Assembly (NCBI GenBank): GCA_951828385.1
Contig: OX639973.1
Location: forward strand, 2,329,564-2,393,563
Direction of reading: 5' to 3'
Length of the DNA stretch: 64,000 nt
Origin: an uncultured Poribacteria bacterium
GTDB taxonomy: Bacteria; Poribacteria; WGA-4E; WGA-3G
The position numbers and the translations under genes are program-made. The notes beneath the pieces were generated by a model. The model worked only from the letters and a program-made list of their open reading frames with translations, ran no database searches and was not told the DNA's origin. Positions 1 to 64,000 of the stretch are shown piece after piece (the stretch's first letter is position 1; the number at the start of each line of letters is the position of its first letter).

Positions 1-85
1 TTTCGCCATTTCCAACATCCGGTTGCATATCTTCGGTTTCATCAACATGGCGTTTGAGGTGTTCCTGTTGTTTTTCAGTCGACAT
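1..85 (-). CDS. Pup/UBact-like small modifier protein, N-terminal part (runs off window edge)
   Basis: Not in ORF track. ATG at 85 preceded by AAGGAG; reads MSTEKQQEHLKRHVDETEDMQPDVGNGE, acidic and disordered; sits directly after arc-dop, the canonical pup position. Diagnostic C-terminus is outside the window. Confidence 0.7.
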   Translation of the reverse strand, partial: MSTEKQQEHLKRHVDETEDMQPDVGNGE

Positions 86-99
86 TGTTTTCTCCTTTA

Positions 100-256
100 A
101 TAGTTGTCAGTTTTAATAGTTGTCAGTTGTCAGTACGGTTTTTTTTTCAAAAAAACCTGTCAGTTGTCAGAAAGAGAGTTGGGATCCTCCGAAAACCTCT
201 TAACTGATAACTGATAACTGATAACTGACAACCATTCCTCTGACAACTGATAACTA
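100..256. repeat. Heptamer-based palindromic intergenic repeat, (AGTTGTC)n ... (ACTGATA)n
   Basis: Tandem 7-mers on the left arm are complementary to tandem 7-mers on the right arm; relatives at about 1770-1925, 24922-25030 and 61928-62080. Confidence 0.85.
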
Positions 257-1765
257 TCTTGATGCATTGCCTCGGATTTCCTGAACGAGTTCCTCTGCTG
301 TACAGTTGTTCAGCAGATCGCCAACAATCTTTTGTGTGCCGAAGTGGGGACGGTCCATCATAATTTTGTCAAGTCCCCCCGATTTACCGATAAAAATCAT
401 CGAATTCCAACTTGCACTATAAATGTGCTTTGGAAATCTCCGTAAACAGGTGCCGCGAAAATAGGCACGTGTGTCTACAGGTGGATAGTGCATTGCGTGC
501 ACAATTTCTTCATGGCTCAGTAAGCGTTTAACATGCCCATTTTTGAGTAACCTGATATAAAGTCCTTTATCCGGGCGAATATCATGGTACTGCAAGTCAA
601 GCATCCGGACATGTGCGTCGTCCCATTGGTATCCGTGCCGTTTTCGGTATGCGTCGATCAACTTCTTTTTCATCACCCAGTCAAGATAACGACTGAGCCG
701 CGCTGGGTCTATTTCTAAGTTATCCAGTACGAATTGCCATTTTTTGAGGACATCTTCAACGACTGGGGTCCGTTCCTCAGGCGTGAGGTGCTGTTGCGCG
801 AGTTTGAGATATGCGCGTTGCACCTCTATCGGGGACCACAGTTGTCCATCTGCAAGTTCTATCTGTTCTTTGCAAGATAGGTCGCGCGAGATACTTTTTA
901 TCGCTGCGACGGGGTCCTTCAAGTTGAATTGCTTTTCGACAACACCTTTTTCGATTAACTGGAGCGCGATAGACGTGATACCTGCTTTGAGATAGATGCT
1001 GAATTCAGACATGTTCGAGTCGCCGACGATAACGTGTAAACGTCGATAGAGTTTGTCATCAGCATGCGGTTCATCACGCGTGTTAATGAGCGGTCGGTTC
1101 ACCATAGTGCTAAGCCCGACCTCTTTTTCAAAGAAATCGGCGCGTTGGGAGATTTGATAATCCGACGCTTGCCCGCCATTTTCAGCCCCGACTTTGCCAC
1201 TCCCCGTGATGATAATCCGCGTAACGAGGAAAGGCATTAACCCATCAACGATGGCATCAAACGGGACTTTACGGGACATGAGATAGTTTTCATGTGCCCC
1301 GTAACTATGCCCCTTGTAATCGGTGTTGTTTTTATATATGATAATTTCTTGATTGTCAAGTAGGAGCCGTTCAGCTGCGAGCCTACTGACTTCTAATATT
1401 AATTCGCCTGCCTTTTCATATAGCAGGAGATCGCGCGCATTTGCACATTCCGGCGTACAATACTCAGGATGTGCGTGATCAACGTAATAACGCCCGCCGT
1501 TGATCAAAATGTCATTAACAGCACTGCTGGTGTCCGCCTCGGAAACCGGTGTTTCTGTCTCTGCGAGAAACCCGCGCGCATCCATTAATGGACTTTCCTG
1601 ATCGTAATCCCATGTGACAGAAGTAGCGGTACTTGGAACATCGCCTCTACAAGTCTTATAAGCGTTGACCACCAAAGTAGAGGCAGCGACCGGATCTTGC
1701 TCACGTGCATTTTTGACTGAGATGCCGTACTCAGTCTCTGTTCCCATTATTATTGGTATTTCCAT
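254..1765 (-). CDS. dop: Pup deamidase/depupylase Dop (PafA/Dop family)
   Basis: IMGTETEYGI, Dop-loop WDYDQESPLMDARGF, NGGRYYVDHAHPEY, KNNTDYKGHSYGAHENYL, TRDEPHAD, DLQYHDI. Confidence 0.9.
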   Translation of the reverse strand: MEIPIIMGTETEYGISVKNAREQDPVAASTLVVNAYKTCRGDVPSTATSVTWDYDQESPLMDARGFLAETETPVSEADTSSAVNDILINGGRYYVDHAHPEYCTPECANARDLLLYEKAGELILEVSRLAAERLLLDNQEIIIYKNNTDYKGHSYGAHENYLMSRKVPFDAIVDGLMPFLVTRIIITGSGKVGAENGGQASDYQISQRADFFEKEVGLSTMVNRPLINTRDEPHADDKLYRRLHVIVGDSNMSEFSIYLKAGITSIALQLIEKGVVEKQFNLKDPVAAIKSISRDLSCKEQIELADGQLWSPIEVQRAYLKLAQQHLTPEERTPVVEDVLKKWQFVLDNLEIDPARLSRYLDWVMKKKLIDAYRKRHGYQWDDAHVRMLDLQYHDIRPDKGLYIRLLKNGHVKRLLSHEEIVHAMHYPPVDTRAYFRGTCLRRFPKHIYSASWNSMIFIGKSGGLDKIMMDRPHFGTQKIVGDLLNNCTAEELVQEIRGNASR

Positions 1766-1933
1766 CTTAATAGTTGCTGGTCATTAGTTATAAGTTTTTA
1801 GTTAAGAGGTCTCCGCGGGTTTCGTCCTTCTTAGTAGCCATTGTTTCCCCATTGAAATGGAAAGGTAACAAAGAGGCGTGAGTATCAGAAACCAGACTTA
1901 TAACTTATAACTATTGTTCTGACGGCTCTGCGT

Positions 1934-3718
1934 TTAGAGAAATGTTCCGCCTCGGGTGACTCGGGTATCCTGTTTTTTATCGCGTGCGGGTTCATTAATC
2001 AATGCACGAATATTGACAATTTTTTCGCCTTTACGCCCTGAAATTTTTGCCCAATCGTCAGGATTCGTCGTGTTCGGCAGATCCTCATTTTCGTGATATT
2101 CTTCCCTGATGGCCGCCTTGAGATCCTCAAGACACATCCCTTTGTCTGTTCCATTAGAGCCGATAAAGCGTTTGATCGCTGCTTTTTTCGCGCGTGAAAC
2201 GATGTTTTCAATCATTGCGCCACTGACGAAGTCTTTGAAAAAGAGAGTTTCACGTTCACCGCGGGCATAAGTCACCTCAATAAACCGATTTTCATCCGTG
2301 GTCGCGTACATTTCACGGACGGCTTCATCAATGAAGTGGTCAGCGAGTGCCTGTGTATCACCAGCGAATTGCTGACAACTATTCTTAGCGAACGGCAGCT
2401 CCGGTGTCAGATATATTGCGAAAATGTCTTTAGCACCCTTTTGGTTGGGCCGATCGATTTTAATTTTAATATCAAGTCTGCCGGGTCGTAAAACCGCTGG
2501 GTCAAGCAGATCTTGCCGATTGCTCGCTCCAATGACAATGACATCGCGTAAGTTTTCAACGCCATCTATTTCGGAGAGAAACTGCGGCACGAGTGTCGAT
2601 TCCATATCCGATGAGATCCCCATGCCTCTGGAACGGAAGAGTGAATCCATCTCATCGAAAAAGATAATAACAGGAAACCCTTCCTTCGACTTATCACGCG
2701 CTTTTTGGAAAACTTCTCGGATCTTACGTTCCGTTTCGCCGACATATTTATTTAGGAGTTCAGGTCCCTTAATGTTGATGAAATAACCGCGAACTTCATC
2801 GTTGCCGCTCTCTTTTCGGACGCGTTCGGCGATACTACTTGCCACGGCTCGGGCGATCAAGGTTTTACCACATCCGGGGGGGCCGTACAGGAGGACCCCC
2901 TTGGGCGGTGAGAGGTTAAACTCCTCATACTCTTTCGGGTAGAGGTATGGCAGCTCAATCGCATCGCGAATCGCTTCTATCTGTGTATCAAGCCCACCGA
3001 TATCCGTATAACCGATATCTGGGACTTCCTCAAGCAGCAAATCTTCAACTTCCCGTTTCGGGAGCTTTTCCATCAGCATACTTGTCGTATGGTTGAGGAG
3101 TACATTATCACCGGTTTTCAGGGGCTCCTCTTTGAGAGATTCAGCAATTCTAACGACGCGTTCTTCATCGGTGCGGAGGCTCACAATAGCGAGTTCATCT
3201 TCAATGCGCTCTTTAATTTTCACAACGTCGCCGTGTCTCTCAGCACTTTTAAGAGCGACAACGTTCATTCCGCTATTGACAATAACCTCTTGTCCGACTG
3301 CAAGCGGTTTCCCCTTGAGGGCAGGATCCATATTGACGCGCCATTTTCTGCCGCTGATGTCGATATCGACAGTACCATCTTCGTTCGCGCCGAGGAAGAC
3401 TCCGTAGTTATTGGGGGGTGCACTGAGTTGAGCGACTTTTTCTTTCAGGATTTGCAGCTTCTCCTTCGCTTCTTGCAAGGTACTCGTCAACCGCTTGTTG
3501 CGTCGTTCCGCCGCCATCAACTCACGTTGCGTCTCATAGAGCTGTGTTTCAAGTTCCTTGACATGGACAACTCGCTGCTGCTGCCGCATGCTTTCGAGTT
3601 CCGCCTCAAGCATGTCAATTGTCCCTTGAAGTGCACGCATCTGCTGCTGATACCAGACAACATCGAGCGTTTTTTGCTCTTCAAAGGCGTCCTCGGAATT
3701 TCCTCTTTTGATAGCCAT
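1934..3718 (-). CDS. arc: Proteasome-associated AAA+ ATPase ARC/Mpa
   Basis: N-terminal coiled coil, Walker A GPPGCGKT, IKGPELLNKYVGETER, Walker B FFDEMD, ENEDLPNTTNPDDWAKISG. Confidence 0.95.
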   Translation of the reverse strand: MAIKRGNSEDAFEEQKTLDVVWYQQQMRALQGTIDMLEAELESMRQQQRVVHVKELETQLYETQRELMAAERRNKRLTSTLQEAKEKLQILKEKVAQLSAPPNNYGVFLGANEDGTVDIDISGRKWRVNMDPALKGKPLAVGQEVIVNSGMNVVALKSAERHGDVVKIKERIEDELAIVSLRTDEERVVRIAESLKEEPLKTGDNVLLNHTTSMLMEKLPKREVEDLLLEEVPDIGYTDIGGLDTQIEAIRDAIELPYLYPKEYEEFNLSPPKGVLLYGPPGCGKTLIARAVASSIAERVRKESGNDEVRGYFINIKGPELLNKYVGETERKIREVFQKARDKSKEGFPVIIFFDEMDSLFRSRGMGISSDMESTLVPQFLSEIDGVENLRDVIVIGASNRQDLLDPAVLRPGRLDIKIKIDRPNQKGAKDIFAIYLTPELPFAKNSCQQFAGDTQALADHFIDEAVREMYATTDENRFIEVTYARGERETLFFKDFVSGAMIENIVSRAKKAAIKRFIGSNGTDKGMCLEDLKAAIREEYHENEDLPNTTNPDDWAKISGRKGEKIVNIRALINEPARDKKQDTRVTRGGTFL

Positions 3719-3835
3719 ACGTCAAGTTCTCACTTTCCAAAACGATTTTTCCGACCTCACTCGTGATGGTAAAGTCAGGTTCGCGGATCATCGGATTCGG
3801 TCGAGTTTCAGATTCAAACCCAACACTTTTATTAG

Positions 3836-3864
3836 AGTATAGCACTTTGAAAAAATAGTGTCAA
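3836..3864 (-). promoter_or_regulatory. Sigma70-type promoter of the arc operon
   Basis: TTGACA-17 nt-TATACT on the minus strand. Confidence 0.7.
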
Positions 3865-3882
3865 GAAAAACATCAACAAATA

Positions 3883-4617
3883 CTACAATCGCCGCTTGAT
3901 TTTTCCCCAAGTGGTCGCGAGTTTGTCTGAAGCGGAGACCGCCTGAGGTTTGCCAGCCGTTTCGCCCTCACCGTCTCCCATTTCAATATCATCAATATAA
4001 TTAGTCAGAGCCTCGGGGTGGTCCCAACCGAAGAAGATCCAGCTGAGTTCGGGATTCACGCCGCCTTTGCCACCCTCACCTCTAAAACCGAAATCATCGG
4101 CGACTTGTTCGTCATCGACGTAAAAATCATAAGCTCTCTCCTTAAAGTCGAGCACGATGCGGAAATGATGCCATTCACCAAATTTCCCCTGCGCTACTTG
4201 TTGTCCAGTAGTGCCGTCGAGCGCATGGATAGTGGCATCCGCCTGAAAATTAAATACGGCAGCCCCGCCCCACTTGATGGCATCTCCACCGATATAAAAC
4301 AGCATTAGACCTGCGCCTTTTTCCCGCTGCGTGAATAATGAAACATACTGAATTCCATCATGGGTACCTTCAAAACTTCTGGTGACCATTGTGTTTTCTG
4401 TGACCAGAATGCTTTTACCCGTTTCACCGCGTTTCACGTTGCTTCCAATTTGGCAAGTTTTCTGGTTCATTACCGTTTTCCATTCATCTTGTCCGGCAAT
4501 GTCACCCTCTTTGAAGTTGTCAAAATTCTCACTGTACCACACATCACCAAACGCATTGACACCGAAAAAAAACAAGAGTCCACAACTGAATGCCAAACTT
4601 CGCTTTAACATCATCAT
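3883..4617 (-). CDS. Secreted concanavalin/LamG-like beta-sandwich protein with C-terminal KLATTWGKIK tail
   Basis: GGAGG precedes ATG 4617; signal peptide; GEWHHFRIVLD...YVDDEQV and YIDDIE jelly-roll motifs. Confidence 0.7.
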   Translation of the reverse strand: MMMLKRSLAFSCGLLFFFGVNAFGDVWYSENFDNFKEGDIAGQDEWKTVMNQKTCQIGSNVKRGETGKSILVTENTMVTRSFEGTHDGIQYVSLFTQREKGAGLMLFYIGGDAIKWGGAAVFNFQADATIHALDGTTGQQVAQGKFGEWHHFRIVLDFKERAYDFYVDDEQVADDFGFRGEGGKGGVNPELSWIFFGWDHPEALTNYIDDIEMGDGEGETAGKPQAVSASDKLATTWGKIKRRL

Positions 4618-4971
4618 CACAAGCCTCCTGAAAGTTTTGTTATTATAACCCAAGTTGCTACGGACAAGATTTTGATCTGCAAACATCATTTTTCGAGATA
4701 GGTCGGTTATTTGCGGGAATTTCGTAGCATAGACTGTTAGTCTGCATCATAAAGGGAAACCCAATTTAACAGATTTGCGGCGTACCCGCCCAGATGCGAC
4801 GTGCATCATGCTACCAAGATAGTAACTTGCTACCAAGATAGTAACTTGGGTTATTCTACGAGAATTTCTGACTAAAGTCAAACGTTTTTCTAAATAGGAC
4901 TTACGCAATTCCTGGGTAGGTGCGGTTCTGTATAGCAAGGCACAAAGACCTTGCTATACCAAATTTTGGTC

Positions 4972-6024
4972 CTATTCCACGTCCTCAACCGTCTCATCTG
5001 CCTCTTCGGGAATCGCGCCGGCACCAGCGTCTAAAGATATACTCATTGCTTCACGGACCTTCGCCTCAACTTCTGCCGCGATGTCAGGGTTATCCGCTAA
5101 ATATTTCTTGGCATTTGTCCTGCCTTGCCCAATGCGTTCACCGTTGTAGGCAAACCAAGACCCACTTTTCTGGATAAACTCGTTGTCAACGGCAATATCT
5201 AAGAGATTTCCCTCTTTAGAGATGCCCTGTCCGAAGGTAACGTCATATTCTCCCTCCTTGAAAGGCGGTGCCACCTTATTTTTTGCCACTTTGAAACGTA
5301 CACTGCTGCCAAGAATCTCATTACCATCTTTAATCTGAGTGCCGCGGCGGAGTTCTAATCGGACGGAGGCATGGAACTTAAGCGCAAGTCCACCGGGTGT
5401 AGTATCCGGGTTGCCGAACATAATCCCGATTTTTTGCCGAATCTGGTTGGTAAAGATAACACACGTCTGAGACTTATTGGTAACACCGGACAACTTTCGG
5501 AGTGCCTTGGACATCAGACGCGGTAACAATCCGACGTGCGCGTCACCCATTTCACCCTCAATCTCGGCTTGCGGTGTCAATGCCGCCACAGAATCAATGA
5601 CTACCAAGTCAATAGCCCCACTCCGGATGAGCGTCTCAACAATCTCTAACGCCTGTTCGCCTGCATCGGGTTGCGCAATCAACAGGTTTTCCATATTGAC
5701 CCCGATATTCCGAGCATAGGTGGTGTCAAGTGCGTGTTCAACATCAACGAATACAGCCGTGCCACCTAATTTTTGTACTTCGGCGACGATATGAAGTGCC
5801 AAAGTCGTCTTACCGGTACCTTCATGGCCGAAAACTTCAATGATTCTACCGCGCGGTACACCCCCTATACCGAGGGCAAGGTCCAGCGAGAGCGCGCCGG
5901 TCGGGATCGCTTCGACAGGGACAACCTGACTGTCCGTCAAGCGCATAATAGCCCCTTTACCGAATTCACGCTCCACTTGTGAGATCGCCTGGTCGATAGC
6001 TTTCTGTTTTTGTTCATCTAACAT
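4972..6024 (-). CDS. recA: Recombinase A
   Basis: [58 protein letters not shown]. Confidence 0.99.
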
Positions 6025-6070
6025 GTTCTAAAGTTTCTCCTTTATTTTTTTGCGGGAGCGGTTTCTAACC

Positions 6071-6706
6071 TCAATTTCGCGTCGAAAAATGGCATACGTT
6101 TAAAGGCTTATAAATCGCTCCATTAGGGTGAAGTTGGCTTTGCATGACAGTGATTTCATTAACACGCACCGTTGCCTCATCAATTGTATCATATTTACGT
6201 AGAACGCTTTTTAGCGGTTGAAGATTTATCGGACTTCTGAGCCGTCCGAGTGTCAGATGCGGATGAAAGCGATTGTCCGTTGGAAAACCGAGAGGCTTCA
6301 GTTCAAGATTCACGGTTTTCGCGAGGTGTGAGACAATCGCTGCGCCGTGTTTGATCCCGACCCATATAACCCGCGGACGCGCCAGTGAGGGAAACGCGCC
6401 GATCCCACCGAATTGAATAGAAAATGGAGACTGTGTCGCAGCGATGTTCTGAACTGCTTCGCTCACAGCACCCACCGCTTCAGAATGGACATCACCGAGG
6501 AACTTTAAGGTAAGATGAAAGTTACCGGATTTTGTCCATGAAGCTTTGCGAATCGGCGAAAGCACGCCATCACGATGGGACGCTCCAGCGGACTTTCCCA
6601 AGGATTGGAGGTGTGTCTGTACAGGCTTCAACAACGCCTGTATCGGTTTTGGTATTTCGATGGCGACAAAACAACGAACACTCGTACCTTTAACTGTGGA
6701 CATCAC
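6071..6706 (-). CDS. thpR: RNA 2',3'-cyclic phosphodiesterase (2H family) with a short in-frame insert
   Basis: RCFVAI, two HxT motifs (HLTLKF, HLTLGR), PRVIWVG; upstream of recA. Confidence 0.92.
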   Translation of the reverse strand: MMSTVKGTSVRCFVAIEIPKPIQALLKPVQTHLQSLGKSAGASHRDGVLSPIRKASWTKSGNFHLTLKFLGDVHSEAVGAVSEAVQNIAATQSPFSIQFGGIGAFPSLARPRVIWVGIKHGAAIVSHLAKTVNLELKPLGFPTDNRFHPHLTLGRLRSPINLQPLKSVLRKYDTIDEATVRVNEITVMQSQLHPNGAIYKPLNVCHFSTRN

Positions 6707-7323
6707 GCACCTGCTTCTGGATCGTAACCGGTTGAAAAAATCAGTGCGGATAAAGCTTTGCGGTTATTAACGAAGAACTCCACACCAGACCCGACTGTGA
6801 GTACCAAGGGTAGATACATCATAAAATAGATCGGCCCCCGGGTTTTCAATACAAATGTGGCGGTCTGCTCGTTCTGGACCGCAAGCAAAACTAAACCGAC
6901 AGCAATCACAATGAGTTGTGAGGTCATTTTGTATTTCCCCCACTGGCTTGCGGAGACCACCTGCCCGTACTTCGCGATGAAAACAACCCGCAAAAGTGTA
7001 ACAAGGACTTCACGCCCCATAATGACAACAACCATCCACATCGGAATAAGTCCACCACCGATGCCGTCAAAGAAGGTTAAACAGATTAAGGCGGCACCGA
7101 TCAACAATTTATCCGCGAGTGGGTCCATGAATTTCCCGAAGCTGGTGACACCTTGTCTCCGCGCGATTTTTCCATCAATATTGTCTGTTAGCGCAGCGAG
7201 CGCAAAAATAAGGAAGGCAGGGACCATCATATCTGCTTGAAAACAGAAAATGAAAGGCGGTATCAGGAATAGCCGTAAAAGCGTCAGGAGATTTGCCAAC
7301 CGAAAAAGGGTACCGAAATCCAT
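6703..7323 (-). CDS. pgsA: CDP-diacylglycerol--glycerol-3-phosphate 3-phosphatidyltransferase
   Basis: ANLLTLLR, TDNIDGKIARR, FGKFMDPLADKLL, GKYKMTSQ; start chosen at ATG 7323. Confidence 0.9.
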   Translation of the reverse strand: MDFGTLFRLANLLTLLRLFLIPPFIFCFQADMMVPAFLIFALAALTDNIDGKIARRQGVTSFGKFMDPLADKLLIGAALICLTFFDGIGGGLIPMWMVVVIMGREVLVTLLRVVFIAKYGQVVSASQWGKYKMTSQLIVIAVGLVLLAVQNEQTATFVLKTRGPIYFMMYLPLVLTVGSGVEFFVNNRKALSALIFSTGYDPEAGA

Positions 7324-7373
7324 AATGTATAGTGCCGACACATCAGAGAGTCTCACATCATTGGAGAGCGTCT

Positions 7374-8108
7374 CTAATTTTCGGAAAGATTGATGACCTC
7401 GGCATCTTCAGGCACCACAAACTTGAAAAGGTCCGGTGCGAGTTTTTTATCGCGTTTAATTTCCGAGAACTTAACAATCGCGCTTTGACGAGACCCGTCT
7501 TCAAGTTCAATTTCGTGGCCAACTTGAACAGGGAGCCACCCATCGGACTGTACCCAGATTTGAAACTTCTCCTTCACAGCCGGATTCGCTAAGCCCTTTT
7601 TAGGGGTCAACTCAATGTTGTGTATCCCTTTCGGATTCGCAAATTCGTCAGGGACAAGTGCCATATCATACATCTTTTCAAAATCATCAAGTGATGCCCC
7701 GATGCCCGGAAACAACTGACCTTTCGGGTTGTCCAATTTCATCTTATTCACTTGGTTGAGCGTCGGCGTATACGTCCAACCGTACTCCCCATCAAAAACA
7801 GTCATTTGGATGACTTTAGAGGCATCTTTTTTTCCTACGTACTCCCTACGGAGTAAATTCGGTTTCCTAAAAACAATCCGCCCGCGAGCGACGCTTTTGG
7901 TATTCGCAAACAACGTTGTCTCCTCAAAACTCGCGCTGAAATTATCAGACTTGTCATAAGCTTGTTTGAAATTCTGAAAAATTTCATCAACATTTTGCGA
8001 ATACGCACTGCTAACAAACATCAAAGAAAGGAGCGGTACTGCTAATAGAAATTTTTGGAATCCCACAGATTTCCGCAACACAGGACGCCAATCGGTTCGT
8101 CGGATCAT
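7374..8108 (-). CDS. lolA: Outer-membrane lipoprotein carrier LolA-like protein
   Basis: Signal peptide, FSASFEE, GRIVFRKPNLLR, FDGEYGWTYTP, LFKFVVPEDAEVI; AGGAG RBS; TTGACA-17-TATAAT at 8189-8161. Confidence 0.8.
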   Translation of the reverse strand: MIRRTDWRPVLRKSVGFQKFLLAVPLLSLMFVSSAYSQNVDEIFQNFKQAYDKSDNFSASFEETTLFANTKSVARGRIVFRKPNLLRREYVGKKDASKVIQMTVFDGEYGWTYTPTLNQVNKMKLDNPKGQLFPGIGASLDDFEKMYDMALVPDEFANPKGIHNIELTPKKGLANPAVKEKFQIWVQSDGWLPVQVGHEIELEDGSRQSAIVKFSEIKRDKKLAPDLFKFVVPEDAEVINLSEN

Positions 8109-8235
8109 TGCTATCTCCTATTTTTCCAAATCGTGTTTTGGAAACTGATTTTCACCTAATATTATACCTGTTTTATTTTTCGATGTCAACGCTTTTTCAC
8201 CAAATTCAGTGTCATTTAATTTTCTGTTTTCAATG

Positions 8236-8410
8236 GCGGATAGACCGGCTGATTCTCCACAACCAGCGCACATACATCATTGAGATGAAGATATGGGAGG
8301 CGGACAGATGTTATCAAGCCGGCAAAGTGCAGCTGGCAGCATATCTCAAATTAGAAGGGGCACGAGAAGGGTGCTATGTCGTCTGCAACCACCACCAACG
8401 TCCAGAGTCG
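8236..8410 (+). pseudogene. 3' remnant of a PD-(D/E)xK nuclease-like domain gene
   Basis: RIDRLILHNQRTYIIEMKIWE...GKVQLAAYLKLEGAREG has a D..ExK..Q..Y layout but no credible start. Confidence 0.6.
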
Positions 8411-8434
8411 CGGAAGGTATTAAGCGTTAAAATG

Positions 8435-9343
8435 TTACTTGTCCCTCACACACCGAAAACCGTAACTGTAGAAAGTGAACCAGGGCAAAACGCCGTCGCG
8501 GCTGGCGACACGCACGAAGAAGGCTGAATTGACCCATGTGCCACCGCGCAAGACGCGAGGCCCCAGCCGATTAACTTCTTTAAAGTTATTCATTACCCCG
8601 TCCACACTGTTCGCATCCGACAGCGGATTACGCGCAACTCTATCTCGCGGAAATGTAGAATAGAAATCCGCTTCATATATATCCAAACACCATTCCGACA
8701 CATTACCCGTCATATCATATAACTTGTAGCCATTCGCAGGATATTTACGCACTGGCGTGGTATCCCCAACATTCCGCCCATAGTTCGCATCCCGTGGGGT
8801 GATCGTATTCCCATTCGGATATTTTTTACCCGCCAAGCCACCCCGGGCAGCGTATTCCCATTCCGCCTCCGTCGGCAGACGCTTCCCTGACCACTCGGCG
8901 TAAGCCATCGCCGCATACCAACTCACGTAGACCACCGGATGGTTGCCTCTCCCACTTGGATAGTCAGTTCCATTCCAATGTTTGAGGTAATTTGCATTCA
9001 CAAATTCAGCATTAACGCGCCCCTTTTGCCACTGTGGATTTTCAAGTAAGAACGCCTTATATTGTGTGTTGGTAACTTCAGTTTCATCCATATAGAAAGC
9101 GTCAACAGACACAGTGCGTACCGGCTGTTCGTCCTTGCGCACACCAGCATCGTTGCTGCCCATCTGAAACTCGCCTGCGGGGATGAGAACCATGCCTTTA
9201 GGGGCCGGATCAGAAGCATCGGTGTCATCGGTCAGTACAGGCGCGTCATCCGCCCACGTGAAGTTGGAGACCTCCATACCGCCGAGGAGAACGGTGAAGA
9301 AACAGAAGGATGCAAGAATGAAAAAATTGATATGGGTTTTCAC
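8435..9343 (-). CDS. Formylglycine-generating-enzyme (SUMF1/FGE-sulfatase) family secreted protein
   Basis: MVLIPAGEFQMGS, HPVVYVSW, RLPTEAEWEYAARGG, YDMTGNVSEWC, RVLRGGTW, GFRCV. Confidence 0.92.
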   Translation of the reverse strand: MKTHINFFILASFCFFTVLLGGMEVSNFTWADDAPVLTDDTDASDPAPKGMVLIPAGEFQMGSNDAGVRKDEQPVRTVSVDAFYMDETEVTNTQYKAFLLENPQWQKGRVNAEFVNANYLKHWNGTDYPSGRGNHPVVYVSWYAAMAYAEWSGKRLPTEAEWEYAARGGLAGKKYPNGNTITPRDANYGRNVGDTTPVRKYPANGYKLYDMTGNVSEWCLDIYEADFYSTFPRDRVARNPLSDANSVDGVMNNFKEVNRLGPRVLRGGTWVNSAFFVRVASRDGVLPWFTFYSYGFRCVRDK

Positions 9344-9442
9344 AAAAAATCGCCTATAGCACTTTGTACGGCTGGTTGAAGATTGCGTTAATTTAGCATA
9401 CCTTTCTATTATCAGTCAATCGATTTATCAGGATCGCCGCTT

Positions 9443-9823
9443 TCAATTCGCTATGCGCGTCCAATCCGTCAGAATAACTTCAGCATCGTTGGGTTCATCT
9501 AAAGCGTGCGCGACGAGACGTTCTAAAACTTCGGCGACGGAGGGTTCTCGGAATATCGCCTGAAACCAGTTGCCGAAAGTTTTAATCGCATCCGGGGATT
9601 CGGAACACACCCAGAAAACCACCCGACAGAAGTCGAGGCCTTCGTCTACCCACTTCTCAGAAATCCAGACATCTTGCGGGAAACCGTGAATGACTGGTAA
9701 AAGATCCGCGATTAAGAGCACTAAATCTTGATTGAGATAGGAAATTTCTGGCAATATATCAAAATGAACAGCATATTTATGGGAATGTGGTGAACGTTGA
9801 AGTTCTTCGCTTCGGTTTGGCAT
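9443..9823 (-). CDS. Hypothetical protein
   Basis: 126-aa ORF co-oriented with its neighbours; no motif recognised. Confidence 0.5.
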   Translation of the reverse strand: MPNRSEELQRSPHSHKYAVHFDILPEISYLNQDLVLLIADLLPVIHGFPQDVWISEKWVDEGLDFCRVVFWVCSESPDAIKTFGNWFQAIFREPSVAEVLERLVAHALDEPNDAEVILTDWTRIAN

Positions 9824-9955
9824 AGGAGGTTTTACACGGAGTCCTTCAGTTTCAGATGTGTGGATCGTGGATTGTGCTGATTATTCTGCTAAGGCGAGGT
9901 TTTAAACCCCGCCTGCAGTGAGTGATAAGGAGTTCACTTCCGCCGTTTTGTTGCT

Positions 9956-12900
9956 TTACTTCCGGATTAGCATTTTTCGTGTGGATGTGAACTCGCTTGT
10001 GGTGAGGGTGTAAAAATAGACACCACTGGCGACGGGTTCACCGAAGGCATTTTTACCATCCCAATAGGCGGCACGAGTTCGGGTTTGATAGATGCCTGCT
10101 GGTTGATGTCCAAGTGCTAACGTGCGAACCAATTCTCCGTTTATAGCATAGATACGTAGCGTGACTTCAGTAGGTTCGGCGAGTTGATACGGTATCCAGG
10201 TCTCTGGGTTGAACGGGTTCGGGTAGTTTGCTAACAGTGCTGTTTCTTTTGGCATCAACGCTGCCAGCAGCTGCTCCAAGTTTGCGATTGCGCGCTGGAA
10301 GGCAAGGGATCCGTCATTCTGCGTCCGTAAGAGATCCAGCACCTGCTGAAGTGTTTCCGGTGTCAGATGTTCTGGCAACGCAACAAAGGCGGGTGCTGCA
10401 GCGCCCGCTGTTTCACCGAAGTGTGTCGCAACGAGGACGAGGTCTTGGATATTAACTGTCCCGTCCCCATTGACATCAAGGCGCGGGTTCTCAGGCGAAT
10501 GGGCACCGAGTGCTGTCGCCACCAAAACCAGATCGATGATATCCGTTTTACCATCTTCGTTGACATCCGATGCAGGTATCGTCGTGGCGGTCTCGGTTTT
10601 TAGGCGGATGCGGAATTCGGGTGAAGTCGTGTGGATTGGTTGGCCGTTGCTATCTCCGGCTTTGAGGTTTCGGAGTCGGACTCGGGTGTTCATCGCTTTT
10701 TTGAGCGTGAAGTTGATTGCGAGAAGCGTCCCGTCTCCGTCTACGCCGCCGCTGGTGAGCCGTGCGGCACTTATCCCTGTAATTCTGCCGGTTGTATTGT
10801 CGATGGTGCCTCTGCGGAAGTAGGTCTGTCCATTTCCCTGTTTGAGGAAGTTGCCTTCGGTGATACTGTTCGCTTTTAGGACGGCTGGGTCGAAGAGGAT
10901 ATCTGTCTGCCATCCGGCTAAGTCTTCCATATTTGCGGCGTTGAGACGGATAACGAATGCGGAGTCGGTTTGGAATTCCGTTGTGTCTGAGGTGAGAGAG
11001 AAGCGGGCACCGGGTGAGAGGACAATGTATTCGGCATCTGAAGTGAACCCGAAAAATCCGCTCCAGCCACCACCTCTCTCGTAAACGGCGACCAGTAGGA
11101 CGTTTTTTCCTGTTTTTAGGGTGACAGGGGCCCGATCTTGATAATTGGAACTCCCTCGATCTACAGGGTTGTAGTGAACTAATTCGCCGTTGAGCCAGAC
11201 TTTCACGGCATCGTCGCTGCCGATAAGCATCGTTGTCTGTTGTTCTCTGGGTGATTCCAAGGCAAGAGACCCGTAAGCGACGTGGTTATCTATATCACCT
11301 GTCCCCAAGCCAATGGCGTTTGCCATGGCGTTAAGGTTATCACCGCCCGTGGTTGCCAATTCTCCGATTGTCCAGACTTTGCTCCCGACAGGATTGCCTT
11401 CGGTTGTGCCGTCCGTAGCGACCTTAAGTTCGGTTACTTCACCGTCACTGGCGCGTGCGAGGAAATCCACGCCGGATCGTGCAGCACTTGCCCCGCCATT
11501 ATTGCCAGTGGAGACGATCATCCATAACCACGGTCCCGTTATTTTCGGCGTGCTGCTGTCTATAAAAGTTCCTGGATTATCTTGCGCGTGTATCGTTGTT
11601 CCGGGTAAACTCTCCAGGGGCGAGAAATCGGATATAGCGTTGTTCCTTAGGTTCACTTCCTTTAGGTTTGTTAATCCTGAGAGCGGAGAGATGTCGGCAA
11701 TCTGATTGTTATCCAACCGTAGTTCAATCAACTTTTTTAGATTTGAGAGGGACGATATATCTGATATCAAGTTTCCTTCCAGATTAAGTTCTTTGAGCTG
11801 CGTCAGTTCTGCAAGTCCGGAGATGTCCGAGATATTTGTACCCGTGATTTCTAAACGTCTGAGTGTTTTTATGCCTGTTAGCGAGGGCAGTGTTGATATG
11901 GTAGGATCATTACCGAATTCTATCCATTGGAGTATCCGTAAGTTTGCTAAGGGTGAGAAATCGGTGATACGTGTATTCCGTGCGGCTATGCCTTCGAGGC
12001 TAATCAGTCCGGCGAGGGGAGACACATTGGTTACTGGGTTCCCTGAGATACCGATGCCGTTCAACTTCTTGAGGTTTTGGAGGGGGGTTAGGTCGGTTAT
12101 CTGGTTTTCTTCGAGCCCCATCCATTCTACGTTGAAGTGTCTTGCAAGCGGTGCAATATCGGTTATCTGATTTCCACGGAGTTTGATGTTATTCAACTTC
12201 GTAAGGTTTGTGAGTGGGGTTAGGTCGCTGATGGCGTTGTGCCGGAATTCTATGCGTTCGAGGTTGATGGCGTATTCCAGGCCTGTTAGGTCTTGGATGC
12301 CGTTTTCATCTGCCTCAATCCGATTTAATCTTTCCATATCTTCTGGGGTAATAGCGGCCCCATTTTCTTTTCCGAGCAGCCGTTCAATCACACTTCTCAA
12401 ATTCGGGTCAGGTATACGGACGGTTCCGCTCGGTGTGGGTTGAACCGGATGGACAGTGCTCGGTGTAGTCGTAACTGGGGTGTCCGGTGAATTTAGAGCC
12501 GTGATGATCTCCGAGAATTGTTGTGTCCACGCGTCCCGTTTCACATTACTACCGCTTGTCAGTCCTGTGAGCCCGAGGTTTTGGAGGCTTGACTTCACAC
12601 GGATTTGTGAGAGGAAGTTCTCGGTTTGTAAGCCGACGGCTGCTGCTGCGTCGGGTGCCTCTAAAGCGTCTTGGAACGCTTCATGGAAACGGTGAACGGG
12701 TTCAATGCCGCCGAACACGCCGCCGGTTTTCTCTAATGCGATTTTGTAGCGTGCGGTATCCTCGGCAAGCAGCGCGTCCATCCGGTCTTGTGTTACATAC
12801 AGCAGCAAAGCGTAGTTTTTATCAAAGGGTGGGTTCGCCGTCTGCTCAATAGCGGTCCGGACTTGGTCCGTAAACGTTTTCATGCCTTCAGTGTGGCAAC

Positions 12901-14119
12901 CGATACATGACAATCCGTTGTGAACGGCTGGGTCTTTTGCAGCGGGGTCGGAGACGATCTCGGTGGGTGCGACATTTATTCGGGTCCCTGATTTATCTGC
13001 GATATAGTACGCTTGTAAACCGTTGGGGAGATTGAAGATAGCTTCGCCGCCATCGCGTTCAAAAGAGAGTGGATGTGTGAAGATATTCTGTGCGTCTGCA
13101 CTACCAGCAAAGTCGTGGCTTTTCCAATAGGCACCGTAGCGTGCGGTGTGTCGTTCTATGACGCGGTTGTGATTTGAGACACCTGAGTCGTTTGTACCTG
13201 CGCGCCATACGCGTCGCCCCGGGTCTCTCTGGAGATTTCGGTCGGCATCCACGCCTAACTCCCGTTCAAGTTCGCGTTCTGTTTCGGGGAGTTGAAGAAT
13301 ATTGTGGTAGAGCGGTGGCAACGAGGCGGTGGCGAGGAACCAATCTACATGTACGAACGGCACCTCACACTCCATTGTCTGTTGGAGATTCGTGAGTTTC
13401 GCGTGGTGCCCGGCTTGTGTCTCTGCATCAAAGGCAACAGCGTAGGGGTAGACGTTTTCGATCTGTGTCCATGCGTCTCGGAGGTCCCAGTCGTAGTTAC
13501 GTAGGTCAATGTAGAAGAGGGTCTCGGCGTCATCAATCGGGTGTGGGTTGTGTATGTCAAATCCCCAGGAGAGGCTGTTGACGAGTTTCGCGAGTGCGAT
13601 TTTATAGGCGTTGCGTGCTTCGGGACTTTTACCGGCGTTATAGAGATGCGTCATCGTGAAGTAGCGCGCGAAGGGTTGGTCGAAGGGGTTGAGTGTCTGG
13701 ATGTGTTGTTGTATTGCAGTGAGCATGGCATCTGTCGGTATGAATGTCACGTCGTGTTGTGTTTCCCAATTGGGTGCGCCTGCTGCGATCCAGTCGCTAA
13801 TAACCTGAAGGGATGCGTCATCGAGTGGGGGTTGTCCGAGTGGCATGCGTTTGGTATTATCGGTTGTGATGAGGCGTGCGTATAGGTTAGAGTTGAGCGG
13901 TTGCCCTCGAACGACGGCTCCGGTACTCACCAATCCTGAAGCGGAGTCGATAACGAGGTTCTCCGTGAAGGTGCCGTGGGGGCCATGGCAGTCAAGGCAT
14001 TTGGTTTGCAAGATGAGATATGCCTGTTGTGCGAGTTCCTGTTGTGCGGATGCTGTGTGTATAAATCCGAGTGCGATGATTGTTAAGAAAATGCGGTAAA
14101 AGTATTTGCTCTGTTTCAT
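9956..14119 (-). CDS. Large exported protein: c-type cytochrome domains, internalin-like LRRs, cohesin-like, dockerin-like and FlgD/T9SS-CTD-like tail
   Basis: AAGGAG before MKQSK; CLDCH and CIGCH haem motifs; IPDPNLR cap then N.I.DL.PL..L repeats; DVNEDGKTDIIDLV; YPNPFNPETWIPYQL tail. Confidence 0.85.
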   Translation of the reverse strand: MKQSKYFYRIFLTIIALGFIHTASAQQELAQQAYLILQTKCLDCHGPHGTFTENLVIDSASGLVSTGAVVRGQPLNSNLYARLITTDNTKRMPLGQPPLDDASLQVISDWIAAGAPNWETQHDVTFIPTDAMLTAIQQHIQTLNPFDQPFARYFTMTHLYNAGKSPEARNAYKIALAKLVNSLSWGFDIHNPHPIDDAETLFYIDLRNYDWDLRDAWTQIENVYPYAVAFDAETQAGHHAKLTNLQQTMECEVPFVHVDWFLATASLPPLYHNILQLPETERELERELGVDADRNLQRDPGRRVWRAGTNDSGVSNHNRVIERHTARYGAYWKSHDFAGSADAQNIFTHPLSFERDGGEAIFNLPNGLQAYYIADKSGTRINVAPTEIVSDPAAKDPAVHNGLSCIGCHTEGMKTFTDQVRTAIEQTANPPFDKNYALLLYVTQDRMDALLAEDTARYKIALEKTGGVFGGIEPVHRFHEAFQDALEAPDAAAAVGLQTENFLSQIRVKSSLQNLGLTGLTSGSNVKRDAWTQQFSEIITALNSPDTPVTTTPSTVHPVQPTPSGTVRIPDPNLRSVIERLLGKENGAAITPEDMERLNRIEADENGIQDLTGLEYAINLERIEFRHNAISDLTPLTNLTKLNNIKLRGNQITDIAPLARHFNVEWMGLEENQITDLTPLQNLKKLNGIGISGNPVTNVSPLAGLISLEGIAARNTRITDFSPLANLRILQWIEFGNDPTISTLPSLTGIKTLRRLEITGTNISDISGLAELTQLKELNLEGNLISDISSLSNLKKLIELRLDNNQIADISPLSGLTNLKEVNLRNNAISDFSPLESLPGTTIHAQDNPGTFIDSSTPKITGPWLWMIVSTGNNGGASAARSGVDFLARASDGEVTELKVATDGTTEGNPVGSKVWTIGELATTGGDNLNAMANAIGLGTGDIDNHVAYGSLALESPREQQTTMLIGSDDAVKVWLNGELVHYNPVDRGSSNYQDRAPVTLKTGKNVLLVAVYERGGGWSGFFGFTSDAEYIVLSPGARFSLTSDTTEFQTDSAFVIRLNAANMEDLAGWQTDILFDPAVLKANSITEGNFLKQGNGQTYFRRGTIDNTTGRITGISAARLTSGGVDGDGTLLAINFTLKKAMNTRVRLRNLKAGDSNGQPIHTTSPEFRIRLKTETATTIPASDVNEDGKTDIIDLVLVATALGAHSPENPRLDVNGDGTVNIQDLVLVATHFGETAGAAAPAFVALPEHLTPETLQQVLDLLRTQNDGSLAFQRAIANLEQLLAALMPKETALLANYPNPFNPETWIPYQLAEPTEVTLRIYAINGELVRTLALGHQPAGIYQTRTRAAYWDGKNAFGEPVASGVYFYTLTTSEFTSTRKMLIRK

Positions 14120-14295
14120 CGTTATTTGCTCCTTAAATGCTTCATGGCAAAATGTCATTTCCCGTATAAACACAAGTCGTCTTTACCGATTAACCCAACC
14201 TACAGAACTGCGGTAGGCACCCCTTCCCTGTAACAGGTGGATGGCTTCGGTTACAAACCCCGACTGCGAAAGGTTTGGTGTCTGTCCTGATAGTA

Positions 14296-16506
14296 TTATT
14301 TCGTGATTAGCATTTTTCGGGTGGCGTTAAAATCGCCTGCTGTGAGTGTGTAGAAATAGATGCCGCTTGCGACGGGTTCACCGAGTGCGTTTTTACCATC
14401 CCAATAGGCGGCACGGGTTCGGTTTTGATAGATACCTGCGGGTTGATGTCCGAGTGTTAGGGTGCGAACCGCTTCTCCCTTTATCGCATAGATACGCAGC
14501 GTAACTTCGGCGGGTTCAGCGAGTTGATACGGTATCCACGTCTCTGGGTTGAACGGGTTTGGATAGTTCGGTAGCAACGCGGTTTCTTCGGGTGCCAATA
14601 GTGTTAGCAGTTTCTGAAGGTTGGCTATGCCTTTTTGGAAGGCGTAGGAGCCGTCGTTTTCGGCATGTGCTTGGGTGATCCATGCTTGTAGGAGGGTTGG
14701 CGACATTCGGCTTGCAGTAAGGATTTGGTTTAGGAAGGGTGCAGCCGCGGGACCGCTGAGTTCTCCGAGGTGTGAGGCGACAAGGACGAGGTCTTGTATA
14801 TTGCGTGTTCCGTCGCTGTTTACGTCGGTTCGGAGGTGAGTGCCGCTGGTTTTTCCGATGTCTTGCGCGACGAGGATAAGGTCGAAGATATTGACTTCGC
14901 CGTCTTTATTGACATCCCATTTCGGGACAGTGATGACGAATTTTTTGTTGATGGGGTTAACGGTATAGTTTGTCCCGTTTGCGAACCCGAAGAACCCGCT
15001 GAATGCGCCGTGTCCCCAGTTATCAACGGCGACGAGGAGGACGTTTACCCCAGTTTTGAGTGTTACGGGGAAAGCGTCTTGAAAATCCCCTGCGCCGCGT
15101 TTTATAGGGTTGTAGTGGACCATCTCGCCGTTGAGCCAGACTTTTACGGAGTCGTTGCTGCCGACGAGCATGGTTGTTTCCTGTTTTTGAGGTGAATTGA
15201 GGGTAACCGACCCGTAGACGACGTGGTCGTATATATCGGAGCCGAAGCCCCATCCGAGTGCGTCTGTCATTTCGTTGATGTTATCACCACCAGTAGGTGC
15301 AAGTGTATGTGCCTCCCATTCACTATCGCCGACGGCTTTCCCTTCGGTTGCCCCGAAGGTGGAGATTTTGATTTCAGTCGCTGCGCCGCCGGTTGCTTTC
15401 GCGATGCGGTCGGTATCCTTGTCACTTAGTGTGCCAGGGACGATTACCCAGAGCCAGGGCCCTTCGATTTTGGGACCGGCTTCTGGGAATGTGGTATTCA
15501 CGAAATTAGAGTGTGTGATGGTTGTGTGTTCCGCGAACCTGTCGAAGACGGTTTCGTCCGGTATGGTATTGCCGGTAAGCCCGATCCAGTTGAGGTTGTC
15601 CAAATTCGCGAGGGGTGATGGATCTGTTATGCGATTATCGCTGAGGTCTATCCATGTGAGCCCCTGAATTTCAGCGAGGGGTGAGACATCCGAGATAGCG
15701 TTTTCTGACAGGTCTGCCCACGTCAGGTTCGTTAGGTTTTCGAGGTGCGATATATCGGAGATTTGGTTGTTGTGGAAATTGATGCGTCTGAGGTTGGTTA
15801 ACCCTGCTATTGGTGAAAGGTCTGTTACCTGGCTACTAACGATATAGAGTTCTGTTAAACTTTTTGCTTTTGCTAAGGGTGAGAGGTCTGATATTTCTGA
15901 TCCGCACACGTTTAGGTGGCGAAATTTGGGGAGTTCTGCGATGCCTTCAAGGTTTATGACAGGTGTTCCCCATCCGTGAAAGTTTCGGAGGCTAATCAAC
16001 CCGGAGAGGGGGGCAAGGTCGGCGAGTGGATTGTCCGACATCCCTATGACTTCGAGTCTTATGAGTCCGGCGAGAGGGGATAAATCCGATACGAGGTTGT
16101 GATGAATGCCTATCTCTCTTAGGTCGGTAAGGGATGCAAGCGGTGATATGTCAAGTATTGCATTGTTGTTTAGGGCAAGCTGTGTTAAGCGTGTGAGGCT
16201 TTCAAGGGGTGTAAGGTCGGATATCAAGTTGTCCCGCAGTGCTAAATCTCGGAGGTTTGTTGCGGTTTCGAGTCCGGTCAAATCAGTAATCTCTCTGTTA
16301 TCGGCAAACAGTTCGGTCAGTGTCAGCATCTCTTCGTGTGTGATGCGTGCGTTTTCGGGTTTACCGAGGGCTTCGTTAATAGCGGCGCGTAGGTTGACAT
16401 CTGGGATGCTGACAACTTGTGCGGATGCGGTTAGCGGTGCCAAGAAGAGTGCGGTGGAAAGCGCGATTATACTTAAGAAAATGTGTTGTTTATTGGCAAT
16501 TTGCAT
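14296..16506 (-). CDS. Exported LRR protein with dockerin-like and FlgD/T9SS-CTD-like tail
   Basis: Signal peptide, IPDVNLR cap, LRRs, GPWLW domain shared with the neighbour, DVNKDGEVNIFDL, YPNPFNPETWIPYQL. Confidence 0.88.
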   Translation of the reverse strand: MQIANKQHIFLSIIALSTALFLAPLTASAQVVSIPDVNLRAAINEALGKPENARITHEEMLTLTELFADNREITDLTGLETATNLRDLALRDNLISDLTPLESLTRLTQLALNNNAILDISPLASLTDLREIGIHHNLVSDLSPLAGLIRLEVIGMSDNPLADLAPLSGLISLRNFHGWGTPVINLEGIAELPKFRHLNVCGSEISDLSPLAKAKSLTELYIVSSQVTDLSPIAGLTNLRRINFHNNQISDISHLENLTNLTWADLSENAISDVSPLAEIQGLTWIDLSDNRITDPSPLANLDNLNWIGLTGNTIPDETVFDRFAEHTTITHSNFVNTTFPEAGPKIEGPWLWVIVPGTLSDKDTDRIAKATGGAATEIKISTFGATEGKAVGDSEWEAHTLAPTGGDNINEMTDALGWGFGSDIYDHVVYGSVTLNSPQKQETTMLVGSNDSVKVWLNGEMVHYNPIKRGAGDFQDAFPVTLKTGVNVLLVAVDNWGHGAFSGFFGFANGTNYTVNPINKKFVITVPKWDVNKDGEVNIFDLILVAQDIGKTSGTHLRTDVNSDGTRNIQDLVLVASHLGELSGPAAAPFLNQILTASRMSPTLLQAWITQAHAENDGSYAFQKGIANLQKLLTLLAPEETALLPNYPNPFNPETWIPYQLAEPAEVTLRIYAIKGEAVRTLTLGHQPAGIYQNRTRAAYWDGKNALGEPVASGIYFYTLTAGDFNATRKMLITK

Positions 16507-16989
16507 TGTGTTGTGTCTCCGTATTATGCGGATTTTTCGTCATAAACTTTGTATCGAGTGTGAAGCCTCTGTTTTTTCAAATTTTAACAAATCTAACGAG
16601 AATCGTCAACTAAAAAACAGGATTATTTATCGTTGATTTTTGCGAAAAATTCGGCGTGTTCCCTGTTTCCCTTGCACAACCTAACAGCTTATGCTACAAA
16701 GTGGTAACTTAGATTCGTTGAAAGTGGTGCCTAAATATTCTTGTAGGGGTGTTTTTGCTTGGGTGTTTCCACCAGGTCTCCCAACCCGTAAGATGAACGG
16801 ATAGCAGATCTGCCAGAGAGCGAGGGAACCTCGCCCTACGATGGTGGCATATCCTAACGTTTGGAATAATGAACCACCTTCAACTATAGTAAAACCTATA
16901 ATTAATTGGGCACTTCCAAACAGTCTGAATGCCTATGACAGGCATTCAGACTGGCACAAACTGGAAGTTTATGCTACAAAGATGTCTAC

Positions 16990-17855
16990 GTAGTGTTTAC
17001 ATTTTTTTGGCAGTAATGAGTACAGCTGCGAAATAGACGAAACCGAGGTAGCGACGGGCGTATTTATCATAACGTGTAGCCACCCGACGATACTGCTTCA
17101 ACCGATGAAAAAAACGTTCGATAACATTACGAAGTTTATACAAGTCTTTATCATAAGGGCGATCTTCAAGACGGTTCTTCCGGGGACGGATCACCGGAAC
17201 ACTTCCTTGATCAACGATCTCTGCTCTCAAAGCATCCGAGTCATAGGCAGCATCGGCAATGACAGCGTCGCAGGTGTAGCCAGCAATCAACGCAGGCGCT
17301 TGTGTCACATCGTGACGCGCACCTGCCGTCAAGATAAAGCGTAATGGCAGAAAGGTATCACTTACAGCCGCATGGAGTTTCGTGGTAAAGCCACCATGAC
17401 TTCGCCCGAGGGCTTCACCGGCTTGTCCTTCATTTTTTTTTTAGGGGCACCGGCTGCAGAGGAATGCGCCCGAATGACCGTTGAATCCACGAGGAGCGCA
17501 GAGATCTCACCGGCATCATGGAAATGTTCATGGAGTTTTTCAAAGACCCCAGCATCACACCATCTGCCGAAACGTCTATAGATAGTATTCCAATAACCAT
17601 AAACTTTCGGCAGCGCACGCCAAGTGGCTCCCTGTTTTGTTATCCAGACGATTGCCGAGAGAAAACGTCTACAGTCTTCGGGTTTACCGACATAAACGTT
17701 TCCTAACGTTTTCAGAAACGGGTGGATGCTCTGCCAAGCAGCATCACTAATCATCATAGGAAAATCTTGAGTGTTATCTATCTTTTGAGTTTTCATAGAA
17801 AATAGTCTACCAATCCATGCTCAAAATGTCAATAACTTCTAAATGTAAACACTAC
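16990..17855 (-). mobile_element. IS5-family insertion sequence, 866 bp
   Basis: 15-bp TIR GTAGTGTTTACATTT / AAATGTAAACACTAC; CTAC direct repeat at 16986-16989 and 17856-17859. Confidence 0.92.
16997..17796 (-). CDS. IS5-family DDE transposase split by a -1 frameshift
   Basis: OrfA (GATWRALP, WNTIYRRFGRW, DSTVIRAH, GAPKKK) joins, via the A10 run at 17433-17442, a -1 frame LGRSHGGFTTKLH...ADAAYDS...RNVIERFFHRLKQYRRVATRYDK. Confidence 0.9.
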
Positions 17856-17997
17856 CTACTTATTTTTAGGATTCACTATAAATAGCCCTGGAGGTTCACA
17901 GGCTTTAAATGGACATAGTGGTCTCATGTACGGTATACTATAATGCACGATGTCCGTATCACTTGAGGACTTCTAAAAGGAGAAAAAAATATACCGT

Positions 17998-20900
17998 ATG
18001 GCAAATTCTGAACGGATAACATATCTTAAAAACGAACTGGAGAAACGGATTCTGATTCTTGACGGTGCGATGGGATCGCTGTTGCAGACCTATCGGCTCA
18101 CAGAAGCAGATTTTCGTGGCGACCCGTTTGCAGATCACCCGTGCGACCTCAAAGGTTATAACGACCTACTCTCTATAACCCAGCCGCACATTGTCCGAGA
18201 AATACACGCAAACTATTGTAGTGCTGGCGCGGACATCATCGAAACCAATACCTTTACGAGTACGTCTGTCTCAATGGCGGATTATCAACTCCAAGATATC
18301 GCGTATCAGGTGAACTATGCGGCTGCGTGCATTGCTCGTGAAGTTGCAGATAAATGGACATCGCCCAATAAACCGCGTTTCGTTGCCGGAAGCATGGGAC
18401 CGACGAATCGCAGCTGCACTATCTCGCCGAACGTCAACGACCCCGGCTATCGAAATATCACGTTTTCACAACTCGTTTCTGCCTACACAACGCAAGCAGA
18501 AGGCTTAATTGACGGTGGTGTTGATCTCCTCCTCGTCGAAACCGTCATGGACACGCTCAATTGTAAAGCCGCGCTCTTTGCGATACAAACGCTTGCGGAG
18601 ACGCGAGACATTGACATCCCGCTTATCGTCTCCTCTGACAGAAGTGGTGGCGGTGGACGCAACCTTTCAGGGCAAACGGTTGAAGCGTTTTGGAACTCTG
18701 TTCGGCATGCCAACCTGCTTGCTGTCGGATTGAATTGCGGGTTTGGTGCACAACAAATCCGTCCCTACCTCGCAGAGATGGCAAAGATGGCGGACATACC
18801 CGTTATCTGTTATCCGAACGCTGGACTCCCCAACGAACTCGGCCAGTATACACAAACGCCAGCGGAAATGGGAGATTGGATGCATGAATTCGCGCAAAAC
18901 GGCTTCGTCAATATCGTCGGTGGATGTTGCGGAAGTCAACCTGAACACATCGAAACGATTGCGAAAGTCGCCGCTGAATACCCGCCACGTCAACCTACGC
19001 CACAGGAACGCGCCTGCCGTCTGAGCGGTTTAGAGGCGTTCAACATCACGCAGGATTCTCTCTTTGTTAACGTTGGTGAACGGACAAACGTAACAGGATC
19101 CCGCCGATTTGCGACGCTCATTAAAAACGAGGACTACGAAACCGCTTTAGAGGTAGCCCGCGACCAAGTGGAAAATGGTGCACAACTTATCGATATTAAT
19201 ATGGATGCCGGGATGTTAGATGCGAAAACCGCAATCGTTAAGTTCTTGAACCTCATTGCCGCTGAACCCGACATTAGTCGTGTGCCGATCATGCTGGATT
19301 CGAGTCGGTGGGAGGTGATAGAAGCAGGATTGGCGTGCGTTCAGGGGAAAGGGATCGTCAACTCAATTAGCTTGAAAGAGGGTGAGGCAGATTTCTTAGC
19401 GAAAGCGCGACTGATCCGTCGATACGGTGCCGCCGTTATCGTCATGGCGTTCGATGAAAAAGGACAAGCAGACACCTACGAACGGAAGGTGGAGATCTGC
19501 CGTCGGGCGTACCGACTCTTGACAGAAGCGGTCAGGTTTCCACCAGAGGACATTATCTTCGATCCGAACATCTTCGCCGTTGCAACCGGCATTGAGGAAC
19601 ACAACACATACGCGAAGGCATTTATTGAGGCGTGTGAGAAGATTAAAGCCATCTGTCCGGACGCGTTGGTGAGCGGGGGCGTTAGCAATATCTCTTTCGC
19701 CTTCCGTGGCAACGATACGGTACGAGAGGCGATGCACGCAGCGTTCCTCTACCACGCCATCAATGCCGGTATGGACATGGGAATCGTCAATGCCGGGCAA
19801 CTCGCGGTCTATGACGATCTCCCTAAAACGCTTTTGGAAGCAGTGGAGGATGTCCTGTTCAACCGGAGGGAAGATGCCACAGATAGGCTTGTCACGCTCG
19901 CTGGCACGCTGCAAGGGAAAGGTAAAAAGAAGCGTGTGAGTCGAAAATGGCGGAAACTGCCGGTTGAAAAACGGCTCAGTCACGCGCTTGTCGAAGGGAT
20001 TATCGAATACATCAAAGATGATACAGAAGAAGCACGCCTTACATACGAACGTCCAATACGGGTAATTGAAGGCCCCTTGATGGACGGTATGAACCGTGTC
20101 GGTGAACTTTTTGGCGACGGCAAAATGTTCCTACCGCAAGTGGTCAAAAGTGCGCGCGTGATGAAAAAGGCGGTCGCGCATCTCATACCCTTTATTGAAA
20201 AGGAACAGGCGGAAGGGGCTATCCGATCAAGAGGCAAGATCGTGATGGCGACGGTGAAAGGCGATGTACACGACATCGGTAAGAATATCGTCGGTGTTGT
20301 ACTGGGGTGCAACAATTACGAAGTTATCGATCTTGGGGTGATGGTGCCAGCCGAAGATATTCTGGAGACGGCACGGCAAGAGAACGCCGATATTATCGGA
20401 TTAAGTGGACTCATCACGCCATCGTTAGACGAGATGGTACATGTCGCTGAAGAGATGGAACGGGAAGGCTTCCGTATCCCACTCCTCATCGGCGGCGCGA
20501 CGACTTCCAAGATACATACTGCTGTCCAAATTGAACCTGCCTACAACGGCTCAACGATCCACGTCAAAGATGCATCCCGGAGTGTTGGGGTTGTCAGCGA
20601 TTTGATGAGCAGTGAAAGACAGGGGGCGCTCACCGAACAGATCCGTGAAGAATATACAGAAATCCGGGAACACCGTGCGAAAAATCGGAAACAGGCGAAC
20701 TTGCTTGCCTTCGGTGTGGCACAAGAGCGAAAGTTCATGCCGGACTGGCAGCATTACCGACCCTCTAAGCCTTCGACGATGGGCGTTACGGTCTTTGATG
20801 ACTACGCTTTGGAGAAACTCGTTGACTATATCGACTGGAGTCCGTTCTTTATGACTTGGGGCCTCCGTGGTAAGTATCCAAATATATTGGAGAATCCGGA

Positions 20901-21675
20901 GGTCGGTGAGGAGGCGCGCAAACTCCTAAAAGATGCCGAAGCACTCCTCCGCATCATCGTTGAAGAAAAAAGGGTTCAGGCACGCGCTGCCGTTGGACTT
21001 TTCCCCGCCAACGGTGTCGGTGAAGACACTGAAATCTATGCCGACGCAGCGCGGACGGCACCCATCGCTACACTGCACCACCTACGCCAACAGACGGAAC
21101 AGCCGTTCACGCGACCGAATCTCAGCCTCGGTGATTTCATTGCACCAAAAACGACATCAGTGCCTGACTATATCGGGGCGTTTGCGGTGACAACGGGCAT
21201 CGGTGTCTCTGAATTCTGTGCCGAATTTGAGCAGCAGCAGGACGATTATAACAGCATTATGGCGAAGGCGTTGGCAGACCGGCTCGCAGAGGCTTTCGCG
21301 GAGAAGATGCATCAGCACGTCCGCACAAAAATTTGGGGGTATGCCGTTGATGAAGCATTGGATAACGATGCCTTAATCGCCGAAAAATACCGCGGGATTC
21401 GTCCGGCACCCGGTTATCCGGCATGTCCCGACCATAACCAAAAACGGGTGTTGTTTGATGTGTTGAATGCAACAGAAAACACGGGTATCTCTCTCACTGA
21501 GAGTCTGGCGATGTTCCCTGCAGCGTCTGTGAGTGGGTGGTATTATTCGCATCCAGAGGCGCGGTATTTCAGCATCGGTAGGATCGGGGAGGATCAGGTC
21601 GCGGATTATGCGGAACGCACCGGCATGGACATCGAAACAGCAAGACGGTGGCTGAAGCCCTTGCTTACGTCATAG
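17998..21675 (+). CDS. metH: Cobalamin-dependent methionine synthase
   Basis: [36 protein letters not shown]12-binding motif, [12 protein letters not shown]. Confidence 0.98.
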
Positions 21676-23074
21676 GTACCCACTACCTAAAGGTAGGGGC
21701 TTGTGCTTCCTCGCGACTGCGGTTTTCTCAGAGAGTCCACCGTCTGACTGTCGCTCCACTTTAGGCGGCCAAGCCCGCCCGTTTGATATTGATAGCAGCG
21801 TTGATGTCTCGGTCGTGGTGTGAACCACATCTTGGACATGTCCACTGTCTATCTGAAAGAGTGAGTTCTTGATTATGGTATCCACAATCACTGCAAGGCT
21901 TTGTTGTCGCAGTCCATTGACTGATTTGCACAAGTTTTTTACCGTGCTTTGCACACTTCTGTTCCAATATCTGTATGAACTGATAGAAGGCGTGGTCAGA
22001 GACTTTACGTCCCCAAAGGCGTTTCATACCGTCAAGATTCAGCGTTTCAAAACAGAGTATATCAAACTCCGTGCAAAGTTGGGTGGCAAGTTTCCACTGC
22101 CAATCTTCTCTTTGCCGGGCGACTTTTCTGTGGTGCCTTGCCAAAGCACGAACACAACGCCACCAATTATTAGAACCTTTGACTTTACGACTCAGGGCTT
22201 TGCTCAGGGATCGCAACGTTTTCAGGGATTGTTTGAAAAACTGCGGAGATTCTATCTGAGTGCCTTCGTCGCTTGTGAGGAATGTTTTGTTTCCGTAATC
22301 AAACCCTGCGCTCTTACCCGTCTTGAGTTTCGGTTCGGAAGCGTCAACATTCTCGCACGAAAAGCATATCCAATAGTCACCGCATCTGTCACGTTTGAGT
22401 GTGATCGTCTTGATTAGACCTTTGATCTCACGGTGTTTGTGAAAGGAAAACCATGTATTTATACAGTTGATTTTGATACGATTGTTTTCAAGTTTATAGC
22501 CCGCTTGTGTAAACGTCATAGAACTATATTTATGACGCGGTTTGATCTTCGGTCTACCGACTCTGCGTCTTGTTTTACCCGCTTTACGGTCTTCTATATT
22601 TTCAAAGAAAGCGTCCTGTGATTTACCATAACGTAACACAACGTCTTGCACAACTTGACTCGGTAAATCCGCCCAATGCGGTTTTGTCCGCTTTTTGAGT
22701 TTCGCAATGTGTGCCTTTATCCGATATGCCGATAGGTTTTTTCCAAATATACGGTAATACCTACGAGCCAATAGCATGATATGCACGTGTATCTGCCACA
22801 TATCGTCAAGCATGTTGCCGATTTTGACTGTGTTTGATTGATTTTGAATCTTGAACTTGTATGACTTTCTCACCGGATACCAAGTATCAAGTCTTTAACC
22901 CCTGTGAAGTGGGTAGGAAACCGACACACAACCAAGCAGTTGTGCTTCACATGTCTGCCAACTTGATACTATCATTATACAACATTTCTGTGTGAATTCC
23001 AAGGTTATTTTCGGTTTTCACACCCTACGCCGTCTACATCCCCTACCTAAAGGCAGGGGGTTGACGGGGGAGTG
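21669..23074 (-). mobile_element. IS200/IS605-family (IS1341-like, TnpB-only) element, TAM TTAG
   Basis: Subterminal hairpins CCCCTRCCTTTAGGTAG..GG at both ends; right end ...TGAC; joining the flanks restores metH ...CTT ACC TAA followed by its terminator. Confidence 0.85.
21761..22873 (-). CDS. tnpB: RNA-guided endonuclease TnpB
   Basis: RuvC D (GFDYG), E (CFETLNL), D (HDRDINAAINI); zinc finger CSDCG...CPRCG. Confidence 0.95.
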   Translation of the reverse strand: MRKSYKFKIQNQSNTVKIGNMLDDMWQIHVHIMLLARRYYRIFGKNLSAYRIKAHIAKLKKRTKPHWADLPSQVVQDVVLRYGKSQDAFFENIEDRKAGKTRRRVGRPKIKPRHKYSSMTFTQAGYKLENNRIKINCINTWFSFHKHREIKGLIKTITLKRDRCGDYWICFSCENVDASEPKLKTGKSAGFDYGNKTFLTSDEGTQIESPQFFKQSLKTLRSLSKALSRKVKGSNNWWRCVRALARHHRKVARQREDWQWKLATQLCTEFDILCFETLNLDGMKRLWGRKVSDHAFYQFIQILEQKCAKHGKKLVQISQWTATTKPCSDCGYHNQELTLSDRQWTCPRCGSHHDRDINAAINIKRAGLAA

Positions 23075-23092
23075 CTAAGATTGTCTCTGCCA

Positions 23093-23135
23093 GAAAAAAC
23101 AGGACGGTGAAATTCAATTCAGCGTCCTGTTTCTG
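23093..23135. terminator. Probable bidirectional terminator between metH and the VOC gene
   Basis: AAACAGGACG ... CGTCCTGTTT stem with A/T tails between convergent genes. Confidence 0.6.
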
Positions 23136-23193
23136 TGAGTACTTGCGTTAAAGCTGCGATTCAGATTGGGGCAAACGCAGCGGGTTCTGATCT

Positions 23194-23559
23194 TTACGCC
23201 TCAGGTTTATACAAACCGACACAGTTCCCGCTTGGGTCAAGGAACATAGCAAAAGCACCATTACCTCCCGGAATAACTTGAGGAGGTACACAGGTCTTGC
23301 CACCGAGACTTTTTGCCTTGTCAAGCGATGCCTGAAGGTCGTCAACCTGAACATAAATTGAGACATAGTTAGAAACAGGCATGTCATCGGTTGTCGGGAG
23401 TATGTGTCCACATACCTTGTTTTCGGCTTCCGGTTCCAATCCGTAAACACCACCAAGAATCTGGCCGGCTGCATTCCAATCAAACAGCGAACTATAGAAT
23501 TCGCTCAATGATTCCGCATCCTTTCCGGCTATTTCAAAATGTACGACGGGATTTCCCAT
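23194..23559 (-). CDS. VOC/glyoxalase family protein
   Basis: MGNPVVHFEI, FYSSLFDW, YVQVDDLQ, FAMFLDPSGNCVGL. Confidence 0.9.
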   Translation of the reverse strand: MGNPVVHFEIAGKDAESLSEFYSSLFDWNAAGQILGGVYGLEPEAENKVCGHILPTTDDMPVSNYVSIYVQVDDLQASLDKAKSLGGKTCVPPQVIPGGNGAFAMFLDPSGNCVGLYKPEA

Positions 23560-23635
23560 TGGAATTAATTCCTTCCTTTACACAAAATTATTTTATATTA
23601 AGTAATTATACATTAATATGCATTAAAAAGCAAAT

Positions 23636-24484
23636 TTATTTTTCCATGGGGAACAGAACGGCTTTAGATAAAAGATAGTTTATGATTATCTCCGCTGCAA
23701 CCTGTCCTTTCGGATTATCTCCATGATGCGTTTGGTAGACCATCGCCAATCTACCACGAATTCCATCCCGAAGAATAATTGGATCTGCTAATGTCGCTTC
23801 AATACTACCCGTATCACTTGCATATATTTTTTCAGCGTACCACTCAGATTTGAGTTGCTCCAAGGGGAAGGGTCTGTTAGATTTAAAATTGACTAAACTT
23901 GGTGCTACCGTTTTTCCATCTCCTGTGACCAGCATATTCAGGTTCTCAATTTCCTCAACATTTATATCAACATGTGGGAGATCCATAAGGTTTTGTAGAG
24001 GTGCTTTGTTATTTGGTGTGGCATCTGAACTGTAATACCCCAAGTAATCTGCATGATTCAGAATCGTATCACCATCGGTTGTTTCGATCCAGTTTTCTGC
24101 TACAGATCCATCAGGCTGGGTATTCCCTGCGGCATAGATTGATGCGGGTAAAACGCCATAAAGGACGCAGACATTCACGGCACCGTTTGCTGTTGTTTCA
24201 ACCATCCAGTTTTTAAGATATCCCTCATTTTCTGTAATCGCCGCACGGATTCCATTGGATTCCAAAAGTTTTTTTGTCGTTTTTGCTGCAACTGTCGCAT
24301 TTTCCAATGTTATCCACGAGGCACTACCCGTATAAATCAATACATCCATCGGAGGATCTACCTCGCCTGTATCCGATACACCAGATACAATAGCTGTTGA
24401 CTTTTTCTGCACTTTCGTGCAACTCGCAAAGGAAACCGTACAACCGATTAGAGCGATAATAACTATCCATCGGTATTTCCGCAT
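23636..24484 (-). CDS. Hypothetical (lipo)protein
   Basis: AAGGAG RBS; signal peptide ending SFASC (lipobox-like). Confidence 0.7.
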   Translation of the reverse strand: MRKYRWIVIIALIGCTVSFASCTKVQKKSTAIVSGVSDTGEVDPPMDVLIYTGSASWITLENATVAAKTTKKLLESNGIRAAITENEGYLKNWMVETTANGAVNVCVLYGVLPASIYAAGNTQPDGSVAENWIETTDGDTILNHADYLGYYSSDATPNNKAPLQNLMDLPHVDINVEEIENLNMLVTGDGKTVAPSLVNFKSNRPFPLEQLKSEWYAEKIYASDTGSIEATLADPIILRDGIRGRLAMVYQTHHGDNPKGQVAAEIIINYLLSKAVLFPMEK

Positions 24485-24513
24485 TTATAGTTCTCCTTCA
24501 AGTGTAACGTGAT

Positions 24514-24682
24514 TTTATAGTAGATTCTGTAATTACTTATACACTCAGCATCGGTGCGGTTGGAATGCAGGTCGCATTTGGGCGAGTACGCCGCGATGCA
24601 CTTCGCATCTGGGCGTGTACGCCGCAAAAACCGAACCTACCGGGGGTTGAAAGTGTGTATTTATTTTTGGAATTTACTATAA
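24514..24682. repeat. MITE-like shell (TATAGT...ACTATA ends) around a REP hairpin with a 2x31-bp insert
   Basis: Imperfect TIR TTATAGTAGATTC..AAT..TATACACT / AGTGTGTAT.TATT..GAATTTACTATAA; similar ends at about 16885, 17880 and 39664. Confidence 0.7.
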
Positions 24683-24857
24683 TTTCTTTCTTTACACAAA
24701 ATTGTTTTATATTAAGTAATTATACATTAATATACATTAAAAAGCAAATTTATTTTTCCATTGGGAACAGAACCGCTTTAGATCCAGTTTATCGCTCTGC
24801 TTCCGCGTTAATCCTTCGATTTCTTATGTCGTTAATATTCCAACCAAATATGGAACT

Positions 24858-26437
24858 GTGATAGCACCCACTACCTAAAGGCAGGGGCTTCGGTTTCATA
24901 GCGACTGCGGTTTTCTCATGAATGGTTATTGGTTGTTGGTTGTTGGTTATTGGAAAGAGAGGAAACACCCTATCAAAAACACCTCTTTCTTAACCAATTA
25001 CTATTAACTATTAACCAACCACTAAAAAACCGTCTTATTTTCGCTCCACCCGCGGGCGTTTCCCTGGAGTCTCCTACACTACAGGCATATCGTCAGATAA
25101 CGGCTATCCCTGCCCGCAAAATGTTTATCGCAGCGTTTATGTCTCTATCGTGGTGTGAACCACATTCAGGACATGTCCACTGCCTATCGTCCAATGTTAG
25201 GGTTTCGTTATGAAAACCGCAATCACTACAAGGTTTTGTTGTAGCCGTCCATTGTCCGACTTGTTTGAAATGACGCTTATGTTTTTGACACTTATATGCC
25301 AATATCTCAACAAACTGATAGAAGGCGAGGTCAGAGACTTTACGACCCCACAAGCGTTTCATACCGTCAAGGTTTAACGTCTCGATGAAAATCCTATCAA
25401 ACTTTTTACAAAGTTTAGAGGCAAGTTGCCAATGAAAGTCTTTGCGTTGATTGCTGATTTTCCGATAAAGCCGTGCGAGCTGTCTCACGCAACGCCACCA
25501 ACCGTTAGAACCTTTTTGCTTACGGCTAAGGTCTTTATTGAGAGACCGAAGTTTGTTCAAGGAGTGCTTCAAAGGTTGTGGGTGTTGGATTTTCTCACCC
25601 GTGCTCAGTGTCAAATAAGCGTCTTTCATACCGAAATCTGCCCCAACGCTCTTACCTGTTGTCGGCAGTGGTTTGAAATCTGTGTAGGTTGTTGTTATGC
25701 ACAACCAATAGTCGCCACAACTATCACGTTTGATTGTGATATATCTGAGAGTCCCATGCCATTGGCGGTGTTTATGAAACGTATATGGCACTTTATCAAG
25801 TTGCCACTTCCGTGTCTTTGGATTCCATTTGCGAAACGTCAACGTGATACGATTATTTTTCAGAGACCACCCCGATTCTCCGGGGTAGGTGATAGACTTA
25901 AACTTGTGTCTCGGTTTAATTTTCGGTCTACCGCCAAGTTTCTTGAAAAATCTATCGTATGCCCTATCAATGCGTCTCAGTTCCTGTTGGATCGCTTGAC
26001 TCGGCAATGCCTTCCAATGCGGGTGCGTCGTCCCTTTCAAAACTTTCACGTGGTCGCACATACCCTCAAAGTTGACGGACGGCAACCCGTCTTTATGGCG
26101 TTGACGCTGCCACTCATGGAAGTAGACATGCACCTGCCACATATCGTCAAGCAAGTTACCAATTCGTATCGTGTTAGATTGTTTCCCAAGCGGGTATTTA
26201 TAGGTTTTCATGGACTATCAAGTCTCAAGTCTTTAACCCCTAAACAGTGGGTAGGCAGACACATTGCCTTGCGACAACGCTGTTTATGTCTGCCAACTTG
26301 ATACTATCATTATACAACATTTTTAGGTGAATGTCAAATCTTTTTTGACACAAACCCTTTGCCCGCCTACATCCCGGGGTCCCCACCCGTTACTGGGAAG
26401 GGGCAAGCTAAAGCATGGGGTCTTGGCGGGAAAATTG
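24858..26437 (-). mobile_element. IS200/IS605-family (TnpB-only) element, TAM TTAT (TTTAT)
   Basis: Left end follows TTTAT and right end terminates TCAC; excision restores the VOC frame GAT TTT TAT|AGT TCC with no target duplication. Confidence 0.9.
25093..26211 (-). CDS. tnpB: RNA-guided endonuclease TnpB
   Basis: GADFG, IFIETLNL, CSDCG/CPECG, HDRDINAAINI; RuvC triad intact. Confidence 0.95.
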   Translation of the reverse strand: MKTYKYPLGKQSNTIRIGNLLDDMWQVHVYFHEWQRQRHKDGLPSVNFEGMCDHVKVLKGTTHPHWKALPSQAIQQELRRIDRAYDRFFKKLGGRPKIKPRHKFKSITYPGESGWSLKNNRITLTFRKWNPKTRKWQLDKVPYTFHKHRQWHGTLRYITIKRDSCGDYWLCITTTYTDFKPLPTTGKSVGADFGMKDAYLTLSTGEKIQHPQPLKHSLNKLRSLNKDLSRKQKGSNGWWRCVRQLARLYRKISNQRKDFHWQLASKLCKKFDRIFIETLNLDGMKRLWGRKVSDLAFYQFVEILAYKCQKHKRHFKQVGQWTATTKPCSDCGFHNETLTLDDRQWTCPECGSHHDRDINAAINILRAGIAVI

Positions 26438-26800
26438 ATAAAAATCGCTTAACTTTTTACCATCCCTGCCCGATATTTCAAAATGTACGACTGGATTTCC
26501 CATAATATGTTCTCCCTCTCATCTTTTAGATTGTTATTCAACCAAAAAATAAAACGCAAAAACCGTCTTTGCGTTGCACCATTTCCCTGCAGTTCTGAAA
26601 TTCAATTTTCCACATTTCTTATATTCGCTTGATATGTAGGCAGTTTTTTGTTATAATTGGATATAAGATTATGCTGTATCCAGTTTGAGTTTAAGAGTAT
26701 CCCCGGTTCGTAGTAGGGCAATTCATTGCCCGTTTGTGCCGTTTATTACAAATCCACCCTAAAAATTTAAAGAAGATGAGGCATTAAGGAAGTAATACAC

Positions 26801-27058
26801 ATGAATTTAACGATTGAATTAACAACTGAACAGGTTATTGATTTGATTCAGCAGATGCCACCCAAGGAAAAGTTAACGGTTCTCAAGGCACTTGCAAAAC
26901 AGGCTCGTAAGGGACGCCCTGAACGGATGAAATATGCCGAATCGAAGATTCGAGAAGTATGCACCGCACGCGGGTTGGATTGGGACGCGATGACCGAAGA
27001 CAAACGCTTAGATTTCATCAACGATATTGTCCACGAGAATCGCGAAAGCAGCCAATAA
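26801..27058 (+). CDS. Small antitoxin-like hypothetical protein
   Basis: LTTEQVIDLIQQMPPKEK helical motif typical of small TA-associated proteins; RBS present. Confidence 0.55.
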   Translation: MNLTIELTTEQVIDLIQQMPPKEKLTVLKALAKQARKGRPERMKYAESKIREVCTARGLDWDAMTEDKRLDFINDIVHENRESSQ

Positions 27059-27070
27059 TTGTTAGGGAAC

Positions 27071-27352
27071 ATGTTTAGTCAAATCCTCCAGGAAATTCAG
27101 GAAAAAGTCCGCAACCAAGAATACGTTTTAACACTCCACGCCGAAGATGAGATGGCTCAGGATAACCTCACAAGTTTTGACGTAGAGAATGTCCTCTTCA
27201 CGGGTAAAATCGTTGGTAGGCAAAGAGATCTACATAGAGGCGAATGGAAATATGTTGTAGAAGGTCAAACACACGGTTCAGAAATTGCTGTTGTCGTAAC
27301 AAAGTTGACCTTTAGCAGAAAATTGGTTATTATTACTGTTTATGTGAAATAA
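27071..27352 (+). CDS. DUF4258 family (RelE-like fold) putative toxin
   Basis: LTLHAEDEMAQD, DVENVLFTGKI, KYVVEG, LVIITVY. Confidence 0.8.
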   Translation: MFSQILQEIQEKVRNQEYVLTLHAEDEMAQDNLTSFDVENVLFTGKIVGRQRDLHRGEWKYVVEGQTHGSEIAVVVTKLTFSRKLVIITVYVK

Positions 27353-27372
27353 AATCACAAGGAGTTAAACTA

Positions 27373-27600
27373 ATGAAGTGTGATATTTGCGGAAAAGAGG
27401 GTGCGCGCCAACGTTACATCTCCCGAAGTTATGGCAAAGGCGAGTCCCTCCTCGTCATCGAAAATGTGCCTACGATCCATTGTCCAAATTGTGGTGAGGG
27501 TTACCTAACTGCACAGACCTTAAAAGCAATCGAACGTATTAAGCGGAATCAGCAAACCGTTGCGTCAAAACGCCCGGTATCAGTCGCAGTTTTCAACTAA
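27373..27600 (+). CDS. YgiT/MqsA-type zinc-finger protein (putative antitoxin)
   Basis: MKCDICG...VIENVPTIHCPNCGEGY, directly after DUF4258. Confidence 0.88.
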   Translation: MKCDICGKEGARQRYISRSYGKGESLLVIENVPTIHCPNCGEGYLTAQTLKAIERIKRNQQTVASKRPVSVAVFN

Positions 27601-27617
27601 TTTGGGTAAAGAAAAAC

Positions 27618-28508
27618 ATGCAAACATCTCATAAATATTTAGATCCGGTCGCCCTCTCTCGGATTGGCGGTATGGAACTTGTTGCACGCCTTGTCGTTGA
27701 AGGGTTTGTCACGGGTTTGCACAAAAGTCCGTATCAAGGGTTCAGCGTCGAATTCGCGGAACACCGGCAGTATATGCCCGGCGATGAAATCCGCTATATT
27801 GATTGGAAGGTCTTCGGAAAATCTGACCGGTATTACGTCAAAAAGTTTGAAGAGGAGACGAACCTGCGTGCCTATATTCTGCTCGACACGAGCGCGTCAA
27901 TGAACTATAAACACGCAGAGGAAGGATTGACGAAGTTTGAATACGGCTGTTACCTCGCGGCAACGCTCACTTACCTCATGCTGAAACAACGCGATTCGGT
28001 TGGATTGGCACTCTTTGATACGGATATTACGCAATACATTCCACCAAGGGGTGCAGCAACACATCTTCAAGCGATTATGTCTGCCTTGGAGAACGCGACC
28101 CCCGGTCAGGAAACCAAGTTGAGCAGCCTTTTTCACGAACTTGCTAAACGGATTGTACGACGCGGTTTGGTTATCGTGATCTCGGATCTGCTCGATGAAC
28201 CCTCACAAGTCATCTCAGCGTTGAAACACCTCCGCCACCAAAAACACGAGGTGATCGTCTTTCACCTGCTCGATCCTGCCGAACTTACCTTCCCTTATAC
28301 CGGCTCTGTCGTTTTTCGGGATATGGAAACCGGAGAGACCCTTTCAACACAAGCCGACACCCTGAAAACGGACTACCTTGAGAAACTGAACGGGTTTATC
28401 CAGAGTTATCGTCGTGGGTGCGGCGCAAGTCAGATTGATTATGTGCAGATGGATACTGAGACACCGTTCGACTACGCGCTATCTGAGTATCTGTCCCGCC
28501 GAAAGTAG
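27618..28508 (+). CDS. DUF58 family protein (vWA-like, MoxR-associated)
   Basis: GLHKSPYQGFSVEFAEHRQYMPGD, IDWKVFGK, LLDTSASM, VISDLLD. Confidence 0.92.
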   Translation: MQTSHKYLDPVALSRIGGMELVARLVVEGFVTGLHKSPYQGFSVEFAEHRQYMPGDEIRYIDWKVFGKSDRYYVKKFEEETNLRAYILLDTSASMNYKHAEEGLTKFEYGCYLAATLTYLMLKQRDSVGLALFDTDITQYIPPRGAATHLQAIMSALENATPGQETKLSSLFHELAKRIVRRGLVIVISDLLDEPSQVISALKHLRHQKHEVIVFHLLDPAELTFPYTGSVVFRDMETGETLSTQADTLKTDYLEKLNGFIQSYRRGCGASQIDYVQMDTETPFDYALSEYLSRRK

Positions 28509-28653
28509 ATACCCCAATTTTTTTTGTAGGAGCGACCTCTGGTCGCGATTTCTGACGACTGACCCCTGATAGCCAAACAAGACACCGTTGACCGATTAAA
28601 CAAAGCGTGCTACAATAACCCCATCAACGATTCAGACAGGTGGAGGAAATACG

Positions 28654-29805
28654 ATGAAAACATATCGGATCGGAATTTTGGGATGTAGAGGCCGCGGGAC
28701 CGCAGCCGCACGGGCATATCATGCACATCCACGCACAGAGATCGTCGCGCTCTGCGATCTGATTGAAGAACGTCTAAACACCTTGGGTGAAGAAGTCAAC
28801 GTCACGGCACGGTTCACGGATTTAGATGAGATGATCCAACAGACGCAACCCGACATCGTCGCGATTCCTACCGGCACGGAGTTCCACTACGATCTGTGTA
28901 TGCGTGTACTGGAACACGGTGTTCACATTGAGGTGGAAAAACCGATGTGCGTAGACCTGGCGCAAGCGGATGCTGTTATCGCCAAAGCGGAAGAGAAGGG
29001 CGTACAGGTTGCGGTGCATCATCAAGGAAGAGTTGGCGCATCTATGCAGGCACTTGCACGTGCTTTTAATGCCGGGAAAATCGGTGAATTGCGCTATATG
29101 TACGGCAGCGGGAAAGGCTACTACGGCGGTTACGGACTGATGAACATCGGCACACACATGCTCAATAACATGCTGCACTTCGGGAAACGCTGCACAAGCG
29201 TCGTAGCGCACCTGACGACGGGTGAAAAGTCTATTACACCTACAGATGTCGTGCCATCACCGAGCGGTATGGGAACGATCGCGGGCGAATACATCACCGC
29301 AACATTACAATATGAAGGTCACGTCACCGGCACGCTGCTCCAACACCGGTTTCATAAGATGGATACGGATGCGTATTCTATGGAACTCTACGGGACTGAA
29401 GGGCGACTTTTATGGAAGATCGGCGGCGCATGGTGGCTACCCACACCGCACTATCTCCCAGACGGAACGCACGACCGGTGGGAAGCGTTAGATCTCATCT
29501 ACCCGGAGCATTACGATTCCAAAAGTAGCGCGTCGGAAATGGATTACTGGTTCGTGGAGGACTACGTCAATGCTTTAGATGAAGGTAGACCGCATACATG
29601 CAGCGGCACCGAGGGACGGCATATCATTGAGATGATGATGGGGATTTTTGAATCGGCGGCGTACGGGACCCGTGTTGACCTTCCACAACCCGATCGGCGG
29701 CATCCGTTGTTAAGATGGCGCGAAGAATCAGGATTAGAACCGCCTGCAGAGATGCCAAGAGCCTATGGAGACTGGCTAACGCTGGAATCTGAACGGATTG
29801 GCTAA
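28654..29805 (+). CDS. Gfo/Idh/MocA family oxidoreductase
   Basis: IGILGCRGRG, VEKPM, NIGTHML. Confidence 0.9.
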   Translation: MKTYRIGILGCRGRGTAAARAYHAHPRTEIVALCDLIEERLNTLGEEVNVTARFTDLDEMIQQTQPDIVAIPTGTEFHYDLCMRVLEHGVHIEVEKPMCVDLAQADAVIAKAEEKGVQVAVHHQGRVGASMQALARAFNAGKIGELRYMYGSGKGYYGGYGLMNIGTHMLNNMLHFGKRCTSVVAHLTTGEKSITPTDVVPSPSGMGTIAGEYITATLQYEGHVTGTLLQHRFHKMDTDAYSMELYGTEGRLLWKIGGAWWLPTPHYLPDGTHDRWEALDLIYPEHYDSKSSASEMDYWFVEDYVNALDEGRPHTCSGTEGRHIIEMMMGIFESAAYGTRVDLPQPDRRHPLLRWREESGLEPPAEMPRAYGDWLTLESERIG

Positions 29806-29821
29806 ACCAAACGAAAACTCT

Positions 29822-30356
29822 GGCGCGCTTACAAAAAAATAAAATCAATTCGGTAATTGACGGGCGATGAATCGCCCTACTACGAACATATTGGCTTGTA
29901 GTAGTGCTATTTATAGCACGTTCGGAAGTTACACGATTAAATTACTTTATCAAGGCGCGCTTACAAAAAAATAAAATCAATTCGGTAATTGACGGGCGAT
30001 GAATCGCCCTACTACGAACATATTGGCTTGTAGTAGTGCTATTTATAGCACGTTCGGAAGTTACACGATTAAATTACTTTATCAAGGCGCGCTTACAAAA
30101 AAATAAAATCAATTCGGTAATTGACGGGCGATGAATCGCCCTACTACGAACATATTGGCTTGTAGTAGTGCTATTTATAGCACGTTCGGAAGTTACACGA
30201 TTAAATTACTTTATCAAGGCGCGCTTACAAAAAAATAAAATCAATTCGGTAATTGACGGGCGATGAATCGCCCTACTACGAACATATTGGCTTGTAGTAG
30301 TGCTATTTATAGCACGTTCGGAAGTTACACGATTAAATTACTTTATCAAGGCGCGC
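29822..30356. repeat. Perfect tandem array, 4 x 132 bp, each unit holding an inverted REP pair (BIME-like)
   Basis: GGCGCGC recurs at 29822, 29954, 30086, 30218 and 30350; each unit has GGGCGATGAATCGCCC-TACTAC and GTAGTA-GTGCTATTTATAGCAC hairpins. Confidence 0.95.
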
Positions 30357-31319
30357 CTAGATTAGCTGCGCAATAACAGCGTTCGTCTGCAAGCCTGCCT
30401 CACCGGAACACCGGATCGGTTCACCCGTCTTGAGATGATTGATAAAATCTTCTACAAGCCCAGTATGCGTGTGCGGTAACGGGGTCTGGTGCAGTTCAAC
30501 CAATCCTTCTGACTTCGTTTCAAGCGTCAGGTTCCCCGAATTCAGCGGCAAACACCGCAAACACCCGCCCGTGCCGTAGACCTCAACATCGTCGATCGAG
30601 ACCCCGATATTCCAATTGATGTTCGCAACGGCATGTACCCCACTCTCAAAACGGAGCGTAAACACGGCGGAATCATCCACTTCTATATCCAAGTGGACGG
30701 TCTCCGCATAGCCTTGCACAGATTCGACATCCCCCATCAAATACTGAAGCAGTGAGATGCGGTGGCTACCGAGATCCATCAGCACCCCGCCACCACTGAT
30801 TTTGGGGTCCACCCGCCAGCTGCTCAGATCGTGTCGATTCGGATTATAGAAACCGGTATGATTCACCTTTGCAAGCACCACCTCACCGATAGCACCTTCA
30901 CTCATCAACGCCTTCATCTTCACAATATTCGGATAGAAGTTCCGGTAATAGGCGAGCATCAAGGTAACGCCGGCATCTCGGCAGGCATCCACCATCCGTT
31001 GACACTCTTCAACCGTCATCGCCATCGGTTTTTCGCAGAGGACGTGCTTACCGGCTTCCGCTGTGCGGATAACGTGTTCACAGTGGAGATATGGCGGCGT
31101 TGCGACGTAGATTGCATTGAGTGCGTCATCTGCGAGGAGCGCGCCAACATCGGTATAGACGCGTTTCGCGCCGTGTCGCTCGGCGAAGTCTTCCGCTTTG
31201 GCGCGGTCGCGCCGCATCACAGCGATGAGTTCTGAGTCATCAACGCTATAAAGCGGCGGTCCACCTTTATATTCAGCGACATCACCACAACCGAGTATGC
31301 CCCATCTGACCGTTGCCAT
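30357..31319 (-). CDS. Gfo/Idh/MocA family oxidoreductase
   Basis: GAGGAG before MATVRWGILGCGDVA; CEKPMA, GGGVLMDLGSH. Confidence 0.9.
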   Translation of the reverse strand: MATVRWGILGCGDVAEYKGGPPLYSVDDSELIAVMRRDRAKAEDFAERHGAKRVYTDVGALLADDALNAIYVATPPYLHCEHVIRTAEAGKHVLCEKPMAMTVEECQRMVDACRDAGVTLMLAYYRNFYPNIVKMKALMSEGAIGEVVLAKVNHTGFYNPNRHDLSSWRVDPKISGGGVLMDLGSHRISLLQYLMGDVESVQGYAETVHLDIEVDDSAVFTLRFESGVHAVANINWNIGVSIDDVEVYGTGGCLRCLPLNSGNLTLETKSEGLVELHQTPLPHTHTGLVEDFINHLKTGEPIRCSGEAGLQTNAVIAQLI

Positions 31320-31405
31320 GAAAAATACTCCTCTTCCTGTAGGATTCTCACTGCCAAGCACTCTCGGTCGCGATACGCAAACCAGAAATTTAGATGGACA
31401 AACGA

Positions 31406-32344
31406 CTAAGATGAACCGTTAGCATCAACGGCCTCGCTTAAACTTAAAGTTTGCTCAAATGCCTCAAGGCTCGGTGTCTGTAATGCTTCGCGGCGCAACT
31501 GTCTGAGATGCTGCACTGCGTCAATGCGCTCAAGCACTGATGCCACTGTTTGCAAGTCGCGTGCGTTGAAACGCACCTCCAAATTTTCAAGGATGCCCTC
31601 AATAAGGCTTTCTCGTGTTCCGCGTTCAATGCCTTGTTGTAGGAAATGTTGAATAACCGATGATTCTTGCATGATCGTCTCCATTATAGTCTCACGAATG
31701 GTTGGATAATCAAATACTAACCCGCCCAAAATCGCTAAATCTGCCAAATAATCCGCCTTTGCTATATCATCCTGTGGTACGGCATTGGCAGCCTCAACGC
31801 ATTGCCGGATCCACTCCTTAGGTTCCATATTTTCAGGGTGTTTCATCAACGGCGTAAAAGGTATCAAGCCTTTCATCCCTGCTTCCAGAAACGAGGAACC
31901 TTCCAAATCGTACAGCCGGATCACCTTGTATCGGATGCGAATCTCATAGTCTTGCATCTCTTGAATATATTCACCGGGGTCCGTCCTGCCCGCCCGCGGG
32001 TGCAGGTAGATAACATGTGAATAAACAGGTAACTGAAAAGACTCAATCCCTCTACCAGCATAACCTGCCATCCTATACGGCATCGGTACCTCTCTGCTGT
32101 CGTGCGTTTGCATCTCCAAATGCACAATAACTTCTTTGCCGTGGACGTTCGCGCGTATAAAACTATCAGCACGATTGGATTTAACAGTAGGCTGCTCGGT
32201 TTCAAGCACCTCAATCACCTCTGCTCCCGGGATGCCGAGGCTAAACCTTAACCAGTCCCCAGGGTTTTGGTGAATCAGTACTTTTGAAACAGTATCATAT
32301 TGTCCGCGCGCGTTGGAAGCTGAAAGTTCCTATTTTCTTGCCAT
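31406..32344 (-). pseudogene. Rpn-like (PD-(D/E)xK) nuclease gene with a TAG at codon 5
   Basis: ATG 32344 reads MARK*ELSASNARGQYDTVSKVLIHQNPGDWLRFSLG in frame with the 270-aa ORF (RADSFI, HLEMQT, MPYRMAGY). Confidence 0.7.
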
Positions 32345-32937
32345 ATCGGATACACTTATTGCGGATGCAATGTCTGCACTGTTCTCTCCATTCGCGTTAA
32401 TACGTCGCTGTTGCAGTTTACCATACATCGACCGTGAGTGTCAAATAATTTTGGGTTCCTGCAGAGTTATTTATGTTCGGGCAATTGTGACGTTTGAATG
32501 TGACGTGTTTAAACGTCACTGTGACGTGCAGATGTCAAGCGGCCCGTGGGAATGTGACGTTTTTTGCTATTTTTTCCGTGTGAGGTGTTCGCTTGATTCA
32601 ATTTTAACTTTTAGTTATGAATACACTTTAATTATATAACGTTCTCGTTAAAAAATGTTACACCAGTGTAACATTTGGCGTACAGGGCATATCGGCAGAG
32701 AATCCAGTGGATATAAGGGTTCATAGTCGTTTTATTTTCCGATTTTCCGCGGTGAAAAAAATAATTTGGTGTAACATTTTGGATCCTGTGAACAGCATCA
32801 GGGTCAAACATGAATCCTATTTCCTGTATAGTATAATTATATCATGTATTTGTGCAGGTGTCAAGTTTTTTACTTTCTTGAATATTGGTGGAAAATCTGT
32901 TAGGATATTGGAGAAAGAAAAAACAGGAGGATGGACG

Positions 32938-33333
32938 ATGGCAAACAATGCAACACTTGAGAGAATCTACCCATTTTTTATCGTTAAAAACCTTGCGGAG
33001 TCAATAGACTTCTACAATCAAAAACTCGGTTTCGAGACAGATATGCTTATCCCAGAAGATGATCCATTTTTCGCGATCGTGTCTCGCGATAACGTGCGGA
33101 TACTCCTCAAACATATCACTGAAGATATTCATCCAGTACCGAACCACACACGGCACGAGTGGGCAAGATGGGATGCGTTCATTCTGGTTTCTGATCCTGA
33201 CGCGTTGTTTGCTGAGTTTCAGTCTCGTGGATTGGCGTTCCACGAACCGCTTGCGGACACCGACGACGGTCTCCGTGCTTTTGAACTCAAGGATCGTGAT
33301 GGGTATGTTTTGTGTTTTGGGAGATCGCTTTGA
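32938..33333 (+). CDS. VOC/bleomycin-resistance family protein
   Basis: AGGAGG before ATG 32938; VKNLAESIDFYNQKLGF, GLRAFELKDRDGYVLCFG. Confidence 0.88.
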   Translation: MANNATLERIYPFFIVKNLAESIDFYNQKLGFETDMLIPEDDPFFAIVSRDNVRILLKHITEDIHPVPNHTRHEWARWDAFILVSDPDALFAEFQSRGLAFHEPLADTDDGLRAFELKDRDGYVLCFGRSL

Positions 33334-33530
33334 GCGGAGAATTATCTGAATCGCGGATTACACGGATTACGCAGATTTACGCGGAAGGAGTTCTCTCGCT
33401 CCAGCGGAGCAACATGTCTATAGCCAAAACGTCTAACAAGGCCGGCACTCCAGCGGAGTGTTATGTTTGAGAAATTTCCAAAGTTGGGTATAAACAAAAG
33501 GCAGGACTGTTTGCCTGCCAATGATTAGCA

Positions 33531-33734
33531 TTATTTTGACCGGCTGAATCTTTTCACAGCATCATTGAGTGCTTTGATGTATGCTGCCTGTGCTTTCTTT
33601 ACTTTAGATGTATGACTCCTATTTGAAACACGAACTGCTTCCTGAACCGCATCAATTGCCCTACGAACTGCTTCACTATCAGCTCCACTTTTTCTGACAG
33701 TAGAGAATATATAGTCAGTTTTCATACGAGACAT
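33531..33734 (-). CDS. Small basic helical hypothetical protein (cassette 1)
   Basis: Own promoter TTGCAA-17-TATAAT (33797-33769), AAGGAGG RBS, and terminator GGCAGG..CCTGCC-TTTT at about 33496-33520. Confidence 0.7.
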   Translation of the reverse strand: MSRMKTDYIFSTVRKSGADSEAVRRAIDAVQEAVRVSNRSHTSKVKKAQAAYIKALNDAVKRFSRSK

Positions 33735-34178
33735 CAGTTTGTCCTCCTTGTTAGTAAAGACAATTTAAATTATATATCTGTTCGCAAAAAATTGCAACTT
33801 AAATTTTTATTTTATCTGGGTTTCCGATCCCGACGCGCTGTTTGCTGAGTATCAGTCTCGTGGGTTGGAATTCCACGAACCCCTCGCAAATACCGACGAC
33901 GGTCTCCGCGCCTTTGAACTCAAGGATTATGACGGGTATGTTTTGTGTTTTGGGAGATCGCTTTGAGCGGAGAATTGTCTGAATCGCGGATTACACGGAT
34001 TACGCAGATTTACGCGGAAGGCGTTCTCTCGTTCCAGCGGAGCAACATGTCTATAGCCAATACGTCTAACAAGACCGGCACTCCAGCGGAGTGCTATGTT
34101 TGAGAAATTTCCAAAGTTGGGTATAAATGATGGGAAACCACTTTGATAGGAGATGGAATGAAAATGGGCAATTCTATG

Positions 34179-34514
34179 CTAATTCTTTGTAGCATTTTGT
34201 GAGAGAAATACTGCTAAATCCTCACATTTACCCACATGAAAGTCAACACTGACCTGCTTCAGTATAGCGTCAAGTTTTCCCGCTTTTACGTCTTCCTTTA
34301 ACTGCTTGTCCCACGCTTGCCAATCTGCTTCAAGAACTTGATAAAGCGTATTTTCAAGGGTTTCTAATAATACGGCTTGTGTATCTGCCTCATACTTCAC
34401 CTTGGGATGTTCCTGTATCCATCCTATCCATCGCTTGCCATTTTTTTCGATTTTGGCGGTATAGATCTCGCCATCTTCCACATCATGAATTTTAACGGTT
34501 TGGATGTGGTCCAT
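34179..34514 (-). CDS. HicB-like orphan antitoxin (cassette 2)
   Basis: YTAKIEKNGKRWIGWIQEHPKV..ADTQAVLLETL resembles the HicB RNase H-like part; promoter TTGACT-17-CATAAT (34592-34564); GGAGGAG RBS. Confidence 0.6.
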   Translation of the reverse strand: MDHIQTVKIHDVEDGEIYTAKIEKNGKRWIGWIQEHPKVKYEADTQAVLLETLENTLYQVLEADWQAWDKQLKEDVKAGKLDAILKQVSVDFHVGKCEDLAVFLSQNATKN

Positions 34515-34783
34515 GTTTTGCTCCTCCGATAAGGTCTACCTGCACGATATTTGGTAATACAGTATTATGTGATAATTGGGGTGAAAAGTCAAATTTATTC
34601 TCAATGTCCAAGCGTACCGTTTGCTGAGTTGCAGTCGCGTGAACTGGCGTTCCACGAACCGATCGCCGACACCGACGACGGTCTCCGCGCTTTTGAACTC
34701 AAGGATCATGATGGATATGTGTTGTGTTTTGGGAAACCACTTTGAATAGATAAGCGGTAAAATGGATAATAAAAATTCAAGGT

Positions 34784-37231
34784 TTAAGGAGCTAAGAGTT
34801 TTACACAACGGAATCCAGTAGTGTTACTCGTACGCACTGGTGAATCGCTGGAGCGATAAGCAATTCGCACGTAGTTTGCATTACTGGACCAGGAACCACC
34901 ACGCAATACACGGCTAGCGTTGAGATTCTTAAAATCACGAACAATACTATAAATACTCCCACCAGCAACGGGATTTCGACGCGCAGAGTTGGCATAAAAG
35001 CTGCTGCTATACGCGTCAAGACACCACTCCGATACATTTCCTACCATATCATATAGTCCATAAGGATTCGCTTGGTAATTGCCAATACGGGTGGCACTAC
35101 CAACATTCTGGTCATAGTTTGCTGTTTGGGAATTAACCAGATTACCCGACAGATAGTTGTTGACCAATCCACCACGCGCTGCCTTCTCCCATTCTGCTTC
35201 CGTTGGTAGGCGTTTCCCTTTCCACTGTGCATACGCCATAGCTGCATACCAGCTTACCCAAGTAACAGGGTGATTACCTTTCCCGTACGGATATCTATTT
35301 CCAATCCAATGTTTCAAGTAATCACCATCATGGTATGCCTGAAGAATGCGATCTTTTCGCCACTGTGGATTGGCATCAACAAATTTTTTATAATCCTCAT
35401 TAGTTACCTCATACTTGTCAATGTAAAATGAATTAACATAAACTGTATGCACTGGTTTCTCATCGGAATACGCAGCAGCATCGTTACTTCCTATACGAAA
35501 GTTGCCAGCAGGAATCAGAACCATTCCTGCTAATTCCATGGAATTGCGTGTTGGAAGTTGCAATGGACTAACCCTGGAAGTCGATCTTTGAATCTCTGTG
35601 TCCTTTTCAGCAAGCTGCCTTTTCAACTTTTTGTTTTCGCTATTAAGTGTCCTTTTTTCGTCTTCCAGCCTCTGAGAACCATCTTTCAGCGTTTGAAAGT
35701 TGCTCGAAAGTTGTTGAATTTCAATATCCTTGGCTTTAACTTTATGAAGAGCCGCGTTTTTTTCTTCTATTTGTGCTGCTAATACCGCAGCACAAACGAC
35801 TAAGACTATACCGAAGAAAAATGTAAGATACTGCCAAATATTAGTCTCAGACTTTGGTGTTGGTGCCACAGGGTCTGGTGTTGTTGGGCCAGGATTTGAT
35901 ATTGGATTAGGAGGTGATGGTTTCGTAAGAGACGGGGACACTGGCTTAGTCGACTTTGAAGGCACAAAATGTAACAGATTTATAGTGTCCAAAAGTTGAC
36001 GGGCAGGCTGATAGTGTGGATCAATCCTTAAGGCTGCATTTGCCGCCACTGTCGCCCTGATGTTACTGCCCGATTTAAAATAGGCAAGACCCAACGCATG
36101 GTGTGCTTCTTTATAGTTAGGCTCGTCTTTTATCAGTTGCTCAAACGTGTTAATGGCATCGGCATACCGTTTACTGTGTAAAAAAACACGCCCGATACCG
36201 TAGCGTGCCTTCTCATAGTTGGGGTCAAGTGCTATCGCCTTTCGGAACTCTGCAAGTGCCTCGTTATACCGTTCATCGTTTAGAAGTACCTCCCCCCGAT
36301 TGCTACAGGTATTGGCATTCGGTTTTGGCAATATCGCTTCCAAGGGTGCTAATTGATCAATAGAAGTTTTAGCACAAAAGTCCTTCAACGTTGCTGCCAA
36401 CTGTTGAACGTCAGGCGATAACTTTTCAAGTTCTTGGAAAATGTCTGATTGGTCAGGATTTTCAAAATCCTCCTTTGAAAATAGTAAGCCTCTTTCGGTT
36501 TTATCTTTAACCCGATTCCAAAGTTCAGGTTTTTCTGCCAAACTCAGAAAGGAAAGGTAAATAACCAATTCCGAGAAATAGTCAACCTTTTCGTTGGCTT
36601 GACCACCACTTACCATTCTTGTCGGGTGTTGGTATTCCGGTAGTCCGACAATTTGTTCTGGCTGCCCTTGAAGCGTTGGAACAAACAAACCGTCATAGTC
36701 TATCAATTTGAGTTTGACATCAACCCCATTTTGTTTGATCAGGATATTTCCATCTTGCAAATCGCCGTGTGAAACCCCATGTTTATGAAGAATAGCAACC
36801 ATTTCCTGAAAATCATCTGCTATAACTTTAAAGATGTGAGGACTCTGCAAATTTTGTTCAATAGACTCACGGAGTGATACGCCCTCTACCCATTCCATGC
36901 GTGTGATAGGGTGCTTTTTCCCCATCACCATAATGCCTTCAGGTTCATACCTAAAATCAACAAACCAAGGCAGGCTCACCTGTCGCAAATAATCTGATAT
37001 TTTTTCGTAGCGAATTTGTGCATCGTCAATACCTTTCGTCCAACAACGCAATGCCAAGGTTTTAGACGCTACATCAATAGGGAAAACGATTGAAAATCCT
37101 CCTGCGTATGACAGCACGAAGTTGTCTTTCCCCACCTTAACTTTTCCACCTTTGAGGTTTGGATCTTGCAAACTTAAATGAGGATAGTTCCGCACTGCCG
37201 TAGTATATTCGGCGGGGCTTGGCCACTGCAT
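34784..37231 (-). CDS. Ser/Thr kinase-like protein with TPRs, TM helix, coiled coil and C-terminal FGE-sulfatase domain
   Basis: AGGFSIVF, HGDLQDGNIL, LIDYDG, YQHPTR; TPRs (YNEALAEFRKAIALDPNY); TM YLTFFFGIVLVVCAAVLAA; RLPTEAEWEKAARGG...GFRCV. Confidence 0.88.
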   Translation of the reverse strand: MQWPSPAEYTTAVRNYPHLSLQDPNLKGGKVKVGKDNFVLSYAGGFSIVFPIDVASKTLALRCWTKGIDDAQIRYEKISDYLRQVSLPWFVDFRYEPEGIMVMGKKHPITRMEWVEGVSLRESIEQNLQSPHIFKVIADDFQEMVAILHKHGVSHGDLQDGNILIKQNGVDVKLKLIDYDGLFVPTLQGQPEQIVGLPEYQHPTRMVSGGQANEKVDYFSELVIYLSFLSLAEKPELWNRVKDKTERGLLFSKEDFENPDQSDIFQELEKLSPDVQQLAATLKDFCAKTSIDQLAPLEAILPKPNANTCSNRGEVLLNDERYNEALAEFRKAIALDPNYEKARYGIGRVFLHSKRYADAINTFEQLIKDEPNYKEAHHALGLAYFKSGSNIRATVAANAALRIDPHYQPARQLLDTINLLHFVPSKSTKPVSPSLTKPSPPNPISNPGPTTPDPVAPTPKSETNIWQYLTFFFGIVLVVCAAVLAAQIEEKNAALHKVKAKDIEIQQLSSNFQTLKDGSQRLEDEKRTLNSENKKLKRQLAEKDTEIQRSTSRVSPLQLPTRNSMELAGMVLIPAGNFRIGSNDAAAYSDEKPVHTVYVNSFYIDKYEVTNEDYKKFVDANPQWRKDRILQAYHDGDYLKHWIGNRYPYGKGNHPVTWVSWYAAMAYAQWKGKRLPTEAEWEKAARGGLVNNYLSGNLVNSQTANYDQNVGSATRIGNYQANPYGLYDMVGNVSEWCLDAYSSSFYANSARRNPVAGGSIYSIVRDFKNLNASRVLRGGSWSSNANYVRIAYRSSDSPVRTSNTTGFRCVKLLAP

Positions 37232-37251
37232 CCTTTGCTCCTGTTATTTTA

Positions 37252-38178
37252 CTAACTTTTATTGAGTAAAATCAAGACGAGAATGATAGCTCCGACAACA
37301 AATCCAAAAATTCCAGCCAGTATAACCCAAAAGACAAACGCTAAGTCATTAACAGGTGATTCAACATCTTCTGAAGTTTGTACTTCCAAAGAAAGCACCT
37401 CCGCGTCTTCCTCGGTTTCAGGTGGCTCAGTTTCTTCAATCGAAATTAACATTAACGTTACATCGTCATTTACCAAACGAATATTTTCGTTATCACGTGC
37501 TAAATCGACGAAACTATAAAATTGCTCACTAGTTCTTATCCGTTTGAGATGATTCAGAGCTTCTTCTACTTGATCAGTTTCTTCATGTTGCACAATCCAT
37601 TTCGCCAAAGCATCCGTTGCTAAGATAAACATATCTCCAGATTGGATTTCACCACCTACAAATTTCGGATTGTAGTGGTTCCTCTCAGGAAAGCTAGCAA
37701 AAGCCTCCGGATGATTTGTAAAATCCTCTGATCTTTCTATCAGATGACTCTTAAATCCAGAGTGACTCTTATGAAAGAGGCAGCTATCACCTATAATTAC
37801 TGCTTGCCATCTTCCTTCAGCTTTGTCAATTTCAAGCCCGATGAAAGTAGCAACAGCAGGCTCCCGGGCGTTAAATGAGTTTGTGAGATAAAATTGATTC
37901 CGTGCTTTAACTCTTTTTTCAACTCGTTTGTACCATTCCTCTTGAATAGGAACCAACCACTCTTTCCAATTTTCTCCACTTAAAAATAGATCAGATCTCT
38001 CACAAAAATGTTTGACAAGGAGTTCCGCCCAGCATTTTGGAAAGAAAGAGCGGGTTGCACCATCTGCAACAGCATAACGGGAGTGCTCTTTGTTTACCTC
38101 AAGAGCATCCTGGCAATCATCTAAACTTTCCGCTTTTTTATGTGTAATGAAGGGGTAGATAGTTAGATTCATCATCAC
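37252..38178 (-). CDS. PP2C-family phosphatase with C-terminal membrane anchor
   Basis: CQDA, AVADGAT, IGDSCLF, LATDAL, NDDVT; hydrophobic C-terminus. Confidence 0.88.
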   Translation of the reverse strand: MMMNLTIYPFITHKKAESLDDCQDALEVNKEHSRYAVADGATRSFFPKCWAELLVKHFCERSDLFLSGENWKEWLVPIQEEWYKRVEKRVKARNQFYLTNSFNAREPAVATFIGLEIDKAEGRWQAVIIGDSCLFHKSHSGFKSHLIERSEDFTNHPEAFASFPERNHYNPKFVGGEIQSGDMFILATDALAKWIVQHEETDQVEEALNHLKRIRTSEQFYSFVDLARDNENIRLVNDDVTLMLISIEETEPPETEEDAEVLSLEVQTSEDVESPVNDLAFVFWVILAGIFGFVVGAIILVLILLNKS

Positions 38179-38179
38179 T

Positions 38180-39421
38180 TTAGTCAGCAGGTGCGGGAAG
38201 AACTCGAACTCCCGTAAAACCCGTACTACCGAATTGCAAGAGTTGAATCATCAAAACTTCATCGGCATTATACACAAAACATCTCGCCCCTGGCTCCGGT
38301 GAAAATCCTGCTTCCTCCGCCGCTTTAAACAATTCTGGAGGTAAGGCACTAGAGATATCAAAGAGATATTCTGCCAATGGCTGACCTGAAAACTGATCTG
38401 TGTTATGCGACAAAGGCTTTACTATATTGCCTTTGTTAGTAATATGAATATTAAAAACTAGAGAGGCTCCATCTGTGGTGCGGGAATTCATTATTTTTCT
38501 TGCCGCATCTGCTGCTAAATCGGGACGGGTAGCGGCACCATCCGTAATGTTGATGACTATTGGAGGAAAAGCGTCAGGCCTGTCAGAAATCCAATCCTCA
38601 ATTATCTCTGCAGCACGTTCAAATGCCTTATGCATCGGTGTCTGACTATTTGCCTTAGGTTCTAACCATATTGGCACCTCACTTTCAATCTCAATTACTC
38701 CCCCTGCTCCATCGGGTATAAGCTTTTTGACTTTCTTTATATCAATGATGGCTGAGACAATCTCCGATATCATACCATCAACAACACAATTGACGTTCTC
38801 GCCATAACCAATCACGGAAATATGACATCGTTCTCTAATTGTGTCTCCGCTTCGGCATGCTAAAACGATGTTTTCAATGACAGAATTGACTGCCTGTGTT
38901 GCCCGTTCTGCCTTGGTTCCATCTCCAAAGGATTCCGACATTGACCAAGATTGATCGACCAAGATGATGATACAACCTGGATTAGATGTTCCAATAGGCA
39001 CATTGCTATATTCAGTTTTTGACGACGTTCCGATAGGAACAATGCTATCTGCCATTTCAGCGTCCTCTTTAAGAATGCCCTTCTCAAAATCAGAAGGGAC
39101 GATTTGATGAAACCGATTATGCCGAAGATTCTCGAAAAAAATCCATGAATCGCGTTCGATCCTGGGTGCGAACACACCAAAAGATGTGTCGGTTGCACTA
39201 AGATAACTTTTCAGTTGAGGAATCCCGTAATTTGCGCCGCCCGGCGATTTGCACTCTGCAATAGCGACGAATTTTCCATCAGCATCACGAAGTACAATAT
39301 CAGCTGCGCGATTATCCGTCCCCATCTGAATTTCGCATTCTTTGATAATAGAAAATTTCGAGAATTTCGGCTCAGAAAAATATGCAATGACTTCTTCTAC
39401 CACTTTATCTTCTGGTTTCAT
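38180..39421 (-). CDS. TerY-like vWA protein fused to an N-terminal HsdR_N-like PD-(D/E)xK domain
   Basis: N-terminal ADIVL...IAECK...QLKSYL; vWA MIDAS DQSWSM, TPMHKA, INITDG; consensus promoter TTGACA-16-TATAAT at 39490-39463. Confidence 0.85.
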   Translation of the reverse strand: MKPEDKVVEEVIAYFSEPKFSKFSIIKECEIQMGTDNRAADIVLRDADGKFVAIAECKSPGGANYGIPQLKSYLSATDTSFGVFAPRIERDSWIFFENLRHNRFHQIVPSDFEKGILKEDAEMADSIVPIGTSSKTEYSNVPIGTSNPGCIIILVDQSWSMSESFGDGTKAERATQAVNSVIENIVLACRSGDTIRERCHISVIGYGENVNCVVDGMISEIVSAIIDIKKVKKLIPDGAGGVIEIESEVPIWLEPKANSQTPMHKAFERAAEIIEDWISDRPDAFPPIVINITDGAATRPDLAADAARKIMNSRTTDGASLVFNIHITNKGNIVKPLSHNTDQFSGQPLAEYLFDISSALPPELFKAAEEAGFSPEPGARCFVYNADEVLMIQLLQFGSTGFTGVRVLPAPAD

Positions 39422-39777
39422 AAGCCTCCTGTTCTCCTGAGGTTTTGCTTTTTACCAAGTTGATTATATCACATATATGAATTATGTCAAGTTGTTTTTA
39501 AGCAAATTTTAGGGTATTAGTTCCGAAAATATAGGCGTAGTCAGCTGCTATACACATGCCGCCCTTACAGGGCTGAAGAGATAACAGGAACATTTTTCTA
39601 TACACATGCCGTTCCTACGGAACTGGGGAGAATTATACTTCTGGCATTCAAGACAAGGCGATTTATAGTAAAGTTTAGAATTAATAGAACACTCCGTGCC
39701 GGTTCGGTTAGGAAACCGAACCATAGGTGTCAATTTAGTCAAAGTCAATCCGTCCAGACCCGATAATTTTCAAGTCC

Positions 39778-40025
39778 CGTAGGTTGGGTTGAACGGCGTT
39801 GAGAAGTGAGATATTGACATGCCAAGCACACCTGAAAGTCAATATCCTGCCATATCCATTCAAGAACGTAGTGAAACCCAACTTTACACCGTCAGCACCC
39901 CGGAAACTTCCAAGCCAAAGCGTTGGGTTTCACTCGGTCTCTGATGGATGTGGTGTATCTGGAGATAGTTGTGTTTTTCTATGATTTTTCAGGGTTTTGG
40001 CGGCATCCGTTCTACCCAACCTACG
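39778..40025. repeat. Long palindromic REP/MITE element
   Basis: CGTAGGTTGGGTTGAACGG...AGTGAAACCCAAC mirrored by GTTGGGTTTCACT...CCGTTCTACCCAACCTACG. Confidence 0.8.
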
Positions 40026-40205
40026 GAAACTTGTTAAGAACATTAGAGTTTTTCGCGCAAGAATTGATATAAATTGAGTTAAACCTAAATAATGCATCAG
40101 TGACGCATTATCTTTGGGTGTCCTTATGTAAGCTTTGTCATAAAGTATCATAAATATCCCTTCTATACTTTAAATATCACAATAAATAGCTTTAGCCTTG
40201 AATTC

Positions 40206-41585
40206 TTAACTTTTGTTGAGTCTTGAGATAAGATATTCATGCCCGCGTTCGCCTTTAACTCTGTTACAATGACTACAGAGCAGTTGTAGGTTATCAATAT
40301 GGTCAGTTCCCCCAACGGATCTCGCGATAATGTGGTCTATCTCAAGGTGTTGGGTTTGGAAATGCTCACCACAGCCGTTGCAATGCCCGCCTTGCTCTCC
40401 ATATAACTGTGTCTTGTTTTCAGGGGCGTTGTATCTCGGAATTTCGCCTAAATCCGTGCGGTTGGGTACATCGTCGCGAGCGATAATATCCTCAAGCAAT
40501 CCCTGATCGTCTTTGATACGCTTGATAACTAACTCGGCGGCTTTCGCTGATATATCAATACCTATCCAATTCCGCTGAAGTCTATCCGCTGCTACGAGGG
40601 TTGTGGCGCACCCACAGAACGGATCGAAAACAACCTCGCTTTCGTTAGATGAGGCTTCGATGATTCTATTGAGTAGAGCAACGGGCTTTTGGGTTGGGTA
40701 GCCTGTGCGTTCACCATCTCCAGAAGCAAGATACGGTATATCTGTCCAAATATTTCCGACAGGTTCACCTGAGTATTCGTCAGCGTAAATCTTGTATCTT
40801 GGCTTTCCGGTTCTCGTCCAATAGATTAGGTATGGATTTTTGGCGATTCTTTCATCAAACGTTGATTGATTCCATCTCCACCCAATATTAGAAGTTACAG
40901 TTTTGTCTCCTATTTTACGAACTTCTCCTGCACTGGACCTATTTGAATTCTGTTCCAATGCTACATGCTGAAAACGACGACCCGTTTCGGTTTCTACATG
41001 CGGAAATTTCTTGTTTAATTTTTCTGTATCTAACTGTGAGGTTACTCTATTAGCCATAACGTGTGTGTTGTCTTTAGCATAGTAAAGAAGATGATCCGAT
41101 ATAGTGTCAACGGCAGATTTTGATAGACTATGTGCCGCATAACGTTTCCATGTTATGTCTGCTAAAAAATTTTCCTTTCCAAACACCGCATCCATAACTA
41201 ACTTGAGATAGTGGCTCATTGTCGGATCACAATGAAGGTAGATAGACCCTGTATTTTTTAGAACACGCTTCATTTCAAGTAACCGAGCAGCCATGTAAAT
41301 CAGGTAAGATTTATCACTGTTTGTCATCGCAGCGTGGATGACTCGGTTAAGGACTGGATACTTTGTCTCAATTAGATCAAGCCAAGCAACATCAACATCA
41401 TTGAGTGTCCACGTATCTTTGAATTCAGCACCGGCAGCCTTAGAGCCAATCGGTGCTGCATAATTCGCATTGCTATTAAAGGGTGGGTCAAGGTAGATTA
41501 ATTCTACTGATTCACTATTTATCCCACGCATTATAGGCAGATTATCACCCGTGAATATTGTCTTTGGTTTAATATTTGCAGCCAT
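40206..41585 (-). CDS. Beta-class amino DNA methyltransferase fused to a C-terminal HNH endonuclease domain
   Basis: GDNL, LIYLDPPF, YPTQKP, DPFCGCATT; then CNGC...DHIIARSVGGTDHIDNLQLLCSHCNRVKG. Confidence 0.9.
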   Translation of the reverse strand: MAANIKPKTIFTGDNLPIMRGINSESVELIYLDPPFNSNANYAAPIGSKAAGAEFKDTWTLNDVDVAWLDLIETKYPVLNRVIHAAMTNSDKSYLIYMAARLLEMKRVLKNTGSIYLHCDPTMSHYLKLVMDAVFGKENFLADITWKRYAAHSLSKSAVDTISDHLLYYAKDNTHVMANRVTSQLDTEKLNKKFPHVETETGRRFQHVALEQNSNRSSAGEVRKIGDKTVTSNIGWRWNQSTFDERIAKNPYLIYWTRTGKPRYKIYADEYSGEPVGNIWTDIPYLASGDGERTGYPTQKPVALLNRIIEASSNESEVVFDPFCGCATTLVAADRLQRNWIGIDISAKAAELVIKRIKDDQGLLEDIIARDDVPNRTDLGEIPRYNAPENKTQLYGEQGGHCNGCGEHFQTQHLEIDHIIARSVGGTDHIDNLQLLCSHCNRVKGERGHEYLISRLNKS

Positions 41586-41752
41586 ATAAAAGAATCTCAA
41601 AAATGTTGTCTTAACGCAAGTTGCCACCTATTTACTTACATAGCAAGCCGAAGAAAATGCGTGACGTTGATGGTACCTTTTTCTATTCTCACTGCGAAAC
41701 AATTTCACCCCTCTGGGGTGGGGAAAATGCCTAAGACTTTTCGTTGAAACGT

Positions 41753-42154
41753 TCAAATGTTTTGGTCAGTTGTTTTATCAGATGCCTTTTTTGCCAATTC
41801 TGGATAGAGATCTACTAACTTCGGAAAATGTTGATCCTCGTATGTCTTAATAAGCATACCGACCAACGCCATCGCTGCCGATAATGGGTGATTTTCATCC
41901 TCGCCGACACCATAGACTAAATCATCCAGTATCGCTGAAAGTTGTTGGTACTCGGTTTCTGTTACCGTGAGGCGGCTAAGGTCTTCATTCCGATTTACAA
42001 TGCCTGCTAACAGATTTAGTAAACCTATAAGCCACTGTGCGGCACTATCTGGGTCGGGCGCAACATCAACAGATTTCTGAGTGGAAGGTTGCGTAGACAT
42101 AAGTGACACCTGTTTTTGTAAGTCCTGTGTTGTGTTTAAGAATTCCTTGTTCAA
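41753..42154 (-). CDS. HigA-like antitoxin N-terminal fragment lacking an HTH
   Basis: YQQLSAILDDL...ENHPLSAAMALVGMLIKTYEDQHFP resembles HigA N-terminal helices. Confidence 0.5.
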   Translation of the reverse strand: MNKEFLNTTQDLQKQVSLMSTQPSTQKSVDVAPDPDSAAQWLIGLLNLLAGIVNRNEDLSRLTVTETEYQQLSAILDDLVYGVGEDENHPLSAAMALVGMLIKTYEDQHFPKLVDLYPELAKKASDKTTDQNI

Positions 42155-42416
42155 AAAACGTGAATATTGAATGTTTCGACAGAAGTATTCTTGCCGATAA
42201 CTCTAAATCTCTACCTTCTATCCTGTTAAGTGCCATGCAAATTATATATCGGTTTACAAAAGATTTCAAGGAAAAGATTGCCATAATAAATTTGACTTGT
42301 TAAATGGAATATGTTATCATATACAAAGATTAGTACGGTAAAATGGGTGCAGTTTATTCAAACTCACCTAAATAACGCGAAACTCACGTAAAAGTGAGAT
42401 TCATTTCTATAGGAGA

Positions 42417-43121
42417 TTGAACGGTATGAAAATTATGTATGTATTAGCAGGATTTGTGTTGATGATAGCCTTTTGTGTTATCAGCACGAGCGACATAGCA
42501 CAGGCGGAGGAAGTCTTGGGAACAGGAACGGATGAACTGTTAGGAGGCGACCTAACCGACCCAGAAGACGATGGTGATCCTGAAGCAGATAAGGATTACG
42601 ATGCCATTTTCTCAGCCAACGATGAACCGGGATTCGCGGGCGGGGAATTTGCGTTTAACGTCTTCGATAACCGCCTTGGCCCCAGCAATGACAAATGGTG
42701 CTGCGGACGTGGAGGCGGCATCCCAGATGAAGGTCTACACGTGACAGCTGAGTTTGAGGAGCAGTACGCATTGACACACTTCACTGTATCTTCAGCGAAC
42801 GATGTTCCTGCAAGGGACCCCACAGTGTGGGAGATTCAGGGGTCGAACGACGGCGAAGAGTTTGAGACCATCTTTGCTCACGACGGCGATAGTTTTTGGG
42901 ATCAGCGCCTGCAGGTCGTCCTTTTTGAGGCGGGGGAAGATTACGACAAACAAAAAAAAGGATATCGGTTTTTTCGGCATGTTACTTTTGACACCGCATC
43001 GAACCCGGCTGGGGCGTACTTTCAAATTGGCGAAATTGAGTTCTTCGGCGATGATAGTTTTCCCGTAGACCCAAGAACCAAGCTCGCAACCACATGGGGA
43101 CGCATCAAAAACGCCCGATAA
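42417..43121 (+). CDS. Secreted discoidin/F5-8-like protein with C-terminal KLATTWGRIK tail
   Basis: AGGAG before TTG; signal peptide; SANDVPARDPTVWEIQGSNDG, YRFFR, FQIGEIEFFG. Confidence 0.75.
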   Translation: MNGMKIMYVLAGFVLMIAFCVISTSDIAQAEEVLGTGTDELLGGDLTDPEDDGDPEADKDYDAIFSANDEPGFAGGEFAFNVFDNRLGPSNDKWCCGRGGGIPDEGLHVTAEFEEQYALTHFTVSSANDVPARDPTVWEIQGSNDGEEFETIFAHDGDSFWDQRLQVVLFEAGEDYDKQKKGYRFFRHVTFDTASNPAGAYFQIGEIEFFGDDSFPVDPRTKLATTWGRIKNAR

Positions 43122-43145
43122 ACGCAAATATCGAACATTTCCTAA

Positions 43146-43192
43146 AGCGGAAACCTGAATCCAGTAATAACTGGGTTTGGGTTTCCGTTTTT
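43146..43192 (+). terminator. Intrinsic terminator
   Basis: GCGGAAACCTGAATCCAGT-loop-ACTGGGTTTGGGTTTCCGT followed by a T tract. Confidence 0.75.
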
Positions 43193-43378
43193 CATATCCG
43201 CTTGAAACTGTATGGACTCTACTGGGGAGGAGCTTTTCGATTATAAATACATAGACCCCAGTATCGAAAACTGAATAACCCGGTACCATTCGCAGGATCA
43301 TGGCAACACATCTCTGCTTGCAAACTTACCCGAAACACGGTATAATAGGCGCAAATTTGTGCTTCAGCAGGAACCGGA

Positions 43379-45307
43379 ATGGAAACCAACGGAAACGCGA
43401 AACAGAACCTTGTTAAACCGCATATTCTGCTAATCGGGTTGGTACTCGTCGCTTTTAATAGCTACTGGTGCCTGATGGGGACAGAGGTATGGCACTCTAC
43501 GCAGTTAACGATCGCCTCACTGTTCTTTAATGCGGTTTTCACGCTCCTTGTCTTCGTACTTGCCAATTTATTACTACAGCGATTCCTGCCGCGGCTGGCG
43601 ATGTCGCAAGCCGACTTACAAACCATCTACGTCATGGTGGTCATGGTAACAACCATCAGTGGACATACCATGATGGGGTACCTCATCCCAGTCCTCGCGC
43701 ATACATTTCAGTTCGCGACCCCCGAAAATGAGTGGTTATCGCTCTTTGGAAACAGTATCCCGAGTTGGATCGCCGTCAAAAGCCCGCGTATCGTAGACGG
43801 GTTCTACAACGGAGATTCTACCCTCTATAATTCTGCCACTTTAAACGCGTGGATACCGCCGGTGCTATCTTGGTCCAGTTTTGTGATCGCGCTCTGGCTG
43901 ACGTTATTAGCCGTAACGATCTTTCTCCGTAAACAGTGGACCGAAAATGAACGCCTGAATTACCCAATCGTCCAACTCCCATTAGCGTTGACGAGCAACC
44001 CGAAACGTTTCTTTACTTCACCATGGATGTGGCTCGGATTCGCGCTTGCGGGTAGTGCAGAACTGCTAAATGGGCTGAGTTTCCTGTTTCCAGAGATCCC
44101 TTCCTTACCTATTAGAAACAAATCGCTTGGACAATTCAGTTCAAAGCCGTGGAGTGCGATGGGCCCGATTCGCATCTCCTTCTATCCGTTCAGCATCGGG
44201 TTGATGTTCTTCACACCGCTGGATCTCTCGTTTTCGTGCTGGTTTTTCTGGCTACTGACCCGTCTCCAGATGGTCGTGACAGATATGTTCGGCGCACGCA
44301 ATATCTATAACCTCGAACAGCAGACGGGGGCTTGGATAGCGTTCGGATGCATCCCGTTGTGGATGGGGCGACGGCACTATGGACGTATTATCCGCAAAGT
44401 TTTCGGGGTTGCGCAACGCCGTGGCGAACCACCGCCTGACGATTCCGGTGAACCGATGCGTTACCGCACGGCTGCCGGACTGTTCACCGTAGGGTTGATA
44501 TTCCTTTTCTTCTTCTGCTTTCAAATGGGGATGACGTTCTGGGCGATTGGACTCTTTTTTCTTTTCTACTTTCCGATGATTCTCGGTATCACCCGTATCC
44601 GCGCCGAAATTGGGCCGCCCCTGCATCAACTCGTCCTTGTCGACCCCGGACGGACGATGGTACTTGCACTCGGAACACGCCGACTCGGCACCGGCAATTT
44701 GATGGGACTGACGTTCCTCTATCCGTTTGTTCGCTGTTTCCGCGCGCACCCGACACCGAGCGAACTGGAGGCATTCCGTCTGGCAGAGCAGAGTCGCATC
44801 GGGTACCGGCAACTGCTTATCGGGATGATATTGGCGATTGTGTTCGGTATCCTGATAACGTTCTGGGCATATCTACACGTCCTTTACGATATGGGTGCTG
44901 GCAGCAAAGCCCGCGGCTGGATTGTTTATATGGGGTGGGAGACGTTCAACCGTCTGCAAACGTGGCTTGTCAATCCGCGGGAGCCGGGCGTGCCAGAACT
45001 CGGCGTTATTGGCAGTAGTTTCCTATTCACGATATTCCTGATGGTCATGAAAATACGGTTTCTGTGGTGGCCGTTACATCCTGCGGGTTACGTTTTAGTC
45101 AGCGGTACAGGCATGGGAAGGTTGTGGTTTACAATCTTCTTGGGTTGGTTAGCAAAAGCAATCGTGTTAAAGATTGGCGGTGTGAAACTCTACCGACAAG
45201 CCGTGCCGTTCTTTTTGGGGTTGATCTTAGGGGATTACACGCTCGGATGTATCTGGAGCCTCATCGGATTGGTACTACAGATACCGACGTACATTGTCTG
45301 GCATTAA
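43379..45307 (+). CDS. Polytopic membrane protein (DUF6785/DUF6784-like putative transporter), copy 1
   Basis: Many TM helices; LRKQWTENERLNYP, RIRAEIG, WWPLHPAGY, PFFLGLILGD. Confidence 0.75.
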   Translation: METNGNAKQNLVKPHILLIGLVLVAFNSYWCLMGTEVWHSTQLTIASLFFNAVFTLLVFVLANLLLQRFLPRLAMSQADLQTIYVMVVMVTTISGHTMMGYLIPVLAHTFQFATPENEWLSLFGNSIPSWIAVKSPRIVDGFYNGDSTLYNSATLNAWIPPVLSWSSFVIALWLTLLAVTIFLRKQWTENERLNYPIVQLPLALTSNPKRFFTSPWMWLGFALAGSAELLNGLSFLFPEIPSLPIRNKSLGQFSSKPWSAMGPIRISFYPFSIGLMFFTPLDLSFSCWFFWLLTRLQMVVTDMFGARNIYNLEQQTGAWIAFGCIPLWMGRRHYGRIIRKVFGVAQRRGEPPPDDSGEPMRYRTAAGLFTVGLIFLFFFCFQMGMTFWAIGLFFLFYFPMILGITRIRAEIGPPLHQLVLVDPGRTMVLALGTRRLGTGNLMGLTFLYPFVRCFRAHPTPSELEAFRLAEQSRIGYRQLLIGMILAIVFGILITFWAYLHVLYDMGAGSKARGWIVYMGWETFNRLQTWLVNPREPGVPELGVIGSSFLFTIFLMVMKIRFLWWPLHPAGYVLVSGTGMGRLWFTIFLGWLAKAIVLKIGGVKLYRQAVPFFLGLILGDYTLGCIWSLIGLVLQIPTYIVWH

Positions 45308-45512
45308 AGCAGTCAGCGACCGGGAGTGCTTCGCAGTGAGAACCCTACAGAGAAGAACCCTCAATTGGGAGAACTGAATGCTGAGGCGCAACCTAACAGG
45401 GGACGCTACAAAAGAGAAAACTAAATGCCCCTGGTGTGATACACATCATCCCTTGCAAACTTACCCAAAACACTGTATAATAGACGCAAATTTGGGTTGA
45501 GGTGCTATTTTA

Positions 45513-46250
45513 GTGAGCGACGTTCCGAAAACACACCCGCGCTATCTTTCATTGACACTGCGAGACACAATCGTTGAAGGCGTAGAGCAAGGCATAACCT
45601 CTATTCATGGGCTCATCGCGCATGGGCGCGGAGAGGCGTTTGATTACCTCATCGGGGAAGCGACACACCCCTTCGCGATTGAGGCGATCCACGCTGCTGC
45701 GGTTATGCTTCTATCGGCAGCACACCCTATCATCTCCGTCAACGGGAATGTGGCAGCGTTAGCACCGGAGGGACTCATCGAACTGGGGCAGGTACTGAAC
45801 GCACCGTTAGAGGTGAACATTTTCCATACGGAAACGGGGCGGGAACAGAAAATTCGAAAACATCTCCTAAAGCACGGCGCGCCAGATGTACTGATGCCAA
45901 CAACTGAGGCGCAACTCTCCTATATCGATTCCAATCGAAAGTTCGTGCATCCCGATGGCATCTTTAAAGCGGATGTCGTTTTCGTGCCACTGGAGGATGG
46001 CGACCGATGTGAGGCACTTCAGAAGATGGGCAAAAATGTCGTGACCGTCGATCTGAACCCGATGTCGCGCACCGCGAAGCAAGCGAGCATCACCATCGTG
46101 GACAACGTCGTCCGAGCATTGCCACTGTTATGCGAAAAGATTCGGGAATTGTCAAGTGATACTACAGCACAAGACATTCTGAAAAGATACAGCAACGCAG
46201 CGGTTTTACAGAAAGCACTACAGCACATCAGCAGGAGCGTGAATGACTAA
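45513..46250 (+). CDS. Archaeal-type phosphopantothenate synthetase (4-phosphopantoate--beta-alanine ligase)
   Basis: HPRYLSL, GLIAHGRGEAFDYLIGE, ISVNGNVAAL, VPLEDGDRCEAL, DLNPMSRTA, IVDNVVRA. Confidence 0.92.
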   Translation: MSDVPKTHPRYLSLTLRDTIVEGVEQGITSIHGLIAHGRGEAFDYLIGEATHPFAIEAIHAAAVMLLSAAHPIISVNGNVAALAPEGLIELGQVLNAPLEVNIFHTETGREQKIRKHLLKHGAPDVLMPTTEAQLSYIDSNRKFVHPDGIFKADVVFVPLEDGDRCEALQKMGKNVVTVDLNPMSRTAKQASITIVDNVVRALPLLCEKIRELSSDTTAQDILKRYSNAAVLQKALQHISRSVND

Positions 46251-48180
46251 CGGAAACGCGAAGCCCAACCAAGTTAAAAGACTCGTCAAACCGCATATTC
46301 TGTTGATTGGGTTGGTGCTTGTCGCCTTTAATAGTTACTGGTGTCTGATGGGGACAGAGGTGTGGCACTCTACGCAATTGACGATTGCCTCACTGTTTTT
46401 CAATGCGGTTTTCACGCTCCTTGTCTTCGTGCTTGCCAACCTATTGCTACAGCGATTCCTGCCACGGCTGGCGATGTCGCAAGCCGATTTGCAAACCATT
46501 TATGTCATGGTCGTCATGCTAACGACGATCAGTGGGCACACGATGATGGGGTATCTGATCCCCGTCCTCGCGCATACCTTCCAATTCGCATCGCCAGAAA
46601 ACGAATGGATCCCACTTTTCGGACATCATATCCCGACGTGGATTGCCGTCAAAAGCCCGCGCGTCTTAGACGGGTTTTACAACGGCGATTCTACACTCTA
46701 CACCTCTACCACCCTAAACGCGTGGATACCGCCGGTGCTATCTTGGTCCAGTTTTGTGATCGCGCTCTGGCTGACGTTATTGGCGATAACGGTTTTTCTC
46801 CGTAAGCAGTGGACGGAAAACGAACGCCTGAACTATCCGATCGTCCAACTCCCGTTGGCACTGACGAGCAACCCGAAACGCTTTTTTACTTCACCGTGGA
46901 TGTGGCTCGGCTTTGCACTCGCAGGCGGTGCAGAACTGCTGAACGGCTTGAACTATCTGTTTCCCGATATACCTGCGCTGCCGATCAAAGGCAAAACAAT
47001 CGGGCAATTCAGCTCAAGACCGTGGAGTGCGATGGGACCGATTCATATCTCCTTCTATCCATTTAGTATCGGGTTGATGTTTTTCACACCGCTTGACCTG
47101 TCATTTTCGTGCTGGTTCTTCTGGCTTCTCAGTCGCATCCAACTGATTGTAACAGATGCGTTCGGGGCACGGAATATCTATCATCTCGAACAGCAGACGG
47201 GGGCTTGGATAGCGTTTGGGTGTATTCCGTTATGGATGGGACGGAAACACTACGGACGTATCATTCGGAAGGTATTCGGCATCGCACAACGCCGCGGCGA
47301 AGCCGCGCCTGACGATTCCCGTGAACCGATGCGCTACCGGACTGCAGCAGGGTTGTTTACTGTCGGAATGCTGTTTCTGTTCTTTTTCTGTTATCAGATG
47401 GGGATGACGTTCTGGGGAATCGGACTCTTTTTTCTATTCTATTTCCCGTTGGTTATCGGGATCACGCGTATCCGTGCCGAGATTGGACCGCCACTGCATC
47501 AACTCATCTTTGTTGACCCCGGACGGACGATGGTGCTTGCACTCGGAACACGCCGACTTGGCGCAGGTAACCTCACGGGGTTAACGTTTCTCTATCCGTT
47601 TGTCCGCTGTTTCCGCGCACATCCGACACCGAGTGAGTTAGAGGCGTTTCGGTTGGCAGAACGGAGTCGCATCGGGTACCGACAACTGCTTATTGGGATG
47701 ATATTGGCGATTGTGTTCGGTATCCTGATAACGTTTTGGGCATATCTACATGTCCTTTACGATATGGGCGCGGGGAGCAAAGCACGTGGCTGGATCGTCT
47801 ATATGGGATGGGAGACGTTCAACCGCTTACAGACGTGGCTTGTCAGTCCACGGGAAACCGCCGGACCGGAACTTGGTGTTATCGGCAGCAGTTTCCTGTT
47901 CACAATCTTCCTGATGATTATGAAGATCCGGTTTCTCTGGTGGCCCCTGCATCCGGGTGGCTATGTGCTCGTAAGCGGAACGGGGATGGGTGGCTTGTGG
48001 TTCCCGATATTTTTGAGTTGGCTGGCAAAGGCGATTGTGCTGAAGATTGGCGGTGTGAAACTCTACCGACAAGCCGTGCCGTTCTTTTTAGGATTAATCC
48101 TGGGGGATTATACGCTTGGATGCGTTTGGAGTCTCATCGGGTTGGTGCTGCAAATGCCGACTTATATCGTGTGGCACTGA
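46243..48180 (+). CDS. Polytopic membrane protein (DUF6785/DUF6784-like), copy 2
   Basis: Close full-length paralogue of 43379-45307. Confidence 0.75.
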   Translation: MTNGNAKPNQVKRLVKPHILLIGLVLVAFNSYWCLMGTEVWHSTQLTIASLFFNAVFTLLVFVLANLLLQRFLPRLAMSQADLQTIYVMVVMLTTISGHTMMGYLIPVLAHTFQFASPENEWIPLFGHHIPTWIAVKSPRVLDGFYNGDSTLYTSTTLNAWIPPVLSWSSFVIALWLTLLAITVFLRKQWTENERLNYPIVQLPLALTSNPKRFFTSPWMWLGFALAGGAELLNGLNYLFPDIPALPIKGKTIGQFSSRPWSAMGPIHISFYPFSIGLMFFTPLDLSFSCWFFWLLSRIQLIVTDAFGARNIYHLEQQTGAWIAFGCIPLWMGRKHYGRIIRKVFGIAQRRGEAAPDDSREPMRYRTAAGLFTVGMLFLFFFCYQMGMTFWGIGLFFLFYFPLVIGITRIRAEIGPPLHQLIFVDPGRTMVLALGTRRLGAGNLTGLTFLYPFVRCFRAHPTPSELEAFRLAERSRIGYRQLLIGMILAIVFGILITFWAYLHVLYDMGAGSKARGWIVYMGWETFNRLQTWLVSPRETAGPELGVIGSSFLFTIFLMIMKIRFLWWPLHPGGYVLVSGTGMGGLWFPIFLSWLAKAIVLKIGGVKLYRQAVPFFLGLILGDYTLGCVWSLIGLVLQMPTYIVWH

Positions 48181-48245
48181 TGTAAACGACTTGACATTCA
48201 GCTTGGATTTATGCTAAAATTCAGAAAACGAAGGAGTAGGAAAAA

Positions 48246-48659
48246 ATGGAACATACAACCCGCATTGAACTCGAAAATCTAAAGGATTTGCATGCGGTAG
48301 AATTAGGCGTTCGCGAATCCGAAGATGTGCGACGACTCACTATTGAAGATGCACTCGTCGATACTGGTGCAACGGGACTCTGTTTACCCAAATCACTCGT
48401 TGAACAACTCGGACTCACTCCGCTCCGAACAACAAGGGCACAAACCGCGAACGGCATCGCGGAACGCACCATCTATTCGGAGGTGCAATACACCGTCTTA
48501 GAACGAAGTGACTCTATCAAGGTAACAGACCTCCCTGAGGATGCCCCTGTCCTCGTTGGACACATGATCTTGGAGGCTCTTGACCTCTGTGTTGATATAG
48601 AAAATGGATTGATTTATAATCCTGCACACGACGGGGAATGGACGATAAAAATCCTCTGA
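48246..48659 (+). CDS. Clan AA aspartic protease (retropepsin-like)
   Basis: ALVDTGAT, LVEQLGL, TANG, LVGHMILEALDL. Confidence 0.88.
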   Translation: MEHTTRIELENLKDLHAVELGVRESEDVRRLTIEDALVDTGATGLCLPKSLVEQLGLTPLRTTRAQTANGIAERTIYSEVQYTVLERSDSIKVTDLPEDAPVLVGHMILEALDLCVDIENGLIYNPAHDGEWTIKIL

Positions 48660-48701
48660 TGGGTGAAGATACCATCAGAACTTTTCCGTTTAATGATCAA
48701 T

Positions 48702-49841
48702 ATGAAAACTACCCACAATATCCTTTTTCAAGACGCACGAGATTTGAAAAAAATTCCATCAGAAAGCGTTGACCTTGTCGTTACCTCCCCGCCGTATCCT
48801 ATGATTGAGATGTGGGATGAGATGTTTAATCATCAGAATCCAGCGATTCAGGATGCGTTAGCGAACGGTGATGGGAAGCAGGCATACGCGTTGATACACG
48901 AGATTCTCGATGCTGTGTGGAATGAAGTGTTCAGGGTTTTAAAGAACGGTAGATTTGCATGCATTAACATAGGTGATGCGACAAGAACGGTAAAAGGTGA
49001 TTTTTGTCTGTATCCGAACCACGCGAGAATCTTGACTTATCTTTTAAATATCGGGTTTTCAGCATTACCTGATATCCTCTGGCGAAAACAGGCAAACACC
49101 CCTAACAAATTTATGGGATCTGGCATGCTGCCTGCGGGGGCTTATGTGACACTGGAACATGAGTATATCTTGATAGTAAGAAAAGGCCCTAAAAGAGAAT
49201 TTAAAACAGAGGACGAAAAAGAAAATAGACGTGAGAGTGGACTGTTCTGGGAAGAGCGGAATATCTGGTATTCGGATGTTTGGACAGATATTAAGGGAAC
49301 AGGTCAGAAACTCCCGAAGGCGATGTCGCGATTAAGAAGTGCAGCATTTCCGTTCGATTTGGCATATAGACTGATCAACATGTATTCTGTGAAAGGCGAT
49401 GTGATACTCGATCCGTTTCTGGGGACGGGGACCACGACTGCGGCTGCGATGACATCGGGACGCAATAGTATCGGTGTTGAGATTGATAAGGGTTTTCAAC
49501 AAGTTATTTGTCCGATTGTGCACCATATTGTCGATTTTTCAAACGATTATTTGTCCGATAGGTTGCGAAGGCACTTTGCGTTTGTCGAAAATAGTATCCA
49601 AAATTCGGGGGCGTTAAAATATACAAACAAGCACTACGGTTGTCCGGTGGTGACGAGCCAAGAACAGTTTATTCTGTTGAACGGCTTAAAAGAGGTTTAC
49701 ACACGCGGAGATAATATCTTTGATGTCATGTATTCAATGAAACCCCAAATTTGGAATTTTGATCAACCTTCAGAAGTAGTGAACGGAAATAAAATGAAGC
49801 CGCACACAAAACCTTCTCAACTCAGCATACTGGACACATAG
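48702..49841 (+). CDS. N4-cytosine (beta-class) DNA methyltransferase
   Basis: VVTSPPY, AAFP, LDPFLGTGTT; adjacent to an MjaI-like endonuclease. Confidence 0.88.
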   Translation: MKTTHNILFQDARDLKKIPSESVDLVVTSPPYPMIEMWDEMFNHQNPAIQDALANGDGKQAYALIHEILDAVWNEVFRVLKNGRFACINIGDATRTVKGDFCLYPNHARILTYLLNIGFSALPDILWRKQANTPNKFMGSGMLPAGAYVTLEHEYILIVRKGPKREFKTEDEKENRRESGLFWEERNIWYSDVWTDIKGTGQKLPKAMSRLRSAAFPFDLAYRLINMYSVKGDVILDPFLGTGTTTAAAMTSGRNSIGVEIDKGFQQVICPIVHHIVDFSNDYLSDRLRRHFAFVENSIQNSGALKYTNKHYGCPVVTSQEQFILLNGLKEVYTRGDNIFDVMYSMKPQIWNFDQPSEVVNGNKMKPHTKPSQLSILDT

Positions 49842-49868
49842 TAACTTCACATTGCCAAATAGGTATCT

Positions 49869-50450
49869 ATGAAAATCAAACTCAAAAACGCTGAAATTCA
49901 GGAATATGTAAACGCGCCTGCTTCCGCATTTCCGAAGTACACAACCCAATTGATGAATGTCGCAAATCAGAATTCTCAAGCGACGCGACCGAGGCACATT
50001 GGACAATTGAGCGAGCTGATTCAGAAATTTCCGGGACAAACTTTTGAAGAATGGGTTACATGGTATCAGGAACAATATCCCGATGCGATTGATGAGGCGA
50101 CAGATAGAATAATCTCAATGATAGAAAACTTCAGCGAGGCTGTCGAAAAAATTGACCGCGCTATGGTTAAATCATGGGTAGAGGACCTTGTTCTTGTCAA
50201 GACATTCGCCGGACTCAAATTTCAAGAGGCAATCCTGAAAAGGTTGGCGGAAATAAAAGGCTGCGACTACCGTTTAGCGGAACCCCATGAGGAATCCCAA
50301 GGTATAGATGGGTTCGTAGGTGAAGAAGCGTATTCTATAAAGCCCAGCACCTATGATGCAATGCCAACTTTAGCGGAATCCATAGAGGTAAAGATGATTT
50401 TCTACGAGAAAAAGAAAGATGGTGTGGTATTTGAAATACCGGAAGAGTAG
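49869..50450 (+). CDS. MjaI-family type II restriction endonuclease
   Basis: FPKYTTQLMN, ATRPRHIGQLSELI, VEDLVLVKTFAGL, ESQGIDGFVG..YSIKP. Confidence 0.8.
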   Translation: MKIKLKNAEIQEYVNAPASAFPKYTTQLMNVANQNSQATRPRHIGQLSELIQKFPGQTFEEWVTWYQEQYPDAIDEATDRIISMIENFSEAVEKIDRAMVKSWVEDLVLVKTFAGLKFQEAILKRLAEIKGCDYRLAEPHEESQGIDGFVGEEAYSIKPSTYDAMPTLAESIEVKMIFYEKKKDGVVFEIPEE

Positions 50451-50502
50451 GGAGGCATATCCATTTGTGGATCTTGCCGGTAGAAAATAAGGAGATGCAA
50501 GA

Positions 50503-51363
50503 ATGACTCACGTTTGGAGAAAAAAATATAAAAACCGCAATAGAATCTTGGATAAATTCTACACGAAACAGGAAGTGGCCAAAAAGTGTTTAGATGAAGT
50601 CAATAAATTACCTTACAGCTATGATTGCGTAATAGAACCGTCTGCCGGAGATGGTGCTTTTTATAAAAATATTAAACATGACACCAAAATAGGAATTGAT
50701 ATTGATCCGCAACATGATGAGATTATCAAAGCGGACTGGTTCAATTACAATATTAACGAAATGTACAAGCGCGTATTGGTTATAGGGAATCCGCCGTTTG
50801 GTCAATATCAAAAGTTATCTTCAAAATTTATATCTCATGCCCTCTCATTCAGGAATGTCCAAACAATTGCTTTTATTTTACCAGATGTTTATCGAAAACA
50901 TACACGGCAAAAAATACTGCCTTATGATTGGAGAATTGTCTCTATCACTGAATTAGGAAGGGATTGTTTTACGCTGGAAGGGAAGGCATATCATGTGCCT
51001 GCAAGCTTCTTCGTTTTTGATAAATCAGAAGGAAAAGATTTAAGAGTTAATCCGAATGCCTACACAGAAACGAATGATTTTGAATTCTCCAATAAAGATG
51101 ATTTCGACATATTTGTATTTGGTGCTTCTCCGAAAAGAATTACGAAAACACCGACACCAAACAATCGAGGTTACTTCCTTAAATCCAAAATTCCAGTGGA
51201 AGATCTAATATCTAAAATCAAAGCGGTTGATTGGAGTGGAAATTCTTGTGCAAATGGCGGTGTATATTGGCTAACAAAATTTGAATTTTTGGAACAATAT
51301 ATAAAATGCCATGAACCAGATAGAACCGAAGAAAATCAGGGAAGTTTGTTTGATCTCCTTTAG
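50503..51363 (+). CDS. N6-adenine DNA methyltransferase
   Basis: DKFYT, IEPSAGDGAF (motif I), VIGNPPFG (motif IV), IAFILP. Confidence 0.85.
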   Translation: MTHVWRKKYKNRNRILDKFYTKQEVAKKCLDEVNKLPYSYDCVIEPSAGDGAFYKNIKHDTKIGIDIDPQHDEIIKADWFNYNINEMYKRVLVIGNPPFGQYQKLSSKFISHALSFRNVQTIAFILPDVYRKHTRQKILPYDWRIVSITELGRDCFTLEGKAYHVPASFFVFDKSEGKDLRVNPNAYTETNDFEFSNKDDFDIFVFGASPKRITKTPTPNNRGYFLKSKIPVEDLISKIKAVDWSGNSCANGGVYWLTKFEFLEQYIKCHEPDRTEENQGSLFDLL

Positions 51364-51976
51364 ATTGAACATGTCAAATGCGATGAACCAGAAAGAATTA
51401 AATGAAACGATAAGTTTCATATTAGACAATATAGATAGCAGTAGAATCGTGATGAATAGCGTAGCAAGTATTCGGCATCAATTAATTGATTTAACTATTG
51501 AAGAACAAGTTATTTCTGAAGAGGATTTTTACAAAATAAGTAGCGTTCTGTCCACACAATCAAGGAGTCCTTTGTGGGAAAACTATTTCATAAAAAAGCA
51601 TGATTGTGAAAGAGTTAGTAAAAATGAGAATAGAGGGGATCTAAAAAAGAACGGCAGATACTATGAGTATAAAAGTTCTGGTTACAATCAGAATAATTCC
51701 GTTAATATTCTTCAAATTAGACCGTGGCAGGATTGCGATTACATTATTCAGTCAATCTCTGATGATGGAGCAACTACGTTTGTTTTAGCACATGCAGAAA
51801 TGATGTTAGAAATGGATAGACTTAAAGCCTCTCCCGCACATGGAACTCAAGAAGCTTTAGAAGATAATAAAACCATAGAATACATGATGAGAGTAGAAAG
51901 AGATTCTGCGGATTGGGATAGATGGATTAGCAACTATTGCAAAGAAGGTGATATTTTCAATCCTGAAACAGAATGA
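51311..51976 (+). CDS. Putative restriction endonuclease
   Basis: RGD...YYEYKSS and LQIRPWQ (PD-(D/E)xK-like); AT-rich; coupled to an MTase; true start may be ATG 51371. Confidence 0.6.
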   Translation: MNQIEPKKIREVCLISFRLNMSNAMNQKELNETISFILDNIDSSRIVMNSVASIRHQLIDLTIEEQVISEEDFYKISSVLSTQSRSPLWENYFIKKHDCERVSKNENRGDLKKNGRYYEYKSSGYNQNNSVNILQIRPWQDCDYIIQSISDDGATTFVLAHAEMMLEMDRLKASPAHGTQEALEDNKTIEYMMRVERDSADWDRWISNYCKEGDIFNPETE

Positions 51977-51999
51977 AACCGTCCGTATCGCCTATCCTT

Positions 52000-53811
52000 C
52001 TACAAACCCTTTTTTGTCTCCTGTCCCTTGTACTGCAGCTGATACAACCGATAATAGATGCCACCCTGCTGTAACAACTCGTTGTGCGTGCCGGTTTCTC
52101 GGATTTCGCCGCGGTGCATCACAATAATCCTATCTGCATTCTGAATCGTCGAGAGCCGGTGTGCAATGACCACAGATGTGCGATCTTCCATCAGACGTTT
52201 CAGCGCACCTTCAATCAGGATTTCAGTTTCGGTGTCAACGCTTGAGGTCGCCTCATCAAGGATAAGGACACTCGGATCGGAGGCTAACGCACGCGCAAAG
52301 GCGACCAACTGCTTCTGTCCAACGGATAACCCAGCCCCATCTTCTTTAATCTCTGTACCGTAGACCTCCGGCATCTTCTGCACAAACCTGTCCAAATGTA
52401 CATCTTCCGATGCGCGTTTCACCTGTTCAGCGGAGATCGATGGGTCTCCTAAAGTGATATTCCGCTCAATGGAATCCGAAAAGAGGAAGATATTCTGTTG
52501 CACGATGCTAATCGCGCCGCGTAGATTCTCCAAGTTCATCTCCCGGATATCTACGCCGTCAATCAGGATCTGTCCCTTGTTGATTTCATAGAACCGGCAA
52601 AGTAGATTGATGATAGAGGTTTTCCCTGCCCCTGTATGCCCTACGAGTGCGACCTTCTCTCCCGGCTTCACCTTGAACGAGACATCCCGTAAGACGTAAT
52701 CATCATCGTTATAGGCGAACCAGACGTTTTTGAATTCAATCTCGCCTCTCAGACTATCGGTACTGTTCTTAGGAACGGCAGAAATGATTGTCGGTTGCGT
52801 GTCAAGGAGTTGAAAAATCCGTTCCGAGGATGCCATCGCGTTTTGGAAGATGGTATACTTTTCGCTCAGTTCGCGGATGGGCCAGAAGAATTGTTGCGCG
52901 TAGCCCATGAACATCACCAGTCCTCCAAAAGTCAGTGAATTTTGTACAATTTGTCCGCCGCCATACCAGATAATCACGGCTGTTGCGAGTGATGCTGCGA
53001 CCTCTATCAGGGGGTGAAAGATCGAAAAATAGAAGATGCTCTTCAGATTCGCAGCAAGGTATCGCCGGTTGCGCTCGTTGAAGCGGAGGTGGCTCCGTCG
53101 TTCTTGTGCGAACAGTTTCATCGTTGTCATACCGACGATGTTTTCTTGTAAAAAGGCGTTGATGCGCGCCAGCTGCTTACGTTGTTCTCGAAACGCGCGA
53201 CGCGAATAGATCTGATAAACAAGCGTTGCGCCGAAAATAATTGGGATCACTGTGAACGTCACGAGTGCGAGTTTCCAATTATATAGCAGCATCACCACGA
53301 CAATCCCAAAGATACGGAGCAGATTCGCGAAGATCGTAATCACACCGGAGGAAAAGAGTTCGTTGAGGACTTGAACGTCGCCCATCACGCGGGTCATCAA
53401 TCTACCGACCGGATTTTTATCAAAAAACTGTACGTCCAAGCGTTGTAAATGCGAAAAAAGTCCCTGACGGAGATCGTGCATTACATGTTGCCCGATCATC
53501 TGTGTGCGATACTCTTCAGAGTACCCAAACACGAACAGGCTAATCAATGTGAACACGTAAAGCACCGCGATTGTACTTAATCCTTCTGATATACCGGGGG
53601 TAATATGGTCGTCAATAGCAAGCTGCATCAGAAACGGTCCTGCCAATTGCGAGAGTGTATTCCCCACCATGAGAAACCCGATGATGAGCAGCTGGACTTT
53701 GTAGGGTTTGAGGTATGAAAGGAGCCGCCGCATTAACACCCGGTCATAGACTTTCCCGAGGTCTTGCTCCTCATCGCTATATTCGTATAGATTGCTTCCC
53801 ATGCCAAACAT
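52000..53811 (-). CDS. ABC exporter subunit (TMD+NBD), consensus half
   Basis: GHTGAGKTS, LSVGQKQL, ILDEATSSVD, IAHRLST. Confidence 0.95.
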   Translation of the reverse strand: MFGMGSNLYEYSDEEQDLGKVYDRVLMRRLLSYLKPYKVQLLIIGFLMVGNTLSQLAGPFLMQLAIDDHITPGISEGLSTIAVLYVFTLISLFVFGYSEEYRTQMIGQHVMHDLRQGLFSHLQRLDVQFFDKNPVGRLMTRVMGDVQVLNELFSSGVITIFANLLRIFGIVVVMLLYNWKLALVTFTVIPIIFGATLVYQIYSRRAFREQRKQLARINAFLQENIVGMTTMKLFAQERRSHLRFNERNRRYLAANLKSIFYFSIFHPLIEVAASLATAVIIWYGGGQIVQNSLTFGGLVMFMGYAQQFFWPIRELSEKYTIFQNAMASSERIFQLLDTQPTIISAVPKNSTDSLRGEIEFKNVWFAYNDDDYVLRDVSFKVKPGEKVALVGHTGAGKTSIINLLCRFYEINKGQILIDGVDIREMNLENLRGAISIVQQNIFLFSDSIERNITLGDPSISAEQVKRASEDVHLDRFVQKMPEVYGTEIKEDGAGLSVGQKQLVAFARALASDPSVLILDEATSSVDTETEILIEGALKRLMEDRTSVVIAHRLSTIQNADRIIVMHRGEIRETGTHNELLQQGGIYYRLYQLQYKGQETKKGL

Positions 53812-53846
53812 TGGTGGATTTCCCCTTTGATAGTACGTCGTCGCTC

Positions 53847-54000
53847 GGCGTGCTTAATGAAGATTAAAAAATTAATTCGGTAATTTGTTAGAAGTCCGGT
53901 GCGGTTAGGAGGGAAACACCCCAGCAAAAACACCGCACCTACCGGGCCTCGGGAAAATTAGGATTACCGATTTAAATAATTAAACTTCATCTAAGCGCGC
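53847..54000. repeat. MITE-like shell with a REP core between the ABC genes
   Basis: TIR GCGTGCTTAATGAAG..AATTCGGTAAT / ATTACCGATT..CTTCATCTAAGCGCGC; same shell type as the 132-bp unit. Confidence 0.75.
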
Positions 54001-54015
54001 CCACAGCTGCGTAGG

Positions 54016-55803
54016 TTACAGTTTCTCAAGTTCCTCTTGCAAGAGTTGTGTTTCGTAGATATTGGCGTAAATTCCGTTCTGTTCGAGGAGTTGTTCGTGT
54101 GTGCCTGCCTCAACAATGCTGCCCTCGTCAAGGACGACGATGTGATCGGCACCCTTGACGGTAGAGATACGGTGTGAAATGAGGATTGTCGTGCGATTCT
54201 TCATAATTTCAGTGAGCCGACTGAGAATCGTGTCTTCTGTTTGGGTATCCACATTTGCGAATGCGTCGTCAAGGATCAGAATTTTCGGTTTAATAATAAT
54301 CGCGCGGGCGAGTGCGGTCCGTTGGCGTTGCCCACCTGAAATTGTCATCCCACGTTCACCGAGGAAGGTTTCCAACCCGTCGGGAAACTCCTCAATCTGT
54401 TCAAGAAGGTCTGCGGTGTGCGCTGCGTCTCTTATCTGCGCCTCGTCTGGTGTTTCGAGGCCGTAGGCGATATTATTTTGCAAATAGTCAGAGAAAAGGA
54501 ACGGTTCCTGCTCGACGACCCCGATGCTGGATCGGAGCACATTTAACGGTATATCCTGAATGTCCACGCCATCGACAAAGACGGTGCCACGTTCTGCTTG
54601 ACGGATGCGTGGAATGAGATTGACAAGTGTAGATTTCCCGGACCCCGTTCCACCGACAATCGCAAGCGTCTTACCACGTTCAATTTTGAGGTTAATGCCC
54701 TTAAGCACAGGCGTTCCATCGGGATACGCAAAATTAAGGTCTCTAAATTCGATCTCACCTTCAATATCTTTGATCCCCCATTTCACCTGCTCGCCATCAA
54801 AGATTTCCGGTTTTTCATCAAGGATTGCTTGGATGCGTCCCATAGACGCTGCGCCGCGTTCAAAGGTGTTGACGATGAAGCCGAGCGTAATCATCGGACG
54901 GATGAGCATCATGAGATAGGCGTGGAACGCGACGAAATCGCCGAGCGTCATTTCGCCATTGATGACTCGGAGTCCACCCATCCAAAGGAGGACGACAATC
55001 CCGATCCCTGGCAAACAGCGAAAGATTGGGAAAAAGAAAGTCATCAGTCGGATCTGGTCGTGGTTACGGTCAACAAACTCTCGGTTCAATGCTTGGAAGT
55101 GTTTGATTTCGCTTGCTTCCAGTGTGTACGCTTTCACCACGCGGACCCCGGACAAATTCTCCTGCACTTTGGTGTTCAACGTTGAGAACGACTCTTGGAT
55201 TCGCTCATAACGTGCATGTAACCGTTTTCCAAGAAAGCGAATCAGGAGTGCAAGCACTGGATAGGGCATCAGTGCGACAAGCGTCAAGCCTACATCAATA
55301 CGAAGCATAATGGTGAGTGCAAGTCCGAAAAACACGATCGCATCCGCCGTATACATCACAGCACTGCTCAACACCATCCTGATGGCGTTTAGATCACTCG
55401 TAGCGCGTGTCATCAGGTCACCGGTACGGACGTTATCGTAATACGCAGCGGAGAGTTTTTGAAGATGAAGAAAGAAGTCGGCACGGAGGTGGAACTCCAT
55501 CTGCCGCGCGACACCTTGGATCGTACGCCGTTGGATGAAGCGTAGGATACCCGCAAAGAGCGCGATCCCAAAGATCAGTAGTGCGAAAAAGAGGATGCGT
55601 TCCGGAGAGATCGTAAAGACTTGCCCGACATAAGTCGAATCATAAGCACTTCTCCAAGCGAGTCCTAATTCATCAACGACCATCTTGAGGATTTTGGGGC
55701 TAATCAGGAGAAGGACATTCGTCACAACCACAAGAAAGAAACTGAACACGATGGCGTACCGATACCGAATGACATACTTCTTGAGACCGAGTAGACTGCG
55801 AAT
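54016..55803 (-). CDS. ABC exporter subunit (TMD+NBD), degenerate half; probable ATT start
   Basis: GGTGSGKST, ISGGQRQR, ILDDAF (D for catalytic E); AAGGAG-7 nt-ATT at 55803 adds IRSLLGLKKYVIRYRYAI in frame. Confidence 0.92.
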   Translation of the reverse strand: MRSLLGLKKYVIRYRYAIVFSFFLVVVTNVLLLISPKILKMVVDELGLAWRSAYDSTYVGQVFTISPERILFFALLIFGIALFAGILRFIQRRTIQGVARQMEFHLRADFFLHLQKLSAAYYDNVRTGDLMTRATSDLNAIRMVLSSAVMYTADAIVFFGLALTIMLRIDVGLTLVALMPYPVLALLIRFLGKRLHARYERIQESFSTLNTKVQENLSGVRVVKAYTLEASEIKHFQALNREFVDRNHDQIRLMTFFFPIFRCLPGIGIVVLLWMGGLRVINGEMTLGDFVAFHAYLMMLIRPMITLGFIVNTFERGAASMGRIQAILDEKPEIFDGEQVKWGIKDIEGEIEFRDLNFAYPDGTPVLKGINLKIERGKTLAIVGGTGSGKSTLVNLIPRIRQAERGTVFVDGVDIQDIPLNVLRSSIGVVEQEPFLFSDYLQNNIAYGLETPDEAQIRDAAHTADLLEQIEEFPDGLETFLGERGMTISGGQRQRTALARAIIIKPKILILDDAFANVDTQTEDTILSRLTEIMKNRTTILISHRISTVKGADHIVVLDEGSIVEAGTHEQLLEQNGIYANIYETQLLQEELEKL

Positions 55804-56101
55804 GGTGAGACTCCTTTCCGACAGGCAAGCCGCGCGTGATTATTTTTAATTTTGACGAAAATGTTGAATATGTGTTTAATCAAGTTTTCGGTCATATTAA
55901 GAAACCTCTTTCTGTAGGAGCGCGTGTTTTTGCTTGGGTGTTTCCCCCAGGCTCGCGACTGTATTCCAATCTTCATGTAGGAGCGCGTGTTTTTGCTTGG
56001 GTGTTTCCCGCGCTCGCGCCCCTGCAAAAACGCGTAAAAGTGCATCCAAGAATGTGTATAGGTGAATTATTGTGCGGTGAAGTCTGTTACACTTCGAGTC
56101 T

Positions 56102-58174
56102 ATGAGCGGAACCATTATTCAACCCCAAATTGCAGAAATTACGAAGAGGACAAAGCCTATGCAAAACAGTCAAAAATGGTCGCCTGCTTTAATGCAGCCG
56201 GAAAACAGTGATATAACGACTTGGGCACTTCCTGAAGGTGCAATTACGCGTTTGGGACAAGGTATAATAATGGGAAATATCACCCTTTCACCTAACGGAA
56301 AGCATTTCGTTGTTCCAAGCTCTATAGGAATTTGGTGGTACGATATATCCACTATGACTCCTGTCGGACTATGGGATACAGACAGAGGATTCATTTCTGC
56401 TGTCTCATTTTCTCCAAATGGCAAGTGGCTTGCTACTGGCGATGGAGATGGACTTGTTAAGGTATGGGACTGGGAAAAAGGTGTGTGTCTTTCCCAAATG
56501 GAACGAGACGAAACAGAAAAACGTTATCATAGTGTCTCACGATTTGAATTTTCCCCTAACAGTCAACTTCTTGCTGTCTCAAGTACCCGTGACTATATCC
56601 TATACATCTATGATCCAGAAACAGGGGAACGGCTCGCAAAATTCCACGACGATCCGAAGAAAACCAGATGGTGGGGCGGTACACCACGTCCTATCGCTTT
56701 TTCTTCAGATGGCAGTCTATTGGCATGCACAATGCCGGATGAAAGCATGAGGATGCATGCGGACCGTCGGGGCTATATCCGTCTTCCTAAAGATGCAACC
56801 GAATTCATCGCCGTATGGCATTTAGAGACTGGTGAGCAGCTTGCCTGTCTCACAGATACCGAACGTTTGGTACGTAGTCTTTGTTTTTCCCCATGTGGGC
56901 GTTTTCTTGCCTTAGGAGGACGAGATGGTGCGGTCCAGGTTTGGTCAGTCGCAAATTGGGAGTTGCTCCACATTTATCAAAATTACGGAACAGAACGAAA
57001 GAAGGTCTTCTATTCACCAGAGTGTGTCCTATACGCTGCAGAAATATCTAATGATAGCTTCACCGTATGGAATATACATACCGGTGAAAAGTCCAACACT
57101 TATCTTAAAACACATCAAGGGCTCCAAGGTGCTCATTCACCAAAGGAATGTCCATTCGTTTCCGCAACCGACAGTGAATTTAAGGTATGGACGGTTGAGA
57201 CTTCGCAACCGCTTACGTATCCTCATTTGCATTTTGATTTTTACCTTTATTCGCATATTAAGACACCTAATAATTTTGTCTTTTTGCCAGATAATCAAAC
57301 CCTCGCTGGCGGATATATGGGAGATGGAGTGTTGTTATGGAATATCGCCAATCCATTACACCCTCCTATACGCTTTAATCCGCCAGAGGATATTCGCGTG
57401 GTCTCCGTTTCCCACCTCGGTACACTTCAGGCGATTGGGATGGATAAAAGGATGGCTCAATTGTGGGAAGTTGAAAACCCCGATGTTCCGATAGCCAGCT
57501 TCACTCTGCCTGATCCTGAAAATCTTGTCACCGATCAAGAAAAACAGGTGACAGCAGCAGCATTTGCCTCTAAAAGGAACTTTTTGGCATGCGGTGACAA
57601 TGCAGGGATGTTGTACGTATGGGATGTGCAGCGACATGAGATACTCCATACGATCACAGCACATGATAGCAAGATTCATTCGATAATATTTAGTCCAAAT
57701 GAAAAACTGCTGGTAAGTGTTAAAGATGCGGGACCTATATCCCGAATGTGGGATGTTGAAAGTGGTGAAACGATCGAAGGGTTTCCTGATAAATATCGTG
57801 CAATCGCTTTTTCTGCTTGCAGTACTCTGGTAGCCTGTGGAAATATCCAAGAACTTCTATTATGGGATACCCTCCATCGAGAGGTTACCATGTTATTACC
57901 TCTACCGCAAGAGAGTCGGGATCCATTTGCATTGGCATTTTCACCGTGTGGTCGCTATTTGGCTTCTGGTGCGTGGTGGAATCAAGGATTAGGTATTAAG
58001 AAGTGTCCAGTGCTGTTGTGGGATATTGAGAGTGGCGAGAACATTGCCGCCTTCCGGGGGCACCCCACCGATGTCCAGAGCCTCGCCTTCTCTCCTGATG
58101 GTACGATTTTGGCGAGTGGAGGCTTTGGTGGCACCATCATGCTTTGGGATATGAAACCCTATACAAGTGGTTAG
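56102..58174 (+). CDS. WD40 repeat protein
   Basis: WALPEGAITRLGQG; repeated FSP.G..LA...WD; GHPTDVQSLAFSPDG. Start may be ATG 56159. Confidence 0.9.
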   Translation: MSGTIIQPQIAEITKRTKPMQNSQKWSPALMQPENSDITTWALPEGAITRLGQGIIMGNITLSPNGKHFVVPSSIGIWWYDISTMTPVGLWDTDRGFISAVSFSPNGKWLATGDGDGLVKVWDWEKGVCLSQMERDETEKRYHSVSRFEFSPNSQLLAVSSTRDYILYIYDPETGERLAKFHDDPKKTRWWGGTPRPIAFSSDGSLLACTMPDESMRMHADRRGYIRLPKDATEFIAVWHLETGEQLACLTDTERLVRSLCFSPCGRFLALGGRDGAVQVWSVANWELLHIYQNYGTERKKVFYSPECVLYAAEISNDSFTVWNIHTGEKSNTYLKTHQGLQGAHSPKECPFVSATDSEFKVWTVETSQPLTYPHLHFDFYLYSHIKTPNNFVFLPDNQTLAGGYMGDGVLLWNIANPLHPPIRFNPPEDIRVVSVSHLGTLQAIGMDKRMAQLWEVENPDVPIASFTLPDPENLVTDQEKQVTAAAFASKRNFLACGDNAGMLYVWDVQRHEILHTITAHDSKIHSIIFSPNEKLLVSVKDAGPISRMWDVESGETIEGFPDKYRAIAFSACSTLVACGNIQELLLWDTLHREVTMLLPLPQESRDPFALAFSPCGRYLASGAWWNQGLGIKKCPVLLWDIESGENIAAFRGHPTDVQSLAFSPDGTILASGGFGGTIMLWDMKPYTSG

Positions 58175-58239
58175 AAACGCAAGATGCGTATGTATAAATT
58201 TCCAAACCAAAACCGACTTTTTTCAAACACAATCAAGGA

Positions 58240-60339
58240 GTGAATATGAAACAAAATCGAAGACCGGCACCCTTTAATGTTGTGCCGAGTGATACCGAAG
58301 GAATTACATGGGCATTACCAGAAGGCGCAACCGCCCGATTGGGAAAAGGTAATTTTCGTAGTGTGAAACCGTCCCCAAATGGCACGTATTTCGCCGTTGG
58401 AACTGGTATGGGACTCTGGTGGTATGAAATGTCGTCAAAGTCGCCTATCGCGTTGTGGGAAACTGAGCGCGGTATGATCTCCACTGTCGATTTTTCGCAA
58501 GATAGCGAATGGATTGCTATCGCCAATTATGATGGCGTTATTAAGGTGGTGGATATTCAGAGTGGTGAGTATCTCGCGCAGATGAAGCGGACAGAAGAAC
58601 ATAATATCTATTGGCACATCCACTTTTCTCCGGATCAAAAGTGGATCGCCACCGCGAATTTTAGCGGCATCGTTGAAGTGTTAGATGTCCATCGCGGTGT
58701 GTGCATCGCAGAGATGGATCGAGGTGAGCGTGAAGTTGAATCAGCTGATATTTCCCAACTTGAATTTTCGCCCGATGGACAGTACATCGCTGCTATTGGA
58801 GATAACGATAAAGTCTATTCAGTCCGCGATGATCGACTTGTTAACCCTGATACAGAAGGCATGCAAACTCACATCTGGCATCCTGCAACAGGTGTACCAA
58901 TTGTCAAATTCGCAGGTAGTAGATTTGCGTTCTCGCCAGACAGTCGCCTGTTGGCGGGCGCGACTCCCGATGAATCCGCCAGTGATGACGACCGCGTTGA
59001 CCGATGGATCTCAGTGTGGGATATAGCGAAGGTGGAGCGCATTGCTCACTTCAAAGCACATAGCGATTGGGTAGATGCTATTACCTTTTCGCCTTGCAGT
59101 AATTTCCTCGTATCAAGTAGCAGAGATAAAAACCTACGCGTGTGGGATGTCGCGAAGGGTGTGCAAAAGACGGCTTATAATGACTTTCAAACGTCTCGGA
59201 TAGCACCATTTTATTCGACCAAAGGTGAGTTGTTCGCGATTGTTGATGGGCAAGACACCATTGAAGTCTGGAATATGGAACGCAATGAAAAAATAGAAAT
59301 CCCGGAATTACATCCGAGGAGTATTGATGCCGCATGGTTCAGAGAATTCCCGCAGTTGGCTCTCGCCGCGGTTCACACCAACACCACACCAAACAAAAAG
59401 ACTCAAATTGGCAACATACATACATTCTCAACACTCTGTGAACCCGATTGCTTTCCAGATCCGGTTCTGTTTTTGCCGGATGGAAAGACGCTGGCGATAA
59501 GAGGGCATCGGACCGGTATTGTGCTATGGGATGTTGAAAGTAAGCAGGTTCGGGAAACATTATTGAAGGATACACGCCTTACCTCTTTTACTGTTCTGCC
59601 TTCTGGAAACATGCTGGCTGCCCATAGTCAAGACAACAACATCAAAGTTTGGGATGCCGAGAAACCTGACGCACCGATTGCAGAATTCACTGAAACCGAT
59701 TCGGTCCGATTGATATGGAATATAGCGTTCGCACCGACGGGTGATCTACTTGCAGTTGGAAGTAGGGAAGGCGCAATCTATCTATGGGATTTCAAACGTA
59801 AGGAGCGGTTGAAACCTCTCACAGGACACACCGAGCACATTTGGTCCGTGTGCTTCTCGCCAGATGGCAAACGCCTGGTGAGCGGTTCAAACGATAGAAT
59901 CGCCCGGTTGTGGGATGTTGCATCCGGCGAAGAGATTGCAACAGTGCCATTGGGTGAACCTCGGACACTTATGGAGATAGCATTTTCACCGTGTGGTAAC
60001 TTGATTGCGGGTGGGCTGTATGGCGAACTCCGTTTATGGAATGCCGACACGCTGACAACGCTTTTTGCGATCCCACAGCCGGAGACGCAGAAGCCGTACG
60101 CCTTGGCATTCTCGCCGTGTGGTCAGTATCTGGCATCGGGTACCTGGTGGGAGAAAGGCATGGAAAATATGGCAATTCGGTTATGGGATGTGGCAAGTGG
60201 TGAAAATATTGCAACGCTCTGGGGACATCCGACAGATATTCAGTCGCTTGCATTTTCACCAGACGGGACACTTCTGGCGACTGGTAGTTTCGAGTGCACA
60301 ACCCTCCTCTGGGATTTGAAACCCTTTATAGGTTCGTAA
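58240..60339 (+). CDS. WD40 repeat protein (paralogue of the neighbour)
   Basis: WALPEGATARLGKG, GHTEHIWSVCFSPDG, GHPTDIQSLAFSPDG. Confidence 0.9.
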   Translation: MNMKQNRRPAPFNVVPSDTEGITWALPEGATARLGKGNFRSVKPSPNGTYFAVGTGMGLWWYEMSSKSPIALWETERGMISTVDFSQDSEWIAIANYDGVIKVVDIQSGEYLAQMKRTEEHNIYWHIHFSPDQKWIATANFSGIVEVLDVHRGVCIAEMDRGEREVESADISQLEFSPDGQYIAAIGDNDKVYSVRDDRLVNPDTEGMQTHIWHPATGVPIVKFAGSRFAFSPDSRLLAGATPDESASDDDRVDRWISVWDIAKVERIAHFKAHSDWVDAITFSPCSNFLVSSSRDKNLRVWDVAKGVQKTAYNDFQTSRIAPFYSTKGELFAIVDGQDTIEVWNMERNEKIEIPELHPRSIDAAWFREFPQLALAAVHTNTTPNKKTQIGNIHTFSTLCEPDCFPDPVLFLPDGKTLAIRGHRTGIVLWDVESKQVRETLLKDTRLTSFTVLPSGNMLAAHSQDNNIKVWDAEKPDAPIAEFTETDSVRLIWNIAFAPTGDLLAVGSREGAIYLWDFKRKERLKPLTGHTEHIWSVCFSPDGKRLVSGSNDRIARLWDVASGEEIATVPLGEPRTLMEIAFSPCGNLIAGGLYGELRLWNADTLTTLFAIPQPETQKPYALAFSPCGQYLASGTWWEKGMENMAIRLWDVASGENIATLWGHPTDIQSLAFSPDGTLLATGSFECTTLLWDLKPFIGS

Positions 60340-60466
60340 GATCTACTAACATGCACTGATTGTTGATGGCTGACTGTGGACTGCCTCTCACAAAAAATAT
60401 ATTGACAGCATTTTCTCCTGCAGTGTATGATATGCAAAACAGACGTTACCACAGGAGGAAACAGAT

Positions 60467-61930
60467 TTGGCAGCAGATATTGGACTTATCGGATTAGCAG
60501 TGATGGGCGAAAACCTCGCACTGAACATGGAAAGCAAAGGCTTTGAAGTAGCGGTTTTTAACCGTACCGTCTCACGGGTAGACGCTTTCATGGAACGTGC
60601 TGCGAAGGGCAAAAATATCACTGGAGCACATTCTATACCAGAATTCATTGCGAAATTAGATACACCTCGCAAAATTATCTTGATGGTGAAAGCAGGGGAA
60701 CCCGTTGATGCGTTTATTGAGTTATTAGTTCCACACCTCTCAAAAGGCGACCTCATTATTGACGGCGGGAACTCTAATTTCAACGACACCGTCCGCAGAC
60801 ACGCGGCGTTAGCCGAACAGGATATTCTGTTTATCGGCACGGGTATCTCCGGCGGTGAAGAAGGCGCGCTCAAAGGACCAGCGATGATGCCGGGAGGTTC
60901 AGCTAAGGCGTACACACTCGTGGAGCCTATCTTTACGAAGATCGCAGCCCAAGTAGACGGCACACCGTGCTGCTCCTACATTGGACCGGACGGTGCCGGA
61001 CATTACGTGAAGATGGTGCATAACGGCATTGAATACGGCGATATGCAGCTGATATGCGAAGCCTATTCGTTAATGAAAAGTGTCTTGGGCATGAACGCTA
61101 ATGAGATGCAAGCAGTCTTCAGCGAATGGAACAGCGGCGAATTGAATTCCTATCTCATCGAAATCACCGCTGACATTTTCACACAGCTCGATAGCAGCGG
61201 CACACCTTTTGTGGATGTTGTGCTGGACCAAGCGGGACAAAAAGGCACCGGTAAATGGACGAGCATCTCGGCACTGGATCTCGGCATCTCCGCACCGACA
61301 ATCGCCGAGGCGGTTTTTGCGCGCTGTATTTCCGCTGTCAAAAGCGAACGGGTCGCAGCAGAACAGGTTATTCAAGGACCCGCAGGAACATTCCAAGGCG
61401 ACCGAGATGAAGCATTAAAAGCGATTCATGACGCACTCTACGCCGCGAAAATTTGTTCTTATGCGCAAGGTTTCGCGCTAATGCGGGAAGCAAGCGAAGA
61501 ATTCGGTTGGAATTTGGACCTCGGCAAGATTAGTCTCGGTTGGCGTGGCGGGTGTATCATCCGCGCAAAATTCCTGCACCGGATCGCTGAAGCGTTTGAG
61601 CGAAATCCTGAACTCCCCAACCTACTCCTCGATTCCTATTTCCGAGGTGTGATTGAAGCGGCACAACCGAACTGGCGAAACGTCATCGGTACAGCCACGC
61701 AACTCGGTGTCCCGATCCCGGCGTTCAGCTCTGCTTTAGCCTATTTCGATAGCTACCGCAGCGGCAGGCTCTCCGCGAATCTCATCCAAGCGATGCGCGA
61801 CTACTTCGGCGCACACACCTATCATAAACTCGATGCAGACGGGAACACGGTTCTCGGAAAAGACGGCGAGCCGACGGTATTCCATACCGAATGGATGCTC
61901 GACGGTCGCCCGGAAGTTATTGTTGAATAG
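60467..61930 (+). CDS. gnd: 6-phosphogluconate dehydrogenase (NADP, decarboxylating)
   Basis: GLAVMGENL, NRT, VKMVHNGIEYGDMQ, QKGTGKWT, RDYFGAHTY; AGGAGG before TTG. Confidence 0.98.
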   Translation: MAADIGLIGLAVMGENLALNMESKGFEVAVFNRTVSRVDAFMERAAKGKNITGAHSIPEFIAKLDTPRKIILMVKAGEPVDAFIELLVPHLSKGDLIIDGGNSNFNDTVRRHAALAEQDILFIGTGISGGEEGALKGPAMMPGGSAKAYTLVEPIFTKIAAQVDGTPCCSYIGPDGAGHYVKMVHNGIEYGDMQLICEAYSLMKSVLGMNANEMQAVFSEWNSGELNSYLIEITADIFTQLDSSGTPFVDVVLDQAGQKGTGKWTSISALDLGISAPTIAEAVFARCISAVKSERVAAEQVIQGPAGTFQGDRDEALKAIHDALYAAKICSYAQGFALMREASEEFGWNLDLGKISLGWRGGCIIRAKFLHRIAEAFERNPELPNLLLDSYFRGVIEAAQPNWRNVIGTATQLGVPIPAFSSALAYFDSYRSGRLSANLIQAMRDYFGAHTYHKLDADGNTVLGKDGEPTVFHTEWMLDGRPEVIVE

Positions 61931-62096
61931 TTGTCAGTTGTTAGTACGGTTTTTCTGCGAAAAACCTTTCAGTTGTCAGTCTGCTTCGCAGTGAGAGTTA
62001 AAGAGGTTTGCTGTTGCTTGAACTCTAACCGCAACTGCCCCAAGATGACTCTTAACTGAAAACTCATAACTGATAATTCTTAATAAAGGAGCGTTT

Positions 62097-62993
62097 ATGG
62101 CATACGGACCACAACAAGCATTATACGATTTTGAACCGCAGCACGAGTTTTTCGTTGGCATCGACTCAGACGGTTGCGTTTTCAATAGCATGGAGGTCAA
62201 ACACAACGACTGCTTCAGTGTGAACCTCGTCAAACATTTTGGATTGGCATCCATCTCACGGCAGGTGCATCAGGCATGGGATTTTGTGAATCTCTACTCA
62301 AAGACCCGTGGCACGAACCGGTTCAAGGCGATCCTATTGGTGTGCGATTTCTTACGCGAGATGTCGCTCGTGCAGAAGATGGGTGTCGCAGTGCCGGAAC
62401 TGCCCTATCTACGCGAATGGTCGGAAACGGAAACGAAACTCGGTAACCCCGCACTCCAAACTGCCATTGACAACGCCACCGGTGAGCGGCTCGATGAACT
62501 GAGCCAAGTCATGGCGTGGAGTCTCGGCGTGAACGAAAGTGTCGCTGAGATTGTCTATAACCTCCCCCCATTTCCCGGCGTGCGTGAAACATTACAACGG
62601 CTGCAAGGTAAAGCGGATGTCATCGTCGTCTCCGCTACGCCGGACGAAGCACTCCAACGCGAATGGGATGAACACGAAATTGACGTTTATGTCGCGCTCA
62701 TTGCCGGACAGGAGATGGGTACGAAAACGGAACATCTCACGATAACGACGAAAGACAGGTATCCCGAAAACCACGTCTTGATGCTCGGCGATTCACCCGG
62801 CGACCTGAAAGCAGCACAAGATGTAGGCGCATTGTTCTTTCCCGTCAACCCGGGTGCCGAGGACGCATCGTGGCAACTCTTCCTTGACGAAGCAATGGGA
62901 AAATTCTTCGATGGTCAATACGCCGGTGCTTATGAGGACGCGTTGATTGACAAATTTCAGGAATTGTTGCCGGAAACCCCACCGTGGCAATGA
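62097..62993 (+). CDS. HAD family hydrolase
   Basis: IDSDGCVF, VVSAT, K, GDSPGD. Confidence 0.88.
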   Translation: MAYGPQQALYDFEPQHEFFVGIDSDGCVFNSMEVKHNDCFSVNLVKHFGLASISRQVHQAWDFVNLYSKTRGTNRFKAILLVCDFLREMSLVQKMGVAVPELPYLREWSETETKLGNPALQTAIDNATGERLDELSQVMAWSLGVNESVAEIVYNLPPFPGVRETLQRLQGKADVIVVSATPDEALQREWDEHEIDVYVALIAGQEMGTKTEHLTITTKDRYPENHVLMLGDSPGDLKAAQDVGALFFPVNPGAEDASWQLFLDEAMGKFFDGQYAGAYEDALIDKFQELLPETPPWQ

Positions 62994-63106
62994 AAATCAA
63001 AGCGGCGGATGGAAGCAGGAGGGAAGTTTGGAAGGAACTGATCGCTCTCTGACCCTTCCATTCTTCCACGCTTCTACTTACCTGTTTACATTACGAAAGG
63101 AAATTT

Positions 63107-64000
63107 ATGAAAATTTTACTTCAAGGACGTGTTGAAGGCGAGTTGTTAGAGAGACTGGAGAGCATTATCGGTGATGAACACACATACGTTGCCCCAGATT
63201 CACGCGAGAAACTTATCGAGGAAGGCAAAGATGCCGATATCTTCTACGGATATTGCAGTGAGGACCTTTTCCCGCACTTTCCGAATATCAAATGGATTCA
63301 ATCCTCCAGTGCAGGCATGGACCGGCACATGTATCCGGCACTCCGTGAGAGCGATGTTCTTCTGACAAACGCTGCAGGCTTGTACGCCAAGCACGTCGCC
63401 GACCAAGCCTTCGCGCTTCTGCTCGGCTTGGCGCGCGGTATCCACGAATCCGTTCGGAATCAGGACAAGCACCAATGGGGTGGCAGCCGTAGCATGCCAA
63501 TGATAGAGATCGACGGGTTCAAGATCGGCATCGTCGGCATGGGCGGCATCGGAATGGAGATGGCGAAACGCGCAAAAGGTTTTGATATGTACGTCATGGC
63601 TGCCGATGCCTACCGTACCGATAAACCCGATAACGTCGATGAACTGATGCCGATGGATCAGTTATCAAATATGATGAGTCAAGTGGATGTCGTGATGATT
63701 GCGTGTCCGTTGACTGAAGAGACACGCGGTCTTATCAATAAAGACAACCTTTCCGTGATGCAACCGACAGCGTTCTTTATCAACGTCGCCCGCGGTCCGA
63801 TTGTCAACGAGCCGGACCTAATTGAGATTCTGCGTGCTGATACAATCGCGGCGGCTGGCTTGGACGTCACGGAGGTCGAGCCGCTCCAAGAAGACAGCCC
63901 GTTGTGGGATTTTCACAATGTTATCATATCGCCACATTCTGCGGGCGGTTCACAGCACCGCATGCGCCGTATCACCTCATTTTTCTTGGATAACTTAGAA
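63107..64000 (+). CDS. D-2-hydroxyacid dehydrogenase family protein (runs off window edge)
   Basis: Not in ORF track. AAAGGA before ATG 63107; GIVGMGGIG, CPLTEETRGLI, INVARG, GLDVTEVEPL, SPHSAG. Confidence 0.92.
   Translation, partial: MKILLQGRVEGELLERLESIIGDEHTYVAPDSREKLIEEGKDADIFYGYCSEDLFPHFPNIKWIQSSSAGMDRHMYPALRESDVLLTNAAGLYAKHVADQAFALLLGLARGIHESVRNQDKHQWGGSRSMPMIEIDGFKIGIVGMGGIGMEMAKRAKGFDMYVMAADAYRTDKPDNVDELMPMDQLSNMMSQVDVVMIACPLTEETRGLINKDNLSVMQPTAFFINVARGPIVNEPDLIEILRADTIAAAGLDVTEVEPLQEDSPLWDFHNVIISPHSAGGSQHRMRRITSFFLDNLE

Follow-up and report, generated by a model that had tools for sequence, protein, structure and literature searches.

Behind a single gene in a Poribacteria genome stands an array of small genes, separated from one another by partial copies of that gene's own 3' end. 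The gene belongs to the VOC / glyoxalase-bleomycin-resistance family and lies in the window, the stretch of 64,000 nucleotides that we analysed (contig OX639973.1), which comes from a complete 6.66-Mb Candidatus Poribacteria MAG of a sponge symbiont. We favour, with moderate confidence, the reading that the array was built by successive displacement, in which recombination at the homologous anchor gene was combined with an illegitimate joint (HFIR or Campbell-type insertion-duplication), and that it was then shuffled between its repeats. What appears to be new here is that a process proposed for T6SS immunity and Rhs/CDI orphan arrays may operate, in variant form, at a non-toxin VOC gene.

Architecture of the VOC locus

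The locus is a hotspot flanked by conserved core genes, with the VOC gene on its left. The intact anchor gene (32938..33333, plus strand) encodes a protein of 131 aa, residues 14-127 of which match Pfam PF00903 (E 4e-11; 43.8 bits against a cut-off of 20.6), and this places it in the superfamily; matches to BLMA-type bleomycin-binding profiles were weak and stayed below the cut-off. A full-length orthologue was present in nearly all Poribacteria loci examined. When the 6.66-Mb genome was searched with a VOC DNA profile (nhmmer), exactly three copies were detected, all at the locus: the intact gene, copy A (E 1.7e-137); copy B (33810/33819-33966, plus strand, profile positions 240-396, E 3.4e-48); and copy C (34607/34619-34745, plus strand, profile positions 258-396, E 1.5e-38). 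These E values exclude a chance origin of the copies. One further, marginal match lay elsewhere in the genome (E 0.0045). Copies B and C are displaced gene ends that are 88.5% (over 148 bp) and 89% (over 127 bp) identical to copy A, and copy C would be the oldest displaced end of the array. Copies A and B are mosaic, with 82% identity at positions 240-363, 97% from position 364 through the end of the tail described below, and a breakpoint near 364.

A stub of 16 bp (34131-34146, plus strand, profile positions 381-396), with the same sequence as the final 16 bp of copy C, is followed by the spacer that normally lies 3' of the VOC stop codon, so that stub and spacer together occupy 34131..34181 (plus strand). 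The stub spacer matches the one that separates the intact VOC gene from a TA cassette in three other genomes (G014, G023 and G027), and its 26-nt motif occurs only once in the genome. The sequence-only reading that preceded this analysis had the repeat end at the VOC stop codon; instead, about 28-39 nt of spacer past the stop also belong to each copy, the stub included. The layout that it described, with an intact VOC gene, two 3' partial copies, a 16-bp stub and two minus-strand cassettes, was recovered at every position.

Between copy A and the first cassette lies tail A (33334..33491, plus strand), which is outside the VOC gene and consists of two dispersed repeat units, R1 (~33340-33383) and R2 (~33396-33480). 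Tail B (33967..34124, plus strand), behind copy B, is 96% identical to it, and contig depth over this copy was 5- to 10-fold higher. A tail of 160 bp had been reported as part of the array and is indeed present, but it is composed of two genome-dispersed repeats, and 31 of its 34 matches in its own genome comprise the tail alone. It follows only some VOC copies and folds into a hairpin (z = -2.6). R1-type units were found 7-32 nt past the VOC stop in many other genomes. A search of positions 32200-35000 against Rfam returned no match at E <= 1.

Past copy C, the rest of the variable island (34746..43300, annotated with Pfam and NCBIfam) holds kinase-TPR-FGE, PP2C and HSDR_N-vWA genes that form a TerY-P-type operon (34784-39421, minus strand), a DNA methyltransferase-HNH gene (40206-41627, minus strand) and genes of 133 and 234 aa. 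This stretch is missing or different in most relatives, and the conserved core starts again with a DUF6785 gene (43379-45307).

The two cassettes and an illegitimate joint

Cassette 1 (33492..33809, minus strand) contains a terminator-like hairpin (33500-33519), an ORF of 67 aa (33531-33734) and a promoter-like site (33797-33769). The ORF is intact in 9 of the 9 genomes that carry it, with 69-97% amino acid identity, and is single copy in the genome. Its protein matched no Pfam or NCBIfam family at the curated cut-off and had no usable match in the Atlas.

Cassette 1 abuts VOC position ~237 in the window and in G018, at a joint without homology, and in 6 other genomes it runs on into a different gene that is unrelated to VOC. 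Cassette 1 was thus joined illegitimately to copy B, which bears out the illegitimate second junction that had been suspected; the test covers this junction, the only one for which an uninterrupted form was found. The junction between cassette 2 and its fragment (fragment start 258-264) recurs in 8 arrays. When the window was compared with G018, which represents a second species, the tail was 93.0% and cassette 1 94.0% identical, and the VOC copies on both sides 78-83%.

Cassette 2 (34179..34606, minus strand) contains an ORF of 111 aa (34179-34514) and a promoter-like site (34592-34564). We regard the 111-aa gene as a candidate for the antitoxin half of a ParE-like toxin-antitoxin pair, now orphaned. 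In G014, G013b and G021 its homologue is preceded by a gene of 94 aa, and the G021 copy, the one that was scanned, matches ParE_like PF24732 (26.2 bits against a cut-off of 24.4). In the window the adjacent toxin gene has been deleted and the partner gene alone is left. The toxin gene was lost at least 2 times, with different deletion ends, and the locus thereby illustrates how orphan antitoxins originate. The family of the 111-aa protein comprises 159 proteins, of which the sole named member is from Poribacteria. The protein had no match in Pfam or NCBIfam, and a sequence search of the PDB gave chance-level matches only (E >= 0.46). Its structure model (pLDDT 72) retrieved nothing at E <= 0.001 with Foldseek and only generic long-helix matches in a wide VIA-align search (Z <= 5.1); an Atlas lead (0.76) pointed to a cluster named HicB antitoxin. 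The HicB-like label that the sequence-only reading gave to the gene is at best tentative. The expectation that the cassettes carry defence or TA genes was right for cassette 2, a TA remnant without its toxin, but not for cassette 1, to which no function could be assigned.

The minus-strand promoter-like sites of the two cassettes match the consensus at 10 of 12 positions each and lie 13-26 nt from the fragment starts. A consensus-like site was found for each cassette, as the sequence-only reading had proposed. Since the scan gave 7 sites in total, close to the 5.0 ± 2.4 obtained in shuffled sequences, we treat these promoters as consensus matches only. Far from having arrived recently, the cassettes have long resided in the genus, and the divergence of cassette 2 is roughly that of the core flanks.

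Assembly support and strain variants

Public short-read contigs from 3 studies bridge every junction of the array, each in as many as 4 runs; some of the runs may be the source sample. One contig (X2 record 15) spans 34098-34714 without a difference, and three others (X2 record 14 and X4 records 22-23) span cassette 1 and copy B. A contig of 1319 nt from run X4 joins 33950 to 34798 and represents a strain that has neither tail B nor the stub nor cassette 2. Variant contigs at 92-97% identity over the same stretch indicate that several strains are present in the sample. Contig joints with short sides, from 33966 to 34273 (side of 28) and from 34746 back to 33914 (side of 41), were set aside, as were skips of 611-620 between the two tails, because they may stem from repeats or from other strains. 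Among the 80 metagenome contigs retained from a scan, 6 were Poribacteria-like, too few for a comparison at strain level. RNA runs contained only small portions of the stretch.

Recurrence across Poribacteria

Partial VOC copies were detected in 18 of 71 Poribacteria loci, 27 copies in total. All 27 are on the strand of the gene, 26 lie downstream of it and 23 extend at least to profile position 392. Their starts fall into about 12 classes from position 96 to 353, plus 381 in the window, and the repeats are 16 to ~257 bp long across the loci, which agrees with the earlier remark that the fragment lengths differ, unlike a fixed att core. At the right-hand core gene no comparable scars were found in the 29 loci that reach it. 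Cassette number and order differ between genomes, as expected of an accretion hotspot without an integrase. Inserts can be large, as in G007 (16 kb) and G013a (8.5 kb), and cassette boundaries are conserved between species at a size of 0.3-0.8 kb.

In 4 of 4 tests the sequence that follows a fragment was collinear with the sequence that follows the intact VOC gene of another genome: G014 with G025 (84% over 459 bp), G013b with G004 (94% over 957 bp), the window stub with G023 (80% over 303 bp) and G021 with G014 (83% over 960 bp). The prediction that a fragment and its cassette would be matched by a full-length VOC gene with the same context elsewhere was therefore confirmed at the level of context, and it fits a newest cassette adjoining the intact gene. 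Because one genome per species was sampled, no fresh event with an identifiable donor and recipient was seen.

The fragments are not plain alleles of other strains, as had been supposed. Decay is evident in several, among them one with an in-frame stop and one with a frameshift, and non-synonymous and synonymous differences number 61 and 82 in the fragments against 114 and 265 in the full-length genes. For several, the nearest relative is another copy within the same genome (the second full-length G018 gene for the G018 fragment, the full-length G014 gene for the G014 fragment). For copies B and C the best full-length alleles were 92% and 87% identical, with many near ties, and 139 nt at ~90% identity cannot resolve alleles. 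Plain tandem pairs of full-length VOC genes occurred in only 2 of the 71 loci (L104/G018 and L108), so that relatives do not carry an invariant tandem of paralogues from which the fragments could be simple deletions. We also compared decay between proximal and distal copies. Of 10 arrays, 8 had the lower value in the distal copy and 1 the higher value there, with 1 tie. We rejected this comparison as evidence of stacking order, as the fragments do not span the same part of the gene and some of the arrays are related by descent.

Recombinases and similar scars

No recombinase family was detected by Pfam or NCBIfam among the ORFs of 17998-45307. A search for a recombinase acting in trans had been suggested, and the genome does contain one PF00589 match, at 4.86 Mb, and six small PF00239 matches, but none is at the locus, the nearest PF00239 match being 360 kb away. 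The VOC loci of five other genomes (G007, G013, G015, G018 and G021) contained neither a PF00589 nor a PF00239 match, and the G007 and G015 genomes have no serine recombinase at all. Neither an integrase of its own nor direct repeats of constant length, as would mark an integrative element, were found at the locus. A gene for the competence channel ComEC is present in the genome.

A genome-wide scan for 3' ends duplicated behind genes, which omitted three chunks (324-372 kb), gave 188 rows after a first filter and 38 after a stricter one. The candidates inspected were the VOC locus itself, tandem paralogues, multi-copy domains or wrong-strand ORFs, and none was a clean second case. At 1.935 Mb, the best of the remaining cases involves a duplicated T9SS sorting domain that exists in ~50 copies, which makes it ambiguous. 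Similar scars are rare elsewhere in the genome; this weighs against the displacement model, which would have to account for their concentration at the VOC gene.

Displacement at the anchor gene and other explanations

In successive displacement, DNA of a relative that carries the VOC gene and its downstream neighbours would pair by homology with the resident VOC gene, its anchor, and its far, non-homologous end would be joined illegitimately within the resident gene. By an equivalent route the fragment could circularise and integrate through a single crossover of the Campbell type. The outcome would be an intact VOC gene followed by the newcomer's cassette, with the former 3' end of the resident, and all that lay behind it, shifted downstream as a promoterless and harmless fragment. 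Repeated rounds would stack cassettes, the newest adjoining the gene. The VOC repeats could later serve as portable homology arms, between which recombination of the RecA type would delete, swap and convert cassettes within and between lineages, and no dedicated integrase would be needed. The parts of RecA and DNA uptake, like the order of events, are what we infer. Features expected of an HFIR array were found here: an upstream anchor with 3' remnants in the same orientation, a non-homologous second junction (cassette 1 / copy B), and remnants that keep their former neighbours. Classical HFIR mostly yields deletions, and its topology does not easily accommodate a joint that falls within the paired part of the anchor.

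The copies might instead have arisen in place, with hardly any horizontal input or none, by tandem duplications with one end in the VOC gene and the other downstream, after which parts were deleted and the rest diverged. The tandem full-length pairs in 2 of 71 loci, the duplicated fragment-plus-flank units carried by L096 and L133, the fragments whose nearest relative is a copy of the same genome (G018, G014) and the 97% identical 3' end plus tail of copies A and B are all compatible with such an origin. We nevertheless consider it unlikely, since most fragments are flanked by different cassettes on either side, their contexts match arrangements behind the intact VOC gene in other genomes, cassette order varies among genomes, and the tail and cassette 1 are far more alike between the window and G018 than are the VOC copies that flank them. 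A site-specific recombinase whose gene lies elsewhere (Xer or one of an unknown family) might insert cassette circles at the VOC stop codon or immediately behind it, in the manner of integron cassettes or the pdif modules of Acinetobacter; this would explain why the gene end and ~28 nt of spacer are common to all copies, why the copies have a single orientation and lie on one side only, and why scars are concentrated at this gene and the cassettes are small. Repeats of 16 to ~257 bp have no fixed core, however, and the spacer motif is found nowhere else in the genome; third-position diversity at the VOC 3' end (0.27) is not lowered against the 0.25-0.49 found elsewhere, with no synonymous drop there. 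The genome has a single tyrosine recombinase, arrays occur in genomes without serine recombinases, and a repeat search found no inverted repeats at the cassette ends, all of which makes this explanation improbable.

Tandem displaced 3' ends are typical of islands that integrate into the 3' ends of genes, and the large inserts of G007 and G013a could likewise suggest that larger integrative elements targeted the VOC 3' end, were later stripped of the integrase and most of the cargo, and left the fragments as attL/attR remnants. The large inserts that were checked contained no integrase or serine recombinase, the cassette boundaries are conserved across species at 0.3-0.8 kb, and no VOC relative was found in the viral contigs searched; we hold such an origin to be slightly more improbable still. 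It is very doubtful that the partial copies act as silent donors for gene conversion that vary the VOC C-terminus, in the manner of pilS. Arrays of promoterless 3' copies and the mosaicism of copies A and B would suit such a role, but the 3' region of VOC is under purifying selection (N/S 114/265), there are fragments with stops and frameshifts, and a small cytoplasmic-type protein has no reason to vary. Chimeric collapse or expansion of strain variants during assembly, which the several strains of the sample might invite, is hardly credible given the bridged junctions and the same architecture in many independent assemblies, complete chromosomes included.

A more speculative and rather unlikely thought is that Poribacteria run an integrase-free, integron-like store of small genes by means of VOC 3' arms, or that an unseen recombinase reads the gene end together with the 28-nt spacer. 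If the former were true, small genes (TA remnants, anti-addiction antitoxins, unknown 67-aa genes) would be captured, kept and exchanged between species by host recombination; the latter would explain some 12 independent partial duplications at one gene and on one side.

Relation to known systems

Insertion-duplication of circular DNA with a homologous segment (Campbell-type) has been used in pneumococcal and cyanobacterial genetics, and results in an intact gene, the insert and a partial copy that begins where the cloned segment began. The topology is the same as in the Poribacteria array, but that is a laboratory procedure with ligated circles, and a natural source of circles in Poribacteria is hypothetical. 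The minimal mobile elements of Neisseria are alternative small cassettes between conserved genes that are exchanged by homologous recombination in the flanks and have no recombinase of their own. Such elements substitute for one another and are not known to leave partial copies of a flanking gene, whereas the Poribacteria cassettes accumulate and are separated by partial VOC copies. Like an integron, the locus is an array of small cassettes that would grow at one end beside a fixed point. Unlike in integrons, no IntI adjoins the array, and the repeat is a gene piece of variable length; the search for inverted repeats showed no attC-like palindrome at the cassette ends. Nor does the locus have the integron layout, in which promoterless cassettes point the same way and are read from a Pc: both ORFs are on the minus strand, convergent with the VOC gene, and the cassettes face the anchor with promoter-like sites of their own.

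A literature search on toxin-antitoxin recombination in Poribacteria and on integrase-independent cassettes with partial duplication found nothing on such arrays. Gene gain and loss in uncultivated sponge symbionts have to be read from scars because laboratory crossing or transformation is impossible, and the VOC locus is an unusually legible record, in which some dozen independent duplications of one gene end are seen across the phylum. What stood behind the gene before the next arrival is kept by each copy, and an ordered history of acquisition may be read from them. Long-read population studies of symbiont recombination would also have a concrete target in this locus. If displacement is the mechanism, as we are inclined to believe, the locus shows joining by anchor homology and an illegitimate end, or Campbell-type integration, at work in nature beyond toxin-immunity loci.

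The closest parallel is in the effector-immunity arrays of the Vibrio cholerae T6SS and the orphaned 3' strings of Rhs/CDI loci, for which HFIR was proposed and ordinary homologous recombination was held responsible for most later exchange (PMC5361080). As described there, those arrays have in common with ours a conserved upstream anchor, insertion beside it, older modules pushed downstream, anchor 3' remnants that stay in the array, and no integrase (PMC5361080). The displaced 3' ends of those arrays encode different toxins and the retained genes are the immunity genes for them, by which selection explains their retention (PMC5361080). The Poribacteria cassettes are unrelated to the function of the anchor, and the displaced ends are non-toxic VOC copies. 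Since these displaced ends are homologous to one another, true direct repeats arise in Poribacteria.

Structure of the array and its assembly support

The genome of the window is assembled as a single 6.66-Mb contig, and its named relatives are Candidatus Poribacteria MAGs of sponge symbionts. The array starts with an intact plus-strand ORF (copy A, 32938-33333) encoding a 131-aa protein of the glyoxalase/bleomycin-resistance (VOC) superfamily (PF00903, 43.8 bits), whose likeness to bleomycin-binding proteins was weak and sub-threshold. Directly 3' of it lie a 158-bp tail (tail A), minus-strand cassette 1 with a 67-aa ORF, a VOC 3' end of 148-157 bp (copy B) with a second tail (tail B) attached, a 16-bp stub that matches the end of copy C exactly, minus-strand cassette 2 with a 111-aa ORF, a third VOC copy of 127-139 bp (copy C) and a TerY-P type operon of kinase, PP2C and vWA genes. 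A DNA profile built from 31 full-length VOC genes detected three VOC copies in the genome, all in the array. Sequence reading and alignment of the copies bore out the anatomy described in the sequence-only reading. The VOC 3' copies are repeated as stated there, but the repeats end about 28-39 nt beyond the stop codon, not at it. A semi-conserved spacer of that reach belongs to every repeat, stub included, and resembles the ribosome-binding site plus start codon of a gene that once lay downstream.

Each junction of the array was bridged by contigs from four public runs of three studies, whose independence is partial because some may derive from the source sample. A 617-nt contig spans tail B, the stub, cassette 2 and copy C with zero differences, and the architecture was seen again in many other assemblies, complete chromosomes among them. 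The assembly of the array is sound. In run X4 a 1319-nt contig connects 33950 with 34798 through 68 intervening letters, the length of the copy C end plus spacer, and represents a close strain with the order cassette 1, fragment, operon, without tail B, stub and cassette 2. Run X8 contains a contig (depth 12, side 41) that leads from 34746, just past copy C, back to 33914 in copy B, which may reflect yet another arrangement, a circular or tandem form, or an effect of mapping among the repeats.

The tails (33340-33491 and 33973-34124) had been counted with the repeat proper and do not belong to it: they are built from two short repeat units dispersed through the genome, where 31 more partial copies occur. 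Over the tail B copy (bins 33905-34078), contigs were about 5- to 10-fold deeper than over cassette 1. Related units (AATTGTCTGAATCGCGGATTAC..., plus a AGGATTTACAGGATTTTAGG variant) occur 7-32 nt behind the VOC stop, at differing offsets, in many Poribacteria, and the tail units may form a MITE- or REP-like family.

A hotspot flanked by core genes

On the left the locus is bordered by two GFO/IDH/MocA oxidoreductase genes, followed in some genomes by a 270-aa gene and then by VOC, and on the right by a DUF6785 gene (43379-45307). Both flanks are kept in most of 36 same-genus genomes, while the distance between them is 10 kb in the window and varies among genomes, with about 0.26 kb in G028 and about 19 kb in G007 as the extremes; the VOC locus is a hotspot with core genes on both sides. 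The 270-aa ORF (31406-32218, minus strand), present in some relatives, absent in others and without a Pfam or NCBIfam match, is a second presence/absence polymorphism, left of VOC. The variable island includes a gene (40206-41627) for a 473-aa protein in which an adenine DNA methyltransferase is fused to an HNH nuclease domain of IscB/Cas9 type; its orthologues (92-93% identity) stand directly behind VOC in G008 and G027.

We surveyed 71 Poribacteria loci with 10-kb flanks and found extra VOC matches in 19. Partial copies numbered 27, spread over 18 loci; a second full-length VOC in tandem occurred at 2 of the 71. All 27 partial copies have the strand of the gene, 26 lie downstream of the intact VOC and 23 reach profile position 392 or further (the gene ends at 396). 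Their starts fall into about 12 classes (96, 140-141, 181, 240, 250, 258-264, 271-280, 287-311, 329-331, 343, 351-353, and 381 for the window's stub), and the start class is tied to cassette identity: behind the toxin-antitoxin (TA) cassette comes a fragment with its start at 258-264 (eight arrays), behind a 234-aa gene one with its start at 299-305, and behind cassette 1 one with its start at 240, the last only in the window and G018. No such scars were found in the right-hand core gene at the 29 loci reaching it. Perhaps only the VOC side bears scars because a 3' piece without a promoter would do no harm, whereas a 5' piece of the right-hand membrane-protein gene would be expressed.

The genes of the tandem full-length pairs (L104 of G018, 10001-10854; L108, 10001-10850) are 58-63 bp apart, and the second is the more diverged (in G018 its amino-acid identity with the protein of the window is 76%, against 85% for the first).

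Contexts and decay of the fragments

The sequence behind a partial copy was collinear with that behind the intact VOC of another genome in all four comparisons. The order of 115 bp, cassette 1 and next gene stands behind a 258-type fragment in G014 and G013b and behind the intact VOC in G025 and G004 (G014/G025, 84% over 459 bp; G013b/G004, 94% over 957 bp). Likewise, the window's stub is followed by spacer and 111-aa gene as is the intact VOC of G023, and the 301-type fragment of G021 by the TA cassette as is the intact VOC of G014. In six genomes cassette 1 continues into another minus-strand gene, whereas in the window and G018 it ends a few bases past its promoter-like site and adjoins VOC at about position 237. 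The two continuations share no similarity, and the right end of cassette 1 is an illegitimate joint.

Copies A and B form a mosaic. Of the 28 differences between them, 22 fall within VOC positions 240-363 (82% identity), and the remaining 6 are spread over the 191 nt of positions 364-396 plus tail (97% identity). When the window is compared with G018, identity is higher in the tail (93.0%) and cassette 1 (94.0%) than in the VOC sequences on either side (78-83%); the block of tail and cassette 1 was therefore exchanged, with breakpoints in the repeats.

Decay was measured as differences from the full-length consensus over the last 126 nt. The 31 full-length VOC sequences carried 114 non-synonymous and 265 synonymous differences, the nine fragments spanning this region 61 and 82; one fragment has an in-frame stop and another (G034) a frameshift. 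The fragments are decaying. Their resemblance to alleles of different strains had accordingly been overstated, as several decay and several have their nearest relative within their own genome.

Cassette genes

The 67-aa ORF is unbroken in all nine genomes with cassette 1 (69-97% amino-acid identity, indels in frame) and is for this reason a real gene; Pfam, NCBIfam and Atlas searches gave no family assignment for its product. The 111-aa protein, a candidate antitoxin, belongs to a family of 159 members in which the sole source name is Poribacteria hypothetical protein. Its predicted model (pLDDT 72; three strands, then long helices) gave no significant match in fold searches, and its HicB likeness is limited to an Atlas lead (0.76). 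A 94-aa gene precedes the 111-aa gene in G014, G013b and G021, and since the G021 protein, the only copy scanned, passes the ParE_like Pfam cut-off, the complete cassette 2 is a toxin-antitoxin pair. The window has no toxin gene, and there the spacer adjoins the 3' end of the 111-aa gene; G023 and G027 also lack the toxin with different deletion ends, so it was lost at least twice. The 111-aa gene is full-length at five of nine loci and truncated or broken at four. The defence content had been put too high.

Successive displacement as a proposed explanation of the array

The simplest account of the array is successive displacement. Incoming DNA with VOC and its downstream neighbour would pair with the resident VOC, and its far end would join illegitimately within that gene; by another route, a circularised fragment would integrate through one crossover. 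The resident 3' end and everything behind it would shift downstream as a silent fragment, and general recombination between repeats could later delete, convert or swap cassettes. PMC5361080 proposes the same displacement model for Vibrio cholerae T6SS immunity arrays and also for strings of orphaned Rhs 3' regions. Unlike those systems, the VOC array acquires true direct repeats, because displaced ends are homologous to new ends.

A minority reading is that a site-directed mechanism acts at VOC. It draws on some 12 independent events concentrated at this one gene without a clean second case of comparable scars in a genome-wide scan, which the displacement account leaves unexplained. No dedicated enzyme was found among the ORFs of the island, whose matches are kinase, PP2C, vWA and methyltransferase-HNH proteins, plus unassigned ones. 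Across the whole 6.66-Mb genome, tyrosine recombinases matched once, at 4.86 Mb (4862232-4862768), and serine recombinases six times; these six matches are small, and the closest to the locus is 360 kb away. In five other array-bearing genomes neither type had a match within the VOC loci, and two of the five lack serine recombinase matches altogether. Synonymous diversity does not drop at the VOC 3' end, the spacer motif has no other occurrence in the genome, and a ComEC gene is present. The sequence-only reading, with accretion without an integrase, an anchor combined with an illegitimate joint, and the stacking of cassettes, was for the most part right in outline. On present evidence the process is a variant of an already-known displacement, not a new class of genetic element, and the locus deserves population-level long-read study.

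A locus elsewhere in the genome, L147 (G000:C1:1930000-1940000), may be a second insertion-duplication. There (5070-6753) a large gene has its final 362 bp repeated 961 bp downstream (88.7% identity), with a weak-PIN 163-aa ORF and a 60-aa ORF between the copies and a clear PIN gene after them; the gene carries a T9SS C-terminal sorting domain, and the about 50 copies of this domain in the genome limit that reading.

Other elements near VOC

Repeats and TA genes abound in the genome of the window, which has the one tyrosine recombinase match; such matches number one to three in five relatives. Two minus-strand IS605-family TnpB genes (OrfB_IS605 plus Cas12f1-like TNB; 21761-22873 and 25093-26211) lie 7-11 kb upstream, and no TnpA was recognised beside either. 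Upstream of VOC, a 230-nt element (32640-32880) without an Rfam match has a perfect 14-nt inverted repeat (32652-32665/32767-32780), GTGTAACATTT half-sites and a minus-strand promoter match (12-of-12 consensus, 32864-32836); similar sequences occur elsewhere in this genome and in other Poribacteria genomes. Five GTGACG/CGTCAC motifs clustered in 85 nt (32480-32565), including a 12-nt inverted repeat (32487-32498/32508-32519), look like an iteron or operator.
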